Positions 1 through 64,000 of a DNA stretch of 64,000 bases are shown here, piece after piece. The notes beneath the pieces were generated by a model. It was not told the origin of the DNA and did not search any database. It saw only the letters and a program-made list of their open reading frames with translations. Source of the DNA: Acidimicrobiia bacterium (GTDB lineage: Bacteria > Acidobacteriota > Vicinamibacteria > Vicinamibacterales > UBA2999); NCBI GenBank assembly GCA_016871275.1, contig VFZG01000011.1:28800-92799 (forward strand). The letters run 5' to 3'. Position numbers and translations under genes: made by a program. Position 1 is the stretch's first letter; every line of letters starts with the position of its first letter.

Positions 1-2163
1 CTGACCGCCGACGCCAAGCACCGCAAGTGCGCGAAGGTGGTCGGCGACGTGATGGGCAACTATCACCCGCACGGCGACAGCGCGATCTACGAAACGCTGG
101 TCCGCATGGCGCAGTCGTTTTCACTGCGCTATCCGCTGATCGACGGCTCGGGCAACTTCGGCTCGCTCGACGGCGACGGCGCCGCGGCGATGCGCTACAC
201 CGAATGCCGGCTGCAGCGGCTGTCGGATGAAGTACTCCAGGAGATCGAGCAGGAGACAGTGGCGTTTCGCCCGAGCTACGACGGCACCAGGTCCGAGCCC
301 GTCGTCCTGCCGTCGCGCATTCCGAACCTGCTGATCAACGGCACCACCGGCATCGCGGTCGGCATGGCCACCAACATTCCGCCGCACAACCTCAGCGAAG
401 TGTGCACCGCGCTGATCAAGCTGCTCGACAACCCCGACCTGTCGACGCTGCAGTTGTGCCGCTGGGTGAAAGGCCCCGACTTTCCCACCGGCGGCCACGT
501 CCTGAACCCGCCAGACGAGCTGAAGGAGATCTACAAGACCGGCTCCGGATCGATCCGCCTCCGCGCCACCTGGCAAGAGGGTCCGGCATCGCGCTCGGGC
601 AAGAAGCTCTACATCACCAGCATTCCGTACGCGGTCAACAAGTCGCAGCTCGTGGAACAGATCGGCGACGTGGTGTTGAGCCGCAAGATGCCGCACCTGA
701 TCGACGTCAAGGACCTGTCGACCGACGATGTGCGCATCGAGCTCGAATTGAAGGGCGGCGCCGACGACAATTTGGTGATGGCGTATTTGTTCAAGAACAC
801 CTCGTTGCAGACCACCTTCGCGGTCAACATGACGTGCCTGGTGCCGACGGAGAACGCTGAGGCCGGCCGCCCGGAACGGCTCGACCTCAAGCAGATGCTG
901 TGGCACTTCCTCCACTTCCGCCTTGAAGTGGTGACCAGCCGCCTCGAGCACGAGCTCGAGCAGCTCAAGCAGCGCATTCACATCCTCGAAGGCTTCGAAC
1001 AGGTCTTCGACGCGCTCGACGAGATCATCAGGATCATCCGCAAGTCGGACGGCAAGGCCGATTCGGCGGAGAAGATCATGAAGCGGTTCTCGCTCGATGC
1101 CGAGCAGACCGACGCGATCCTCGAGCTGAAGCTGTATCGCCTGGCCCGCCTCGAGATCCTGGTCATCCAGCAGGAGCTGGCCGAGAAGCGCAAGCGCGCC
1201 CGCCAGATCGGCGGCCTGCTCAAGGACGAGGAGGGACGCTGGCAGATTGTGCGCGACGAGCTCGAGGAGATTCAGAACACCTACGGCAATCCGAAAACCG
1301 ATCCGCGCCGCACGCGCATCGAGGAGGCCGAAGAGGTCGAATACACCGCCGAGTCCTTCATCGTCGAGGAAGACAACGTCGTGATCGTGTCGCGCGACGG
1401 CTGGGTCAAGCGGCAGAAGGAAGTGAAGGACCTGTCGACGACGCGCTTGCGGGAAGGGGACAGCGTGCTGGCGGCGGTTGCCGGCTCCACCAGGGCGACG
1501 CTGGTCTTCTTCAGCAACTTCGGCGTGGCCTACACCAGCCGGATTGTCGACGTGCCGGCCTCGACCGGCTACGGCGATCCAATCCAGAAGCTCTTCAAGC
1601 TGAAAGACGGCGAGAAGATCGTGGCGGCGTTCAGCCTCGATCCGCGCGTCGCGAAGAAGATTGAGGCGAAGAAGGACGGCGACGTGCCGCCGGTGCATGC
1701 CATTGGCATCACCAGCGACGGCTACGCGATGCGGTTCTCGCTGCAGCCCTACCTCGAGGTCAGCACGCGCTCGGGCCGCCGCTACGCGCGCACCGCCGAG
1801 GGCGCCGCGGTGGTCAACGTCGGGCTGACCACCGGTGACGAGACGGTGATTGCCGCCACCTCGAACGCCCGCGCCATGCTGGCGAAGGCCGACGAGATCA
1901 ACTTTCTGTCGGGCCCGGGACGCGGCGTGATCCTGATCAAGCTGGGCGACGACGACAAGGTGATCGGCGCGATGGTGTCGAGCGGCGATCGTGACCTGTT
2001 GACCGTGGAGACGAGCCGCGGCGGCGAGCAGACGATCAGCACGACCAAGTACGAAGTCACCGGCCGTGGCGGCAAGGGCAAGGAGCTGATGCAGCGCGGC
2101 GGCTTCACGTGCGTGGTGCCGGGCGAAGTGGCGATGCCGACGCTCGAGGGCGCCGGATCGTAG
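1..2163 (+). CDS. Type IIA DNA topoisomerase subunit A (GyrA/ParC family), 5'-truncated by the window edge
   Basis: Frame 1 is open from nt 1. Motifs [24 protein letters not shown] and [10 protein letters not shown] (active-site Tyr region), a coiled-coil linker and a beta-pinwheel C-terminal domain. No QRRGGKG-type GyrA box at the first CTD blade and the CTD is short, so ParC-like is possible. Confidence 0.9.
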
Positions 2164-2233
2164 GCGAAGCTGGTGCCAACCAGTACGACGCGACCAGCGA
2201 CCCCTCGTTCAGGAAATACGGAAATTAGTTGAT

Positions 2234-3079
2234 TTGGTAGCGGACCCAGTGAGCAACTTGCCACCCTGTTACACCGCGCCGCTGTTTCGGCCGCTGCTCG
2301 CCGAATTGTTGGCCCTGTTGAGCGCGCTCTCGCCCGAGGACTGGCAGCGGCCGACGGTGGCGCCGCACTGGCGCGTGCGCGACGTCGCTGCGCACTTGCT
2401 CGACGGCAAGCTTCGACGGGTCGCCATTTACCGTGACCGCCACTTTCCCGCTGTTGAGAAGGCACCGGTCAGCGACGTCGAGATTGCGCAACTGGTGAAC
2501 GGCCTGAATGCCGGTGGTGTGCAGTTTGGCGCGCGCTTGAGCCCGAGGCTGCTGGTTGATCTGCTGGCCATCAGCGGTGCGTGGGTCGCCGAGGTGATCG
2601 AGGCGTTGCCGCCGCACGACCGCGCCATCTTCGCCGTCAGTTGGGCGGGTGAGGGGGAGTCTGCAAACTGGATGGACACTGGCCGCGAATACACGGAACA
2701 CTGGCATCACCAGATGCAGATCCGCGACGCGGTCGGCGCCACGCCACTCCTGCTGCAGCCCCAATGGATGATGCCGCTGCTGGACATGTCCGTGCGCGCG
2801 CTGCCGTATGCGTACCGATCAGTCGATGTCGCTGCCGGGTCTTCACTCGTGCTCCGAGTCACGGGCGAGACGAGCGCAACGTACACCCTTCATCGCGATC
2901 GGGCGAACTGGCACGTCTCGGCCGGTGCCGCCGACAAGCCTGCCGCGACGGTGGAGATGGCGTCTGATGACGTGTGGCGGTTGTTTTTCAACGCGCCGGT
3001 CGATCGATCGCGAATCGTCGTCTCCGGAGACGTCGCGCTTGCCGAGCCCCTGGTGCGGACGCGTTCGGTCATCTTGTGA
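2234..3079 (+). CDS. DinB-like / mycothiol-dependent maleylpyruvate isomerase N-terminal-domain family protein
   Basis: N-terminal EDWQRPTVAPHWRVRDVAAHLLDG resembles the DinB/MDMPI four-helix family. TTG start at 2234 (GTG alternative at 2249). Family call is from motif memory only. Confidence 0.5.
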   Translation: MVADPVSNLPPCYTAPLFRPLLAELLALLSALSPEDWQRPTVAPHWRVRDVAAHLLDGKLRRVAIYRDRHFPAVEKAPVSDVEIAQLVNGLNAGGVQFGARLSPRLLVDLLAISGAWVAEVIEALPPHDRAIFAVSWAGEGESANWMDTGREYTEHWHHQMQIRDAVGATPLLLQPQWMMPLLDMSVRALPYAYRSVDVAAGSSLVLRVTGETSATYTLHRDRANWHVSAGAADKPAATVEMASDDVWRLFFNAPVDRSRIVVSGDVALAEPLVRTRSVIL

Positions 3080-3155
3080 TCGTGGCAGTTGAAACCGGAA
3101 TGCTGGCTGCCGCCGATCTGGAGCTGCCGACGTTCGATCTCGAGCCGTAACCCCG

Positions 3156-4055
3156 CTACTGAATTTCCTTCTGCAACCCCTGGAACCTGCCGGCCAGGCC
3201 GCCCATCATCGTGCTGACGGTCGATGAATAGCCCTGGTACTTCTCCGGCAGCTTCCACTCGGCAGCCAACTGTTCCGGCGTCTTGCCGGCCTTGAGCCCG
3301 GCGCGCCCGTAGGCCACCAGATCGGCGTTGAAGTCGGCGAACTCCTTCAGGTCCGCCCACGTCGTCTGCGCCGGCGTGTGACCGTTGATGATCGTCGTGA
3401 TGTTCGGGATGCCGTCGTGCGCCTTGCGCAGCGTGTCCGGAATGTGCAGCATGCTGCCGCCGTTGTTGGTGTCGATCAACGGCACGGCCTTGCTGGCGAA
3501 GATGTCGCCGGTATGAACGATGCGATGCGCGGGGAAGGCGACGAACGTATCGCCGTTGGTGTGGCCGCGGCCGAAGTAGTAGAGATCGATCTGGTCGGCG
3601 CCTTTGCCGATGCTCATCTTGTCCTTGAAGGTGCGCTTCGGCAGGCCGTTGCCGTTGTGGTCCTTGAAAATCGGCATCTGTTCCATGCTGACCTTGGCGT
3701 TCTCGTGCGCGATGAAGTCCACCGACGCCGGGAACTCCACGTTGCCGCTGACGTGATCGCCATGCGTATGCGTGTTGACCAGCATCGTCACCGGCTTCGG
3801 TGTCAGCTCCTTGATCTTCGCGAGAATCGGCTGGCCCCAGCCCGGGTTCTTCGCGTCAACGACCGCGACGCCGTTGGCCATGATCAGCACCGCGGTGTTG
3901 CCGCCGCCGCCCTGGCCCCGCAGGACGTACAGACTGTCGTTGATCTTTTCGACGTCCACCACCTTCGGCGCATTGGCCGCAGGTTGCTGTGCTGCCGCCA
4001 CCATCACCACGCTGCCGACTGCCACCAGCAGTCCCAACACCATTGCTCGCTTCAT
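3156..4055 (-). CDS. Secreted metallo-beta-lactamase-fold hydrolase
   Basis: Signal peptide MKRAMVLGLLVAVGSVVMVAAAQ. HxHxDH zinc motif (NTHTHGDHVSGN) and a later GHTNGD. Confidence 0.8.
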   Translation of the reverse strand: MKRAMVLGLLVAVGSVVMVAAAQQPAANAPKVVDVEKINDSLYVLRGQGGGGNTAVLIMANGVAVVDAKNPGWGQPILAKIKELTPKPVTMLVNTHTHGDHVSGNVEFPASVDFIAHENAKVSMEQMPIFKDHNGNGLPKRTFKDKMSIGKGADQIDLYYFGRGHTNGDTFVAFPAHRIVHTGDIFASKAVPLIDTNNGGSMLHIPDTLRKAHDGIPNITTIINGHTPAQTTWADLKEFADFNADLVAYGRAGLKAGKTPEQLAAEWKLPEKYQGYSSTVSTMMGGLAGRFQGLQKEIQ

Positions 4056-4109
4056 GGTTCCCTCTCCCGGCCCGTGGGCCGCTCCGCATCATACGCTAGT
4101 ATCGTGGCG

Positions 4110-4613
4110 ATGAAGATGGGCTGGCTCATCCTCGCCGTCGGACTGCTGCCGCAGCCTGCCCCGAGTCCGGCCGCGATTCGGTCCGCTGCGTTCGACGTGA
4201 TGCGGGCGGCGCGCTACTGCACGCTGATCACGGTCGACGAAGACGGCCAACCCCAGGCGCGCATTGTCGATCCGCTGGTCTCCGAGGCCGAAGGCTCAAT
4301 CTGGATCGCGACCAATCCGCTGACGCGTAAGGTCAAGGAGATCCAGAACCATCCCCGCGTCTCGCTGATGTTCTTCAACGAGAAGGCCGGCGAGTACGTC
4401 GCGCTTCGTGCGACCGCGCGAGTGGTGACCAGCGCCGCAGAGAAAGCCGCACGCTGGAAGGCGGAGTGGCAGCCGTTCTACCAAGAGCAGAGTCGAGGCA
4501 GCGACTTCATGCTGTTCGAGCTGCGGCCGACGCGCTTCGAAGTGTCCAGCCCCCGCCACCAGCTCACTAACGACCCGAAGACCTGGCGGCCCGTCATCCT
4601 CGACGTCAAGTAG
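4110..4613 (+). CDS. Pyridoxamine 5'-phosphate oxidase-like FMN-binding split-barrel protein (general stress protein 26-like)
   Basis: Internal ATG at 4110 of ORF 3378..4613; the upstream part is antisense to the MBL gene. CTLITVDEDGQPQARIVDP and SIWIATNPLTRKVKEIQNHPRVSLMF are typical of the family. Confidence 0.7.
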   Translation: MKMGWLILAVGLLPQPAPSPAAIRSAAFDVMRAARYCTLITVDEDGQPQARIVDPLVSEAEGSIWIATNPLTRKVKEIQNHPRVSLMFFNEKAGEYVALRATARVVTSAAEKAARWKAEWQPFYQEQSRGSDFMLFELRPTRFEVSSPRHQLTNDPKTWRPVILDVK

Positions 4614-5086
4614 TGGCAATTCACGTCGTGCTCGTGCATCCCGAGATCCACTGGAACACCGGCAACGCCGGCCGCACGTGCCTGGCTGCCGGCGCCACGC
4701 TGCATCTGGTCGAGCCGCTGGGGTTCTCGCTCGACGAGAAGCAGGTCAAGCGCGCCGGGCTGGACTACTGGGAACACGTCGATCTCCGGGTCTGGCCCGG
4801 CTGGGCGGCATTCGAGCGCGCGCTGCCGTCGATGGGCGAGGCGTACTTTTTCTCCACCCGGGCATCGAGACAACTGTGGGACGCGCCGCTGGGAGATGCG
4901 GACGATGTGGTGCTGATCTTCGGCCGGGAGACCGGCGGCCTGGCGCCGGAGATTCACGAAACGTATCGCGACCGCTTCCTGACCATGCCGATCGAGTCGG
5001 CGCTGGTGCGATCGCTAAACCTCTCGACCAGCGTGGGCATTGCAGTTTATGAAGTATTGCGTCAGCGACAACGCCATAGCCCATAG
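4613..5086 (+). CDS. trmL: tRNA 2'-O-methyltransferase TrmL (SpoU/TrmH family)
   Basis: 157 aa collinear with E. coli TrmL/YibK: HPEIHWNTGNAGRTC, LDEKQVKRAGLDYWE, IFGRETGGL, SLNLSTSVGIAVYE. GTG start overlaps the upstream stop (TAGTG). Confidence 0.85.
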   Translation: MAIHVVLVHPEIHWNTGNAGRTCLAAGATLHLVEPLGFSLDEKQVKRAGLDYWEHVDLRVWPGWAAFERALPSMGEAYFFSTRASRQLWDAPLGDADDVVLIFGRETGGLAPEIHETYRDRFLTMPIESALVRSLNLSTSVGIAVYEVLRQRQRHSP

Positions 5087-5115
5087 CCCATAGCCCGCAG
5101 CCCGTAGTCCCTAAC
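5072..5115 (+). repeat. Heptamer word array CCCRYAG x6 (gccatag cccatag cccatag cccgcag cccgtag tccctaa)
   Basis: Directly visible 7-nt periodicity. The trmL stop codon TAG (5084-5086) lies inside it. The same word family recurs at 61879-61933. Confidence 0.85.
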
Positions 5116-5116
5116 C

Positions 5117-5554
5117 ATGACCATCTACTTTGCCGGCTCGATTCGCGGCGGACGGAACGATCGGGCGCTCTACCAACAGATCATCGCGCTGCTGCGGCGG
5201 CACGGCACCGTGCTGACCGAACACATCGGCAACCAGAAGCTGACGGCCTCCGGCGAGTCGATGACCGACGCCGAGATCCACGATCGCGACCTCGAGTGGC
5301 TGCGCCGGGCCGACGTGCTGGTGGCCGAAGTGACGACGCCGAGCCTGGGAGTGGGCTACGAGATCGGCCGCGCCGTTGAGTGGGGCACCCGGGTCATTGG
5401 CCTCTACCGGCCGTCGCCAGGCAGGCAGGTGTCCGGCATGATTGCAGGTTGCGACCGCGTGCGCGTATACGAATACGCGTCGGTCGCCGAACTCGAGCCG
5501 CGGCTGGCGGAGCTCCTGCTCCCTGATCCCCGATCGCCGATCCCTGATCCCTGA
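5117..5554 (+). CDS. 2'-deoxynucleoside 5'-phosphate N-hydrolase (DNPH1/Rcl)-like protein, nucleoside 2-deoxyribosyltransferase superfamily
   Basis: IYFAGSIRGGRNDRALYQQIIALLRRHGTVLTEH and ADVLVAEVTTPSLGVGYEIGRAV closely mirror the mammalian DNPH1/Rcl core motifs. Confidence 0.75.
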   Translation: MTIYFAGSIRGGRNDRALYQQIIALLRRHGTVLTEHIGNQKLTASGESMTDAEIHDRDLEWLRRADVLVAEVTTPSLGVGYEIGRAVEWGTRVIGLYRPSPGRQVSGMIAGCDRVRVYEYASVAELEPRLAELLLPDPRSPIPDP

Positions 5555-5560
5555 TCCCGG
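5519..5560 (+). repeat. Heptamer word array GATCCCT/GATCGCC x5-6
   Basis: cctgatc cccgatc gccgatc cctgatc cctgatc. It encodes the last residues (PDPRSPIPDP) and the TGA stop of the DNPH1-like gene. Confidence 0.8.
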
Positions 5561-5658
5561 CACGCTACACCAGCCGACGCTCCAGAAGCTGATCGTCGCG
5601 TCGGTGAAAGATCCTCGCAAGTCTGTGAAGCAGAAGCGGCAGACGAATAACGTGCCGC

Positions 5659-7527
5659 CTAGCTTCTCAGCCAGCCCGCGGCGCGCAGCCGATCGATCAC
5701 CTGCTGGGTGGCGGCGGGGGCTGACGACTGATCGGTATCCACGATCAGTTCGGGGGCCGGTGGCGGTTCGTACGCCGCCGACACTCCCGTGAACTGCGGA
5801 ATCTCGCCGGCCGCCGCGCGTCGATAGTGTCCCTTCGGGTCACGCGCCCGGCAGGTGTCGAGGCTGGCGCGCACGAACACTTCGACAAACCGTCCCGCCG
5901 GCAGCAGGGCGCGGGCGTTGTCGCGATCCGCCTGCGATGGCGACACGAACGCGCACAGCACGATGGCGCCGCTGTCGAACAGCAGCCGCGCCACCTCGCC
6001 CGCCCGGCGGATGTTCTCGCTGCGGTCTTCCGGCGTGAAGCCCAGGTCCCTGGTGAGGCCGTGGCGCAGGTCGTCGCCGTCAAGCGTCACCACGTGATGT
6101 CCATCGCCGAACAACCGCCGTTCGAGGTCGCGCGCGATGGTGGTCTTGCCGGAACCGGGCAACCCGGTCAGCCACACCACACCGGCCTTGTGCCCGTTCC
6201 TGGTCTCGCGATCGCCGAGGGGCACGTTGGCGGGGTTGCGCACGACGTCCCGGCGCGCCGGTTCGGCCGAGTGCGCCGGCGCCGCGCCGCGGATCATGCC
6301 GGCCGCCACGGTGTGGTTGGTGCGCGGATCGATCAACACGAAGCACCCGGTGGCCCGATTGACGCGATACGAATCGAAGAACAGCGGTTCGGCAGCGACG
6401 ATCGCAGCCACCCCGACGTCGTTCATGGCCAGCGTCTCGACGCCTTCCTCGCGGTGCAGCGTCGTCACGTCGATGCGGTAGCGCAACCGGGAGACTCGGC
6501 ACGGCACGCGCCGTGTCGTCTGCGCCAGGATGTACGGCTGCGAGGCATCGAGCGCGTCTCCATCGAGCCAGCACAGATACACATCGAGGGCCACGCCGGT
6601 CGCGGGAACATTGCCGGGGCGGACGATCATGTCGCCACGCGAGACGTCGATGTCCTCGGTCAGCGTCATTACGACGGCATCACCGGGATGGGCGGACTGT
6701 CGAGGGCCGTCGGCGGTGTCGATCGCCGCGATCCGCGCCCGCCGGCGTGACGGCAGCACCAGCACCTCGTGTCCGGTCGACACCGAACCCGATGCCACGC
6801 TACCCGTGTAGCCCCGAAACCGGCGGTCCGGACGGACCACGCTCTGCACCGGAAACCGGAAATCGATCGTGTTGTGGCGGCTGATCTGGACCGTCTCCAG
6901 CCGGTGGAGCAGCGGCCCGCCGACATGCCACGGCATGCGATCCGACGCGCTGACCACGTTGTCGCCGTGCAACGCCGACAGCGGAACATACGTGATGTCG
7001 TCGATCGTCAGGCGGCCGGCAAACTCACGAAATGCTCCCATCGCGTCGTCGAAGGCCTGTTGCGCGTAGCCGACCAGGTCCATCTTGTTGACGGCGACGA
7101 TCAGGTGTCGGATGCCGAGCAGTGACGCGATGAACGCGTGACGATGGGATTGCCGTCCGGGGCCGGTGGTGGCGTCGATCAGGATTACCGCCAGGTCGGC
7201 CGTGGAGGCCCCGGTCACCATGTTGCGGGTGTACTGCACGTGGCCGGGCGTGTCGGCGATGATGAATCTCCGCCGCGGCGTCGCAAAATACCGATATGCC
7301 ACGTCGATGGTGATCTTCTGATCGCGCTCGGCCCGCAGGCCGTCGGTGAGCAGCGCGAGGTTGATCGCGTCTTCGCCGGAGCGCCGGCTGGCGGCTTCAA
7401 CCGACACCAGCTGATCGTCGAGCAGCGACCTGGTGTCGTACAACAGCCGGCCGACCAGCGTGCTCTTGCCGTCGTCCACGCTGCCGGCGGTGGTGAAGCG
7501 AAGCAGATCGAGGTCGCCGGTCGCCAA
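5659..7527 (-). CDS. cysNC: Bifunctional sulfate adenylyltransferase subunit 1 (GTPase) / adenylylsulfate kinase
   Basis: N-terminal EF-Tu-like GTPase (AGSVDDGKSTLVGRLL, DTPGH, NKMD). C-terminal APS kinase P-loop (WLTGLPGSGKTTIA). Confidence 0.9.
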   Translation of the reverse strand: MATGDLDLLRFTTAGSVDDGKSTLVGRLLYDTRSLLDDQLVSVEAASRRSGEDAINLALLTDGLRAERDQKITIDVAYRYFATPRRRFIIADTPGHVQYTRNMVTGASTADLAVILIDATTGPGRQSHRHAFIASLLGIRHLIVAVNKMDLVGYAQQAFDDAMGAFREFAGRLTIDDITYVPLSALHGDNVVSASDRMPWHVGGPLLHRLETVQISRHNTIDFRFPVQSVVRPDRRFRGYTGSVASGSVSTGHEVLVLPSRRRARIAAIDTADGPRQSAHPGDAVVMTLTEDIDVSRGDMIVRPGNVPATGVALDVYLCWLDGDALDASQPYILAQTTRRVPCRVSRLRYRIDVTTLHREEGVETLAMNDVGVAAIVAAEPLFFDSYRVNRATGCFVLIDPRTNHTVAAGMIRGAAPAHSAEPARRDVVRNPANVPLGDRETRNGHKAGVVWLTGLPGSGKTTIARDLERRLFGDGHHVVTLDGDDLRHGLTRDLGFTPEDRSENIRRAGEVARLLFDSGAIVLCAFVSPSQADRDNARALLPAGRFVEVFVRASLDTCRARDPKGHYRRAAAGEIPQFTGVSAAYEPPPAPELIVDTDQSSAPAATQQVIDRLRAAGWLRS

Positions 7528-8436
7528 CTAGAAATACCCGGACCGCTTGCGGTCTTCCATGGCGGTGTCGGAACGGCGGTCGTCGTCTCGGCCGCCCCGC
7601 TCGCTGATGCGCGCCGCGGTGATTTCGTCGATCACTTCCGCGATCGTGGACGCGGTCGACTCAATCGCCCCGGTGCAGGTGGCATCGCCGACGGTGCGGA
7701 AGCGGACCGTGCGGGTTGACAGCCGGTCGTCCGGAAGCGGCGCGAGGTGCGGGGTGTGCGCAAACAGCAGGCCGCGGCGTTCGACGACTTGGCGCCGGTG
7801 TGCGAAGTAGAGGGTCGGCAGCGGAATGCCTTCAGCCGCGAGGTACTGCCAGATGTCCAGCTCCGTCCAGTTCGACAGCGGGAAGACACGGAAGTGCTCG
7901 CCCGGCCGGCAGCGGCCGTTGTAGATGTTCCACAGTTCCGGCCGCTGGCTGCGCGGTTCCCATTGGCCGAACGCGTTGCGATGCGAGAACACGCGTTCCT
8001 TGGCGCGCGCCTTCTCTTCGTCGCGGCGGGCGCCGCCGAGCGCCGCATCGATCCGCAGCTCGCCGATCGCGTCGAGCAACGTCACGGTTTGGAGCGCGTT
8101 GCGGCTGGCGCCGGGGCCGCGCTCATCGTGGACCCGGCCGGCGTCGATCGAGGACTGGACGGTTCGGACCAGACACGTCACGTTCATGCGCGCGGCGAAC
8201 TCGTCTCTGAACGCGATGGTCTCGTCGAAGTTGTGACCGGTGTCAATGTGCAGCAGCGGGTAAGACAGCCGCGCCGGGAAGCACGCCTTTCGCGCCAGCC
8301 AGGTCAGCACGATCGAGTCCTTGCCGCCAGAGAACAGAATCGCCGGCCGCTCGAACTGTGAGAGGGCTTCGCGAATGATATGGATCGCCTCGTTTTCGAG
8401 GTGCGGGACGTGTCGGGACTGAAAGCGGTTGCGCAT
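7528..8436 (-). CDS. cysD: Sulfate adenylyltransferase subunit 2
   Basis: PAPS-reductase-fold motif ILFSGGKDSIVL. Abuts cysNC with no gap (stop 7528, next start 7527). Confidence 0.9.
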   Translation of the reverse strand: MRNRFQSRHVPHLENEAIHIIREALSQFERPAILFSGGKDSIVLTWLARKACFPARLSYPLLHIDTGHNFDETIAFRDEFAARMNVTCLVRTVQSSIDAGRVHDERGPGASRNALQTVTLLDAIGELRIDAALGGARRDEEKARAKERVFSHRNAFGQWEPRSQRPELWNIYNGRCRPGEHFRVFPLSNWTELDIWQYLAAEGIPLPTLYFAHRRQVVERRGLLFAHTPHLAPLPDDRLSTRTVRFRTVGDATCTGAIESTASTIAEVIDEITAARISERGGRDDDRRSDTAMEDRKRSGYF

Positions 8437-8523
8437 GCGGATCTCGATGGCGCCGCCATTTCACCACTACCGAGCCGATGAACACAATGCGCCGGGTGCG
8501 TGGTCAGGCCAGGATAGGCGGGA

Positions 8524-8853
8524 ATGGCCACACGCCTGGTCGAGGGCCTGACCGAGCACGACGTGGTGACCGAGCCGTTCCCACACGTGGTCGTCGGGAA
8601 CGCGCGGCCAGACCAACGGGTGCAACAGCTGATTAGTGACTGGCCTGACGACGCCGTGTTCCGGGGCGGTCGTGCTGCGGGATCGAATCGCCGCTTCAAT
8701 TACAACGCCAGGCAGGTGATGCGCGACACGACGTTCCCGGAATCGTGGCGTAGCTTCACTGCCACCCACGTGTCCGGCGCGTTCGCGCGCGAGTGCGTGC
8801 GCTTGTTCGCGCCGTGGATTCGCAGCGAGTACCCCTTGACGATCGGCGGGTGA
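8524..8853 (+). pseudogene. N-terminal stub of a 2OG-Fe(II)-oxygenase-like/unknown-family protein
   Basis: EPFPHVVVGN...PESWRSFTATHVSGAFARE looks protein-like, but the ORF ends after 109 codons and overlaps the facing stub on the other strand. Confidence 0.3.
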
Positions 8854-9194
8854 CGGGTCTCGAACCCGAGCGCGTGGCAGGCGTCGACCGCTCGATCGAT
8901 GCCCGTCGGCTTCACCAGCAGATCGAGGTCGCTCATGCGCCGCGTTGACAGGTCGGGATACACCTCGGTCGCCAGGTGCGCGCCCTTCAAGAGGATCACC
9001 GGGATGCCGGCGTTGTCGAGCGCCGCAAGAATGGACTTGAGTGTTCCGAAGCGTCGCAAGTTCGCCGTCGCGATGGCTCTCGCGTCGTCTGCGAGCCGCC
9101 GGCGGCACGCCGCCGGCAGCGCCGATGCCGAGCCCTGCCGCGTGAGGCGATGTCGCAGCGGCCCGGACACCGCGTGACCGCGTGCCAGTTCCAC
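8700..9194 (-). pseudogene. Truncated uncharacterised-nucleotidyltransferase-family (NTP_transf_5-like) gene
   Basis: GIPVILLKGAHLATEVYPDLSTRRMSDLDLLVKPTGIDRAVDACHALGFE is the family core. The frame stays open upstream to about 9350 without a usable start. The C-terminal half of the family is missing and replaced by antisense of the facing stub. Confidence 0.4.
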
Positions 9195-9373
9195 GACCTC
9201 GGTCCACTCGGCTGCCGGCCAGGAGTCGATTCGCGGCAGAGGACTGGTCGCGGCACAGCACGCTGCCAGGCGCGTCAGCGCAGTGTGATCGAGCGCCGTG
9301 AATGCCGGGCGCTTGGTGATGAGGTAGGGGCCTCCAGCGGTTGCGGCCGGAGGCCCTGACGAAACTGCCGAAC

Positions 9374-9922
9374 CTACTTGCGCTTCGCGACGTTCAGCGC
9401 GCCAAGCCTCGCCACCATGTCCGGACCGGCTGACTGCGGCTTCACTTCCTTGTCGATGTAGAGGATCTTCCCGTCGGGAGCGATATAGAACGTCCAGCGC
9501 CGCGCCATGCCCGTCACGCCGAGCACGCCGTATGCGTTGGCAATCTCCTTCTTTACGTCGCTGAGGATTGGGTAGTCCGCCTCGTGCATCTGCGCGAACT
9601 TGGTGTTGTCCTCGATGTTGTCGACGCTAATCATGTAGTAGGCGATGTTGTACTGCCGAATCAGATCGCCGCTCTCACGGAGCGACTTGCATTCGGCCGT
9701 TCAACCACCGGTGAACGCTTTGGGAAACCACGCCAGCACGACCGCCTGCTTGCCGCGCGACTCCTGGAGCGTATGGGTCTTGCCGTCCGATCCCGGCAAC
9801 GAGAAGGCGGGGGCCGCACCACCAACCTGCAATTCCGCGGCCGGCGCCTGGGCCATCGCGCCGCTCGTCACCAGGCTCAATGCTGCGCCCATCGCAGCCT
9901 TGAGCCATAACTTCATGCGCAT
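9374..9922 (-). CDS. Exported AhpC/TSA (Bcp/PrxQ-like) peroxiredoxin with in-frame UGA (putative selenocysteine) at the peroxidatic-Cys position
   Basis: Track ORFs 9701..9985 and 9374..9634 share one frame and are separated only by TGA at 9701-9703. The joined sequence reads VVLAWFPKAFTGG-U-TAECKSL...YPILSDVKKEIANAYGV...WTFYIAPDGKILYI. ATG 9922 follows GGAGGA by 7 nt. Signal peptide MRMKLWLKAAMGAALSLVTSGAMA. Confidence 0.7.
9655..9697 (-). promoter_or_regulatory. Putative bacterial SECIS stem-loop immediately 3' of the UGA
   Basis: mRNA reads UGA-ACG-[GCCGAAU]-GCAA-[GUCGCUC]-CGUGA-[GAGCGGC]-GAUCUG-[AUUCGGC]. Two 7-bp stems (one G-U pair) and an apical loop containing GU about 22-26 nt after the UGA. 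Confidence 0.5.
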
Positions 9923-10022
9923 CAGCTGATCCTCCACCGGGGAATGGTATCCCAATTGCAGGCGTAACCAGCATGCCCAGGCCATCGTTTGTCCGCGCCG
10001 TGTGCGCCTTCGGCGGCACTGG

Positions 10023-10050
10023 TTGTCGGCGCCTTTTGTGGCCCTAGAAT
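10023..10050 (+). promoter_or_regulatory. Sigma-70-like promoter TTGTCG-N16-TAGAAT
   Basis: Hexamers and spacing read directly. The -10 ends 3 nt before ATG 10054, implying a leaderless or near-leaderless transcript. Confidence 0.35.
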
Positions 10051-10053
10051 CGA

Positions 10054-13000
10054 ATGGTGGGACGGCTGCGTAGGTGGTTGGTCATCGGAGTGGCGGCGGT
10101 CGCCGGCGTGGTGCTGGCCGTCGTGCTGGTCGCGCACCTGCCCTGGACCCGGACCCGCGCGCTGGCCTGGGCATCGGACTTCGTCGCGCGCTTCAACCTC
10201 GATCTCGAGGCAGGAAGCCTTTCGTACAATGCACTGACCCGCCGCATTTCGGTCACCGACGTTCGCCTGGCGGCTCGGGGCTTCAAGGACCGCCCGTTCC
10301 TGACTGCCAGCCGGATCGAAGTGACACTGCCGCTGAGCGTGTTGCGGCGCCGTTTCGCCATCGATCACCTCGCCATCGACGGCGGGATCGTCGACATCGT
10401 GCGCGATCGGAACAACGTCGTGAATCTGCCGCCGTCGACAGACACCCCGCCGAGTGAGCGTGCGCGGGAGATCGACATCCGATCGCTCACGATCGACGGC
10501 CTCGACGTGCAGTATGAGGACCAGTTCAGCAACTGGGGCGTGAAGGTGCCGCGGATTGAGTCCATGCTCCGCGACACGGCGCTCGGCGCCAGGGGCACCT
10601 TCGCCGCGCGGGGCGGCATCATCGTCCGGCTGCCCGAGCGGGTGATGACGCTGGCGCCGTTCGAGACGGTGATGACGTTCGACGGCTCGAACGTCTCGAT
10701 CGAGCAGGCACGGCTGTCGTCACCGGAGATCGAGGCCTTCCTGAGCGGTCCGATCAACCGCGTGCTCGATTCACCGGCGCTCGATCTGTCGCTGAAGGGC
10801 CGCGTCCATCTCGACCAGGCGATCGCGTGGGTGCCCCCGCCGCCGGTTCCCGTGGCGGGACTGGTGGCCATTGAGGGTTCGGTCGTCGGTCCGGCACGGA
10901 ACTTCGCCGCGCATCTCAGCGTGCGGAGCAACACGCTGGCGGTCGGACGCGAGCGCGATCTCACCTTCGCCGGACCGGTGCACGTGACGTTCAAGGCGTT
11001 CTCCGGCGAGGGCATAGTGATCACGCCGCGCTCCGGCGGATCGGTGCGCGCCAGGTTCAACGTGCCCTGGGCCGCAGAGCGCACCGGCAGTTCCGACAGC
11101 ATCAGGGCGTCGATCAGTACTGCCGAAGCGGAATGGCGCGGCGTCGATTCCGCGGCCGCATTGCGAATGGCCGACGTCGATCCGCAGGCCATTGGCGCGG
11201 CATTCGAAGGGCGCGGCACGTTCGAGTTCGGCGAGCCGCGCCGGTTCGTCATCGAGAACCGCTCCACCGGCAGACCCCCTTCGACGCCGCTCAGGACGGG
11301 CGGCAGCGGCGTGGTGCCGATGACCGGAACGATCAACGCGACGATCGTCGGCGACGACTATCGATTCGACCACCGCCACAGTTTCCCCGGCTTCGATTTC
11401 GAGGGACAGATGGCGGGGCGCATCGTGCGCGGCGATGCGCTGTTGAGCACCATGAACGGTCCGGCGCACGCCCGCGTCGAGGATGTGGCGCAGGCCGCCG
11501 TCAGCGTGCAGACGCTCGGCTTCCCCGTCGCCGAGGTGATGTTCGAGACGCGCGGCGCCGTGGACGCGCCGATGACGCTCGGGGGGTCGTACCGAAACCC
11601 GAAGGTCGATACCACCGTGTCCGGCGATGCGGTCGACCTGCCGTTGCTGGGCCGTGTGCGCGCGTCGGTGAATGTCGTTGCGGACACCGGCACGGCGACC
11701 ATGTCGGCCATCGACATGCGCCAGGGGTCGTCATCGATCACCGGCGAGGCGGTGGCCAACATTACGGCGCGAACCTGGAGCGGCAAGCTGCACGTCGAGG
11801 CACCGAACGCCGCCGAACTGCAGGCCGGCATTTCCGAACCGTGGCGCGTTGACGGCGCCCTGTCGGCCGACGCCAGTCTTGGTGGGACGTTCGATCACTA
11901 CACGCTCGACACGGTCCTCAGCGGCCGGGCGCTGAGGTTTGCGGGCCAACCGATCGATCGCGCGAGCGCGAAGGCGATGGTCACCCCCGAGGCGATCGAC
12001 GTGTCGTTGCTCGAGCTTCATCAGGGCGCGGGCTATCTCGCGGGCCGCGTGCGCTATGCCTGGGAGACCGGAGCATACGACGCGACGCTGAAGGGCAGCC
12101 GGCTCACGTGGCAGGGCACGCTGCTGTCCACCGCCGACACCCAGGCGCTGCTCGACGCGCAGTTCACCGGCTCCGGCACGACCGCGCAGCCGAAGGGCCA
12201 GGCGACGCTGGACTTCACGCTGACCGGCGGCGAGGCGGGGGTGTTCATCGGCGCAGGGGCGGCGACCGCCGACCTGCTCGGCGATCACGCGAGGATCGCC
12301 GCGCGGCTGCCGATGATTGGCGCGTCGATCAGCGCGGAGGTCGCCACCGCATCGCCGTACGACTACACGGTCAATGCGCAACTCGATCGATTCGAGCTGG
12401 CGAGGCTGTCTCCATTGCTCGGTGCCATCGAAACGGAGATCCGCGGATTCGCCAACGGCACCGTCACCGGTTCCGGCCGGCTCGCAGACGACCGGGACCG
12501 CGTCGCGTTGGTGAACATCACCGAGCTCGATGCCGGTGTGGCCGGCGTGCCGGTATCGTTGCTGTCGCCATTGAACGCCACGCTGCGCGGCGACGATCTG
12601 GCGCTGAAGGACCTGTCCGTTCGCGTCGGTTCAGGTCGCCTGAGCGCGAGCGGATCGTGGCACACCAGGCTCGACGGACCATCGAAGCCGCAGACGGCAC
12701 AGCATCCTGGCCGACTGGAAGGCGCTCTCCAGGCGCAGTTCGCCGGCGATTTGCAGGATGCCCTCCGGCTCGGCAAGGCGTTCGGTGTCCCGGTCTCGAT
12801 CGACGGCAGCGGGCTGATGCAGTTCGACCTCAGGAGCAACGGTACCAGGCTCGGCACATCCGGCACGCTGTCGATCACCAACGGCATGCTGGGTTGGGTC
12901 AACGCCGCGGCGGCGGTGCAGTCGTTCAACATCACAGCCACGTTGAACGGCGAGCAGCTCGAAATCGACCGCATCACGGGTGCGGTGGCCGCCGGCGGCA

Positions 13001-16000
13001 TTGTCGGCAACTTCTCTGCGACGGGCGCGGCCCGGCTGCCGGGGTTGTCGCTGGCCGCCATTGACGGCGGCGTCACGCTCGACGAGGCCAGGTTCACGTT
13101 CTCCGGCATTCCCGTCGAGCAGCAGCGCCCATCGCGCTTTGTGCTGTCGAAGAGCACGCTCGAGATGGCCGACCTGTCGTGGACGGTGGCTGAGAACCCG
13201 TTGTTGTTCGGCGGCGCGATCACGATTGGCGCCGAGGACCCAGCCCTGGACCTGTCGCTCAAGGGCTTGATCGACCTCCGCGTCCTCTCGGCGCTGACCA
13301 GCGCGGTTGGATTCGACGGCAACGCCGAAGTGAATGCCCGCGTCGAAGGCACGGTCGCAAAGCCGATGCTCGGCGGCCGCATCACGCTTGATGACGCGGA
13401 AATCGCCATCGCCGATCCGCGCGTGGTGTTATCGGACCTGACCGGCTCCATCGTGCTCGAGGGACCACGCGCCGTGTTTGACAACGTGCGCGGCACCGCC
13501 AATGGCGGCAAGCTGATAGTCGACGGGCCGGTGAAGTTCGAGGGGCTGGTGCTGAGCGGCGGCGAGCTCAACATCCAGGCCGAAGGCGTCGCGATCGAGT
13601 TGCCGAAGGGCCTCCGCAGCGAGCTCGGCGCGCTGCTGACATTCAGGCTCGACCCCAGGAACCCATCGTTGACCGGCGACATCCGCGTCAACCAGAGCGC
13701 CTACACCGAAACGATCACGCTGGCGGCGCTCGCCAGACAGGCGGCGATGCCCGTGGCCGCCGGCCTATCGGCCGAGCGGCCGTACGCCGAGCGATTGGCG
13801 CTGAACCTGTCGCTGACCACCACCGACGATCTGATCCTGGACAACAACTACGGCCGCGTGGCCGCGGGCGCCAACGTCCGCATTCTCGGCACCGTCGCCG
13901 CGCCCGGCATGGACGGCCGCGTGACACTGCGTGAGGACGGGCAGATCTTTCTCGCCGGCCGCACGTTCCGCATCGCCCGCGGCGACGTGTCCTTCACCGA
14001 CCGGCGGCACATCCATCCCGAGTTCAATATCGCCGCCGAGGCCAACCTGGGTGCCGCAGGCGGCAACGTCACGCTGACGCTGACCGGTTCGCTCGAACAC
14101 CCGACGATCGATCTCACCGCCGAAGACGGTTCGTTGACACCGGGCGAGATTGCCGCCGGCATCGTCGGTCAGACCAACACGGAAACCGCGCTCACGCTGC
14201 TGTCCGCGGACCTGCTCGGCGTGACCGGCCGGGCGATCGGTCTCGATGCGTTCCGGGTCGAGCGCGGCGCGTTTTCCGATCGGGACTTCCGCGACTACGC
14301 CGACGACCCCGCGTTGATCGGCAACAACCGGACCGACCCGACGACGCGCCTGACTATCGGCAAGCGGCTGAGCGACAAGGTTGAATTCACCGCTTCTCAG
14401 AACCTGCGCGAGAACGGCAAGGCGTCGTTCGTGGTCAGCTATTTCCCCCGTCGCAACGTCGAGCTCAGGGCCTTGTCGCGCGACAGCGGCACCGTGAGCG
14501 TGGGCGTGCGGCATCAGATCACGTTCGGCCGCGGCACCAGCACGCCGCCGTCGGAGCGGCGTGTGCGGCCGACGATCAGCGCCATCACCGTTACTGGCGT
14601 CGACGCCGCCACCGCGGCCGCGTCACAGGCGGCGATCAGGCTCGAAGCCGGCGATGCGTTCGATTTCCTCGCGCTGCAGAACGACATCGATCGCATCCGC
14701 GATTCGTACCAGCAGCGGGGCTATCTCGAAGCCCGTGTCCGCACCCGCCGCACGGAATCGGACGATGCCCGGTCGGTGGCGATTGAGTTCGTCGTCAATC
14801 GCGGGCCACGGTCGGTGCTGCAGGTCGATGGCCTGATCGCGCCGGCGGGCCTCGTGCAGGAGCTCGAGCAGGCGTGGCACAAGAACGTGTTCGATCAATT
14901 CCTGATCGAGGACCTGACCAACCGCGTTCGACGGCACCTGGTGAACAGCGGGGATCTCGGCAGCATCGTGGTGGGGCGCATCGATCGTCCCGCGCCGGAC
15001 ACCAAGCGGCTGCGCATTGAGGTGACGCCGGGCGCGCCGGTGTCGAGCCGCGAGATCAGGTTCGCCGGCAACCTCGAGCTCAATACCGATCGTCTCAACG
15101 CCGAGATCCGCGATGCCGGGCTGGAGCTCGACGCGTGGCTCGATCGCACGCTGGTCGAGCGTGCTCTGCGCCAGGCATACAACGAAGCAGGGTTCCTCGA
15201 GGCGGAGGTCGCCGGCCGGCCGCTGACCATCGACGGCACGACAGGCGTGCTGTGGATCGACATCAAGGAGGGACCGCGCACGCGGATTACCGGCCTGAGA
15301 TGGACGGGCGTGGGCGAATCGCGCCTGCCGGAGATTCAGAAGGCCACCGCGCTGACCACGCCGTCACCGTTCGTGATCGCCGACGTCACCGAGGCACGAC
15401 GGCGCATCGAAGACTACTACCGGCGCGAGGGCTTCAACGGCGCCGAGGTCGAAGTGCAGCCGGCGTTGGCGCCGGACGACACGGTGGCCGTCACCTTCAA
15501 CGTCAGCGAAGGCGTGCAACAGGTGCTGCAGTCCGTGGAGTTGAAAGGCAACGCCGTCACCAACGACGAGGTGCTCACCCAGGCGCTGAGGTTCGAGTTC
15601 GGCACGCCCGTCAACTTCGATGAGTGGACGCTGGCCCGCAAGCGTCTCTACGACACCAACGTGTTCCGCAGCGTCGACATTCAGCCGCTGCCGGACGGCG
15701 ACCCGGTCAACGGCCTGCATCCGGTGAAGGCGTCGGTGACGGTGGAGGAGATCCCGGCGTGGTCGTTCCGCTACGGCGTCCAGCTCGAAGGAGAGCGTCG
15801 TTCGGAGCCGGATGAGTTCACCAGCACGCGCAACGCCGGCGTGGTCGCCGAACTCCGGAATCCCAACCTGTTCGGGCGGGCGCTGACCGGCGGTGTGTTC
15901 GGGATGTATCAGCGCGATCGTCAGGACGCCACGGTGTTCGTGGCCAGCTCGCGGCTGTTCGGCTGGAGCGCGCGGTCGACGTTGTATGGTTTCTACGCCC

Positions 16001-16767
16001 ACGACCGGCTGCGAGACGACGCCGGCGTCATCGAAGCCGTGACCGATCGCCAGGGGATCAGCGTCGATCAGCGCTGGAGGCCGAAGGGCTTCCAGCTCGT
16101 CTACGGCTACCGCTTCGAACAGAACCACACCGTCGATCCGCGAACGCTCACCGACTTCATTCCGTTCGACTTCACCGTCTACCTGGCCAAGTTGAACGCC
16201 GCCATGCTCTACGACCGCCGCGACGATCCGATCAACCCGCGCAGGGGATTCTTCAGCTCGGCCTCGTTCGATCAGGCAGCGCCGTTCCTCGGCTCGGACG
16301 TCAACAACCGCAAGCTGCTGATGCAGCAGTTCGCGTTCGTGCCGATTGGCCGGCTGGTGCTCGCGTCACGCGCGCAGTTGGGTTTCGCGTTCGGCCGCGA
16401 TCCGCTCGCGTTGTCGGATCGCTTCCGCGCCGGCGGCGCAACCAGCGTGCGCGGATACGGGGAGGAGAGCCTTGGGCCGCGCGACCGAGACACGAAGCTG
16501 CCAAGCGGCGGCGATCGCCTCGTGATCCTCAACCAGGAGGCGCGCTTCCCGCTGTATCGATGGGCGAATGGCGTCGCATTCCTTGACGCCGGCAACATCT
16601 TCGCGAAGGGCGTGCCGTGGACGGGCCTCGAGGTGGGCTACGGCGCGGGTCTGCGGTTCGATACGCCGATCGGATTGATTCGTGGAGACGTTGGCTTCCC
16701 GCGCGGCGATGCGGCCAGAAGCCGTCGTAGCGTGCGCTGGTACTTCGGCTTTGGGCACATCTTCTAG
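10054..16767 (+). CDS. Giant fusion protein: TamB/AsmA-like inner-membrane-anchored periplasmic protein (with DUF490-type module) fused to a multi-POTRA Omp85 (BamA/TamA-like) outer-membrane beta-barrel
   Basis: Single 2,237-codon ORF. N-terminal TM segment WLVIGVAAVAGVVLAVVLVAHL. DUF490-like end LTLTGSLEHPTIDLTAEDGSLTPGEIAAGIVGQ...RLTIGKRLSDKVEFTASQNL...VSVGVRHQITFG. POTRA-like repeats follow from ISAITVTGVD. The D15 barrel ends in the beta-signal WYFGFGHIF. Confidence 0.85.
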   Translation: MVGRLRRWLVIGVAAVAGVVLAVVLVAHLPWTRTRALAWASDFVARFNLDLEAGSLSYNALTRRISVTDVRLAARGFKDRPFLTASRIEVTLPLSVLRRRFAIDHLAIDGGIVDIVRDRNNVVNLPPSTDTPPSERAREIDIRSLTIDGLDVQYEDQFSNWGVKVPRIESMLRDTALGARGTFAARGGIIVRLPERVMTLAPFETVMTFDGSNVSIEQARLSSPEIEAFLSGPINRVLDSPALDLSLKGRVHLDQAIAWVPPPPVPVAGLVAIEGSVVGPARNFAAHLSVRSNTLAVGRERDLTFAGPVHVTFKAFSGEGIVITPRSGGSVRARFNVPWAAERTGSSDSIRASISTAEAEWRGVDSAAALRMADVDPQAIGAAFEGRGTFEFGEPRRFVIENRSTGRPPSTPLRTGGSGVVPMTGTINATIVGDDYRFDHRHSFPGFDFEGQMAGRIVRGDALLSTMNGPAHARVEDVAQAAVSVQTLGFPVAEVMFETRGAVDAPMTLGGSYRNPKVDTTVSGDAVDLPLLGRVRASVNVVADTGTATMSAIDMRQGSSSITGEAVANITARTWSGKLHVEAPNAAELQAGISEPWRVDGALSADASLGGTFDHYTLDTVLSGRALRFAGQPIDRASAKAMVTPEAIDVSLLELHQGAGYLAGRVRYAWETGAYDATLKGSRLTWQGTLLSTADTQALLDAQFTGSGTTAQPKGQATLDFTLTGGEAGVFIGAGAATADLLGDHARIAARLPMIGASISAEVATASPYDYTVNAQLDRFELARLSPLLGAIETEIRGFANGTVTGSGRLADDRDRVALVNITELDAGVAGVPVSLLSPLNATLRGDDLALKDLSVRVGSGRLSASGSWHTRLDGPSKPQTAQHPGRLEGALQAQFAGDLQDALRLGKAFGVPVSIDGSGLMQFDLRSNGTRLGTSGTLSITNGMLGWVNAAAAVQSFNITATLNGEQLEIDRITGAVAAGGIVGNFSATGAARLPGLSLAAIDGGVTLDEARFTFSGIPVEQQRPSRFVLSKSTLEMADLSWTVAENPLLFGGAITIGAEDPALDLSLKGLIDLRVLSALTSAVGFDGNAEVNARVEGTVAKPMLGGRITLDDAEIAIADPRVVLSDLTGSIVLEGPRAVFDNVRGTANGGKLIVDGPVKFEGLVLSGGELNIQAEGVAIELPKGLRSELGALLTFRLDPRNPSLTGDIRVNQSAYTETITLAALARQAAMPVAAGLSAERPYAERLALNLSLTTTDDLILDNNYGRVAAGANVRILGTVAAPGMDGRVTLREDGQIFLAGRTFRIARGDVSFTDRRHIHPEFNIAAEANLGAAGGNVTLTLTGSLEHPTIDLTAEDGSLTPGEIAAGIVGQTNTETALTLLSADLLGVTGRAIGLDAFRVERGAFSDRDFRDYADDPALIGNNRTDPTTRLTIGKRLSDKVEFTASQNLRENGKASFVVSYFPRRNVELRALSRDSGTVSVGVRHQITFGRGTSTPPSERRVRPTISAITVTGVDAATAAASQAAIRLEAGDAFDFLALQNDIDRIRDSYQQRGYLEARVRTRRTESDDARSVAIEFVVNRGPRSVLQVDGLIAPAGLVQELEQAWHKNVFDQFLIEDLTNRVRRHLVNSGDLGSIVVGRIDRPAPDTKRLRIEVTPGAPVSSREIRFAGNLELNTDRLNAEIRDAGLELDAWLDRTLVERALRQAYNEAGFLEAEVAGRPLTIDGTTGVLWIDIKEGPRTRITGLRWTGVGESRLPEIQKATALTTPSPFVIADVTEARRRIEDYYRREGFNGAEVEVQPALAPDDTVAVTFNVSEGVQQVLQSVELKGNAVTNDEVLTQALRFEFGTPVNFDEWTLARKRLYDTNVFRSVDIQPLPDGDPVNGLHPVKASVTVEEIPAWSFRYGVQLEGERRSEPDEFTSTRNAGVVAELRNPNLFGRALTGGVFGMYQRDRQDATVFVASSRLFGWSARSTLYGFYAHDRLRDDAGVIEAVTDRQGISVDQRWRPKGFQLVYGYRFEQNHTVDPRTLTDFIPFDFTVYLAKLNAAMLYDRRDDPINPRRGFFSSASFDQAAPFLGSDVNNRKLLMQQFAFVPIGRLVLASRAQLGFAFGRDPLALSDRFRAGGATSVRGYGEESLGPRDRDTKLPSGGDRLVILNQEARFPLYRWANGVAFLDAGNIFAKGVPWTGLEVGYGAGLRFDTPIGLIRGDVGFPRGDAARSRRSVRWYFGFGHIF

Positions 16768-16769
16768 CT

Positions 16770-16805
16770 GCTGGTTGCTGGTTACTAGAGCAACCAGCAA
16801 CCAGC
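16770..16805. terminator. Bidirectional word hairpin GCTGGTTGCTGGTT-(8 nt loop)-AACCAGCAACCAGC
   Basis: Perfect 14-bp stem between convergent stops (TAG 16765-16767 and the minus-strand stop at 16808-16810). No U-tract. Confidence 0.6.
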
Positions 16806-16807
16806 AA

Positions 16808-17407
16808 CTATTTGATTGTCCGCAGAATAGCCGCGACGGCGGACCGTTCCGGCGCATCGGGTGCAAGGCGGAGGAACGCGTCGAAGTGGTCCGCCGTTTT
16901 GGGCAGCTGCCGTTGACGCTGGTAGGCCAGACCCGCGTAGTAATGCGCGTAGGCAAAGTCAGGCTTGGCTTCAAGTGCCTTCGTGAAGCCGGCCACCGCG
17001 CGACCCCAGTCGGTCGCCCTGCTGGCGGCGAGACCGAGCTGGTAGTGGGCGAAGGCGTTGCCGCGGTCAGCCTCAACGGCGCGGCGCGCCAATTCGACCG
17101 CCCGCCCGTTGTCGCCGGCGAGCTGCGCTTCGGCGGATTCAGCAATCAGACCCCAGGCCTGATCGCCGTCTCGCAAGCGCGCCAACTCCGCTCTGGCCTG
17201 ATCCGGCTGCTCAAGCTTCAGCAGCGACTGCGCCGCCAGGTAGGTTGAGGCGGCATCGCCGTCGCGGGCCGCGTCAACGGCCTGCTGGTACGAACCCGAC
17301 TGGAAAAAACGCTGAACCTCTGGCTTCTGGGCCTCGGCAGGTGCAGAAACGGTCAGAACCACCAGGGCCCCAGAAAGCGCGGACAAGCTAGAGAGATGGC
17401 GGGCCAT
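16808..17407 (-). CDS. Secreted tetratricopeptide-repeat protein
   Basis: Signal peptide ...LVVLTVSAPAEAQ. Repeated A/Y/L-rich 34-aa helical pattern (AYAHYYAGLAYQRQRQ, NAFAHYQLGLAA). Confidence 0.75.
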   Translation of the reverse strand: MARHLSSLSALSGALVVLTVSAPAEAQKPEVQRFFQSGSYQQAVDAARDGDAASTYLAAQSLLKLEQPDQARAELARLRDGDQAWGLIAESAEAQLAGDNGRAVELARRAVEADRGNAFAHYQLGLAASRATDWGRAVAGFTKALEAKPDFAYAHYYAGLAYQRQRQLPKTADHFDAFLRLAPDAPERSAVAAILRTIK

Positions 17408-17511
17408 ATATACTTAATTAGACGTCCTTTATTCGCTACGGTTTCCCGCCTCAACAGCGCCGCAGACGGCTCCGGCCACACGGACGGCTTGGAAAGCACT
17501 GAAAGCACGAA

Positions 17512-18450
17512 ATGTCAGATCAACGCCTGAAAATCGCCGTATTCATCGATTTCGACAATATTGAGATTGGCGTCAAGACGACGCTGAATGTCCAGTTCGA
17601 CATTGGCGCGGTGCTTGAAGCCGTCAAGGAGCGTGGTGAGGTCGTCACCAAGGTGGCCTATGGCGACTGGAAGCGCTCGGGCGATCACGGGCGCGCGATG
17701 GCGCAGCACGCGGTGCGGCTGGTGCAGCGCGTCATGACGCCCGGCGGCGACAAGAACGGCGCGGACATCAACCTGGCGCTCGATGCGCTGGAAATGGCGT
17801 TCACGCACGCCCACATCAACGCCTTCGTCATCGTTGGCGGCGACAGCGACTTCATCACGCTCGTCGAAAAACTCAAGCAGTACGACCGCAAGGTGTTCGT
17901 GGTTGGCGGCCGCGCGTTCACCAGCCAGGTGATGCAGAAGAACTGCACCGAGTTCATTGCCTACGAAAACATCATTCCCGACCCTTCGACACGCTCAGGG
18001 TCGTCCCGAGCGCAGTCGAGGGACGATCGCGGCCGGCCGCCGAAGCAGGCGAGCAGGCCGGCTGGCCCGCCGGCCGGCCGGCAATCCATTGAGCAGGCCG
18101 AACCTCTTGTAATGCGAGCCCTCAAAGTGCTCGCCGACCGGGAAGTCACGCCGCAACTCGGGCTGCTGAAGAGCACGCTGTTGCAGCTCGACTCGTCGTT
18201 TTCCGAACGGGATTACGGCGCCGGCACGTTCCGCGAATTCGCCGACAAGCTGGCAAAGCAGGGGCTGGTGTCGCTCAAGCACCAGGGTCGCAGCACGCTG
18301 GTGGAATTGCCGGGAGCCAACGAACACGTGACGATGGCGCCGCACCCCGCGCCGGCAGAGGCCGATGCGTCGCTCGGCGACGCCTCGGGTGGTTCCAAGG
18401 GCGCCAGGGCTGTCAAGCGTGCCAATGCCAAGAGCTCAGAACAGCACTGA
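17512..18450 (+). CDS. NYN (LabA-like) ribonuclease-domain protein with C-terminal OST-HTH/LOTUS domain
   Basis: KIAVFIDFDNIEIG and VIVGGDSDFITLVEKLKQYDRKVFVVG (NYN). A low-complexity linker, then LGLLKSTLLQLDSSFSERDYGAGTFREFADKLAKQGLV (OST-HTH-like). Confidence 0.8.
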   Translation: MSDQRLKIAVFIDFDNIEIGVKTTLNVQFDIGAVLEAVKERGEVVTKVAYGDWKRSGDHGRAMAQHAVRLVQRVMTPGGDKNGADINLALDALEMAFTHAHINAFVIVGGDSDFITLVEKLKQYDRKVFVVGGRAFTSQVMQKNCTEFIAYENIIPDPSTRSGSSRAQSRDDRGRPPKQASRPAGPPAGRQSIEQAEPLVMRALKVLADREVTPQLGLLKSTLLQLDSSFSERDYGAGTFREFADKLAKQGLVSLKHQGRSTLVELPGANEHVTMAPHPAPAEADASLGDASGGSKGARAVKRANAKSSEQH

Positions 18451-18507
18451 ACCCCTGGTACTTTTGGAACCCCCGGCACCTTCGGACCCTTTATACTTTT
18501 TCGCGTA

Positions 18508-20409
<1,902 letters not shown>

Positions 20410-20426
20410 CGATACAATCGAACGGT

Positions 20427-21827
20427 TTGTCTGAGGTCGCGGCACAGAAGAAGTCCCCGTACGATCGGTCGCTCGTGGAAGGCCCCATCGGACCCGCCGT
20501 CTGGAAGCTGGCGTGGCCGACCATGCTCCAGAACGTCATCGCCGGCCTCCAGGGCCTGATCGACCACGTGCTCGTCGGCAACCTCCTCGGCTACGCCGCC
20601 AACGCCGCCATCGGCGTCAGTTGGCAGATCTTCCTCGTGGTCATTGTCTTCATGGCGTCGCTGTTCACCGGCCAGGCGGTTCTGGTGGCGCGCTACGTCG
20701 GCGCCGGCGACGTCGAGCGCGTCAACCGGACCGTCCAGCAGGCCATTCTCACCGCGCTCGCGATGTACCTGGTGCTGGCGCCGTTCGGCTACTTCGCTGC
20801 GCCGATGCTGCTGGATTTCGCCAACACCTCGCCCGAAGTGCGCGATCTCGCGCTGCCGTTCCTGCGCGTCAACTTCACCTTCAGCATCGGCCTGCTGATG
20901 TTCTTCATGCTGACGTCGGCGCTGCGCGCCGCCGGTGACGCGCGCACGCCGATGCGCCTCGGCATCGCGATGACGATTCTCAACGTGGTGCTGAACATCA
21001 TTCTGATTCGCGGCCTGGGCCCGATTCCGGCGCTCGGCACGATGGGCTCGGCGCTCGGCACGATGATCGCGTCGGGCACGGTCAGCGCGTTTGCGCTCTA
21101 CCGGCTGCTGAAGGGCCGGCTGGTCATCAAGCTGTCGCGGCACATGGATTGGCGCCCCGACTGGACGATCATCCGCTCGCTGTTTCGGTTCGGCCTGCCG
21201 ACCGGCGTGCAGGGCATCGCCATGAACATCGCCGGCGTCATGCTGCTGCGCTTCATCGGCTCGCTCGAGCAGAGCGCCGCAGCGCAGGGCGCCTACGCGA
21301 TTGGCTACACCGAGCTGTTCTCGCTGATTACCTGGACGTCGGTGGGATTGACGGGTGCCGCGGCGACGATTGCCGGGCAGAACCTCGGCGCCGGCCATCC
21401 CGAACGGGTCGTGCAGGGCGTGCACACCGCTTCGAAGATCGGGTTGTGGGTCGCCGCCGGCGTCGGCTTCACGTTCGTCGCCTTCCCAGGCGCGCTGCTC
21501 TGGCTGTTCGGCGCGACCGATCCCGCGGTCACGACCATCGGCCGGCAGCTGCTGCAGTATCTCGCGCTGTCTGGCTTCTTCATCACAGTGGCGCTGACCT
21601 ACACCGGCGGGTTGCAAGGCACCGGTGACACGCGCAGCCCGCTGTTCATCACGCTGGCGTCACAGGTCGCGGTGCCGATCGGCATGTGTACGGCGATCCA
21701 GGCGACTCGCCAGCTTCAGCCGGGCGACATCTGGCTGGCGATCGTGCTGGGGCATTTCACACGCTGTGTGCTGACCGTGGCCAGGTTCCGCCAGGGCAAG
21801 TGGCGCAATATGGCCGTCGCCCACTAA
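20427..21827 (+). CDS. MATE family efflux transporter
   Basis: 12-TM pattern and N-terminal VWKLAWPTMLQNVIAGLQGLIDHVLVGNL. The track ORF start (20244) lies inside the topoisomerase gene. TTG 20427 is the first start after its stop (GTG near 20472 is an alternative). Confidence 0.8.
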   Translation: MSEVAAQKKSPYDRSLVEGPIGPAVWKLAWPTMLQNVIAGLQGLIDHVLVGNLLGYAANAAIGVSWQIFLVVIVFMASLFTGQAVLVARYVGAGDVERVNRTVQQAILTALAMYLVLAPFGYFAAPMLLDFANTSPEVRDLALPFLRVNFTFSIGLLMFFMLTSALRAAGDARTPMRLGIAMTILNVVLNIILIRGLGPIPALGTMGSALGTMIASGTVSAFALYRLLKGRLVIKLSRHMDWRPDWTIIRSLFRFGLPTGVQGIAMNIAGVMLLRFIGSLEQSAAAQGAYAIGYTELFSLITWTSVGLTGAAATIAGQNLGAGHPERVVQGVHTASKIGLWVAAGVGFTFVAFPGALLWLFGATDPAVTTIGRQLLQYLALSGFFITVALTYTGGLQGTGDTRSPLFITLASQVAVPIGMCTAIQATRQLQPGDIWLAIVLGHFTRCVLTVARFRQGKWRNMAVAH

Positions 21828-21914
21828 TGAGGAATCACCCAATCGTCAATGTCAGGCGGCGCGACACGCGGAGGTACAATGGCAGGTCGTCATCGTTCAC
21901 AGAGGAACTGTCAT

Positions 21915-23549
21915 ATGCCAGATGTATTTGCCGGCCGTCGCCGTGTGCCGCGGCCCGAGAACGACCCCAACCTTTCGTACGCGCCGGGCACGCCCGCCCG
22001 AACCGAGCTCAAGGCCCGCCTGGCCTCCATGGCAGCCGAGACCGTCGACATCCCGATCATCATTGGCGGCAAGGAGATACGGACGGGCGCGACCGCAAAG
22101 GTCGTGATGCCCCACAAACACGGCCACGTGCTCGGCCACTTCCATAAGGCGACCGAGGAGCACGTCCGTCAGGCCGCTGCTGCCGCCGTCAAAGCCCGCC
22201 GGGAATGGTCGAGCTGGTCGTTCGACGATCGCGCCGCCGTGTTCCTCCGCGCCGCGGAGCTGCTGACCACCACCTGGCGTTCCACGGTCGTGGCGGCCAC
22301 GATGCTCGGCCAGTCGAAAACGGCGTTCCAGGCGGAGATCGATGCCGCCTCCGAGCTGGTCGACTTCTGGCGATTCAACGCCGCCTTCGGCCAGGAACTG
22401 CTCGCTGAACAGCCGGACAGCAGCCACACCGTCTGGAACCAGATGGAATACCGGCCGCTCGAGGGATTCGTCTACGCCGTGTCGCCGTTCAACTTCACGG
22501 CGATTGGCGGCAACCTGGCCGGCGCTCCGGCGCTGATGGGCAACGCGGTGGTCTGGAAGCCTGCCAGCACCTCGATGCTGAGCGCCTACTACGTGATGCG
22601 CCTGCTCGAGACCGCGGGCCTGCCGCCGGGCGTGATCAGCTTCGTCCCTGGTGATGCCGCATCGATTTCAAACGTCGTGCTCGACCATCCCGATCTCGCC
22701 GGCATTCACTTCACCGGCAGCACCGGCGTGTTCAACGGCATGTGGCAGAAGGTCGGCCAGAACCTTGGCAAATACCGCGGCTACCCGCGGCTGGTCGGCG
22801 AAACCGGCGGCAAGGACTTCATCGTCGTGCACGCGTCGGCGGATCCTCAGGAGGTTGCGGTCGCCGCGGTTCGCGGCGCCTTCGAGTACCAGGGCCAGAA
22901 GTGCTCTGCGGCCAGCCGGATGTACGTGCCGAAGTCGCGGTGGAACGACATTCGCGATCGGATGGTCGCGATGATGCAGGAGATCAAGGTCGGCGACGTG
23001 CGCGACTTCCGTAACTTCATGGGCGCGGTGATCGACAGGAAGTCGTTCGACAAGGTCAGCGGCTACATTGACGACGGCAGGAAGAACGCGAAGGTGATTG
23101 TCGGCGGCGGCTGTCAGGGCGATGAGGGCTACTTCATCGAGCCGACGCTCGTCGAGTCGGCGGATCCGAACTATCGCCTCCTCTGCGAAGAAATCTTCGG
23201 GCCGGTGCTGTCGGTCTATGCGTATGACGATGCGAAGTGGAGCGAGACGCTCGATATCGTGGATCGCACCTCACCGTACGCGCTGACCGGCGCAGTGTTC
23301 GCCAGGGATCGCGGCGCCGTCATCGAAGCGGCGTCGGCGCTGCGCAACGCGGCCGGCAACTTCTATATCAACGACAAGCCGACCGGGGCGGTTGTGGGCC
23401 AGCAGCCGTTTGGCGGCGCACGCGTGTCGGGCACGAACGACAAGGCCGGCTCGAAGATGAACCTGATTCGCTGGGTGAGCGCCCGGACGGTGAAGGAGAA
23501 CTTCGCACCGCCAACGGATTTCAAGTATCCGTATATGGCAGAAGAGTAG
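21915..23549 (+). CDS. pruA: L-glutamate gamma-semialdehyde (1-pyrroline-5-carboxylate) dehydrogenase
   Basis: Aldehyde dehydrogenase superfamily (VGETGGKDF, EYQGQKCSAASR catalytic Cys, EEIFGPV) with the long PruA-type N-terminus. ATG 21915 is preceded by GAGGA. Confidence 0.85.
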   Translation: MPDVFAGRRRVPRPENDPNLSYAPGTPARTELKARLASMAAETVDIPIIIGGKEIRTGATAKVVMPHKHGHVLGHFHKATEEHVRQAAAAAVKARREWSSWSFDDRAAVFLRAAELLTTTWRSTVVAATMLGQSKTAFQAEIDAASELVDFWRFNAAFGQELLAEQPDSSHTVWNQMEYRPLEGFVYAVSPFNFTAIGGNLAGAPALMGNAVVWKPASTSMLSAYYVMRLLETAGLPPGVISFVPGDAASISNVVLDHPDLAGIHFTGSTGVFNGMWQKVGQNLGKYRGYPRLVGETGGKDFIVVHASADPQEVAVAAVRGAFEYQGQKCSAASRMYVPKSRWNDIRDRMVAMMQEIKVGDVRDFRNFMGAVIDRKSFDKVSGYIDDGRKNAKVIVGGGCQGDEGYFIEPTLVESADPNYRLLCEEIFGPVLSVYAYDDAKWSETLDIVDRTSPYALTGAVFARDRGAVIEAASALRNAAGNFYINDKPTGAVVGQQPFGGARVSGTNDKAGSKMNLIRWVSARTVKENFAPPTDFKYPYMAEE

Positions 23550-23674
23550 AAGCGTCGCGTCCTTTACACTTTCGTAATCGGCTGACTCGGAACGGCACAC
23601 TCGCGACGCGATCAGAACCCTCCGCAGGAGCCGAACTGATGGGCAGTCAACACCTTAGCCGTTGAACTCAGCGG

Positions 23675-23690
23675 TGGTCTGCGTCTTGCT
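23675..23690 (+). promoter_or_regulatory. Sigma-54-like -24/-12 element TGGTCTGCGTCTTGCT
   Basis: TGG-N9-TTGC spacing matches TGGCACG-N4-TTGCW. The -12 GC is about 12 nt before ATG 23702, which would imply a leaderless pilin mRNA. Confidence 0.25.
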
Positions 23691-23701
23691 GTCTGGGAGG
23701 C

Positions 23702-24187
23702 ATGCTCTCAGGGCGCGGCTTCACGTTCTTCGAGCTGCTGGTCGTCATGGCGCTGATCACCGTCGTCAGCGCCATCGCCGTGCCCGTGCTGATGGAGGGC
23801 ACCACCCGCAACCAGGTGTGGACGGCGTCGGAGATGATCGGCGCGCAGATTCGCCAGGCTCGCCTCAAGGCGATCAGCCGCAACATGTCGTTCCGGGTGC
23901 GGTTCAATTGCCCGGCCGCCGGCCAGCTTCGAGTCCTCAGGGTGACCGGCGACGGCACCATCGACAACGCCGACGATCGCTGTGACGACACGCTCGAATA
24001 CGACAGTGGCATCTACCAGATGCCGGGCAACGTCTCGTATGGCGACAGCCCGCCGACGCTGACGGTCAACAGCCGCGGCGTGTTCACATCGACCGGCAGC
24101 ATTCCGGCCGTCTTGACCGTCAGCTCCGGCACATCATCGCGTTCGATGCACGTCTCAGGCACCGGGCAGATTGCCTTCTATGAATGA
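23702..24187 (+). CDS. Type IV minor pilin / pseudopilin (FimT/GspH-like)
   Basis: Prepilin leader and methylation motif MLSGRG/FTFFELLVVMALI. Confidence 0.75.
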   Translation: MLSGRGFTFFELLVVMALITVVSAIAVPVLMEGTTRNQVWTASEMIGAQIRQARLKAISRNMSFRVRFNCPAAGQLRVLRVTGDGTIDNADDRCDDTLEYDSGIYQMPGNVSYGDSPPTLTVNSRGVFTSTGSIPAVLTVSSGTSSRSMHVSGTGQIAFYE

Positions 24188-24590
24188 CGAACGCGGTTTC
24201 ACGCTGGTCGAAGTGCTGTTCGCGATGGTGATTCTCACCGTCGCGCTGGTCTCCCTGGCGGAGCTGATGGCCATCACGCTGCGCATGCAGATGATGGGCA
24301 GGAACGACACGGCGGCGGTTCGCCTGGCGCAGTCGAAGCTCGACGAGCTGGTGGCGGTGGACTTCGACGCGGCTGGGTCGAAGGCGTCCATCGGCGGCGA
24401 CCTCGATGAAGACGCGGATGGCTACCACGATGTGCCAGCCGACACGGTCGGTTTCACGCGCCGCTGGAAGATTGAAGCGATTGCCGGCGAGACCCGAGTG
24501 CGGTTGTTGACGGTGAGGCTGATTCCCGACGTGGTCGATCGGCGCACGACGTCGCCGATTGAGCTGGTCACCATCATCCGTGATCCGTAG
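24180..24590 (+). CDS. Type IV minor pilin (PilV-like)
   Basis: MNDERG/FTLVEVLFAMVIL. ATG 24180 overlaps the upstream stop. Confidence 0.7.
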   Translation: MNDERGFTLVEVLFAMVILTVALVSLAELMAITLRMQMMGRNDTAAVRLAQSKLDELVAVDFDAAGSKASIGGDLDEDADGYHDVPADTVGFTRRWKIEAIAGETRVRLLTVRLIPDVVDRRTTSPIELVTIIRDP

Positions 24591-24592
24591 CC

Positions 24593-25264
24593 ATGACCAA
24601 CCCCATTGCACGCGTGCGTGAGGAGAACGGCTTCTCGCTGATGGAGCTGATGGTGGCGTCGGTGTGCACGACCATCGTGCTCGGCGGGGCGGTGGCGTTG
24701 ACCTCGCAGATCCAGAACGGCTACCGCCGGCAAATGGAAGATGCGGTGGGCGAACAGGAAGCCCGCTACGCGCTGGAGTGGATCAGCCGCTATCTCCGCG
24801 GCGCCGGCAACAACCCGTTCGGCGCCGCCGTTTCGGACTGCCCATCGTCGGCCACCGCGTTCGAAGGCATCATCCCGAACCCCGATGGCGACTCGGCCAG
24901 CGACGATATTACGCTGCAGAGCGATTCGAATCCGGCCGACGGGTTGATCGGCGGCGCCAGTCCCGACTGCGACCAGTCCGGCGAGCACGTGACGATTTCC
25001 TACGACAGCGCCACCCGGACCATCACCTTCCTCGACAATGCGGAGGCCACCGCCACGTCGCGCACCGATGCGGTGATCGACGGCCTCGAGTTCGTTTACA
25101 AGGATTCGGATGGCGACGAGCTGGCGTTCGACGGCGAAAGCACCGGCGACAACGCCTACTACGTGGAAGTGCGAATCACGATCAGGACCAGGACGATCAA
25201 CGCCGCCACTGGCAATCCCGACACCCGCATCCTGTCGTCGGAAGTCAGGGTGAGAGAACGATGA
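24593..25264 (+). CDS. Type IV minor pilin (PilW-like)
   Basis: MTNPIARVREENG/FSLMELMVA prepilin motif. Starts 2 nt after the upstream stop. Confidence 0.65.
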   Translation: MTNPIARVREENGFSLMELMVASVCTTIVLGGAVALTSQIQNGYRRQMEDAVGEQEARYALEWISRYLRGAGNNPFGAAVSDCPSSATAFEGIIPNPDGDSASDDITLQSDSNPADGLIGGASPDCDQSGEHVTISYDSATRTITFLDNAEATATSRTDAVIDGLEFVYKDSDGDELAFDGESTGDNAYYVEVRITIRTRTINAATGNPDTRILSSEVRVRER

Positions 25265-26721
25265 ACAACCAGCCGCCGGCGCACCAATCGTCCGAGCGCG
25301 GCATCGCGCTCGTCGTGGTGCTTCTGATGATGGCGGTGCTGTCCGGATTGGCCACCGGCTTGGCGATGAACGGCAACGTCGAAGTGCAGATGGCCACCAA
25401 CGAAGTCCACCACGCGGGGGCGCGCGCCGCCGCCGAGGCCGGACTGAATCGCGCCATCGTCGAAGTGGTGGCCATCAACGACAACGTGACCGACCTGCTG
25501 GCTGGCGCCGACGGTGCGTTTGACGAAAACGACGACGCCGCCGCCGTCAACGAGGACAACGGCCAGCTCGATGGCTACCTTGGTGCCCCAGGACCGCACG
25601 CCCTCGGGTCCTCCGGCGATTACACCTTCGACGTGGAGATTCTCGACGATGATGATCCCGATCTGTATCCGGAGCTCACCTCGAGTGAAATGACCGCGCT
25701 GGCGGCGGCGGCGTCGGAAGACGACAACGCGTATACCGATACCAACAACAAGCTCATTCTGCGGGCGACGGGCTACGGACCCAAGGACACCATCGTCCAC
25801 CTGTCGCGTGTCATCGAAATCACCGTCTCGACCCAGGAGAGCCAGGAAGAACATACGGCGCTGTCAAATCCGGCGATCCTGGTCGATGGCGACCTCACCA
25901 TTTCCGGCAACATTTCTCTGTTGGGCGATCAGGGCAACGTGCACGCCAACGGCGACATGACGCTCAACGGCAACGCGGCCGACGTCGAAGGCGACGCGAC
26001 CGCGAGCGGCACCTTCACGCACAACCAGAACTGGGAAGCGGGCGGTGAAATGGGCGGCGGACGGCCGACCATCAACGTGCCGAATGTCTCGGCGGCTGAG
26101 TACGAGGGCCTGGCCGACTACAAGATCAGCGCCAACAGCGGCGGCCAGATACAGATCTTCGCGCGCACCGGCAGCGCCTGGAGTACAACAGCGCTGTGCA
26201 CCTCCAAATGCAGCGCCTATGGGTGGACCGGTAGCGGCAGCACCTTCAGCGTCGCGGGCAGCGCGGTGACCGCGGGCACGTATTACGTCGAAGGCAACGT
26301 CTCGATTTCCGGCAACCCCGGGAAGAAGGGCGGAGCAATCGCGCTGTCCTTGATCTCGACCGGTTCGATCAAGATCAGCGGCACGCCGAAGTTCACGCCG
26401 GAAAACGAGTCCAAAATTCAGTTCGTCACCGACCAGGACCTGGTCATCTCCGGCAACGTCGACCTTGACGATCCGACGTCGGTCGAAGGCCAGATCCTGG
26501 TTCGCGAGCAGATGGTCATCTCCGGCAACCCTGAGTTTCAGGGTCGCATCATCGTCAAGAACCAGACCAGCACCAGCGGCAGCGCGGCGTCATCGAACAC
26601 CATTTCCGGCAACCCGACGATCACCTACAACGGGACGCTCGGCGAGATCGAAACGGTTTGGTATGAGGATACGTCGACCCAGACGAAGACCTACAACGTC
26701 ACGGGTTGGATGGAGCGATAG
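25261..26721 (+). CDS. PilX-like pilus protein with large beta-helical C-terminal extension
   Basis: ATG 25261 (ATGA overlap with the upstream stop). ERGIALVVVLLMMAVLSGL...NEVHHAGARAAAEAGLNRAI is a PilX N-terminal signature. Repeated xSGN/GD turns follow (LTISGNISLLGDQGNVHANGDMTLNGNAADVEGDA, VISGNVDL, VISGNPEF, ISGNPTI). Confidence 0.65.
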   Translation: MNNQPPAHQSSERGIALVVVLLMMAVLSGLATGLAMNGNVEVQMATNEVHHAGARAAAEAGLNRAIVEVVAINDNVTDLLAGADGAFDENDDAAAVNEDNGQLDGYLGAPGPHALGSSGDYTFDVEILDDDDPDLYPELTSSEMTALAAAASEDDNAYTDTNNKLILRATGYGPKDTIVHLSRVIEITVSTQESQEEHTALSNPAILVDGDLTISGNISLLGDQGNVHANGDMTLNGNAADVEGDATASGTFTHNQNWEAGGEMGGGRPTINVPNVSAAEYEGLADYKISANSGGQIQIFARTGSAWSTTALCTSKCSAYGWTGSGSTFSVAGSAVTAGTYYVEGNVSISGNPGKKGGAIALSLISTGSIKISGTPKFTPENESKIQFVTDQDLVISGNVDLDDPTSVEGQILVREQMVISGNPEFQGRIIVKNQTSTSGSAASSNTISGNPTITYNGTLGEIETVWYEDTSTQTKTYNVTGWMER

Positions 26722-26722
26722 C

Positions 26723-27157
26723 GTGCGTCTGGCGGCATTGATCGTCTCGGCAATGTTGTGGGCGTCGGCCACGGCCGCCCAGGAGCCCGCGCTGCCGCTT
26801 GGCGACATTGCGCGGAAGGCCGGACAGGATCGGGCAGCCGCCAAGAGGGCGACGAAGGTGTACACGAACGCGAGCCTGACTCCCGATCCGCAGGCCACGT
26901 TGTCGGAAGGCCATTGGCGCGGCCGTGCCAACACCCTGCGCGTACAGATCGAGGACTTCCAGAAACGGCTCGACGTGTTGCGCCGTCCCAGCGTGCGTAG
27001 CGAGGCCGCCGAGGCACGCAACGCCGCCGCCGTCGCCAGGCTGCAGCTCAATCTCGATCGCGTGATGCAGCAGTGGACCGAGCTCGAAGAGGCCGCAGAC
27101 GTGGCGAAGGTCCCTACCGAGTGGCTGGATCCGCACCCGCCACAAAACTCTCGGTGA
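26723..27157 (+). CDS. Small secreted coiled-coil protein, last gene of the pilin operon
   Basis: GTG 26723 lies 2 nt after the upstream stop. Signal peptide VRLAALIVSAMLWASATAAQ. No recognisable family. Confidence 0.4.
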   Translation: MRLAALIVSAMLWASATAAQEPALPLGDIARKAGQDRAAAKRATKVYTNASLTPDPQATLSEGHWRGRANTLRVQIEDFQKRLDVLRRPSVRSEAAEARNAAAVARLQLNLDRVMQQWTELEEAADVAKVPTEWLDPHPPQNSR

Positions 27158-28175
27158 ACAGCGCCGGCATGCCGCCGGTGTGCAGGAACACGATGGTCTC
27201 GCAGGCCTCAACCTCGCCCGATCGCACATGGGCCATTAACGCTCCCATCGCCTTCGATGTGTAGCAGGGGTCGAGCAGGATCGCTTCAGTCTTCGCCAGC
27301 AGCGCGATTGCCTCGAGCGCTGCCGTTGTGGGGATGCCGTAACCTTCGCCGATGAAGCCCTGATCGGTGAAGAGCTCGCTCAAATCCAGCCGTTCCGGCA
27401 ACCCGAGCCGCGCCGCCGCCTCGTTACCAATCCGCCTGGCCCGCTCGATCTTTTCCGGTTCGCCCGCGCTCACGGCGACACCGTAGACGCGATACGTCGC
27501 CTCCGCAAGGCGGGCGCCCAGCGCCAGCCCGGCCTGCGTGCCACGTGAGCCGCTCGCGTAATACAGGCGGCTTGGTGCGAGGCCGGCGTCGGCAAGCTGA
27601 TCGACCAGTTCCGCCGACCCGCCAAGGTAGCCGCAGACGCCGACACCGCTCGAGCCGCCGACTGGAATCACGTACGGAGTCCATCCCGCAGCCCGTTCTT
27701 CCTCGACGACCCGCGCCACCACCGCTTCGTCCTTCCCGACGGCGAGCATGGGATCGATCGACGGGACGAGCCGGATGTCGGCGCCGTACAACTTGTCGAG
27801 CAGCAGGTTGCCGGCCACCGCCGGCCGCTCGGTGGTCGAGGTGAGCACCAGCACGCATCGCAGGCCCGCCACACACGCCGCCGCCGCGGTCATGCGCGCG
27901 TGATTGGACTGGACCGCGCCCGTCGTGATCAGCGTCGTCGCACCCAGGCTCAGCGCATCCGCCACCAGGTACTCCAGCTTGCGGGCCTTGTTGCCGCCCA
28001 GGCCCAACGAGGTCAGGTCGTCGCGTTTGATGAGGATCCTCGGGCATCGACCCGGCCCGCCGAGCGCATCGCGAAACCGCGACGCTTCCTGAAGCGGCGT
28101 CGGCAGAATGGTCAGCGTCGTGCGGGGCTGCCGGGCGAGCGCGGCTCTCACCCTCGCGGTTGCGGCGGTGCTCAT
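27114..28175 (-). CDS. PLP-dependent D-cysteine desulfhydrase / ACC deaminase family enzyme
   Basis: ILIKRDDLTSLGLGGNKARKLEYLVADALSLGATTLITTGAVQSNHARMTAAAA is collinear with DcyD/AcdS. Confidence 0.85.
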   Translation of the reverse strand: MSTAATARVRAALARQPRTTLTILPTPLQEASRFRDALGGPGRCPRILIKRDDLTSLGLGGNKARKLEYLVADALSLGATTLITTGAVQSNHARMTAAAACVAGLRCVLVLTSTTERPAVAGNLLLDKLYGADIRLVPSIDPMLAVGKDEAVVARVVEEERAAGWTPYVIPVGGSSGVGVCGYLGGSAELVDQLADAGLAPSRLYYASGSRGTQAGLALGARLAEATYRVYGVAVSAGEPEKIERARRIGNEAAARLGLPERLDLSELFTDQGFIGEGYGIPTTAALEAIALLAKTEAILLDPCYTSKAMGALMAHVRSGEVEACETIVFLHTGGMPALFTESFVAGADPATR

Positions 28176-29095
28176 ACCGGTAAAGCTATCGCGGCTGCGA
28201 GCGTGCGCATGTCATCAGGCAAAGGGGCCTCGATCGTCAGTTCGCGTCCGGTTCGCGGTTGCCGAAACCTCACGCGCCAGGAGTGCAGCGCCTGCCGGGG
28301 GAATCGAGGCTCTGCCGCTCCGTCGCCATAGACCGCATCACCGACAATCGGCCACCGCCTGGCGGCGAGGTGGACGCGAAGCTGATGCGTCCGGCCGGTG
28401 ATCAGCCGGCACCGCAGCAACGAGAATCCATTGGCGGTGGACACGCGCTCGTACTTGGTGACCGACGGTTGTCCGCCACGGTCGGTCACGGTCACACGCC
28501 GTCGGTCCCACGGGTCGCGATCGATCGCCAGGTCAATGGTCCCCTTCGGCGGAGAGACCTTGCCGCGCACGATCGCGAGGTAGTCCTTGTCGATGCGCCG
28601 CGCGGCCATGGCTCGTTGCAGTGCGGCGTGAATGTCGGTGCGCTTCGAAACCAGCACCACGCCCGACGTCTGCTTGTCCAGTCGACCAACCAGCGCCGGC
28701 GTTGAGCCTGCCGGCCAGGTTCGCGCGCGCTCGAGCAGTCCGTTGATCAAGGTGCCGCCGGCCTGCCGGTACGACGGGTGCACGACAATGCCGGCAGGCT
28801 TGTTCACCGCCAGCAAGTCATCGTCTTCATAGAGCACATCGATTGGCAGCGCTTCTGCGCGAGGTCGCTCGCGTTTCGGCACGTCGTCGACCCTCACGCG
28901 CAGCTCATCGCCATCCTGCACGCGCCAGGCCGATCGCGCCGGCGGCGAGCCGTTGATCAGCACATTGCCGGCATCGATCCACTTCTGGATACGATTGCGC
29001 GAGACGCCCTTCTCGTCCCGCAGGTGCCGCCGCAGGACCAGGTCGACACGCCGGCCATGATCGCCGCGGTCGAGGCGCAGCGTTCGCCATTCCAC
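28172..29095 (-). CDS. rluD: 23S rRNA pseudouridine synthase, RluA/RluD family
   Basis: S4 domain (RVDLVLRRHL...SRNRIQKWIDAGNVLING). Catalytic region LLAVNKPAGIVVHPS and VGRLDKQTSGVVLVSK. Start is uncertain: GTG 29095 is proposed because the longer track ORF runs over a GNAT remnant. Confidence 0.8.
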   Translation of the reverse strand: MEWRTLRLDRGDHGRRVDLVLRRHLRDEKGVSRNRIQKWIDAGNVLINGSPPARSAWRVQDGDELRVRVDDVPKRERPRAEALPIDVLYEDDDLLAVNKPAGIVVHPSYRQAGGTLINGLLERARTWPAGSTPALVGRLDKQTSGVVLVSKRTDIHAALQRAMAARRIDKDYLAIVRGKVSPPKGTIDLAIDRDPWDRRRVTVTDRGGQPSVTKYERVSTANGFSLLRCRLITGRTHQLRVHLAARRWPIVGDAVYGDGAAEPRFPRQALHSWRVRFRQPRTGRELTIEAPLPDDMRTLAAAIALPV

Positions 29096-29171
29096 ATCCG
29101 GCAGTGTACTGGAAAGAAAACGGTCCGGTCGCCCCTGGACAAGCGGCCGGATCAACGTCAGCTGACGAAAC

Positions 29172-29388
29172 CTAGTGAACCGTCGGTTCCTGCGACAGGC
29201 GCTGCAGGCGCCCGTCGCTGGCAAGGATGCTCCACAACACCTGATCGTGGCGCACGCCGTGACGGACGGACGAACCACTGCCGCAGCACGCCTTCCTGCA
29301 CAGCACCGATCTTGCGGAGTGCGCCGTTGCCGCGGCCATTGGCGACCGCGGCCCGGGCACGCCTGGAAAATGCCCGGGCATCATGAGG
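29172..29388 (-). pseudogene. C-terminal remnant of a GNAT (RimJ/RimL-like) N-acetyltransferase with frameshift
   Basis: Two minus-strand frames read ...VANGRGNGALRKIGAVQEGVLRQWFVR and VRHGVRHDQVLWSILASD. They join if a CCGT tandem duplication (plus strand 29262-29269 ACGGACGG) is removed. The N-terminal two-thirds is absent. Confidence 0.4.
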
Positions 29389-29395
29389 AGTGACT

Positions 29396-30214
29396 CTACT
29401 TGAACGAAATCAACTCGACGTCAAAGACGAGCATGCCGCGCGGCGGACGCTCGCCCTTGTAAGCCAGCTTCTCCGGAATCCAGAAACGCATTCGCTCGCC
29501 GACGCTCATCAACTGCAGGCCTTCGGTCCATCCGCTAATCACGTCGCCGAGCCCGAAGCTGATCGGCTGACCCTTGTCCACCGACGTGTCGAACATCTTG
29601 CCGTCGGTCGTCCAGCCGGTGTAGTGCACGGTGACCGTGCTGCTGCTGGTCGGGCTCGCGCCGTCCTTGCCCGGCCGCAGCGATTTGTAGGCGAGTCCCG
29701 ACGCGGTGCGTCGCGCGTCCTTTGGCGGAGCGGCGACATCCACCGGCGGCTTGCGCGGGTCCGGTGTGATCTCCAGCAATTCGATGTCGAACACCAGCAT
29801 GCCGGCCGGTCGTCCCGCCATGCCGTTGTAGGCAATCTCCTGCGGGATCCAGAAGCGGCGTTTCTCGCCGACGACCATCAGCTGCACGCCCTCGCCCCAG
29901 CCCTTGATCACGCGCTCGAGCGGGAAGCTGCTCGGTGTGCCAGGTCGCCAGGACGAGCTGTCGAAGTTCTTCCCGTCGGTGGTCCACCCGCTGTAGTTCA
30001 CGGTCGCGAAGTCGGTGGGTCCCGGCCGTTCCGTCCCCGTGCCTTTCTGGAGCACGATCGAAGCGAGGCCAGACGCCGTCTTGGTGGCGTCGGCCGGCGG
30101 CTTCGCCACGTTGTCGGGCGCCGGCACCGGAGTGGGCGGGGCGGGTTTCTGCTGCGCGATCAGCGTGGCGCCCAGCGCCAGCGCCACAACCAGGGCGGAG
30201 AGGGTTCGAATCAT
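29396..30214 (-). CDS. Secreted tandem-domain FKBP-type peptidyl-prolyl cis-trans isomerase
   Basis: Signal peptide MIRTLSALVVALALGATLIAQ. Two FKBP cores (VNYSGWTTDGKNFDSS...GMLVFDIELLEI and VHYTGWTTDGKMFDTS...GMLVFDVELISF). Confidence 0.85.
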   Translation of the reverse strand: MIRTLSALVVALALGATLIAQQKPAPPTPVPAPDNVAKPPADATKTASGLASIVLQKGTGTERPGPTDFATVNYSGWTTDGKNFDSSSWRPGTPSSFPLERVIKGWGEGVQLMVVGEKRRFWIPQEIAYNGMAGRPAGMLVFDIELLEITPDPRKPPVDVAAPPKDARRTASGLAYKSLRPGKDGASPTSSSTVTVHYTGWTTDGKMFDTSVDKGQPISFGLGDVISGWTEGLQLMSVGERMRFWIPEKLAYKGERPPRGMLVFDVELISFK

Positions 30215-30228
30215 CCGGCCATCGTACA

Positions 30229-30290
30229 GCAACTAACAACCAACAACTAACAACCAACAACCAACAACCAACAACCAGCCACCAGCCTAC
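30229..30290. repeat. Heptamer word array CAACYAA/CAACCAG x8 (minus strand: TGGTTGT-type)
   Basis: caactaa caaccaa caactaa caaccaa caaccaa caaccaa caaccag ccaccag. Lies between two minus-strand genes and contains the stop of the upstream one. Confidence 0.85.
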
Positions 30291-31219
30291 CGGCAGGTGT
30301 CGAGTCCGCGATCGCTGATGCTGCCGTCGATGCCGTGGAACTCCCAGCTCACCTGGGCCGGGGCCAGCGTGAACTTCATCACGCCGGACCGCGACAGGCG
30401 CGCCTCGGAGTTCGGCGCCACCCGCACGAAGTTGTACAGCTCGGCGCCGCCGGTACCCACCGTGAACTGACGGATCCCGTTGGCAGGATCGGCGGTGCCA
30501 TCGGACAACTGCCGCGCGAACCGTTCGTAGAGATGGTCGTGTCCATTCAGCACCACCTCCACTCGTCCGGTCTCGAGCAGCGCCCACATGTCTCGCATGA
30601 AGACATTGTCGCCGTTGGGTCCTGACGTAAACAGCGGGTGATGCCACACCGCCATCGTGCACGGTGTCCGTTGCAACGCCAGTTTGGTTCGCACGAATTC
30701 GTATTGCGGGGAGCCGCGCCCGGCCGGAATGTTCGAGTTCAACATCAGGACCGTCCAGTCGCCCTGGTTGATCACGAAATAGCCGGTGCCATCCGTGCCG
30801 GCGGCCTCGCCGAAATACGCGAAGAACGGCGCCGCACCCGGGCTCTCGTACTCGTGGTTGCCCGGCACGGCGTGCCACCGCGGCCGGAACCGGCCCCACG
30901 AGGGATGGAAGCAGTCGCGAAAGTTTTCCGTGGTGCCATGCGGGTAGGCAATATCGCCGGCCAGCAGCACGTCTCCCTCGATGCCGGCGACCACCCGCGC
31001 GGTCTGTGCGACCTCAGCGCGGCCGCACCAGCCGATGTCGCCCACGCCGATCACCGTCACGGCGACCCCTCCTACCCGCACTCCGGGATTACTGCCGCCG
31101 GTGCCGGGGCCGGTCGTGGGCGCGGACGGAGACGAGCCGGAGCACGCCTGGCCGAATGCGATCAGCAGGACTGCTGTGGCGATCCCGCCAGCGGCGTAAC
31201 CGCTTCGTGTGAGTCGCAT
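30287..31219 (-). CDS. Exported (probable lipoprotein) calcineurin-like metallophosphoesterase
   Basis: GDIGWCG, GDIAYPHG, VPGNHEY and NGHDHLYERF metallophosphatase motifs. Signal peptide ends in ...LIAFGQAC. Confidence 0.8.
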   Translation of the reverse strand: MRLTRSGYAAGGIATAVLLIAFGQACSGSSPSAPTTGPGTGGSNPGVRVGGVAVTVIGVGDIGWCGRAEVAQTARVVAGIEGDVLLAGDIAYPHGTTENFRDCFHPSWGRFRPRWHAVPGNHEYESPGAAPFFAYFGEAAGTDGTGYFVINQGDWTVLMLNSNIPAGRGSPQYEFVRTKLALQRTPCTMAVWHHPLFTSGPNGDNVFMRDMWALLETGRVEVVLNGHDHLYERFARQLSDGTADPANGIRQFTVGTGGAELYNFVRVAPNSEARLSRSGVMKFTLAPAQVSWEFHGIDGSISDRGLDTCR

Positions 31220-31278
31220 CGCCCTTGGCCCAGCTTTACCATACGTGGTACTGTTCCGCCACCCGTCGTATGCCCCCC

Positions 31279-32394
31279 ATGACCGTCGAAGGCAGCAAGG
31301 ACCGGCTGCTTCTCTCGCCGCAGGAAGCGCTCATCGCGGGTGGGCCCGCCGAGGAGCTTGAGCTCCGCATCCAGGCCGTCTTCAAGTCGGGCTACGAGCA
31401 CGTGGTCATCGATCTGCGCGGCGTGCCGACCGCCGACAGCGCCGGCATTCGCGCGCTGGTGCGGGGACACACCTCTGCGCAGCGGCTGAATCGCCGCTTC
31501 ACGCTCATCTCGCCAAATCCCAGGGTCCGCGAGCTGCTTGAACTGTCGCTGCTCACGAACGTGCTCGAAGTGGTCGACACGCTCGTTGAAGCCAGGACGA
31601 AGACGGTCCACTGGGGTCGTGTCTGGTCAGGTGTTGCCGTCGCGCTCGTGGGCGGCGCGCTCGTCGGCATAAGCGTGTGGTGGCCGTCGTTCGGGATGTC
31701 GACCGGAACTGGCGGCGGCATTCCCGGGGTCACCAGCGGCGCTGCCGCCGACGCCGGCGGGGCGATGGCGAATCCGCTCTTCGAAGTCGTCAAGCTGATC
31801 GCCGCCGCCGTGATCGGCGTGCTCGTGACCATCGTCCATCGGCAGTACCGGCCGGAGCGGTCGTCGAACCCGGCGCTGGATCAGGCCCAGGTGCTGTTGT
31901 GCGTCTCGGGCGCGCTGATGATGATCATCATCGGCAACTCGGTGGCGCGGGCGTTCGGCATCGCCGGCGCGGCGAGCATCATCCGCTTCCGGACACCGGT
32001 GGAAGATGCGCGCGACATCACCATCCTGTTCATCCTGATGGGACTGGGCATGGCCGCCGGCCTCGGCGCATTGGCCGTTGCCGGACTCGGCACGCTGTTC
32101 CTGTGTGGATTGATCCCGCTGCTGAACCTGTTCTCCTCGGAGCGTCCGCGCCAGATGCTGGTCGAGATCGTGGCGGAGGAGCGCGACTTCCCGACCGCGC
32201 ACGTCCAGCACGTGTTCGCGGTGAACGGCATTCTGTTCGAGCCCCGCGAGGTGTCGCAGGGCGACGAAGCCACGACAAAGTATTTGACGACGCTCAAACC
32301 AACCGATTCGCTCGAGGACTTGAGCGCGCAACTGATGGGCGACGGCAAGAAGGGCATCAAGAATGTCTCCTGGTCGCCGCCCAAGAGGAACTAG
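31279..32394 (+). CDS. STAS-domain :: DUF4956-family membrane protein fusion
   Basis: N-terminal STAS-like HVVIDLRGVPTADSAGIRALVRGH...FTLISPNPRVRELLELSLL. Membrane core GNSVARAFGIAGAASIIRFRTPVEDARDITILFILMGLGMAAG matches the DUF4956 signature. Start 31279 (alternatives 31270 and 31225). Confidence 0.65.
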   Translation: MTVEGSKDRLLLSPQEALIAGGPAEELELRIQAVFKSGYEHVVIDLRGVPTADSAGIRALVRGHTSAQRLNRRFTLISPNPRVRELLELSLLTNVLEVVDTLVEARTKTVHWGRVWSGVAVALVGGALVGISVWWPSFGMSTGTGGGIPGVTSGAAADAGGAMANPLFEVVKLIAAAVIGVLVTIVHRQYRPERSSNPALDQAQVLLCVSGALMMIIIGNSVARAFGIAGAASIIRFRTPVEDARDITILFILMGLGMAAGLGALAVAGLGTLFLCGLIPLLNLFSSERPRQMLVEIVAEERDFPTAHVQHVFAVNGILFEPREVSQGDEATTKYLTTLKPTDSLEDLSAQLMGDGKKGIKNVSWSPPKRN

Positions 32395-33256
32395 AACGGC
32401 GCCACGGCTCGTGCTGGCGGCGTCGGAACGCAAGGCGGCGCTGCTTGGCGTGATCGGCTCGGCGAAACGCCGGCTGGTGCTGTCGCTGTTCCGCTGCGAC
32501 GATTTCTCCATCCTCGACGCGCTCGCCGCCGCCCTCGAGCGCGGCGTCCAGGTCGAGGCCATCCTCACCAAGCGGGCCAAGGGCGGCAAGAGGCGGCTGA
32601 AGAAGCTGTGGGGCGCGCTCGAGGAAATGGGCGCCGTCGTGACCCGCTACGCCGACCCGGTGGTGAAGTACCACGCGAAGTACCTGGTCGCCGACGAAGC
32701 CACCGCGGTGGTCACCACGCTCAATCCCACTCGCAAGTGTTTCGCGCGCACCTGGGACGCCGTCGTGATTACGCAGGACCCGTCCGTGATCAAGGGCCTG
32801 CTGACGCTCTTCAAGGCCGACGCCGCGGGAGTGCCGCTGCCGTCGCGGCGGCCGCTCGGCGGCCGGCTGATCGTCGGCCCGGAGCGTTCGCGCCCGGAGA
32901 TCATGGCGCTGATCACCAGCGCGAAACACAGCATCCGCATCCTCGATCACAAGCTGTCGGACCCCGACGTGGTGGCGCTGCTGCGCGATCGGCGGTCGGA
33001 TGGCATTACCGTGTCGGTGCTGGGCACGCAGCCGATGGGCGGCGTCGAACCGCACGGCAAGATGATGATCATCGACGAATCCCGTGCAATTCTGGGCAGC
33101 ACTGCGCTATCCACGCTGAGCCTGGACTTCCGGCGCGAGGTCTCATTGGTTGTTCACGAGCCGGCGCTGGTCAAACAGCTGAACATGTCGTATCAACAGT
33201 TGAGCGCGAAGGCCGGAACTGCGGCCTCGCGCCTGCCAGGAGATCGAACCGCATGA
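32363..33256 (+). CDS. Phospholipase D superfamily protein with two HKD motifs
   Basis: YHAKYLVADEATAVVTTLN and PHGKMMIIDESRAILGSTALS (HxK-x4-D twice). Overlaps the upstream gene by 32 nt. Confidence 0.8.
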   Translation: MSPGRRPRGTRTAPRLVLAASERKAALLGVIGSAKRRLVLSLFRCDDFSILDALAAALERGVQVEAILTKRAKGGKRRLKKLWGALEEMGAVVTRYADPVVKYHAKYLVADEATAVVTTLNPTRKCFARTWDAVVITQDPSVIKGLLTLFKADAAGVPLPSRRPLGGRLIVGPERSRPEIMALITSAKHSIRILDHKLSDPDVVALLRDRRSDGITVSVLGTQPMGGVEPHGKMMIIDESRAILGSTALSTLSLDFRREVSLVVHEPALVKQLNMSYQQLSAKAGTAASRLPGDRTA

Positions 33257-34518
33257 AGCGAGTGTCCCTCGTCGCGATCCTGTTCGCATCTGCCGCCGCG
33301 CCGGTGGCCGCACAGGATCAGCGTGGATTCGTCTGGAACGATCGCCCGGCGCTGGTGTTCGGCGACAACATCAGCGTGGAGGTGAAGGGCCGCGCGCTGC
33401 TGGAGTGGCGGAAATTCGATCCCGAGATTGGTGAAGACACCTTCAACCTGCGCACCGCCCGGATTGGCCTGGCCGGCGAATTGACCCGCCACCTGGGGTG
33501 GGAAGTGGAGCGGGAGATCGTCTGGAACGAGCTCGATGACAAGGTCGAGTTCGGCGAGTGGAAGGACGTCTACGGCGAATGGAAGACGTTCGACAAGGTT
33601 CGGGTGCGCGGCGGCCGCTTCAAGATGCCATTCGGCCTGGAGCAGAACACCGGCGTGAGCAGCCTGGATTTCGCCTACCGCACCGGCGGGTCGAACGCCA
33701 TTGCGCCGGGCCGCGATCGCGGCGTCATGGCGTTCGGCGACCTCGGCCGCTTCAATTACGAAGCCGGTGTGTTCGACGCCGATGGCGATAACGGCGAATC
33801 GAACGAACCACAGTTCGTGCAGCAGGGCCAGGACCGGGAGGACGTCGGGCCGTCAGTGGCGGTGCGCGTCAGCGGCGACCTGCTGCGGCTGCTGCCGGTG
33901 GGCCGGCTGCGAAGCGCCAGTCTCGGTGTGGCCTACACCACCTCGGATCTCCCCGAAGGACTGAACAGCCTGCGCGGTGAAGCGCTGTGGGGCGCTGACT
34001 TCTTCCAGCATGTCTACGTCAAGGGGCGGCGCCAGCGATTGGGGGCGCAGTTCGAGTGGACGCCCGGCCCCACGTCGGTGAAGGCCGAGTGGATGCAATC
34101 GCGCGAGCAGCGCAACCAGCAGAGCAATCGCAACGCCGATCTCTCGGACTTCATCGGCGAGGCCTGGTACGTTGCCGGCACGTGGTTCGTCACGGGCGAA
34201 GGCAAGGACGGCAACGTCAAGCCCCGGCGGCCGCTCCTGGGGGGCGGCATTGGAGCGATCGAGCTCGCCGTCCGATACGAATACCTGGGGTTCCGCAGCG
34301 CCTCCACCGCCGGAACGGCGTTCACGAATCCCCGTTCGGATCACCAGGTGCCGAACAGCGACCGGGCGTGGACCTTCGGCGTGAACTGGATCACCAGCAG
34401 GTGGACACGCGTGATGGCGAATGCGATTCGCGAAACCATCGAGGACGACAGCCGTGCGCCGCTGACCGGAACCGACTCCTACTGGTCAGGGCTGGTCCGG
34501 CTCAACGTCGTGTTCTAA
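33253..34518 (+). CDS. Phosphate-selective porin O/P (OprO/OprP) family outer-membrane protein
   Basis: ATG 33253 (ATGA overlap). Signal peptide MKRVSLVAILFASAAAPVAAQ. FNLRTARIGLAGEL and VRGGRFKMPFGLEQNTGVSSLDFAYR. Terminal ...VRLNVVF. Confidence 0.75.
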   Translation: MKRVSLVAILFASAAAPVAAQDQRGFVWNDRPALVFGDNISVEVKGRALLEWRKFDPEIGEDTFNLRTARIGLAGELTRHLGWEVEREIVWNELDDKVEFGEWKDVYGEWKTFDKVRVRGGRFKMPFGLEQNTGVSSLDFAYRTGGSNAIAPGRDRGVMAFGDLGRFNYEAGVFDADGDNGESNEPQFVQQGQDREDVGPSVAVRVSGDLLRLLPVGRLRSASLGVAYTTSDLPEGLNSLRGEALWGADFFQHVYVKGRRQRLGAQFEWTPGPTSVKAEWMQSREQRNQQSNRNADLSDFIGEAWYVAGTWFVTGEGKDGNVKPRRPLLGGGIGAIELAVRYEYLGFRSASTAGTAFTNPRSDHQVPNSDRAWTFGVNWITSRWTRVMANAIRETIEDDSRAPLTGTDSYWSGLVRLNVVF

Positions 34519-34535
34519 AGAAGGCGGGTAGGGCA

Positions 34536-35783
34536 GTGGGTCGGGCAGGGCAGCTCAGGCGGGTGCTACTGGGCGCAATCGTCGCCGCCGCGATGGCGAC
34601 CGTGCCGGCCGTTTCGCGGACGTCCGACGACCTGTTCAACCCGCACACGTTGCAGCGCATCGACTTGTGGCTGAACGCCGCCGACTGGGCGAAGCTCCGG
34701 CAGAACTTCCAGAAGAACACCTACTACCCGGCGGACCTGACCTGGAACGGCATCACGGTGAACAACGTCGGCATCCGGTCGCGTGGCCTCGGATCGCGCA
34801 GCAGCACCAAGCCGGGCCTGCGCGTCGATTTCGACCGCTACTCGACCCGCCAGGAGTTCCTCAGGCTCAAGTCGTTCATCCTCGACAACCTGACGCAGGA
34901 CCACACCGGCATCAAGGAGTCGGTGGTGATGCGTTTCTACGAGCGGCTCGGCATTCCCGGTCCGCGCGAGACGCACACGCGCCTCTATGTGAACGGCCAG
35001 TACGCCGGGCTGTACGGCCTGGTCGAGTCGGTCGACAAGACGATGATGGGCCGCGTGTTCGGCAGCATCAACGGCAATGTTCAGAACGACGGCTACCTGT
35101 TCGAATACAACTACGTGCTCGACAGCCCGTGGCGGTTCGAGTACGAAGGCCCGGCGCTGGCGCCCTACAAGGCGCGGTTCGACATCAAGACCAACGAGAG
35201 CCACGCCGAGTCGACGATTTGGGGACCAATCGAGGAGATGGTCCGGATCGCGAATGAGTCAACCAGCGCGGATTTCGAACAGGCCATCGGCACCCGGATC
35301 GATCTGCCGGCGCTGACGCGCTTCCTGGCCGCGCAGAATTTCGTGGCCGACCACGACGGCTTGAACGGCTACGCCGGCATGAACAACTTCTACCTCTACC
35401 GGCTGGAGAACAGCCCGACGCACGTGCTGATTGCCTGGGACGAAGACAACGCGTTCCGCCAGACCGACTATCAGGTTGACGCCCGCATCACCGAGAACGT
35501 GCTGACGAGCAAGCTGTTGGCCAACACCACCTACGTATCGCAGTACTACGGCGTCTTGTTGGAAGCCGCCGACTCGGCGACCGGCTGGTTGCAGCAGGAG
35601 ATGCAGCGCCAGTTCGACCTGATTCACCAGGCGATGCTGGAAGACCGGCTCAAGCCGTACTCGAATGTCGAGTATGAGACGGCTCGCCACTCGCTGCTGG
35701 CGTTTCCTGATGCGCGAATTACCTACGTCCGCTGCGAGGTTTCGAAGCTGACGAACCAGGCGTTGCCGTCCGGGTGCCGCTGA
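34536..35783 (+). CDS. Exported CotH kinase family protein
   Basis: GTG 34536, 17 nt after the porin stop. Signal-like LLGAIVAAAMATVPAVS. NNVGIRSRGLGSRSSTKPGLRVDFDRY and TRLYVNGQYAGLYGLVESVDK are CotH hallmarks. Confidence 0.8.
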   Translation: MGRAGQLRRVLLGAIVAAAMATVPAVSRTSDDLFNPHTLQRIDLWLNAADWAKLRQNFQKNTYYPADLTWNGITVNNVGIRSRGLGSRSSTKPGLRVDFDRYSTRQEFLRLKSFILDNLTQDHTGIKESVVMRFYERLGIPGPRETHTRLYVNGQYAGLYGLVESVDKTMMGRVFGSINGNVQNDGYLFEYNYVLDSPWRFEYEGPALAPYKARFDIKTNESHAESTIWGPIEEMVRIANESTSADFEQAIGTRIDLPALTRFLAAQNFVADHDGLNGYAGMNNFYLYRLENSPTHVLIAWDEDNAFRQTDYQVDARITENVLTSKLLANTTYVSQYYGVLLEAADSATGWLQQEMQRQFDLIHQAMLEDRLKPYSNVEYETARHSLLAFPDARITYVRCEVSKLTNQALPSGCR

Positions 35784-36384
35784 TCGCTGTCGCGAGCGCG
35801 GCGACACCCTTGGGGGTCAGCGTGACAGGCTTGCGGCCGCGGGCCTGGTCCAGCGCCGCCATCATGGCGCGCCGCTCCCTCTTCGACAGGCCGCTCGACG
35901 CGGCATCCAGCATCAGCGCGCAGTACTCGGCGTAGCCGCGATCGGCGCGGCGCTTCCACGGCCGATCGATCTTGCGCTCCTGCGTCCGGCCGTGCAGCTT
36001 CGGCGCGGGCGCAAACCGCAGCAGCTCCCGCAGCCATTGCTCCGGCAGTCCGCAGCCCACGCCAAACGCGACCGCGGTCTCGACGTACGGTGCCGCAATG
36101 ACGACGCCGCCCGCTTCGAGGATTGGCCGAATCTCCCACCGCAGGCGGAACGCCAGGTCGGCAGCATAGACGAGCGACAACGTGCGGACCGAAATGCTGC
36201 GATCGCCCCGGCCTCCGGCGGCGAGCTCGGCGAACAGGCCCGAGGCGTCCCAGCGGCTGATTGCGCACTCGCGGCCGGCGCGCGTCAGCTCCGCGGCGAC
36301 CGCGTTGGCGGCCAGGGCCACGTCCTTGCCGCGCGATCCGTCGACGGCGATCAGACGGCCCGGAAACGTGATCTGGTCAGCCAT
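35719..36384 (-). CDS. Thymidylate-kinase-like protein with degenerate P-loop
   Basis: LIAVDGSRGKDVALAANAVAAEL replaces the GxxGxGK[ST] loop. The overall layout parallels the upstream paralogue. Start 36384 (or 36417) overlaps the upstream gene's end. Confidence 0.5.
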   Translation of the reverse strand: MADQITFPGRLIAVDGSRGKDVALAANAVAAELTRAGRECAISRWDASGLFAELAAGGRGDRSISVRTLSLVYAADLAFRLRWEIRPILEAGGVVIAAPYVETAVAFGVGCGLPEQWLRELLRFAPAPKLHGRTQERKIDRPWKRRADRGYAEYCALMLDAASSGLSKRERRAMMAALDQARGRKPVTLTPKGVAALATAISGTRTATPGSSASKPRSGRR

Positions 36385-37103
36385 TCCTCGACGGCTTTCT
36401 CGCTGAATGTCGGCCACGGCCGCCGTTCAGCCTGCTGCACGAGTTCGCGCACCCGCGTGTGCTGGCGATAGACCGCGTCGCCGGCGTCCACGGTCACGAA
36501 CTGAAACACCACCGACAGGTTCTCGTACTCCGTCACCACGCGATCGATGAAGCGGCTGTAGCTGGCGAGCGGATCGGCGATGCCGGTGACGTCCTGTCCG
36601 GCCTCGTAGAAGCGTGGCGAGCGCGTCGACGCCACGCGGCGGTGCGAATCCTCCGGGGTCATCGAGAAATAGATCACCAGGTCCGGCCACAGCAGCGGTG
36701 AGTAGGCGTGCAGCAGCCAATCCAGGTCGAGCCCGCGCGCGGCATCGCGCGCCAGCGCGGTGAACAGATAGCGATCCGCCAGCACCGTCTTCCCCGCCCA
36801 CAACGCCGGCAGGATGATGGTCTCGAGCCGGTGGCGGAAGTCCACGGCATGGAGCAGCGAATACTCCTCGGTCGAGAGGGTGCGGATTTTCTTGCGCACC
36901 TTGAGCAGCGGTTTCACGAGGGGCGAGGAGGCCCAGCGCGTCGAGACGACGTCGTGATTGCGGCTCTCGAGCCAGCGCGTCAGCAGCTTGCGCTGCGTGG
37001 TCTTGCCGGAGCCGTCCGGCCCTTCGAAGGCGATGAGCAGACCGCGCGACTCGTCGCGGTCGGCGACCAGCTTGCGGAGGCGGCGCGCGCGTGGGGAACG
37101 CAT
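36351..37103 (-). CDS. Thymidylate kinase (dTMP kinase)-family P-loop kinase
   Basis: LIAFEGPDGSGKTTQ Walker A and LADRYLFTALARD (DRY-type motif). Whether it is the housekeeping tmk cannot be decided here. Confidence 0.7.
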   Translation of the reverse strand: MRSPRARRLRKLVADRDESRGLLIAFEGPDGSGKTTQRKLLTRWLESRNHDVVSTRWASSPLVKPLLKVRKKIRTLSTEEYSLLHAVDFRHRLETIILPALWAGKTVLADRYLFTALARDAARGLDLDWLLHAYSPLLWPDLVIYFSMTPEDSHRRVASTRSPRFYEAGQDVTGIADPLASYSRFIDRVVTEYENLSVVFQFVTVDAGDAVYRQHTRVRELVQQAERRPWPTFSEKAVEEWLTRSRFRAV

Positions 37104-37114
37104 TCCAGTCGCCG

Positions 37115-38311
<1,197 letters not shown>

Positions 38312-38316
38312 GATTC

Positions 38317-41160
38317 TCAGACTTGTTTGGAGAGGACGCGATCGAGCTCGCGGCGCTCGGTCGCCGCGTCGAATACCTGGTCCACGATGGCCCGCTGGTT
38401 GGCGGCGTGCCAGGTTGACGAACCTTCCGACGGGCTCGAGTTACGCGAGCGTCCGATGTAGCGGAGCGGATGACGGCCGTCGACGATCGACTCCAGCAAC
38501 GGCCGCACGAACTCCCACGCGCCCATGTTCTCGGGCTCTTCCTGCACCCAGCACACTTCGCGGAGTTTCGCATAGCGCTCGATGACGGCGCGAATCTCCT
38601 CGGCCGGAAAGGGATAGAGCTGCTCGACGCGCACCACCGCGACGTTGGGGTTGTCCTTGCGGCGGTCGCTGGTCAGCAGATCAACGGCAACCTTGCCGCT
38701 GCATAGCGCCAGGCGGCGGACCTTCGCCGGCTGCGCCGCAACCGCCTGGTCGCCCCGCGACTCCGCCCGGGGCGGCCCTGAGCTTGTCGAAGGGTCGTCG
38801 ATGACGTACTGGAACGCGCCTGCCGCGAAGTCGTTCGGCGCCGATGCCGTGAACGGATGGCGGAGCAGGCTTTTCGGCGTCATCACGATCAACGGCAGCG
38901 GATCGGTGGTCAGCAGGTGCGCCTGCCGGCGCAGCAGGTGAAAGTACTGCGCCGCGGTGGTGCAATTCGCGATGCGCAGGTTGGTGTCGGCCGCGGCGTT
39001 CAGGAAGCGCTCGAGCCGCGCGCTCGAGTGATCCGGTCCCTGACCTTCGTAGCCATGGGGGAGCAGCAGCACCAGTGACGGCGCCATGCCCCACTTCGCG
39101 CGGCCCGACGTCAGGTATTCGTCGAGGACGATCTGCGCGCCGTTGATGAAGTCGCCGTACTGCGCTTCCCACAGCACCAGCCGCGCCGGTTCCTGCAGGT
39201 TGTAGCCAAGCTCGAAGCCCACGCACGCGTATTCGGAGAGCGGGCTGTTCCTGATCTCGAACGACGCCCTGGCCTGCGGCAGCGACTGCAAGGGCAGGTG
39301 CTCTTCGCCGGACACCGCGTCGTGGTACACGGCGTGGCGATGGCTGAAGGTGCCGCGCTCGACGTCTTCGCCGGTGAAGCGAATCGGCACGCCGTCGGCC
39401 AGGATCGTCGCCAGGGCCAGCTCTTCGGCCGACGCCCAGTCGATCGCGCGTTCGGTGGGCGACGCCAACATCGCCCTGCGCCGCTCGCGGCCGCGCTCCA
39501 GCTTGCGATGCACCGAGAACCCCTCGGGAACCTTCATCAAGGCGTCGTTGATCGCCTGCAGCGTGGCGATCGGCACGGCGGTCTTCGCCTTCCTGGCCGC
39601 GCCACTCGGCGGGATGTCCGGCACCGGCGCGACGTAATCCTGCTCCGGCTTGACCGACGCGTAGGCGCGCTCGAGCTCCGCCATCCGCTGCCGGACCAGA
39701 CCGTCGGCGTGCTGCTGCGTGACGACTCCGGATTCGACCAGCGCCTTGGCGTACTGCTCGCGAACCGTCGGGTGCGCCTGGACGAGCTGGTAGATCTGCG
39801 GCTGCGTGAACGCCGGCTCATCGCCCTCGTTGTGGCCGTACTTGCGATAGCCGACCAGATCGATCAGGTAGTCGAGCTTGAAGCGGTGGCGGTAGGCAAT
39901 CGCCAGCCGCGCCGCTTCAATGCACGCGACCGGGTCGTCGGCATTGACGTGCGTGATCGGAATCTTGAAGCCGCGGGCCAGGCCGCTGGCATAGCTGGTG
40001 CTGAACGACTCGCCGGGATCGGTCGTGAACCCGAGCTGGTTGTTCGCGATGATGTGAATGACGCCGCCCACGTCGTAACCGGCCAGGCGCGACAAATTCA
40101 GCGTTTCCGCGACGATGCCTTGACCGGGGAATGCGGCGTCGCCGTGGATCAGGATGGCGAGCACCTTGCCCTTGTCGACCAGCGGTGCGCCAGGCCGATC
40201 GGCGGTCGTCGCGGCGGCGCGCGCCATGCCGTTCAACACCGGATCCACCGCTTCGAGGTGGCTCGGGTTCGGCGGCATCGAAATGACCACCTGCTTCGGC
40301 AGGCCGTCGGGCCGGGCCTCGACGCGGGCGCCGGCGTGATACTTCACGTCGCCCATCCAGCCAAGGTCGACCCGCAGGCGGTTGCCGGGAATCGGATCCT
40401 TGAACTCGGCCAGGACCTGCGTGTACGGCTTCTGCAGGATGTGCGCGAGCACGTTCAGCCGGCCGCGATGCGCCATCGCGATCATCACGTGCTGCACGCC
40501 GCCTTCCGCGGCGTCGTGCACGATCTCATCGAGGATCGGGACCATCATGTCGAGGCCCTCGATCGAGAAACGCGTCTTGCCGGGGAAGGTGCGGTGCAGG
40601 AACCGTTCGAACGTTTCGACTTGCGTGATGCGATCGAGCAGCTCCTGGCCGTCGATCGGGTCGTTGGGCGGGCGGAATTGGCCGGCCTCGACGGCCTGTC
40701 GCAGCCAGACGCGCTCCTCCGGCACGAACACGTGGTGGTAGTCGTGACCCGTGGTCGAACAGTACATCTGCCGAAGGTTGGCGATCGCCTCGAACGCGTT
40801 CGCCGCGCCGTTGGCCGCCGGTCCCGACACGATCGACGCGGGCAGTCTCTTCAGCGTGTCGCTGGTCAGTCCGTGCGACTGCGGCGCCAGCGAGGGATCG
40901 CCAATCGGATCGTGAAAGCCGAGCGGATCGAGACGGGCGGCCAGATGTCCGAAGCGTCGAATCGATTCGGCGAGGGTATGTGCGGCAATCGCGGCGTCTA
41001 CCGGTTCCCCGCCTGGGCGCCCGGAGGGCGCCACGGCGGGCCAGGTAGCGAACGCGCGGCGCGTGGCCTCGTCAACCGACGAAGGATCGCGCTGGTAGCG
41101 CTCGAACAACTCGTGGACATACCCCGCGTTGGCCCCTGAAAACTGATTCCACGGGTTCAT
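38317..41160 (-). CDS. sucA: 2-oxoglutarate dehydrogenase E1 component
   Basis: 947 aa. [23 protein letters not shown]-terminus. ThDP region [20 protein letters not shown] and [23 protein letters not shown]. Confidence 0.95.
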
Positions 41161-41381
41161 AACCTTTCTACTGTATCAGGTTGGCACGGCGCCATTTCTG
41201 CACACTCCTGTACACACTCATACAGCCCACTTCAGCACTTACCGATCGCCCGAGGTCATGGGTAATGGCTGCGGCCAGGCCGGCGCCAACCTCGCTTTCC
41301 CCAAGTTCCTGTTCGTCATCGCGCGCGCGGATGACGACGCGCATGGCTCGCGGCGGCGCGTCGCCGCGGCGCTCGGGACGC

Positions 41382-41744
41382 TTGAGCAGGAACGCGATCG
41401 TCATGCCGATCCGCAAGACGCCCGAGCGGTGGCAGAAGACCACGCTCGAGCGCCACGCGTATTTCTATCCGCGCGTCGACCACGCCAGCGGCACGCCGGT
41501 GCCTGGACACGCGCGTGCCGCGGAGAAGGGCATTCCGTGTCTGTTCCGGCGGGTGTTCCACGACCCGGACGGCTACCAGAGCAACGGTGAGTTCGACTTC
41601 GTCACCTACTTCGAGTGTGACGATGAGTCGCTGCCGGTGTTCGATCAGGTGCTGATGTCACGCCGGGATCTTCAGCAGAACCCGGAGTGGCCATACGTCG
41701 AGGAAGGCCCCATGTGGAGGGGACGACGGGTGCTGCGGTGGTAA
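41382..41744 (+). CDS. Small conserved-looking hypothetical protein (possibly ferredoxin-like/Dabb fold)
   Basis: ...IVMPIRKTPERWQKTTLERHAYFYP...FDFVTYFECDDESLPVFDQVLMSRRDLQQNPEWPYVEEGPMWRGRRV. Start uncertain (TTG 41382 or ATG 41403). The upstream part of the track ORF looks non-coding. Confidence 0.35.
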   Translation: MSRNAIVMPIRKTPERWQKTTLERHAYFYPRVDHASGTPVPGHARAAEKGIPCLFRRVFHDPDGYQSNGEFDFVTYFECDDESLPVFDQVLMSRRDLQQNPEWPYVEEGPMWRGRRVLRW

Positions 41745-41745
41745 G

Positions 41746-41812
41746 CGAGAAGTGAGAAGCAAGAAGTGAGAAGCAAGAAGTGACGAGTACTTCCTGCTTC
41801 TCACCTCTCACT
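41746..41812. terminator. Word hairpin built from GAGAAGT/GAGAAGC/AAGAAGT heptamers and their complements
   Basis: gagaagcaagaagt-gacgagt-acttcctgcttctc forms a 14-bp stem with one mismatch, flanked by more words. Lies between convergent stops (41744 and 41813). Confidence 0.6.
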
Positions 41813-42865
41813 TCAATGTGCCACCTCCTTCAGGTGGTCGCGTAGCACATCCCGTCCGAAATCACCGTTGAAGTCACGCCACACCGAGTGGATGTGATTG
41901 CCGTTGTTCTGCGTGTTGTCGTATTCGATCAGGAACGACGGCCCCTGCACCATGTAGTAGTGCTTCTTGCCCTTCTCGGTTTCGCCGAGCCACGCGAAGC
42001 GGATCTTGTCGAGACCGCCGGCCTTGATGCGGGCCAGGCGCTCGGCGGCGAGGTCGGCTTCCATGTTGCCGGTGTAGACCTCGATCAATTGCATCAGCAG
42101 CGCCTGCTGCTGCGCCGGCAGCGCCGAGTACAACACCCCCTGGTCGGGCAGCGGCGTGATGTCGTGCTTGTTCATCGTCACGATGTCGCTCGGCGCGACC
42201 GGATTGGCGATCGCCTGCTTCTGCAGGTCGGCCGACAGCGCCAGGACCAGCGCGCGGCCGGCATCCTCTTCGGCGGCGAGCACGCGCCAGCCCTTCTTGT
42301 CGCCGTCACGCACCTCGGCCGGGTTGGTGCCGAGGAACATCGGCGAGCTCGAGACGTCGCCTGTCGCCGCGCCGTTGACGACCGCGACACGCAGCGAGAC
42401 GTGATGGCCCTCCACGCGCCAGCCCCAGCTGCCCTTGGGCCCGGGCGCGCCGAACACGGTGAAGTAATACTGCTCCTTGTCACGAGGGAACTTGCCGCCG
42501 TTTTCGAGGAGGCGAAGGATGTCCTCGAGCTCGATGATGCCGCTGACCTTGGCGTAGCCCTGCGCGCTGAGTCCGCTGCGCAGCAGGTCGTGCGCGAGAC
42601 GCCGCTGGGTCTCGTTCATCTCCTTGATCATCAGCCCCTTGCGCGGAAACATCTCGTTGGGGACGAAATGCCAGCGCAGCCGGTCGTCGCTTTCGAACGG
42701 CATCACGCCCCTGGCCTTCTGCTCGGCGCTCAGGCTGTCGACGAACGTGGTCGCGGCGTTCGCCATCGCGGCGGCGCTCTTCTGTGAAGCAATGGCGACA
42801 CTGCCGGCAAAAACGGCCAGCAGCGCGGCGGCAACGGCGAGTCTGAGCACCGTGAGACGGCTCAT
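41813..42865 (-). CDS. Secreted DUF3500-family protein
   Basis: Signal peptide. FVDSLSAEQKARGVMPFESDDRLRWHFVP, GHHVSLRV and HIHSVWRDFNGDFG match my recollection of DUF3500. Confidence 0.75.
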   Translation of the reverse strand: MSRLTVLRLAVAAALLAVFAGSVAIASQKSAAAMANAATTFVDSLSAEQKARGVMPFESDDRLRWHFVPNEMFPRKGLMIKEMNETQRRLAHDLLRSGLSAQGYAKVSGIIELEDILRLLENGGKFPRDKEQYYFTVFGAPGPKGSWGWRVEGHHVSLRVAVVNGAATGDVSSSPMFLGTNPAEVRDGDKKGWRVLAAEEDAGRALVLALSADLQKQAIANPVAPSDIVTMNKHDITPLPDQGVLYSALPAQQQALLMQLIEVYTGNMEADLAAERLARIKAGGLDKIRFAWLGETEKGKKHYYMVQGPSFLIEYDNTQNNGNHIHSVWRDFNGDFGRDVLRDHLKEVAH

Positions 42866-42896
42866 GGAACCTCCAGCCGCAGAGTCTACAACGGGT

Positions 42897-44174
42897 CTAC
42901 TTGAACGTCACGCCCATGCCGAAGTGGTAGTGCGTGTCGCCAGCGCGGGAGCGGGCCACGTCGAGTGACACGCTGAGGATGGTCATGTGCAGGTAGACGC
43001 CGCCGCCGATGCCGCGATGGACGAGGTCCTGGTCCGTCAGCTTCGCGCCGGCGCCGTAGACGGTGCCGGCGTCCACGAACGCCTTGATGCCGAAGCGGCC
43101 GAAATTCAGCGGTGACGTGATCGGCAGGCGGACCTCCGCGGACACCGCCATCAGGTTGTCGCCCGCCTCGAACCCCGCGTCGTAACCGCGCAGGTCGGCC
43201 GCGCCGCCGAGCAGCACATGCTCGTAGGGCGGCAGCGCGCGGTCGGTGGTGATGCTGAGACCCCGCACGGCCAGCACCGACTGACCGAACAGGCCGAGGT
43301 AGCCGCGCACGTCCGCCTGACGCTGCCGCGCCCCGCCGGCGTCGAACGTCAGACGGTCGAGACCGACCGTGGCGTGAATCGCATTGCGCGGGAACGCGGG
43401 ATCGACGCGCGTGTCGATGGTGACGTCGCCGCCGATGCGCCTGACGGTGTCCTCCGCGGTTCCGAACCTGACCTCCTCCGACCGGCCGCCGGCGCCAAGG
43501 CGCAGCCAGCGCGCCGGCGCCGATTCGAGCCGCACGCCGAAGCCCACCCTGCGATCGGCGACTTCGTAGTGCGGGTTCTCGCGGCGCAGGGTGCCGAATT
43601 CGCCCGATACCCGCTCGATGGGGCCCGCCGTGAACGACCGCTCGAGCTGCACCTTCGCCTGGCGCTCGCCACCCCAGGTCACCGGGATCGAAATACGGCT
43701 GCGCGGTCCCAGGCGATCGACAAAACTGGTGCGCACGCCGTAGGTGAATCCGTAGCCGTCTTCGGAGTGCAGGATCGGCAGGAACATGCCGCTGCTCCAG
43801 AACTTCTTCATCGGGCCCGGCGTGAGGTCCAGTGCATCGATGCCCGGCACTTCGTTGACCATGACCATCAGGAGAATGTCGTCCGGGTGTTCGATCGATC
43901 GAAAACGCTTCCGGACCTCGACATCGTCGAACCGCCCGCTGCGCTCGAGCTTGATCTGCACCTCCGCGATCAGTTGATCGGTTGCGGGCTTGCCGACGAC
44001 GTCGCCGACGAGGTCGAGGATGTCGGCATCGGGCGTGGTGTGATTGCCGTGTACGCGAACCTCGCCGACCACGCCGGGAGAAGTCTGACCGGACGCGGTC
44101 GCGGCCGACAGCGCCAGAGCCGCGAGGACCAGCGAACTCTTCAGCCGTTGAACCCTCGAGCCCGTGACCCTCAT
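42897..44174 (-). CDS. Omp85-family outer-membrane beta-barrel with a single POTRA-like domain
   Basis: ATG 44174 (ATGA overlap with the upstream stop). Signal peptide ...LAALALSAATASGQ. VGEVRVHGNHTTPDADILDLVG...ERSGRFDDVEV (POTRA). The barrel ends HYHFGMGVTFK. Confidence 0.75.
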   Translation of the reverse strand: MRVTGSRVQRLKSSLVLAALALSAATASGQTSPGVVGEVRVHGNHTTPDADILDLVGDVVGKPATDQLIAEVQIKLERSGRFDDVEVRKRFRSIEHPDDILLMVMVNEVPGIDALDLTPGPMKKFWSSGMFLPILHSEDGYGFTYGVRTSFVDRLGPRSRISIPVTWGGERQAKVQLERSFTAGPIERVSGEFGTLRRENPHYEVADRRVGFGVRLESAPARWLRLGAGGRSEEVRFGTAEDTVRRIGGDVTIDTRVDPAFPRNAIHATVGLDRLTFDAGGARQRQADVRGYLGLFGQSVLAVRGLSITTDRALPPYEHVLLGGAADLRGYDAGFEAGDNLMAVSAEVRLPITSPLNFGRFGIKAFVDAGTVYGAGAKLTDQDLVHRGIGGGVYLHMTILSVSLDVARSRAGDTHYHFGMGVTFK

Positions 44175-45196
44175 TTGATCCTGTAGGACACGGCGGCTTC
44201 TTGGTAGTTCTGATACGCCACGCGATACGCCGCGTCGACGGCGCCGACCGCCAGCATCATCTCGAACTGCATTTCGATGCTGCTCGGCAGCCACACGTTG
44301 GGGAACGCCTGTCCCATCTGCATCGTCGCCCGGACGCCGCCGACCCGCACCAGCGCGCGGCCGGGGAAGAAGTCCCAGTCCATGTCCTCGAAGGTGTACT
44401 GCAGGATCTGGTGGCGCGTGGGATCGACCCACAGCGTCACCATCGAGGCCTTGTTCATCTTCTTTTCGAACCGTTCATCGTCGTCTTTGACCCGCCGATC
44501 GGGCTTGGAGCGTCCGTCCTTGAAGAGGCCAGACTGCGGGTAGTACTCGATCTTCAATGTGTCGACGCCGTTGATCTGCTCGCGCCCGGCCAGCGCGTAC
44601 TTGCCGGACTCGAACCGGAACTTGAGGAAGTAGGCCGATGACACGAACTGCGGCTCGCGCACCTGCTTGAGCATGTCCTCGGTGTTGGTGATCGGCGTGG
44701 TCTGATCGCGCGGCTCGCGATCGTCAGACGAGTTCACCTGCACGCCGGCCGGCGTGATGGCGACGCTGGTCGACTGTTCGTCGGCCTGTTCGCCCCGCGC
44801 GCGCCGTTCGGCGCGGCGGCGCTCGTTCGCCTCGCGGTTCTGCTGGCGGCGCAGCCAGTTGGCTTCTTCCCTGCGGCGATCCTCTTCCGACAGCTTCACG
44901 CCGTTGGCCGCGACCGGGCTGCGGACGAAAATGCCGTCGCGAATGAACCACGTGTATTCGCGCCGCATGCCCCAGAGCGGCAAGCGGCCCGGGCCGGTGA
45001 TGTCGAACGCCTCTCTTTCCTCGAGGACGTACTGCTGGAGCTTCTTCCAGTTGTCGTCCCGCCGTGCGAGCACCTTCTCCATGAAGGCATCGAGGTCGCT
45101 TGGCGCCACCGAAGGCTCCAGGGCCGCAGAAGGCACAGCAGGCACAACCCCAGCCAACGCAATGCAAAGCAGCGCCAGGACAGATTCGTGAAGCAT
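44171..45196 (-). CDS. Secreted hypothetical protein, possibly LolA-like (outer-membrane lipoprotein-sorting fold) with a charged Arg/Glu insert
   Basis: ATG 45196 follows GAGGGA. Signal peptide MLHESVLALLCIALAGVVPAVPSAA. Charged block EEDRRREEANWLRRQQNREANERRRAERRARGEQ. The C-terminal beta-rich part resembles LolA-like proteins (weak). Confidence 0.45.
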   Translation of the reverse strand: MLHESVLALLCIALAGVVPAVPSAALEPSVAPSDLDAFMEKVLARRDDNWKKLQQYVLEEREAFDITGPGRLPLWGMRREYTWFIRDGIFVRSPVAANGVKLSEEDRRREEANWLRRQQNREANERRRAERRARGEQADEQSTSVAITPAGVQVNSSDDREPRDQTTPITNTEDMLKQVREPQFVSSAYFLKFRFESGKYALAGREQINGVDTLKIEYYPQSGLFKDGRSKPDRRVKDDDERFEKKMNKASMVTLWVDPTRHQILQYTFEDMDWDFFPGRALVRVGGVRATMQMGQAFPNVWLPSSIEMQFEMMLAVGAVDAAYRVAYQNYQEAAVSYRIK

Positions 45197-45290
45197 GGAA
45201 TCCCTCGAATGTGACGAGCGGCTGCGACCGATGGTTCGCCGGTCTGAGCGATCGGTGCCTGCTGCGGCCCTGGTCGCGCGTCTGAGCATT

Positions 45291-47036
45291 CTACTGCGCG
45301 GTCGTGTTCTCAGGCGGATCGCGGCGGTATACGACCTTGCCGTCGGCGATCGTCACGGCCACATCCGCGGTCGTCAGGCGGCTGGCGGGCCCTGAAAAGA
45401 TGTCGTCGGTGAGGACGACGATGTCGGCGAGCATGTCCCTGGCGATCTTGCCTTTGCGCTGATCGTCGAAGGAGGCGAACGCGGCGTCGCTGGTGTAGGC
45501 GTCAATCGCCTTGCGCAACGCGAGCCGCTCCGACGGAATCCAGCCGCCGGCGGGCAGCCCGTCCTGCGTGGTGCGCGTCACCGCGACGTGCAGGCCCTGG
45601 AGCGGATTGAAGGTCATCACCGGCCAGTCGCTGCCGAAGGCAAGCCGGCCACCGGCGCCGGCGATTGATGCCCAAGGCCAGCCGCGTGCCGCGCGGACCT
45701 CGCCGATGTTCGTGCTCCACACGTCGCCCGGCGTGGGGCTCGGCGTGCCGTGCACCGGCTGCATGGCGGCGATCACACCCAGCCTGCCAAAGCGGGGAAT
45801 GTCTGCGGGATCGATGGTCTCGATGTGCTCGATGCGATGGCGGCGGCCACGCTCCGGCGCGGCATTGGCTGCGGCGGCGGCGTCGTACGCGTCCAGCGTC
45901 ATGCGCACCGCGGCGTCGCCGATGGCGTGCGTCATGATCTGCCACCCGCGCCGGTCGAGCATCGTCACGATGGTGTTCAACTGCTCCTGCGTGAATCGCG
46001 CATCGCCCCTGGCGCGACGATTGGCGTACGGTTCGAGCATGGCGGCGGTATGTGATTCGATGACGCCGTCCGCCACCAGCTTGATCGCGCCGGCCTTCAG
46101 CGCGGGATCGTCGGCGAAGCGGGTGCGCACGCGCTCGAGTTCCTCGAGGCCGGCTTCATCCAGCGTGGCGTCGGCGCGCAGCGCCTGATACACCCGCAGT
46201 GTCAGTTCGCCGCGCCTGCGGAGGCGATCGTACAACGCGAGATCGGTGGCCGGTCCGCCGGCGTCTTGCACGCTGGTGATGCCGAGGCGATGCGCCTGTG
46301 CCATGGCGGCACGAATCGCGGCCAGGCGATCCTCTTCCGATGGTCGAGGCGCGACCGCGCTCATCAGCGCCATGGCCGCTTCCTTGAGCGCGCCGGTCGG
46401 CTGACCGGTGCGCGGATCCTTCACGATCACGCCGTTGGCCGGCGACGGCGTTGCGCGCGTAATGCCCGCCAGCTGCAGCGCTTTGGTGTTCGCCCAGCCG
46501 GTGTGCCCGTCGTAGGCGATCAGATACGCGGGACGATCGGGCACCACCGAATCGAGCAGTTGTCGCGTCGGCATCGCGCCGTTGAAGGGTTGGTAGTACC
46601 AGCCGCGGCCGGTAACCCAGTCGCGATCGGGATGCGCGTCGGACCAGACGCGCACGGTGTCCCTGATGTCGTCGATGGTGGTGGCGTCGGACAGGTTGAC
46701 CTGGGCGAGCGACAGCCCGCCGCTGACCAGGTGCGCGTGCGAATCATTGAAGCCGGGCACCACCGCACCGCCCTTGGCGTCGATCACCACGGTCTGGGCG
46801 CGGCGGAGGCGCTGCACCTCGCGATTGGTGCCGACCCGGACCACTTTGTTGCCCGTCACCGCGACCGCTTCGGCGAGATCGGCCTGCCCGCCACCCGCAT
46901 AAACCTTGCCGTTGATCACGATCAGGTCCACCGGGCCGTCGTCTTCGCGCTGGGCGCGGACGATGAGACCGGCGATGAACGTCACCCCGACAATGAACGC
47001 CACGGCGTAAGCCGTGAGGCGGGCCGCCATAGGCAA
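45291..47036 (-). CDS. Membrane-anchored amidohydrolase (Amidohydro_3 / YtcJ-like metal-dependent hydrolase)
   Basis: GFNDSHAHLVSGG, IEHIETI and FGSDWPV motifs. N-terminal TM anchor. Confidence 0.85.
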   Translation of the reverse strand: MPMAARLTAYAVAFIVGVTFIAGLIVRAQREDDGPVDLIVINGKVYAGGGQADLAEAVAVTGNKVVRVGTNREVQRLRRAQTVVIDAKGGAVVPGFNDSHAHLVSGGLSLAQVNLSDATTIDDIRDTVRVWSDAHPDRDWVTGRGWYYQPFNGAMPTRQLLDSVVPDRPAYLIAYDGHTGWANTKALQLAGITRATPSPANGVIVKDPRTGQPTGALKEAAMALMSAVAPRPSEEDRLAAIRAAMAQAHRLGITSVQDAGGPATDLALYDRLRRRGELTLRVYQALRADATLDEAGLEELERVRTRFADDPALKAGAIKLVADGVIESHTAAMLEPYANRRARGDARFTQEQLNTIVTMLDRRGWQIMTHAIGDAAVRMTLDAYDAAAAANAAPERGRRHRIEHIETIDPADIPRFGRLGVIAAMQPVHGTPSPTPGDVWSTNIGEVRAARGWPWASIAGAGGRLAFGSDWPVMTFNPLQGLHVAVTRTTQDGLPAGGWIPSERLALRKAIDAYTSDAAFASFDDQRKGKIARDMLADIVVLTDDIFSGPASRLTTADVAVTIADGKVVYRRDPPENTTAQ

Positions 47037-47084
47037 ATTCTAGCGTGTTTCAGCGTGTGGGCGCCGCCGTGTCAATATTTGCGG

Positions 47085-48047
47085 ATGCGGTTCGCCATTC
47101 TCGGCTCGGGTGCGGTGGGTGGATATTTCGGCGCGAAACTCGCGCGGGCAGGACAGGACGTCACCTTCATTGCGCGCGGCGCCCACCTCGACGCCATTCG
47201 CACCACGGGATTGCAAGTGCAAAGCGCCAAGCTCGGCGATTTCACGGTACGTGCCGCCGCGCACAGCGATACCGCGACGGTCGGTCCGGTCGATGTCGTG
47301 ATCGTGTCGGTGAAGGCGTACGACAACGCCACCGCGCTGCCGATGCTCGCGCCGATGATCGGTCCAAAGACCGTCGTGCTGACGTTGCAGAACGGCGTCG
47401 ACAGCAGCGATCAGGTCGCGGCGGTGGTCGGGGAACGTCATGTGCTTGGCGGCACGACCTATGTCGCGACCGCGCTCGAGGGTCCCGGCCTGATCGTGCA
47501 GACCGGCGTGCACCGCTCGATCATCTTCGGTGAAGTGTTTGGCTTGCCCGCCGATGCCTCGGCGACGGTGGGGAACGTGAGCCGCATCACGCCGCGCGTG
47601 CAGGCGATCGCCGACGTGCTTGGCGCCGCCGACATTGATGTCACGCCCGTCGCCGATGCGCGCGTGCCGATCTGGGACAAGTTCGTCTACCTCGTCGCCT
47701 TCTCCGGCTTCACCGGCGCGGCGCGGCTGCCGATCGGCCCGGTCTGGCAGCACGAGCACGCGCGCGAGATGTTCGACGCCGCCTCGCGCGAGATCGCGGC
47801 GATCGCGAAGGCGGAAGGCATCACGATTTCCGCGAACCGCTTCGAGACACTGCAGGAATACATGACCAACATCCCGCCCTCGACGCGCTCGTCGCTGTTG
47901 ATCGATCTGCAGATGGGCAAGCGCATCGAAGTCGAGGCGCTGCAGGGTGCCGCCGTGCGCCGCGCCAGGAAGCACGGCGTACCGGTCCCGATCGTATCCA
48001 CGCTCTATGCTCTGTTGAAGCCCTGGGAGCACGGGCCGGCCCAGTAG
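47085..48047 (+). CDS. panE: 2-dehydropantoate 2-reductase (ketopantoate reductase)
   Basis: MRFAILGSGAVGGYFGAKLARAGQDVTFIARG Rossmann start, then SSLLIDLQMGKRIEVEAL. The 5' part of track ORF 46266..48047 is antisense to the amidohydrolase. Confidence 0.8.
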   Translation: MRFAILGSGAVGGYFGAKLARAGQDVTFIARGAHLDAIRTTGLQVQSAKLGDFTVRAAAHSDTATVGPVDVVIVSVKAYDNATALPMLAPMIGPKTVVLTLQNGVDSSDQVAAVVGERHVLGGTTYVATALEGPGLIVQTGVHRSIIFGEVFGLPADASATVGNVSRITPRVQAIADVLGAADIDVTPVADARVPIWDKFVYLVAFSGFTGAARLPIGPVWQHEHAREMFDAASREIAAIAKAEGITISANRFETLQEYMTNIPPSTRSSLLIDLQMGKRIEVEALQGAAVRRARKHGVPVPIVSTLYALLKPWEHGPAQ

Positions 48048-48442
48048 CGAATGCACCACGGAGACACCGAGGCACGGAGCCGTGTGATTCTTAGACTTCG
48101 TGGCTTCGTAGCGTGTTGGTAGACCCGCACACACGCGGAGCGGAGTGCCTCCGGGAGCAGCGGGAAGGTTGCGACGACGTATGCGAAGTCGTCACGCGAC
48201 AGACCGCAGCGGTGTGCGGCCAGGGCATTGAGTTGGGCGTAGTCGTCGGCGCCGGCTTCCACGCCTGACGCCGCCAGCCGTTTCGACAGTCTCGCCAGGG
48301 TCTTGAGCGGTTCGCCGCTCGGCTTCGGGACAGCCACCGGCGAGGGAGCCAGTCGCGTGCCACGGGCCGACCAGACCTCGCGGTCGAGCCCATTCTTCGT
48401 GCCGGCTGAACTTGGCGTTACGCGGTCTCGTTCACGCGACAT
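48005..48442 (-). pseudogene. Possible remnant of a restriction-modification methyltransferase C-terminus
   Basis: DDYAQLNALAAHRCGLSRDDFAYVVATFPLLPE resembles the C-terminal LYGL...IL.TFP tail of type IIG/Eco57I-like enzymes. Nothing else of such a protein is present, and the flanks (48443-48718) lack a convincing ORF. Confidence 0.25.
48054..48115. repeat. CACGGAG-word element, copy 1 (imperfect hairpin)
   Basis: ccacggagacaccgaggcacggagc followed by cttcgtgg cttcgtag words (G-U tolerant complement). The 25-nt core differs at one position from copy 2. Confidence 0.7.
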
Positions 48443-48718
48443 GCTGAGCCGGCGACCGAGCGACAGTTCGCGTCGGTGACTTGCAGTTCTGACCGCTCGC
48501 GCATCACGCCAGTTGCACACGGCCGCCGTTTTCCCCAGCAAGGCTCCTGCTGCGCGTAATGGCACAGCGGTTGCCTCAGACGTGAACATGACGCGATCCT
48601 GCTGGTCGCCAGGGCCCCCAAGGCCTCGGAGCTCACCGCCCAACTCGACACCATCGCGCGGGCGTTGTCGACCCTTCGCGAGCTCACCCAGGAACAGACC
48701 GCCGACCAACGGCACCGG

Positions 48719-49000
48719 TCAAACGTCCGGGCCGTGGCGTCGTAGCCGGATGACGGTCGCGCCGAGGTGCGACTCCGGCGCGTCCCAGAACCGCTCCACC
48801 AGCGGGTGAGTGCCAAGCAGCCGCTGGATCGACGCCCGCTGCACGCCCTTGCCGCGACCGTGGATCACGCGCACGTCGCTGAAGCCGGCCTGGCTCGCGG
48901 CGAGCAGGTATTCGTCGACGAGGGAAAGAATGTCGGACGGCGCAAAACTGTGCAGGTCGATCGTGTCCCCGATCGGGACTTCCGGAGGGTCGTGTTCCAC
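48719..49000 (-). CDS. Smr (small MutS-related) domain protein
   Basis: IDLHSF...VRVIHGRGKGVQRASIQRLL matches the Smr DLHG...IHGKG.G pattern. Confidence 0.8.
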   Translation of the reverse strand: MEHDPPEVPIGDTIDLHSFAPSDILSLVDEYLLAASQAGFSDVRVIHGRGKGVQRASIQRLLGTHPLVERFWDAPESHLGATVIRLRRHGPDV

Positions 49001-49004
49001 GCCT

Positions 49005-49075
49005 GGTGACTGCAGACTGGACTGCCGACTGCTGACTGAAAACTCTTAACCGCCGACTCTCGACTGCTGACTATA
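49005..49075. repeat. Word array GACTGCN (gactgca gactg gactgcc gactgct gactgaa ... gactctc gactgct gactata)
   Basis: Directly visible. Its right end encodes the last residues (SQQSRVGG) and the TAA stop of queF on the minus strand. Confidence 0.75.
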
Positions 49076-49408
49076 CTCAGCGGTCACCCTGGTGGTGATG
49101 CCACCGCGCGCCGTGAAGTCGCCGACCACCGTCATGCGCCGCGGCGCGCAGCAGCCGACCAGGTCGTCGAGGATCTGGTTGGTGGCGGCCTCGTAGAAAA
49201 TCCCCTTGTTCCGGAACTCGAGCAGATAGTATTTGAGTGACTTGAGCTCGATGCACCGCGCCTCGGGGACGTAACGGATGCGGATGGTGCCGAAGTCGGG
49301 CAGGCCGGTCTTCGGGCACATCGACGTGAACTCGGGGCAGTCGATCGCGATCTCGAACTCACGTTCGGGACGAGGGTTCGGGAAGGTCTCGATCGTGGAC
49401 GTGGACAT
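49046..49408 (-). CDS. queF: NADPH-dependent 7-cyano-7-deazaguanine reductase (type I QueF)
   Basis: ETFPNP...IDCPEFTSMCPKTGLPDFGTIRIRYVP...ELKSLKYYLLEFRN is collinear with B. subtilis QueF. Confidence 0.9.
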   Translation of the reverse strand: MSTSTIETFPNPRPEREFEIAIDCPEFTSMCPKTGLPDFGTIRIRYVPEARCIELKSLKYYLLEFRNKGIFYEAATNQILDDLVGCCAPRRMTVVGDFTARGGITTRVTAEYSQQSRVGG

Positions 49409-49424
49409 TGCCGATCAGTCTACA

Positions 49425-49453
49425 TTGACAGCCCCAGGGGCCGGGGATAGCAT
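49425..49453 (+). promoter_or_regulatory. Sigma-70-like promoter TTGACA-N17-TAGCAT upstream of the HU gene
   Basis: Perfect -35, 17-nt spacer and a 4/6 -10. About 100-nt leader with two GC hairpins (GCGAGGC-tgc-GCCTCGC and CCCGCC-gc-GGCGGG). Confidence 0.45.
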
Positions 49454-49557
49454 ACGGCCCTCTTAACTACTCGGGCGAGGCTGCGCCTCGCACAGACAGC
49501 AGTGTTGATGCCCGCCGCGGCGGGCGGCTGGGGGACTTCATGGAAGACGCCCGGAAG

Positions 49558-49845
49558 ATGGGCAAGTCGGAACTGTTCTCGCACTTCGCCGAGCGCTTTG
49601 ACATCAAGCGTACGCAGTCTCGTGAGTTCTTCGACGAGCTGGCGGCGCTGGCTGAGAAGGAGCTCAAACGCACCGGGGAATTCGTGATTCCCGGCATGGT
49701 CAAGCTGGTGTTGAAGAAGACCAACGCCCGCACCGGCCGCAATCCCGCCACGGGGCAGCCGATTCCCATCGCCGCCAAGACCGTGGTCAAGGCGCGCATC
49801 GTGAAGCAGCTGAAGGACGCCGTTCTGCCGAAGAAGCCGGCGTGA
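49558..49845 (+). CDS. hup: HU/IHF-family nucleoid-associated DNA-binding protein
   Basis: MGKSELFSHFAERF...RTGRNPATGQPIPIAAKTVVKARI (the DNA-binding arm R.GRNP.TG). ATG 49558 preferred over 49540. Confidence 0.85.
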   Translation: MGKSELFSHFAERFDIKRTQSREFFDELAALAEKELKRTGEFVIPGMVKLVLKKTNARTGRNPATGQPIPIAAKTVVKARIVKQLKDAVLPKKPA

Positions 49846-50607
49846 CTACTTCTTGATCTTGCGGGCGAGCTCGCGAATGTCGAGCCGCTCCATCTTGAAC
49901 TTCAACGTACTGAGCGGGACGCCGAGGTAACGCGCCGTTTGCGTGACGTTCCAGGCGTTCCGCGCCAACGCCCTCACCAGGAACTTCCGCTCGAACGTTG
50001 CCAGCGCGCGATCCAGCAGGCTGGTGTCCGACTTGGTGCGATCCGGCTCCACGACGTGCATCTCGAACGGCAGATCCACGTTGGTCGCGGCAATCAGTCG
50101 GAACTGCGTGCGGATCGCGCGATTGCCGCCGACGCGCTCGACCTCACCCTCCTGGATGGCGCGCAGCAGCTTGGCCTGGAGGTCGGGCTTGAGATCGCCG
50201 ATCTGGTCGAGGAACAGCGCGCCGGTGAACGAGCCTTTCTGGTGGCCGAACAGCGTGCTTTCGACCAGCTCGCGGGGAATGGCGGCGACGTGCACCGCCA
50301 CGAACGGCGCGTCAGGGTTGGACGACTGGCGATGCAGCAGAGGCGCCAGCAGCTCCTTGCCCGTGCCGCTTTCGCCGAGAATCAGTACCGTCGCGGACAG
50401 CCTCGCAACCTTGTGCACGGTCTCCAGCACGTTCCGCAGCGCCGTGCTCGGGCCACCGGCACGTCGACGTCCTCGCGATCCATCAGCGCCAGCCCGGCCT
50501 CGGCCGACGCGGCGCGAATCACGCGGTAATCGCGCCGCAACATCTGCGACACCCGCTCGCGCGCCTCGTCCGGCGCGTCGATGACGAGAACGGTCTGCGT
50601 CCCGCCA
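49846..50607 (-). pseudogene. Decayed sigma-54-dependent response regulator (NtrC/Fis family)
   Basis: Receiver stub TVLVIDAPDEARERVSQMLRRDYRVIRAASAEAGLALMDREDVDV has no start codon and sits in a different frame. AAA+ part: ALRNVLETVHKVARLSATVLILGESGTGKE...GSFTGA joins directly to LFLDQIGDL (about 12 aa missing). The segment after IAATNVDL (R-finger/sensor II) is missing. The Fis-type HTH is retained. Confidence 0.6.
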
Positions 50608-50613
50608 TCGGAC

Positions 50614-50634
50614 GAAGTTTAAGGTTTAAACTTC
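50614..50634. promoter_or_regulatory. AT-rich perfect inverted repeat GAAGTTTAA-GGT-TTAAACTTC
   Basis: 9-bp arms and a 3-nt spacer. Stands out against GC-rich flanks. Lies between the regulator remnant and the small-ORF/lpd operon. Confidence 0.3.
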
Positions 50635-50644
50635 ACAGTCAGTT

Positions 50645-50884
50645 ATGGTTCTGTGGGTCATCGCGGCGTCTGCGCTTGCCATTGCCCTGCTCGCGCTGCT
50701 GCACGCGCGCCGCGCGGCGCGGCAGCTCGCGCAGCTGACGGAGATGTACTGGCAATTGAAGTTCGATCACGGTGAGCTCAAGGCCAGGGTCGAGCCATCC
50801 AGCCCTCCTGCCAACACGCCTTCACCAGGCTTCGTTCCCCTGACCCGCCTTCGCCAGGGCTCCGGCGAGGCAGGCCCTCGCTAA
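50645..50884 (+). CDS. Small membrane protein (one TM helix plus a short amphipathic helix)
   Basis: MVLWVIAASALAIALLALLHA then RRAARQLAQLTEMYWQLKFDHGELKARV. No SD and no family recognised. Confidence 0.35.
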   Translation: MVLWVIAASALAIALLALLHARRAARQLAQLTEMYWQLKFDHGELKARVEPSSPPANTPSPGFVPLTRLRQGSGEAGPR

Positions 50885-50904
50885 ATGCGCTACAGTGGTG
50901 GGTT

Positions 50905-52353
50905 GTGGCTAACGAGTACGACGTCGTAGTTATTGGCGCCGGCACCGGCGGATATGTCGCCGCCATCCGCGCCGCGCAATTGGGCCTCACAGTCGCCGTC
51001 GTCGAGAAGCAGACAGCGCTCGGTGGCACCTGCCTGATTTGGGGCTGCATTCCCACCAAGGCCTTGCTCGAACACGCGCACGCGCTGAAGGTGGCGCAGG
51101 CGGCGAAGGAATGGGGGTTAGCCGGCATCGACGGCGCCGCCGTGACCATCGACATGCCGGCCGTGCACGCGCGCAAGGACAAGATGATCGCCGGCCTCAC
51201 CGGCGGCATCGAGATGCTGTTCAAGAAGAACAAGATCGACTGGATCAAGGGCACGGCCCGCTTGACCGGCGGGCTTGGCGTCGAGATCACGCTCAACGGC
51301 CCGTCGACAGCCTCAGGGCAGGCCGGCGGCAAGCAGTCGATCACCGCCACCAAAGAGATCATCGTCGCCACCGGATCGGCGCCGCGCAGCGTGCCCGGCA
51401 TCGACGTCGATCGCAAGCAGATCATCTTCAGCGACGAGGCGATTCGCCTGCCGGCGGTGCCGAAGTCGATTGCCATCATGGGCAGCGGCGCGGTGGGCGT
51501 GGAGTTCGCGTCGGTCTTCAAGAGTTACGGCAGCGAGGTCACGGTGATCGAGCTGCTGCCGCGGCTGGTGCCCGGCGAGGACGAGGCGGTGTCGGCCGAA
51601 CTTGAGCGCGTCTTCAAGAAGAAGGGCATCAAGGTGATGACCGGTGCCAGGGTCACCGCCGCGAAAGCCGGCGCCAAGGCCGTGGACATCGACGTCCAAG
51701 GGGCTGACGGCAAGCCACAGAAACTCAGCTTCGAATTGCTGTTGGTCGCCACCGGCCGCGGACCCGTCACCGAGGGTCTGGGCGCCGAGCAGCTCGGCCT
51801 GAAGATGGACCGCGGCTACATCGTGGTCGATCAGATGTTCCGGACGAATGTGCGCGGTGTCTCCGCGATCGGCGACGTGATTACCATGGGCGGCCCGCAC
51901 TATCAGCTCGCGCATGTGTCGTCGATGGAAGGCATCGTGCTCGCCGAGCGCATTGCCGGCCATCAGGTTCAGCCGATCAACTACGACCATGTGCCTCGCT
52001 GCACCTACACCGAGCCTGAGATTGGCAGCGTCGGCATGACCGAGGCGCAGGCCAGCGCGCAGGGACATGACGTGCGAGTCGGGACGTTCCCGTTCCGCGC
52101 GCTGGCGCGCGCCCGCATGGCCGGCGAGACCGACGGCTTCGTCAAGATCGTCGCGGAGAAAAAGTACGACGAGATTCTTGGCGTGCACATTATCGGCCCG
52201 CGCGCCACGGAACTGGTGGCCGAGGCGGTGATGGCGCTGCGCATGGAAGTGACCGTCGAAGAGCTGGTCAAGACGATTCACGCGCACCCAACGATGTCGG
52301 AGGCGGTGGGTGAAGCCGCCCACGCTGCGCACGGGGCGGCGATACACCTGTGA
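50905..52353 (+). CDS. lpdA: Dihydrolipoyl dehydrogenase (E3)
   Basis: YDVVVIGAGTGGYVAAIRAAQLG, redox-active GGTCLIWGCIPTK and C-terminal HAHPTMSE. Confidence 0.9.
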   Translation: MANEYDVVVIGAGTGGYVAAIRAAQLGLTVAVVEKQTALGGTCLIWGCIPTKALLEHAHALKVAQAAKEWGLAGIDGAAVTIDMPAVHARKDKMIAGLTGGIEMLFKKNKIDWIKGTARLTGGLGVEITLNGPSTASGQAGGKQSITATKEIIVATGSAPRSVPGIDVDRKQIIFSDEAIRLPAVPKSIAIMGSGAVGVEFASVFKSYGSEVTVIELLPRLVPGEDEAVSAELERVFKKKGIKVMTGARVTAAKAGAKAVDIDVQGADGKPQKLSFELLLVATGRGPVTEGLGAEQLGLKMDRGYIVVDQMFRTNVRGVSAIGDVITMGGPHYQLAHVSSMEGIVLAERIAGHQVQPINYDHVPRCTYTEPEIGSVGMTEAQASAQGHDVRVGTFPFRALARARMAGETDGFVKIVAEKKYDEILGVHIIGPRATELVAEAVMALRMEVTVEELVKTIHAHPTMSEAVGEAAHAAHGAAIHL

Positions 52354-52423
52354 GGTCTATGGGCGACGGGCGACGGCCACGACAGTCGTCGCCGCACCGT
52401 TGCCCGTAGCCCGAGAGAGCGCT

Positions 52424-53662
52424 ATGTCTACACCTGTTGTCATGCCCCAGATGGGCGAGTCGATCGCCGAAGGCACCATCGTTCGGTGGATCAAGAAGGT
52501 CGGCGACACGGTCGATCGCGACGAGCCGCTGTTCGAGATTTCCACCGACAAGGTCGACGCCGAGATCCCCTCGCCCGCCGCGGGCGTCCTCACCGCGATC
52601 TCGGTGAAGGAAGGCGAAACGGTGCCGGTCAACAGCGTCGTCGCCACGATCGGCGTGGCCGGCAAGGTCGCCGACGCCGCGCCGGTGGCCGCCAATCCGG
52701 GCCCCCGCGGCGCGACCGTGGCAGCCGCTGCGCCTGCCTCGGCGACAGCTGCTGCGCCGCCGCCCGTTGACGACACCGAGAGCGGTGATCGTCACAAGTC
52801 GTCACCACTCGTTCGCAAGATCGCCAAGGAACACAACCTCGATATCTCGCGGATCCAGGGAACCGGTATCGGCGGCCGCGTGACCAAGCAGGACATCCTC
52901 GGCTTCGTCGAGCGGGGAGCGGGGAGCAGGGGCCAGGGAGCAGGGATGCCACCCAGCCCGGTGGCGCGAGCGGCCGGCGACCAGGTCGAGAAGATGTCGG
53001 TGATGCGCAAGAAGATCGCCGAGCACATGGTGCTCAGCAAGCGCACGTCGGCGCACGTCTACTCGGTGTTCGAGGTCAACTACTCGCGTGTCGACCAGAT
53101 CCGCCAGGCGAAGAAAGGCGACTACGAGCGCGCCGGCGTGAAGCTGACCTTCACGTCGTTGATCGCCAAGGTCGCGGTCGATTGCCTGCGCCGGCACAAG
53201 ACGATCAACGCGTCGATCGACGGCGACAACATCGTCTACCGCAGCGACATCAATCTCGGCATCGCCGTGGCGCTCGAGAACGGATTGATCGTGCCGGTGG
53301 TGCAGGCGGCGGGTGAGAAGAACACGCTCGGCCTGTCGCGCGCCATCCAGGACGTTGCCGAGCGCGCCCGCGCCAAGAAGCTGAATCCCGAGGAGGTCCA
53401 GCACGGCACCTTCACGATCACCAATCCCGGCAACTTCGGCGCGCAGTTCGGCCTGCCGATCATCAACCAGCCGCAGGTGGCGATCCTTGGTGTCGGCACC
53501 ATCGAAAAACGGCCGGTGGTGGTGGACGATACGATTGGCATCCGGCTGATGGGCTACCTCACGCTCGGCTACGATCACCGGCTGGTGGACGGCGCGGTGG
53601 CCGATCAGTTCATGGCCGATGTGAAGCGCGGGATCGAGAACTTTGATCCGTCGCAGGCGTGA
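52424..53662 (+). CDS. 2-oxoacid dehydrogenase E2 (dihydrolipoamide acyltransferase)
   Basis: ATG 52424. Lipoyl domain (LFEISTDKVDAEIPSP), E3-binding domain (SPLVRKIAKEHNLDISRIQGTGIGGRVTKQDIL) and catalytic GYDHRLVDGAVADQF. Substrate specificity (PDH vs BCKDH) cannot be told. Confidence 0.9.
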   Translation: MSTPVVMPQMGESIAEGTIVRWIKKVGDTVDRDEPLFEISTDKVDAEIPSPAAGVLTAISVKEGETVPVNSVVATIGVAGKVADAAPVAANPGPRGATVAAAAPASATAAAPPPVDDTESGDRHKSSPLVRKIAKEHNLDISRIQGTGIGGRVTKQDILGFVERGAGSRGQGAGMPPSPVARAAGDQVEKMSVMRKKIAEHMVLSKRTSAHVYSVFEVNYSRVDQIRQAKKGDYERAGVKLTFTSLIAKVAVDCLRRHKTINASIDGDNIVYRSDINLGIAVALENGLIVPVVQAAGEKNTLGLSRAIQDVAERARAKKLNPEEVQHGTFTITNPGNFGAQFGLPIINQPQVAILGVGTIEKRPVVVDDTIGIRLMGYLTLGYDHRLVDGAVADQFMADVKRGIENFDPSQA

Positions 53663-53668
53663 CCATTC

Positions 53669-53735
53669 GCCACGGAGTCACCGAGGCACGGAGCATTGAT
53701 CAGGGACGCTCCGCGGCGTCGTGTCTCCGTGTCGC
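53669..53735. repeat. CACGGAG-word element, copy 2 (imperfect hairpin)
   Basis: gccacggagtcaccgaggcacggagc ... ctccgcgg cgtcgtgt ctccgtgt cgc. Lies between E2 and lipB. Confidence 0.7.
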
Positions 53736-53744
53736 ATCTGTGAC

Positions 53745-54410
53745 ATGAAGCCGCTCACCGTCAGACGCCTCGGGGTCGTTGCATACGCTGACGGTCTCGA
53801 GCTGCAGCGGCTGCTGGTCGAAGAGCGCAAGGCCGATCGCGTTCCCGACACGCTGCTCCTGCTGCAGCATCCGCACGTGCTCACCGTCGGCGTCAAGCAG
53901 GACGGCAGGCAGCACATCCTGGCGACCCCCGATCGGTTGTCGTCGCTCGGCGTTGATGTCGTCGAGACCGGCCGTGGCGGCGACGTGACCTATCACGGTC
54001 CCGGCCAGCTGGTCGGCTACCCGATTCTCGACCTCAATCCCGACCGCCGCGACGTGCACAAGTACGTGCGCGATCTCGAAGAGGTGATGATCCGCGTCTG
54101 CGCGGACTACGGCCTCGCAGCCGGACGCATCAAAGACCTCAGCGGCGCCTGGATCGAGGACGAGAAGATCGGCGCCATTGGCGTGCGCATCTCGCGCTGG
54201 ATCACCAGCCACGGCTTTGCCTTCAACGTCACCACCGACGTGAACTTCTTCAACCTGATCGTGCCGTGCGGCATAGCCGACCGCGGCGTGACGTCGTTGT
54301 CGGCCAGGCTGGGTCGCGCCGTTGCGATGGCCGAGGTGGAAGATCGGATCGTGGCGCACCTGTCGAGCGTGTTTGACAGATCCGTAAGTCAAGACCGATC
54401 AGCAGTGTGA
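53745..54410 (+). CDS. lipB: Lipoyl(octanoyl) transferase
   Basis: LLLLQHPHVLTVG, RGGDVTYHGPGQLVGYPILDL and IGAIGVRISRWITSHGFAFNV. Confidence 0.9.
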   Translation: MKPLTVRRLGVVAYADGLELQRLLVEERKADRVPDTLLLLQHPHVLTVGVKQDGRQHILATPDRLSSLGVDVVETGRGGDVTYHGPGQLVGYPILDLNPDRRDVHKYVRDLEEVMIRVCADYGLAAGRIKDLSGAWIEDEKIGAIGVRISRWITSHGFAFNVTTDVNFFNLIVPCGIADRGVTSLSARLGRAVAMAEVEDRIVAHLSSVFDRSVSQDRSAV

Positions 54411-54453
54411 GCGCCATGAAATACAACCCGCCACTGCCGGGTTCTTCACTGGC

Positions 54454-55404
54454 ATGCACCAGCACCAGTCCGCCCTCGTGGAGCGGCTCCGCGGGCGCGA
54501 CGGGCGTGCCGTTGCGGAGCGGTCGTCGTTGTAGGGCCAGAGGATCTTTCAACTCGCCTTCCGTTACGTGCGCAATCACGAGCAGGCCGAGGAAGTCGTC
54601 CAGGACGTGCTGATGAAGGTGTTCCGCAAGATCGAAATGTGCCGCGGCGACTCGGCCTGGTCGTCGTGGATCTACCGCATCACGTTCAACACCGCCATGT
54701 CGCGGCGGCGCCGCTGGCGGGCGAGGCGTGCGCTCGAGGTGACCGAGCTCGAGATTGGCTCGGTGTCCGACGATCGTCTGAACGCGCACGATCCGGCCGA
54801 CGGGTCCCACGTGGGCGACGAAGAGTTGCTGCGCCGGCAGTTGCGCGAGCGGCTCGTGGAGGCGGTTGACGATCTGCCGGCAATCTATCGGGAGCCGGTG
54901 GTCCTGCGAGACTTGAAGGGGCTGACGACGGAACAGGCCAGCACCAGACTGCGCGTCAAGGACCAAACGCTGAAGTCGCGCCTGCATCGCGGCCGGTTGC
55001 GGTTGCGGGAAAACCTGGCCGACTTCGCAAACGGCCTGTCGATGCGTCTGGTTGCTGGTTGCTACGCGCGCAGCGCGGTTTCGAAGCGCACGCGATCGCG
55101 CGTCGACAGCGACGGCGGGACCAGCGTCGCGATGCCCGCCGGTTGCAGCGTCACCGGCATCATCGCCGAGCGTCCCGCCACGCCTTCATCACGCGTCACC
55201 GCCACCAGCGCGGCGTGGACACGCGGCGACCTGGTCAGCGCGGTCCGAATCAGCCGCGTCGCCGCGCCCGCCAGCGCATACGGGCCGGGCGGCCACAGCC
55301 GCGCAAGGCGTGCATCGAGCCGCGCCAGCTGCGCCGCGCTCAGCACGTGCGTGGCGCAGCGCCCGGCGATGGCGGTTTCATCCCACGGCACGATGACGTT
55401 CTGA
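54454..55404 (+). pseudogene. ECF-type sigma-70 factor interrupted by an in-frame TAG and lacking a normally placed stop
   Basis: MHQHQSALVERLRGRDGRAVAERSSL-TAG(54532-54534)-GQRIFQLAFRYVRNHEQAEEVVQDVLMKVF...SSWIYRITFNTAMSRRRR...PVVLRDLKGLTTEQASTRLRVKDQTLKSRLHRGRLRLRE. After region 4 the frame runs about 115 more codons, antisense to the next gene. Confidence 0.55.
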
Positions 55405-55910
55405 GGCGGGCGGCCCAGCACCGACAGCGAAACATCCTGGGGCGCCGCGCCAGCTTCGAGCGCGACGATCGCCGTGATTGCGGATCGAAACGCTTCGGGC
55501 GCGGATCCAAACAGACGGGCCCGCGCCACGCCCCCCTCGTTCACGCCCTTCTGGATCACGCTCGCCTGCGATGCACCGGCGCAGAGAATCGGCGCCAGCT
55601 GATTCAGCCCGGCGACGCGCCTCACGAGCGCCAGACCGGCCTCGTCCTTCCATTCAATCGGCGGACTTGCGGCCGAGTCGGCGACGACAATCACGTTGGC
55701 GCCCACCACGGCCGAGACATCGCCAGAGCCGGACATCACCGTGTGATACCCATCCACCGGCGACGACTGCGCCACGTCCAGCGCCTTGCCCGCGGCGACG
55801 TTCGCCAGATCGTCCACGATGACGATGCGGGAGACGAGATCGGCGGCGGCCAGCTGGCGCGCCAACGCGCCGCCGATCTCGCCGGCCCCGAGGATGACGG
55901 CGGTACTCAC
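55062..55910 (-). CDS. Malate/lactate dehydrogenase-fold protein lacking the canonical catalytic residues
   Basis: Rossmann start AVILGAGEIGGALARQLA...IVIVDD...AAGKALDV. Where MDH/LDH have PRKPGMSRDDL, TNP and G(E/G)HGD, this protein has SAASPPIEWKDEAGL, CAGASQ and GRPPQN. Confidence 0.55.
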   Translation of the reverse strand: MSTAVILGAGEIGGALARQLAAADLVSRIVIVDDLANVAAGKALDVAQSSPVDGYHTVMSGSGDVSAVVGANVIVVADSAASPPIEWKDEAGLALVRRVAGLNQLAPILCAGASQASVIQKGVNEGGVARARLFGSAPEAFRSAITAIVALEAGAAPQDVSLSVLGRPPQNVIVPWDETAIAGRCATHVLSAAQLARLDARLARLWPPGPYALAGAATRLIRTALTRSPRVHAALVAVTRDEGVAGRSAMMPVTLQPAGIATLVPPSLSTRDRVRFETALRA

Positions 55911-55952
55911 GGCGACTATTCTAGCGGGGCCACGGGCTTCGGGTTAACGCGC

Positions 55953-56918
55953 TCAGCTGATGGCGAACAGCCACTTCGGGAGATCGACGTTGCTGCCGGT
56001 GACGAGCGCGATCACGCGCTGGCCTGGCGAGGAGGCCTTGCCGGCGACGATGGCCGCAACCGAGGCCGCACCTGAGCCTTCGACGATCAATCGCTGCTCT
56101 GTGGCCAGGCCCTTCATCGCGCGCGCCAGTTCGTCTTCGCTGACCGTCACCACGTCGTCCACCACCTGCTGCACCAGCGGAAACGTGATCGTACCAGGCT
56201 CGAGGTTGCCAATCAGCCCGTCGGCGAGCGACTGCCGCGGCGTGATTTCGGTGACGCGGCCGGCCGCCAGGCTGAGCGTGAACGGCGAGGATGCCTCGAC
56301 TTCCACGCCCACGATCCTGACACGCGGCGCCGCCGCCTTCACCGCCAGTCCGACGCCGCTGGCCAGACCGCCGCCGCCGAGCGGCACGATCACGACGTCG
56401 AACGACGGCATGGCCTCGACCAGCTCCAGTCCTATCGTGCCGGCACCGGCGATGACGTCCGCGTTGTTGTACGGCGAGATGTAGACACCGCGTTCAGCCT
56501 CGGCGAACTGCTTGGCGTGTTGCTCGGCTGCATCGTAGCTCTCGCAGCCGGCGTGCAGCACCGCGCCATGCCGGCGGATCGCGGCCTGCTTCGCCTCGGG
56601 CGCGGTTGACGGCGTGAAGATCACGCACGGCAAGCCGAGCTCTTCTGCCGCCAGCGCCAGCGACCGCCCGTGATTGCCCGCCGAGGCGGCGACAATCGTC
56701 GGCGTCCCGCTGCCGAGGCGCTCGCTGAGCCTGAGCGCGGCGTTCAAGGCGCCCCGGATCTTGAACGAGTTGGTGAGGTTCAGCGATTCAATCTTGAGGT
56801 GGACCGTCGCATCGGCGATCGACGACAGCCACTCGGAATGCACCAGCGGCGTCCGCCGGATGCGGGATCCGATGCGGCGACGCGCCTCGTAAACGTCGGT
56901 GACGGCCGGCAGCGGCAT
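55953..56918 (-). CDS. PLP-dependent threonine/serine dehydratase family enzyme
   Basis: HLKIESLNLTNSFKIRGALNA (PLP Lys), ASAGNHG and PLGGGGLASG. Confidence 0.85.
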   Translation of the reverse strand: MPLPAVTDVYEARRRIGSRIRRTPLVHSEWLSSIADATVHLKIESLNLTNSFKIRGALNAALRLSERLGSGTPTIVAASAGNHGRSLALAAEELGLPCVIFTPSTAPEAKQAAIRRHGAVLHAGCESYDAAEQHAKQFAEAERGVYISPYNNADVIAGAGTIGLELVEAMPSFDVVIVPLGGGGLASGVGLAVKAAAPRVRIVGVEVEASSPFTLSLAAGRVTEITPRQSLADGLIGNLEPGTITFPLVQQVVDDVVTVSEDELARAMKGLATEQRLIVEGSGAASVAAIVAGKASSPGQRVIALVTGSNVDLPKWLFAIS

Positions 56919-56938
56919 GTTCCGAGTATCCTAGCGTA

Positions 56939-57598
56939 ATGATTCTGGAACGCGCGGCGGTCGGCCCGTTCTTCAAGAACGGCTACGTGGTTGGCTGTGA
57001 GCGCACGCGCGAGGCGGTGTTCATCGATCCGGGAGACGAAGTCGATCAGCTGCTGGCGTTCATCGCGGCCGAGCAGCTGTCGGTCAAACACATCCTGCTG
57101 ACGCACGCGCACGTCGATCACGTGTCGGGCGTGGCGCCGGCCAAACGCGCGCTCGGTGCGCCCATCTACCTGCACAAGGACGATCAGTTTCTGTATGACC
57201 GCACGGTGCAGACCGGTCAGATGTTCGGCCTGACGGTGGAGCAGCCGCCGCCCGTGGATCGGTACTACGAAGGCGAAGGTCCCATCCTGTTTGGCGACTA
57301 CGAGGTTCGGATCAAGCACACGCCGGGACATTGCCCCGGCGGCGTCTGCCTGGCGCTGTCGAAGAAAGGCCATGCCGGCCCGCCGGATCTGTTCGTGGGC
57401 GACACGCTGTTCGCCGGGTCGATCGGCAGGACGGATCTGCCGGGCGGCAACTACGAGATCCTGCTCGAGGCGATTACCAGGGCGCTGTTCGCGTTTCCGG
57501 AAGACTCGGTCGTCTACTCAGGGCATGGCCCTGAGACGACTATCGGCCGCGAGAAGGCGAGCAATCCGTTCGTGCTGGAGTATCTCGTTCGGCGCTGA
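56939..57598 (+). CDS. MBL-fold metallo-hydrolase (hydroxyacylglutathione hydrolase-like)
   Basis: LLTHAHVDHVSG, HTPGHCPGG and GDTLFAGSIGRTDLPGG. Confidence 0.85.
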   Translation: MILERAAVGPFFKNGYVVGCERTREAVFIDPGDEVDQLLAFIAAEQLSVKHILLTHAHVDHVSGVAPAKRALGAPIYLHKDDQFLYDRTVQTGQMFGLTVEQPPPVDRYYEGEGPILFGDYEVRIKHTPGHCPGGVCLALSKKGHAGPPDLFVGDTLFAGSIGRTDLPGGNYEILLEAITRALFAFPEDSVVYSGHGPETTIGREKASNPFVLEYLVRR

Positions 57599-57603
57599 GC
57601 CGC

Positions 57604-57912
57604 TCAGGACGTCGAGGTGGCTTCGGCGTTTACCATGAACTGCACGCGACCGATGGTCAGCGTGTCGCCGCTGCTCAGGGTCACCTTGGCGATCTTCTTG
57701 CCGTTCACGAATGTGCCGTTGGTGCTGCCCAGGTCCTCGAGCTGGAGCTGATTGCGCTCGTCCAGCACGAACCGGCAGTGCACGCGCGACACCAGCGCCG
57801 CATCGACGACGAAATCCGCTCGCGGCGCCCGCCCCATCGTCTTGAGCGTGCCGGGCAGCAAGCGGAAGGTCAATCCGGCGTCAGCAGGCCCAACCGACTG
57901 CAATGTCCACAT
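57604..57912 (-). CDS. Small FHA-domain protein
   Basis: ATG 57912. KTMGRAPRADFVVDAALVSRVHCRFVLD...LEDLGSTNGTFVNG. Confidence 0.8.
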   Translation of the reverse strand: MWTLQSVGPADAGLTFRLLPGTLKTMGRAPRADFVVDAALVSRVHCRFVLDERNQLQLEDLGSTNGTFVNGKKIAKVTLSSGDTLTIGRVQFMVNAEATSTS

Positions 57913-58200
57913 CGCTTCGCGAAGTGTAGAGTCTAATGTCCAAAGTTGAAAGAGGTTCCTGCGGTACAAGACCGATGCTGATGAGCCGGAAGGGAGAGCG
58001 TTTCCGCTGACGTGAGCGGTCACCGCCCGGCCGGTTCTGGGACTGGACCGGTGCTGCGTGTGCGCAAGGGGGATCCACAACGGCCATGGCCGTACTTCGA
58101 CCCAAGGCACGGCACCATCGCCCGCAAGGAAGGTTGCGTGTCGGCGGCCTGGTGCTGAGCGCCACGACCTTGAAGGCATTGTGGCGGCGCGTGACTCGCG

Positions 58201-58731
58201 CTATTGCTTCGGGGTCGCGATCCTGAACGGGTAGTAGCGGGTGAGGTCGCCCGACGAAAGAATCAGGAAGAAGTACAGCTGGTCGCCGCCCTCGGGCGCC
58301 TTGACGGCCGTGCCCAACGCGGTAAGGCGCTCCGGTTTTTCGAGATCGGCCGCTCGCGCCGCAACCGTCGACACCGCCAGCGGCCGGATGGACACCGGCA
58401 ACAGGCGCCGCTCCGCATATTCCGACGTGAACAACTCTTCCGACGACACCAGCACGCCCTTCGGCGACCAGCCGGTCAGGCTGCAACGGAAGTAGCTGAC
58501 GTCGGTAACGGTAGGAATGTCTCGAGACGACCCCGAAGCCAATCGTAAGGTGCCGACCCGCATCATTTCCGCATAGGCCTTCAACGGAATCTGTTCGGTC
58601 GAGGTGTGCAGCACCACCGGCGCCTGCTGGCCTTCCACTTCGCTCAGGCCCAGCGCCGGCGCCAGCAGCATTGCCGTGACGATCATCGCCGTCCGTGCGG
58701 TGTTACGGGCCTTGCGGCTTCGGTTTTCCAT
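58201..58731 (-). CDS. Secreted hypothetical protein
   Basis: Signal-like RTAMIVTAMLLAPALGLSEVEGQ. No family recognised. Overlaps the 3' end of the upstream cytochrome gene by 29 nt. Confidence 0.45.
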   Translation of the reverse strand: MENRSRKARNTARTAMIVTAMLLAPALGLSEVEGQQAPVVLHTSTEQIPLKAYAEMMRVGTLRLASGSSRDIPTVTDVSYFRCSLTGWSPKGVLVSSEELFTSEYAERRLLPVSIRPLAVSTVAARAADLEKPERLTALGTAVKAPEGGDQLYFFLILSSGDLTRYYPFRIATPKQ

Positions 58732-59140
58732 AACCCGGCCGGTAGTTCTTGTGGCAGGCGGTGCAGGATTCGTACAGCTGATCGCTCAGCGCGACGATCG
58801 CCTGGACATCCTTCGCTTTCGCGGCCTTCACCGCCGCGGCGCCGGCATCGAGCATCAGCTTCGCGTCGGCCATCCATTGCTTCTGATCGCGCGCGCGGCC
58901 GGGCAGCATCAGCAGGTTCGCCGACTCGGCGACCATCAGCGCCTGGCCCTCCAGCGCCGTCCACTCAGCGTCCGTCCTGGGCGTGCGCGACTCGATGTAG
59001 AAGAGAGCGTCGGATGCGGGATAGATGATCTTGACCATCAGGTCGCTCATCGATCCGACGTTGCGCGTCGGCGGCCGTTCGGCGGTTCCAGCCTGCGCCA
59101 GCGCCGCGGCCAGCGCGATCGACACCGTGAAGAGCTTCAT
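58703..59140 (-). CDS. Class II cytochrome c (cytochrome c'-like four-helix bundle)
   Basis: ATG 59140. Signal peptide MKLFTVSIALAAALAQA. Single C-terminal haem motif CTACH about 15 aa from the end. Confidence 0.65.
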   Translation of the reverse strand: MKLFTVSIALAAALAQAGTAERPPTRNVGSMSDLMVKIIYPASDALFYIESRTPRTDAEWTALEGQALMVAESANLLMLPGRARDQKQWMADAKLMLDAGAAAVKAAKAKDVQAIVALSDQLYESCTACHKNYRPGYGKPKPQGP

Positions 59141-59219
59141 CAGGCGCAGTGTAGCACTGGCGCGCAGCACTGCTTTCCCCGCCAGCTTCGGGGAGGTAGA
59201 ATCGCGCCACGGAGGCGTT

Positions 59220-60452
59220 ATGAGACGTGTGCTGTGTTGTGTAGGTATCCTCGGATTTCTCGCCGGCCAAATCAAAATCAGCGCGTCCACCTCCGCGCCA
59301 GGCGCTACGGTGGTCGGGCAGGCCCCGGCGCCTGCTCCCGCGCAGCCCGCCGCCGTGCCACAGCCCGTCGACTATCAGGACGATGCATCGTGGTTATGCA
59401 AGCCCGGTCGAAAAGGTGATGCGTGTGACATCGACCTCACCACCACCATCGTGGCCGCCGACGGCACGCTGACGCGCGAGGCGTTCACTGCCGACCCGAA
59501 GGCGCCAATCGATTGCTTCTACGTCTACCCGACGGTATCGACCGACGCCGCTACCAACAGCGACATGACCGCGGATTCCGCGGAGAAGAACGTGGTCGCC
59601 CAGCAGTTCGCGCGCTTCGGATCGAAGTGCCGGACCTTCGCGCCGATTTACCGGCAGCTCACGCTGCGGAGCCTGCAGGTGGCGCTGGCGAAGAACGCGG
59701 ATCCGCTGGCGCTGTTCACGGCGGGGCAGCAGTTCGACGACGTAAAGGCGGCGTGGCAGCACTATTTGAAGAACGACAACCAGGGCCGCGGGGTGGTGCT
59801 GATTGGCCACTCACAGGGCGCGTACATACTGCAGGGCCTGATCGCCGCCGAAATCGAGGGCAAGCCGATCCAGAAACAGCTGGTGGGTGCCTACATTCTT
59901 GGCGCGACGCTTCTTACCCCGAAGGGCAAGGATGTCGGCGGCCAGTTCAAGCAGATTCCGCTCTGCAGGAAGCCCGGGCAGCTCGGCTGCGTCGTCAACT
60001 ACTCCGCCTTTCGATCGACCCTGCCGCCTCCGGCCAACACGCTGTTCGGCTCGAGCGCCGATCCGGCGATGTCGGGAAACTGCACCAACCCGGCCACGCT
60101 CGGCGCAGCCGGCGCGCCGCTGCACGCCTATCTGTCGAGCACGGGCCGCCTGATCGCCGTGGGTGGACCGCCGCTGAAGCCGTGGGCCACGGACAAGACG
60201 GTGGAGACGCCGTTCGTGAGCGTGCCGGGGTTGTTGACGGGACAGTGCAAGAGCAACGAACAGGCGACCTATCTCGAGATCACCGTCAATGGCGATTCGG
60301 CGGATCCGCGCGTGGACGACATCACCGGCGATCTTGGCGGCGTCAAGCCGCTGGCCAACTGGGGCCTGCACTTGATCGACGTGAACCTCGTCATGGGCAA
60401 CCTGCTGAACCTGGTCGAGCAGCAGTCGACGGCTTATCGCTCGCGGCGCTGA
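59220..60452 (+). CDS. Exported DUF3089-family alpha/beta hydrolase
   Basis: ATG 59220 follows GGAGG. IDCFYVYPTVSTD, FAPIYRQLTL and the nucleophile elbow VLIGHSQGAYIL. Confidence 0.7.
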   Translation: MRRVLCCVGILGFLAGQIKISASTSAPGATVVGQAPAPAPAQPAAVPQPVDYQDDASWLCKPGRKGDACDIDLTTTIVAADGTLTREAFTADPKAPIDCFYVYPTVSTDAATNSDMTADSAEKNVVAQQFARFGSKCRTFAPIYRQLTLRSLQVALAKNADPLALFTAGQQFDDVKAAWQHYLKNDNQGRGVVLIGHSQGAYILQGLIAAEIEGKPIQKQLVGAYILGATLLTPKGKDVGGQFKQIPLCRKPGQLGCVVNYSAFRSTLPPPANTLFGSSADPAMSGNCTNPATLGAAGAPLHAYLSSTGRLIAVGGPPLKPWATDKTVETPFVSVPGLLTGQCKSNEQATYLEITVNGDSADPRVDDITGDLGGVKPLANWGLHLIDVNLVMGNLLNLVEQQSTAYRSRR

Positions 60453-61372
60453 GCAAACACTGCCAGGCTGGTCGCCACCGACCGGCCACCAGGATTGTCC
60501 GATGAGATGTTGACGATGGAAGGCGAGCCGGCTTCGCCTTCCATCACCATGGTGGTCGAACCCCCGCCGTCCAGATTCAACGCATCGAACACGTCGAAGT
60601 CTCGGATCAGGATCGCCGCGACTTCCGACAACCGCATGCCATCGCTCCCTCCCCGGACATCCACCGTAAACAGCGTGAGCGTTCGCCGATCGCGCGACAG
60701 GCCGATGGCGGTTCGTGCGGTGGGGACGTCGGCCCACGCCCGGTGGTTGGAGTAATCGTTGGGCCCGCCGGGCTCGAGCGCGCCGTCAAAGTGGTGGTCG
60801 TCGCGGTAGGCCGGAACCGATGGTTGCCCGTTCGTGACAATCTGCCCGGAGCCGGCGATGACGTTCCACAGCGTGACCGCCTCGCGCACCTGCCTGCCGT
60901 CGGGGAAAGCCGGATCGTAGTGAACGATCGACGCGCGATTCTCGCGGTCGATGTTGAGCGCCTCGGCAAACGCCACCAGCGCGTAGCGTTGCTGCGGAAT
61001 CTCGAATGCTGAATAGACCGTGCCCTCGGACGCGGCCAGCCCGACAGCCCACGCGGTGCGGTCTTCCGAAGGAAAGGGGAGGAAGAAGTGCCCGTTGATC
61101 GCCAGTTGCGCGCGCTCCTGCCTGGCGAAGTCGAGTGTCGTCTGGCGGATGGTTTCGCGATCGCCCCCAGGGGGCGACATCTTGAAGCGGATGCCCGGTG
61201 CCTGGAGATCGATCTGCGCCACGTGCATGCGCAGCGGGCGCGGTTGCGACTCGGTGCGGGCAAAGTAAGTGATGCCGATGAAGGGTTGGGAGCGCTGCCA
61301 GGCCGCCGGCGCGCCGGCCAGCAGGCCGGCGACTGCCGCGACAAGGACCATCAGCACGCGCACGGCGTTCAT
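60434..61372 (-). CDS. Phosphodiester glycosidase (NAGPA/DUF2233) family protein
   Basis: Signal peptide. LAINGHFF and ALNLDGGGSTTMV. Confidence 0.75.
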   Translation of the reverse strand: MNAVRVLMVLVAAVAGLLAGAPAAWQRSQPFIGITYFARTESQPRPLRMHVAQIDLQAPGIRFKMSPPGGDRETIRQTTLDFARQERAQLAINGHFFLPFPSEDRTAWAVGLAASEGTVYSAFEIPQQRYALVAFAEALNIDRENRASIVHYDPAFPDGRQVREAVTLWNVIAGSGQIVTNGQPSVPAYRDDHHFDGALEPGGPNDYSNHRAWADVPTARTAIGLSRDRRTLTLFTVDVRGGSDGMRLSEVAAILIRDFDVFDALNLDGGGSTTMVMEGEAGSPSIVNISSDNPGGRSVATSLAVFAQRRER

Positions 61373-61386
61373 GCTAGATTGCGGCC

Positions 61387-61896
61387 ATGTCGATCCGCAA
61401 CTGGATAGCCGTTGCCCTGACCATCGTTTCGCTGGTGCTGATCGTGCCGGGCTTGCAGAGCGACGCGATGACGATCACCGCATCGATTCCCATCTTCAAC
61501 AAGCCGACCGAGATTTTCAGGGAAACGCAGAGCATCCTGCGGGCGATCAAGCGTCTGTATGATTCGCAGAACTACTTCGTGGCCGGCCTGATTCTGCTGT
61601 TCAGCGTCATCGTGCCGTTCATCAAGGCCGCCCTGCTGGGCGTGATCCTCTGGGCCAAGGACCAGGCGACCCGCTATCGCTGGTACCTGTTCGTACGCTC
61701 GGTCAGCAAGTGGGCCATGGCCGACGTGTTCGCGGTCGGCGTGTTCATCGCCTTCATGGCGGGCAACGCGATCGACAACCTCGATGCGCGCATCCACCCG
61801 GGTTTCTACTACTTCGTGGCCTACTGCCTGGTGTCGAACCTGTCGTTCCAGTTCCTGCACGTCGATCCGCCGAAGCCTGTAGCGAGTAGCCCGTAG
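61387..61896 (+). CDS. Half-size paraquat-inducible protein A (PqiA) family membrane protein
   Basis: LILLFSVIVPFIKAALL and SKWAMADVFAVGVFIAF are PqiA-type motifs. Only one repeat unit (169 aa) and no PqiB/MCE gene adjacent. Confidence 0.65.
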   Translation: MSIRNWIAVALTIVSLVLIVPGLQSDAMTITASIPIFNKPTEIFRETQSILRAIKRLYDSQNYFVAGLILLFSVIVPFIKAALLGVILWAKDQATRYRWYLFVRSVSKWAMADVFAVGVFIAFMAGNAIDNLDARIHPGFYYFVAYCLVSNLSFQFLHVDPPKPVASSP

Positions 61897-61933
61897 CCCG
61901 CCCGCAGCCCATAGCCCGCAGCCCGTCGCCCGA
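61879..61933 (+). repeat. Heptamer word array CCCRYAG/GTAGCCC family, second locus
   Basis: gtagcga gtagccc gtagccc gcc cgcagcc catagcc cgcagcc cgtcgcc. The pqiA-like stop TAG (61894-61896) lies inside it. Confidence 0.8.
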
Positions 61934-61955
61934 AGAGCGTTTCTCTGGCTGCTGG

Positions 61956-62489
61956 CTATTGCTTGGGCTGGTAATACCCCGAGTAGTCGCGGACCCAGCC
62001 GTTGCGGGCCAGGAAGCCGCCGAGCGGCCCGAGATACTGCAGCACGTAGTGCATGCCCCGCAGATCCATGATCTCGATCAGGATGCCGTTGCAGTCCTTG
62101 ATGAAGAAGAACTCCTGGCCGCCGTTCGGCGATCGCTGCGGCTCTTCGAGCACGGTGACGCCTTTGGCCCTCAAGTAGTCGTACCACCTGCGGATGTTGC
62201 TGACGCGCAGGCTGAAGTGCGTGACGCCGGGTCGATTCCAGGTCGCCTCGGTGAACGGCTGCTGCGGCGTGAATTCGAAGATCTCAATCACGCCGCCGCC
62301 GGGGATGCGGATCCACCCGATCTTGCACGACGCCTCGGGCACATCGACCCCGAAGAAGGCTCTGACACGCCGCGGATCCGCGGTCGACACGCCGACCAGC
62401 GGGCAGCCGAACACCTCCCAGTAGAAGCGGACGGATTCGTTGAAGTCCCGGACGGTGATGCCGACGTGACTGAATGACCTGACGCGCAT
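61956..62489 (-). CDS. VOC (glyoxalase/bleomycin-resistance/dioxygenase) family protein
   Basis: ATG 62489. FSHVGITVRDFNESVRFYWEVFG and GVTHFSLRV. Confidence 0.8.
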   Translation of the reverse strand: MRVRSFSHVGITVRDFNESVRFYWEVFGCPLVGVSTADPRRVRAFFGVDVPEASCKIGWIRIPGGGVIEIFEFTPQQPFTEATWNRPGVTHFSLRVSNIRRWYDYLRAKGVTVLEEPQRSPNGGQEFFFIKDCNGILIEIMDLRGMHYVLQYLGPLGGFLARNGWVRDYSGYYQPKQ

Positions 62490-62510
62490 TTGGTAATAGT
62501 ATTCGCGATC

Positions 62511-63644
62511 ATGAAGATCATTGTGCTCACGCTCGCGATGCTGACGGCGTCGGCCGGCTCCATCGCGGTCGAACAGGCGCCCGCGCTGCAAGGGGTGCCG
62601 CAGTTCGCCGCCGATCCCGCATGGCCGATCTTGCCGGACGGATTCACGTGGGGACAGGTGATCGGCATCTTCGCCGACTCGAAGGGCCACGTGTGGGCAT
62701 CGACCCGCGGCCGCATTTACGAGTGGGATCCGCAGGGCAAGCTGGTGCAGTCATGGGACGCGCGCGGGCCCGACGGCAAGTGGAACACCATTCACGGGCT
62801 GTTCGTCGATCACAACGGTTTCGTGTGGACCAACGCGCGCGAGAGCAACCTCACCGTGAAGTTCACGCGCACCGGGCAGGTGTCGCTGGTGATCGGCCAG
62901 TTCGACAAGACCGGCGGCAGCAACGACCCGTCGCTGATGGGCCGCCCCGCTGAAATCTGGGTCGACCCAGCCGACAACGAAGTGTTCGTTGCCGACGGGT
63001 ACGGCAACCGCCGCGTGATCGTGTTCGATGGCGCGACCGGCAAGTATTTGCGTCACTGGGGCGCGTACGGGAGGCGGCCGGAAGATCCTCCTCCGGGCGC
63101 GCAGGGCGGGCAGGGCACACCGGGTGTGCAGACTGCCGAGGTGCCGGCGGCGCCGCCGGCGCAGCTGCGCGTGCCGCACGGCATTGCCGGATCGCGCGAT
63201 GGACTGATCTACGTTGCCGATCGCGCCAACAACCGCATTCAGGTGTTCCGGCAGAACGGCGAGTTCGTGCGCGAGACAATCCTGCGGCCGCGCTGCGGCG
63301 CGCAGGAGCAGGCCACGTGGACGCCGAAGCGGCCGTGCGGCAACGAGGCCACGTTCTCGCTGGCGTTCTCGCACGACGGACCGCAGACCTACATCTACAG
63401 CGCCGATGGCGGATCGCACGTCATCAACGTGCTGCGGCGCAGCGACCTGGAAATCGTCGGCGAGTTCGGCGGGCCGGGAGTCGGCGTGGGCCAGCTTGGC
63501 CGGCCGCACAACCTGGCGGTCGATCCGTCAGGAAATCTCTTCGTCGGCGAGGCGCAGGGCCCCGAGGTGAAGGACCCCGTCACCGGCAAGCCGCGCGAAG
63601 CCGGCGTCCGCGCCCAGAAATTTTCCTTCACGGGAGTGAAGTAG
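62511..63644 (+). CDS. Secreted NHL-repeat six-bladed beta-propeller protein (peptidyl-hydroxyglycine lyase-like)
   Basis: Signal peptide MKIIVLTLAMLTASAGS. Repeated blades HGLFVDHNGFVWT, VFVADGYGNRRVIVFD, PHGIAGSRDGLIYVADRANNRIQVF and PHNLAVDPSGNLFVGE. Confidence 0.75.
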   Translation: MKIIVLTLAMLTASAGSIAVEQAPALQGVPQFAADPAWPILPDGFTWGQVIGIFADSKGHVWASTRGRIYEWDPQGKLVQSWDARGPDGKWNTIHGLFVDHNGFVWTNARESNLTVKFTRTGQVSLVIGQFDKTGGSNDPSLMGRPAEIWVDPADNEVFVADGYGNRRVIVFDGATGKYLRHWGAYGRRPEDPPPGAQGGQGTPGVQTAEVPAAPPAQLRVPHGIAGSRDGLIYVADRANNRIQVFRQNGEFVRETILRPRCGAQEQATWTPKRPCGNEATFSLAFSHDGPQTYIYSADGGSHVINVLRRSDLEIVGEFGGPGVGVGQLGRPHNLAVDPSGNLFVGEAQGPEVKDPVTGKPREAGVRAQKFSFTGVK

Positions 63645-63660
63645 TTTCAATGTCAGATGC

Positions 63661-63747
63661 GCCACCGAGCCAAGGCACCACGGAGACACGGAGCTTCTTC
63701 CCGGGCACTCCAGGAAGTAGCGCCGTGACTTCCGTGTCTCCGTGGCG
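63661..63747. terminator. CACGGAG-word element, copy 3: long hairpin between convergent genes
   Basis: ccacggagacacgga (63678-63692) pairs perfectly with tccgtgtctccgtgg (63731-63745). An inner 9-bp stem gcttcttcc/ggaagtagc has one mismatch. Confidence 0.65.
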
Positions 63748-63756
63748 CAGCAGTGT

Positions 63757-64000
63757 TTAGTAACCGACGGCGTACCCGGTGCGCCGCGGATCGCCGCCCG
63801 CGGTTATCGCGCCGGTGACTGGATCGATTTTGATCGTCTGCATATGTCCAATGCTGCCCCAGCCGGGGAGCACTCGGACCTTGTGGCCCATCGCCTTCAG
63901 CGCGTTGATGGTGGTGTCCGGCATGCGGCCTTCAATCGACACCTCGATGGCCGAGCCCGGTTTGTAGAAATTCGGGTCGGCATCGAGCGAGAAGCGCGGC
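63757..64000 (-). CDS. ggt: Gamma-glutamyltransferase, C-terminal end only (5' part lies beyond the window)
   Basis: ...MPDTTINALKAMGHKVRVLPGWGSIGHMQTIKIDPVTGAITAGGDPRRTGYAVGY is a typical GGT small-subunit terminus. The frame is open to nt 64000. Confidence 0.85.
   Translation of the reverse strand, partial: PRFSLDADPNFYKPGSAIEVSIEGRMPDTTINALKAMGHKVRVLPGWGSIGHMQTIKIDPVTGAITAGGDPRRTGYAVGY

Follow-up and report, generated by a model that had tools for sequence, protein, structure and literature searches.

A TamB–Omp85 fusion protein conserved across the Vicinamibacteria (Acidobacteriota)

The window (the whole stretch of DNA analysed here, 64 kb) contains an open reading frame that starts with ATG and runs through 2,237 codons without interruption. 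A sequence-only reading of this DNA had proposed one polypeptide of 2,237 aa in which a TamB-like bridge is fused to an Omp85 barrel, and the ORF list and the translation agree with the unbroken frame. TamB, which is anchored in the inner membrane, and its Omp85 partner in the outer membrane are normally two proteins. In the present protein, a putative signal-anchor helix is followed by about 1,490 residues of TamB, a 14-residue linker, five POTRA domains and a 16-strand Omp85 barrel. The GC3 of the fused gene (0.86) is similar to that of the adjacent genes. The positions of the features are summarized in Table 1. One promoter-like site was seen in the consensus scan (0.7 expected by chance), from which a leaderless transcript might possibly start. 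The hairpin behind the stop codon is terminator-like and is a putative terminator.

Table 1. Positions in the window of the fused gene, its modules and the flanking elements.
Feature	Position	Strand	Residues	Basis or remark
Promoter-like site (TTGTCG, 16 nt spacer, TAGAAT)	10023..10050	+		Consensus scan; ends 3 nt 5' of the ATG
Whole fused gene TamB::Omp85	10054..16767	+	1-2237	2,237 codons plus stop; full-length homologues 2,190-2,390 aa
N-terminal AsmA-like (DUF748/YhdP-type) region	10063..10581	+	4-176	Sub-cut-off Pfam matches
N-terminal putative signal-anchor TM helix WLVIGVAAVAGVVLAVVLVAHL, RLRR just ahead	10075..10140	+	8-29	Sequence reading
Beta-rich TamB body	10582..13494	+	177-1147	9xdc_B and NCBIfam TamB matches
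TamB/DUF490 module	13495..14529	+	1148-1492	PF04357, hhalign, AlphaFold secondary structure
Inter-module linker RGTSTPPSERRVRP, Arg/Pro-rich	14530..14571	+	1493-1506	Sequence, family alignment, pLDDT
Five POTRA domains	14572..15750	+	1507-1899	PF07244, AlphaFold, Foldseek
16-strand Omp85 barrel	15751..16764	+	1900-2237	PF01103, AlphaFold strands, motifs
15-bp hairpin, terminator-like, weak T tail	16769..16806	+		Directly 3' of the stop codon; consensus scan

The TM anchor proposed earlier is located at residues 8-29. Its hydrophobic core is 22 residues long and no AXA-type cleavage site is present, as in TamB; the helix is predicted to be an uncleaved signal-anchor. Residues 4-176 match the Pfam families DUF748 (E = 5e-8) and YhdP (E = 1e-7), both under the gathering scores, and in the precomputed Pfam annotation these families are matched in most homologues too. 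The fusion family profile matches the E. coli TamB chain 9xdc_B with an E value of 4e-31 over residues 719-1198, and the NCBIfam TamB model matches residues 1081-1212 below its threshold. The beta-rich body presumably forms a periplasm-spanning beta-taco. As had been claimed, the AsmA/TamB-like part ends in DUF490: PF04357 matches residues 1148-1476 with 98.5 bits (cut-off 22.4). Amphipathic helices are found at residues 1361-1398 of the module, and its terminal strand TVSVGVRHQITFG takes up residues 1480-1492. By hhalign, it is aligned to residues 961-1259 of E. coli TamB with a probability of 94%. The alignment stops 10 residues short of the E. coli C-terminus, so that the remaining strand VSVGVRHQITFG corresponds to ALDLLYQFEF. 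According to this alignment, the DUF490 module is complete, and its last strand matches the beta-signal strand at the C-terminus of E. coli TamB. In the cryo-EM structure of the E. coli complex, this terminal strand pairs with TamA beta1 to form a hybrid barrel (PMC13119328), and the same pairing with BamA, which would complete the barrel at beta1, is predicted in Borrelia (PMC13382580).

The linker had been put at about 15 aa, close to the 14 residues identified here. In 303 family sequences its length is 12-28 residues (median 15), with 21% R and 16% P. In close homologues the linker is near-identical with zero indels; in the wide family the sequence is variable though the length is held. 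The pLDDT of the linker in the AlphaFold model is below 50.

Behind the linker, PF07244 (POTRA) gives 109.9 bits in four stretches starting at residue 1506. In the AlphaFold secondary structure, five beta-alpha-alpha-beta-beta units can be recognized (pLDDT about 85-95), which indicates five POTRA domains. Thus, the POTRA repeats of the sequence-only reading are present, and its count of "four to five" is fixed at five. The barrel matches PF01103 (Omp85; residues 1938-2237, 129.9 bits), so that all three Pfam families are above their cut-offs. Barrel beta1 is WSFRYGVQLEGE (1903-1914), the VRGY motif of loop 6 occupies 2132-2135, and the chain ends in the expected C-terminal beta-signal (RWYFGFGHIF). 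The Foldseek alignment of the C-terminal half with full-length BamA covers about 815 columns, and POTRA1-5 are matched to BamA structures. Against solved structures, the family profile scores 214-181 bits with BamA and 134-118 bits with TamA. The NCBIfam BamA model TIGR03303 scores 220.8 bits on the Omp85 half (cut-off 297) and the TamA model 73 bits, both equivalog cut-offs being missed widely. With the barrel profile, two TamB-adjacent acidobacterial Omp85s score 171 and 153 bits, whereas TamA and BamA of E. coli reach 92 and 53 bits, canonical BamA being represented in this comparison by the E. coli protein. The label "TamA-like" would fit the barrel alone; the five POTRA domains and the higher score with the BamA model point the other way.

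The fusion is real and is kept across hundreds of Vicinamibacteria genomes. At 90% identity, 291 or more protein clusters (E <= 1e-20) share the architecture. At least 120 full-length homologues show 60-78% identity among the matches listed, and all of the 150 listed 50%-cluster representatives span DUF490, POTRA and barrel or are fragments thereof, with identities down to about 28%. The organism names on the fusion proteins are Vicinamibacterales, Vicinamibacteria or Acidobacteria in every case, and a branch with 40-43% GC also has the fusion. An error of sequencing or assembly that merged two adjacent genes, a possibility of a general kind alone, is exceedingly improbable. The junction is unbroken in independent assemblies from NCBI, ENA, JGI and Logan, and an independent assembly encodes a 99.9% identical protein (P0001; two residues different). 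From 195 relatives among the GTDB species genomes, 79 loci with this architecture were kept, and 76 of them have a single open frame across the junction. The remaining frame breaks are away from the junction, nearly all in long-read MAGs. The Omp85 half lacks its own start and signal peptide, and the short database entries whose sequence starts with the POTRA repeats are fragments. In none of the loci examined is TamB followed by Omp85 as a separate gene.

At two other acidobacterial loci, one from the Terriglobales (L082) and L083, the two genes are separate and Omp85 precedes tamB. This bears out the view that the fusion did not arise by simple loss of a stop codon. Among the sequences tested, the proteins of L082 and L083 are the nearest to both halves of the fusion; besides the barrel scores above, they give 235 and 182 bits with the POTRA profile and 164 and 122 bits with the DUF490 profile. 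They differ from the fusion in that the genes are separate and reversed (in L082 a SurA_N_3 gene lies between the two) and in that the Omp85 carries a separate signal peptide. The POTRA profile is aligned with residues 209-597 of the 1,013-aa Terriglobales Omp85, and about 200 residues precede this stretch. Heinz et al. (2015; PMC4494059) described in Acidobacteria a canonical BamA and a second, TamB-linked copy whose gene precedes tamB, some of these operon Omp85s having seven POTRAs. The fused Omp85 half is probably derived from such a TamB-partnered, TamA-like "second BamA", and would then have lost both the signal peptide and the roughly 200 residues that precede the matching POTRAs in the Terriglobales protein.

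We consider that the gene product is probably a single-chain translocation and assembly module (TAM). Because the fused Omp85 half most resembles TamB-partnered Omp85s, it is read as part of a TAM and is probably not the canonical BamA of the cell, which would be encoded separately in these genomes. The N-terminal helix would remain in the inner membrane, the other roughly 2,200 residues would be exported by Sec, and the BAM machine of the cell would fold the C-terminal barrel into the outer membrane. The TamB body of about 1,460 residues would act as a beta-taco lipid conduit across the periplasm. The DUF490 end would contact the POTRA arm and the barrel beta1 seam of its own chain, as the cis counterpart of the TamB-TamA/BamA contact made in trans elsewhere, and the tether of 12-28 residues would keep the TamB C-terminus beside POTRA1. 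The likely role is outer-membrane homeostasis by anterograde phospholipid flow, possibly with aid to some outer-membrane proteins.

The cis contact was examined by covariation and structure prediction. The pairs I1489-F1905 and V1485-F1905 rank 3rd and 14th of 51,376 DUF490-by-barrel pairs, and about 0.04 such pairs are expected by chance in the block between the last TamB strand and beta1. The signal is in one beta1 column with no strand ladder, is based on about 186 effective sequences, and could be phylogenetic. In the AlphaFold model (pTM 0.42), the confidence is about 50-60 for the DUF490 terminal strands and 43-59 for barrel beta1-beta3; the seam is equally low when the Omp85 half is modelled alone, so this comparison speaks neither for nor against docking. 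A confident cis arrangement is not given, which leaves room for docking in trans, where the uncleaved chain inserts its DUF490 end into the seam of another Omp85, either canonical BamA or the barrel of another copy of the fusion (a domain-swapped oligomer). Borrelia TamB can partner BamA (PMC5582053, PMC13382580), and 14 residues may not suffice to connect the periplasmic end of the beta-signal strand with the tip of an arm of five POTRAs, unless that arm curls back. However, POTRA1 is close to POTRA5 in the Borrelia model (PMC13382580), so that a short tether is feasible for cis docking, and an intramolecular contact would account more readily for the uniformly short linker. The covariation links the last TamB strand with beta1 of the same chain, though a homo-oligomeric swap would look alike. 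Docking in trans is a doubtful alternative.

It is unlikely that the product is a polyprotein, whose linker is cut by a periplasmic protease after translocation to give TamB and Omp85 as a two-subunit TAM with fixed 1:1 stoichiometry. The fusion would then be a co-export device, and the released Omp85 would need no signal peptide of its own; its lack of one, against the stand-alone acidobacterial Omp85s which have one, is consistent with this, as are the predicted disorder and the Arg content of the linker and its almost invariant PPSERRVRP in the close family. This invariance is, however, not above that of the flanking domains (60-78% identity), and a linker motif is absent across the wide family, where a dedicated cleavage site should persist. 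The narrow length range is more in keeping with a structural tether than with a disposable spacer, and a protease gene was not found among the conserved neighbours. It is very unlikely that the fusion is the sole Omp85, an essential BamA insertase tied covalently to inner-membrane-anchored TamB in Vicinamibacteria. The five POTRA domains, the top NCBIfam match (TIGR03303) and the top Foldseek matches all agree with BamA, and a second Omp85 was not found in the window or in related loci totalling about 1.5 Mb. These loci all represent the same neighbourhood, and the absence weighs little. Moreover, the TIGR03303 score is under the cut-off, the barrel is far nearer the TamB-adjacent acidobacterial Omp85s, and TamA, than E. 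coli BamA, and the two kinds of Omp85 are known in Acidobacteria (Heinz et al., 2015).

The E. coli TAM (TamA and TamB; PDB 9XDC, 4C00; PMC13119328) shares with the fusion the anchored TamB, the C-terminal DUF490 with a beta-signal-like end strand, and an Omp85 partner in which POTRA domains precede a 16-strand barrel, and of the E. coli sequences TamA scores above BamA with the fusion barrel. The fusion differs in being one polypeptide, in the order TamB then Omp85 (tamA then tamB in the E. coli operon), in having five POTRAs and not three, and in a TamB part about 230 residues longer. In Borrelia burgdorferi, TamB and a five-POTRA Omp85 form a hybrid BAM-TAM with the gene order tamB then bamA, as in the fusion (PMC5582053, PMC11361582, PMC13382580); they are two proteins, and the partner is the sole canonical BamA. 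Bacteroidota TamL-TamB (PMC12045153) also shows lineage-specific N-terminal remodelling of a TamB-partnered Omp85, but TamL gained a lipid anchor and stays a separate protein. The long MlaD of Veillonella parvula (PMC10665443) joins, in one lipid-trafficking chain, a domain in the inner membrane, a part that spans the periplasm and a beta-barrel in the outer membrane, and is a precedent for a covalent trans-envelope bridge. Its folds are unrelated (an MCE domain and a small oligomer-formed barrel, with no Omp85 or POTRA), and retrograde transport is proposed.

The sequence-only reading saw a puzzle in a chain anchored at its N-terminus with a barrel at its C-terminus. This was over-stated: long MlaD and ordinary TamB, whose C-terminal strands already sit in the outer membrane (PMC13119328), bridge both membranes. 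It also knew of no described example. A published description of a TamB-Omp85 fusion was not found in the literature searched, but many of the sequences are already public under generic names ("TamB domain-containing protein" or a dual BamA/TamB label). As the fusion is real and conserved and no paper describing it was found, it would represent a naturally hard-wired TAM machine.

The fused gene consists of one open reading frame and its GC3 of 0.86 is comparable to that of the other genes of the 66% GC window. All the elements described in the sequence-only reading were present, according to the reading frame, Pfam matches, AlphaFold secondary structure and motif positions, which are collected in the table. 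In the profile-HMM searches, the TamB, POTRA and Omp85 families were all matched above their cut-offs, and AsmA-type DUF748 and YhdP matches at residues 4-176, significant at E about 1e-7, were under the Pfam gathering scores. The TamB part shows beta-rich secondary structure in the AlphaFold model of residues 1100-2237. Four to five POTRA repeats had been proposed; the repeats are confirmed and their number is five, since five beta-alpha-alpha-beta-beta units followed by 16 barrel strands are found both in this model and in the model of the Omp85 half alone. By Foldseek, the C-terminal half is aligned with full-length BamA over ~815 columns (E 1.7e-39). The protein ends in RWYFGFGHIF, an aromatic beta-signal, and the Arg and Gly of loop 6 and the final Phe are invariant throughout the fused family.

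Positions of the features in the window, in the fused protein (residues) and in loci from other genomes
Feature	Position	Strand	Remarks
Fused gene	10054-16767	+	one ORF, ATG start, 2,237 codons
N-terminal TM helix	residues 8-29		sequence reading
TamB/DUF490 (PF04357)	residues 1148-1476		98.5 bits, cut-off 22.4 (Pfam)
Linker RGTSTPPSERRVRP	residues 1493-1506		sequence reading
POTRA (PF07244)	four stretches from residue 1506		109.9 bits, cut-off 21.3 (Pfam)
Barrel beta1	residues 1903-1914		motif positions
Omp85 (PF01103)	residues 1938-2237		129.9 bits, cut-off 24 (Pfam)
Loop-6 motif VRGY	residues 2132-2135		matches Omp85 (V/I)RG(F/Y)
cysD-like and cysNC genes	5659-8436	-	sulfate assimilation; divergent
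ORF, 264 aa	8467-9261	-	GC3-rich; divergent from fused gene; no Pfam match; then ~790 bp intergenic gap
Promoter-like site	10023-10056		TTGTCG, 16 nt spacer, TAGAAT (-10-like); ends 3 nt before fused-gene ATG
15-bp hairpin	16769-16806		tandem TGCTGGT units (TGCTGGTTGCTGGTT...AACCAGCAACCAGCA); starts 2 nt past stop codon
Window neighbour genes	17512-21827 and 37-2163		
Pseudopilin cluster	23702-25264	+	three consecutive small genes
2-Oxoacid dehydrogenase gene set	37115-41160	-	
2-Oxoacid dehydrogenase gene set	50905-54410	+	
Fused gene, low-GC branch	L085 9402-16217; L086 4709-11524		2,271 aa; JGI metagenomes 3300024433, 3300009529
SurA_N_3 gene	L082 9327-9986		219 aa; between Omp85 and tamB

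The corresponding protein from an independent Logan assembly differs from the query at 2 of the 2,237 residues. By the word-indexed search, at least 120 full-length homologues of 2,186-2,237 aa with 60-78% identity were found, each with the TamB, POTRA and Omp85 domains. An exhaustive HMMER scan with residues 1100-2237 was performed against 1.84 billion 50%-identity representatives. Among the 150 matches listed, with identities to the query down to 28%, all carry DUF490, linker, POTRA and barrel on one chain or are fragments of such a chain. Using a profile from 36 diverse members, at least 291 clusters were detected at E <= 1e-20. Database proteins of ~740-1,050 aa starting at the POTRA or DUF490 region were considered as split versions and rejected as fragments, because they start mid-domain and are without signal peptides. 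One genome per GTDB species was then scanned with a 10-sequence alignment as the query, resulting in 195 stretches with a relative, from which 79 loci were kept. Nearly all of the 79 match residues 1-1138 of the query with 33-72% identity.

Of the 63 loci in which no contig end truncates the gene, 52 have an uninterrupted frame of ~2,200-2,360 codons, and the junction is covered by one frame in 76 of the 79. The 11 shorter frames are broken elsewhere in the gene; none is broken at the TamB-POTRA junction, and the breaks are thus consistent with indel sequencing errors and not with split genes. Ten of the 11 are in MFD-labelled MAGs (L011, L025, L029, L049, L053, L063, L065, L074, L075 and L079), presumably long-read assemblies, in which frameshift errors are common. 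That an assembly error joined two genes is practically out of the question, given the near-identical protein in the independent assembly and the unbroken junction in the related loci. The fused architecture is real and strongly conserved.

The names on the fused proteins and loci are Vicinamibacterales, Vicinamibacteria, Vicinamibacteraceae, Acidobacteriota or Acidobacteria, except for a few MAG titles. The titles Acidimicrobiia, Cyanobacteriota or Bifidobacteriaceae are borne by MAGs whose fused gene has 38-72% identity to the query; these are at L005, L006, L011, L012, L027, L030, L035-L037, L057 and L058. The submitted taxonomy of these MAGs is probably wrong. The GC content of the 79 loci is 62-74%. 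A divergent branch with 28-31% identity to the query is located on contigs of 40-43% GC with other neighbours (L085 and L086); this branch is clearly not typical high-GC Vicinamibacteria.

To locate the junction, the DUF490 profile was aligned to E. coli TamB. The alignment covers residues 1029-1249 and ends 10 residues short of the TamB C-terminus; extended by these residues, the hhalign alignment places VSVGVRHQITFG as the positional counterpart of E. coli TamB ALDLLYQFEF. This beta-signal strand of TamB pairs with TamA beta1 in the hybrid barrel seen by cryo-EM (PMC13119328), and the same pairing with BamA beta1 is predicted in Borrelia (PMC13382580). As VSVGVRHQITFG matches the last TamB strand, the TamB module is complete and the fusion sets in precisely where native TamB ends. 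The fused chain has no free TamB C-terminus and runs past this strand into the linker and Omp85, with POTRA1 starting 14 residues after the TamB module. In close relatives the linker is free of indels and follows G-x-G-x-S-x-PPSERRVRP. In the wide family the linker itself varies in sequence, and conservation is seen on either side of it, in 'RHxxxFG' ahead and in the opening POTRA strand behind. The linker length is 12-28 residues in 303 sequences (median 15), with 21% Arg and 16% Pro.

The NCBIfam models gave 220.8 bits for BamA TIGR03303 (cut-off 297.15), 73.3 bits for TamA NF047950 (cut-off 625) and 51 bits for TamB NF047952 (cut-off 825). The scores are all under the curated cut-offs, indicating kinship to BamA, TamA and TamB and an equivalog of none; five POTRAs are present instead of the three of TamA. 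Against the PDB, the fused-family profile matches the E. coli TamB chain 9xdc_B (E 4.4e-31), and the DUF490 profile matches 23sp_B and 9xdc_B, with an hhalign probability of 94% between DUF490 and E. coli TamB. With the DUF490 region as a single sequence, phmmer gave no match in the PDB; profiles are needed.

In order to identify the kind of Omp85, the barrel, POTRA and DUF490 profiles of the fused family were scored against comparison proteins. Among the E. coli proteins, the fused barrel alone is nearer to TamA (92 bits, one contiguous stretch) than to BamA (53 bits, fragmented); the POTRA profile gave 38 bits with TamA and 150 with BamA, and the DUF490 profile gave 47 bits with TamB. Among the proteins compared, by far the best matches to the barrel and POTRA profiles are the Omp85s of two other Acidobacteria loci with separate genes, the Terriglobales locus L082 (barrel 153, POTRA 235, DUF490 164 bits) and L083 (171, 182 and 122 bits). 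These Omp85s of 1,013 and 978 aa, respectively, have their own signal peptide and are encoded just upstream of tamB. In L082 a chaperone-like SurA_N_3 gene lies between the two, and it is found neither in L083 nor in the fused genes. According to the homologue search, the nearest unfused relatives are stand-alone TamBs of 1,284-1,383 aa, and it is in the loci of these TamBs that the two Omp85s are located. For Acidobacteria, a 'second BamA' was described that is the sister of TamA, has as many as seven POTRAs and precedes TamB in an operon (Heinz et al., 2015; PMC4494059), and the Omp85s of L082 and L083 match this description. From the sequence matches to these two proteins and their agreement with Heinz et al. 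(2015), we read the Omp85 half as a putative TamB-dedicated paralogue, and we infer a canonical BamA elsewhere in the genome.

BamA is a stand-alone protein with its own N-terminal signal peptide, whereas the fused Omp85 half is not stand-alone and has no signal peptide. In the two-gene TAM the genes are separate with Omp85 first, whereas here a single ORF has TamB first. The unfused order is Omp85 then tamB in E. coli and in L082 and L083, and loss of a stop codon cannot yield the fused order; the earlier argument against simple stop-codon loss thus held. The order of the modules is reversed relative to the sister Acidobacteria, which indicates gene rearrangement and not read-through. When the five fused POTRAs are aligned with the Terriglobales Omp85, they fall on its residues 209-597, and ~200 residues remain N-terminal to this stretch. 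Speculatively, the order TamB then Omp85 would result if the operon was duplicated in tandem and then underwent an internal deletion; this would have fused tamB at its 3' end to the Omp85 gene of the second operon copy, with loss of the signal peptide and N-terminal region of that Omp85.

A single-chain TAM is the reading with the best support. Its N-terminal helix would serve as the inner-membrane anchor, the periplasm would be spanned by the TamB beta-taco, and the Omp85 barrel would be inserted by BAM. The DUF490 end would then engage the POTRA arm and the beta1 seam of its own chain. Evidence for this cis contact is indirect, coming from linker length, covariation and the closeness of POTRA1 to POTRA5, which is seen in models of five-POTRA Omp85s (PMC13382580). 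Mean-field DCA was performed on 303 sequences (~186 effective), and the output is noisy. Among 51,376 inter-module pairs, I1489-F1905 and V1485-F1905 come 3rd and 14th, with ~0.04 expected in the block, and in both a residue of the last TamB strand that faces the membrane is paired with beta1. The covariation touches one beta1 column only, with no strand ladder, and the weak signal is a hint. Cis docking from the AlphaFold model of residues 1100-2237 (pLDDT 72, pTM 0.42) was dropped, as confidence is low at the DUF490 end, the linker and the barrel seam. In the control with the Omp85 half alone, the seam is equally weak (48-69). The weakness of the seam is therefore intrinsic to the barrel, and the comparison of the models is uninformative.

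If the linker were cleaved, two proteins would result. A conserved cleavage site is argued against by a linker that varies in sequence but not in length, and we regard cleavage as unlikely. The DUF490 end might also dock in trans, with BamA or another copy of the fusion as its partner. The constraint on linker length argues for an intramolecular geometry, and docking in trans appears rather doubtful. That the cell has no BamA other than the fusion, or Vicinamibacteria no other Omp85, is considered very improbable. By tblastn, no second Omp85 or TamB was found in the window and the 79 related loci (~1.5 Mb), which tells little about the whole genome because all the loci sample the same neighbourhood. 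If the fusion were the only Omp85, an essential beta-barrel insertase would be permanently and covalently coupled to a lipid bridge anchored in the inner membrane. One trans-envelope polypeptide would then perform both outer-membrane protein insertion and phospholipid delivery.

The fused gene stands alone, with no neighbour suggestive of a functional partner. The upstream neighbours are the cysD-like and cysNC genes, found beside the fused gene in none of the 79 loci, and the 264-aa ORF. Downstream are an NYN-domain gene, a parE-like gene, a MATE transporter and an aldehyde dehydrogenase, of which the first three are conserved neighbours (55, 51 and 38 of the 79 loci, respectively); a parC-like gene occurs in 25. 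In the consensus scan, one promoter-like site was found against 0.7 expected by chance, and no obvious Shine-Dalgarno sequence is located ahead of the ATG (10023-10056). As judged from these bases, the transcript may be leaderless. The hairpin after the stop codon looks like a terminator with a weak T tail. Rfam gave no match over the whole 64-kb window. Elsewhere in the window, the pseudopilin cluster is of the kind found in type II secretion systems or type IV pili; its genes have N-terminal methylation motifs, and one has a GspH domain. One of the two 2-oxoacid dehydrogenase sets encodes 2-oxoglutarate dehydrogenase E1 and E2, and the other encodes dihydrolipoamide dehydrogenase, a second E2 and a lipoyl ligase/transferase.

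A natural TamB-Omp85 fusion was not found described in the openly searchable literature (subscription-only work was outside the scope), in line with the earlier remark that no example was known. Term searches within the TAM evolution, Omp85 superfamily survey, TAM review, TamL, Borrelia and cryo-EM papers likewise gave no mention of one. The sequences are public under generic names, 'TamB domain-containing protein' in PGAP and a dual BamA/TamB label at JGI. The fused architecture is apparently undescribed. A covalent lipid bridge from the inner to the outer membrane has a precedent in the long MlaD of Veillonella (PMC10665443).

In a large bacterial clade TamB has stayed joined to its Omp85 partner in one polypeptide, over a tether of just 12-28 residues, which shows that the two can function while permanently tethered 1:1. 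The role of TAM and the cooperation of TamB with Omp85 are debated: TAM may act as an insertase, a phospholipid conduit or both, and the hybrid barrel may persist as the working state or form only transiently. The tether sets a geometric limit, with the TamB C-terminus within about 50 Å of POTRA1. This natural hard-wired TAM is a single-chain target of fixed stoichiometry for cryo-EM, cross-linking and proteomics, and the fusion marks a clear lineage character of Vicinamibacteria, an abundant soil group.
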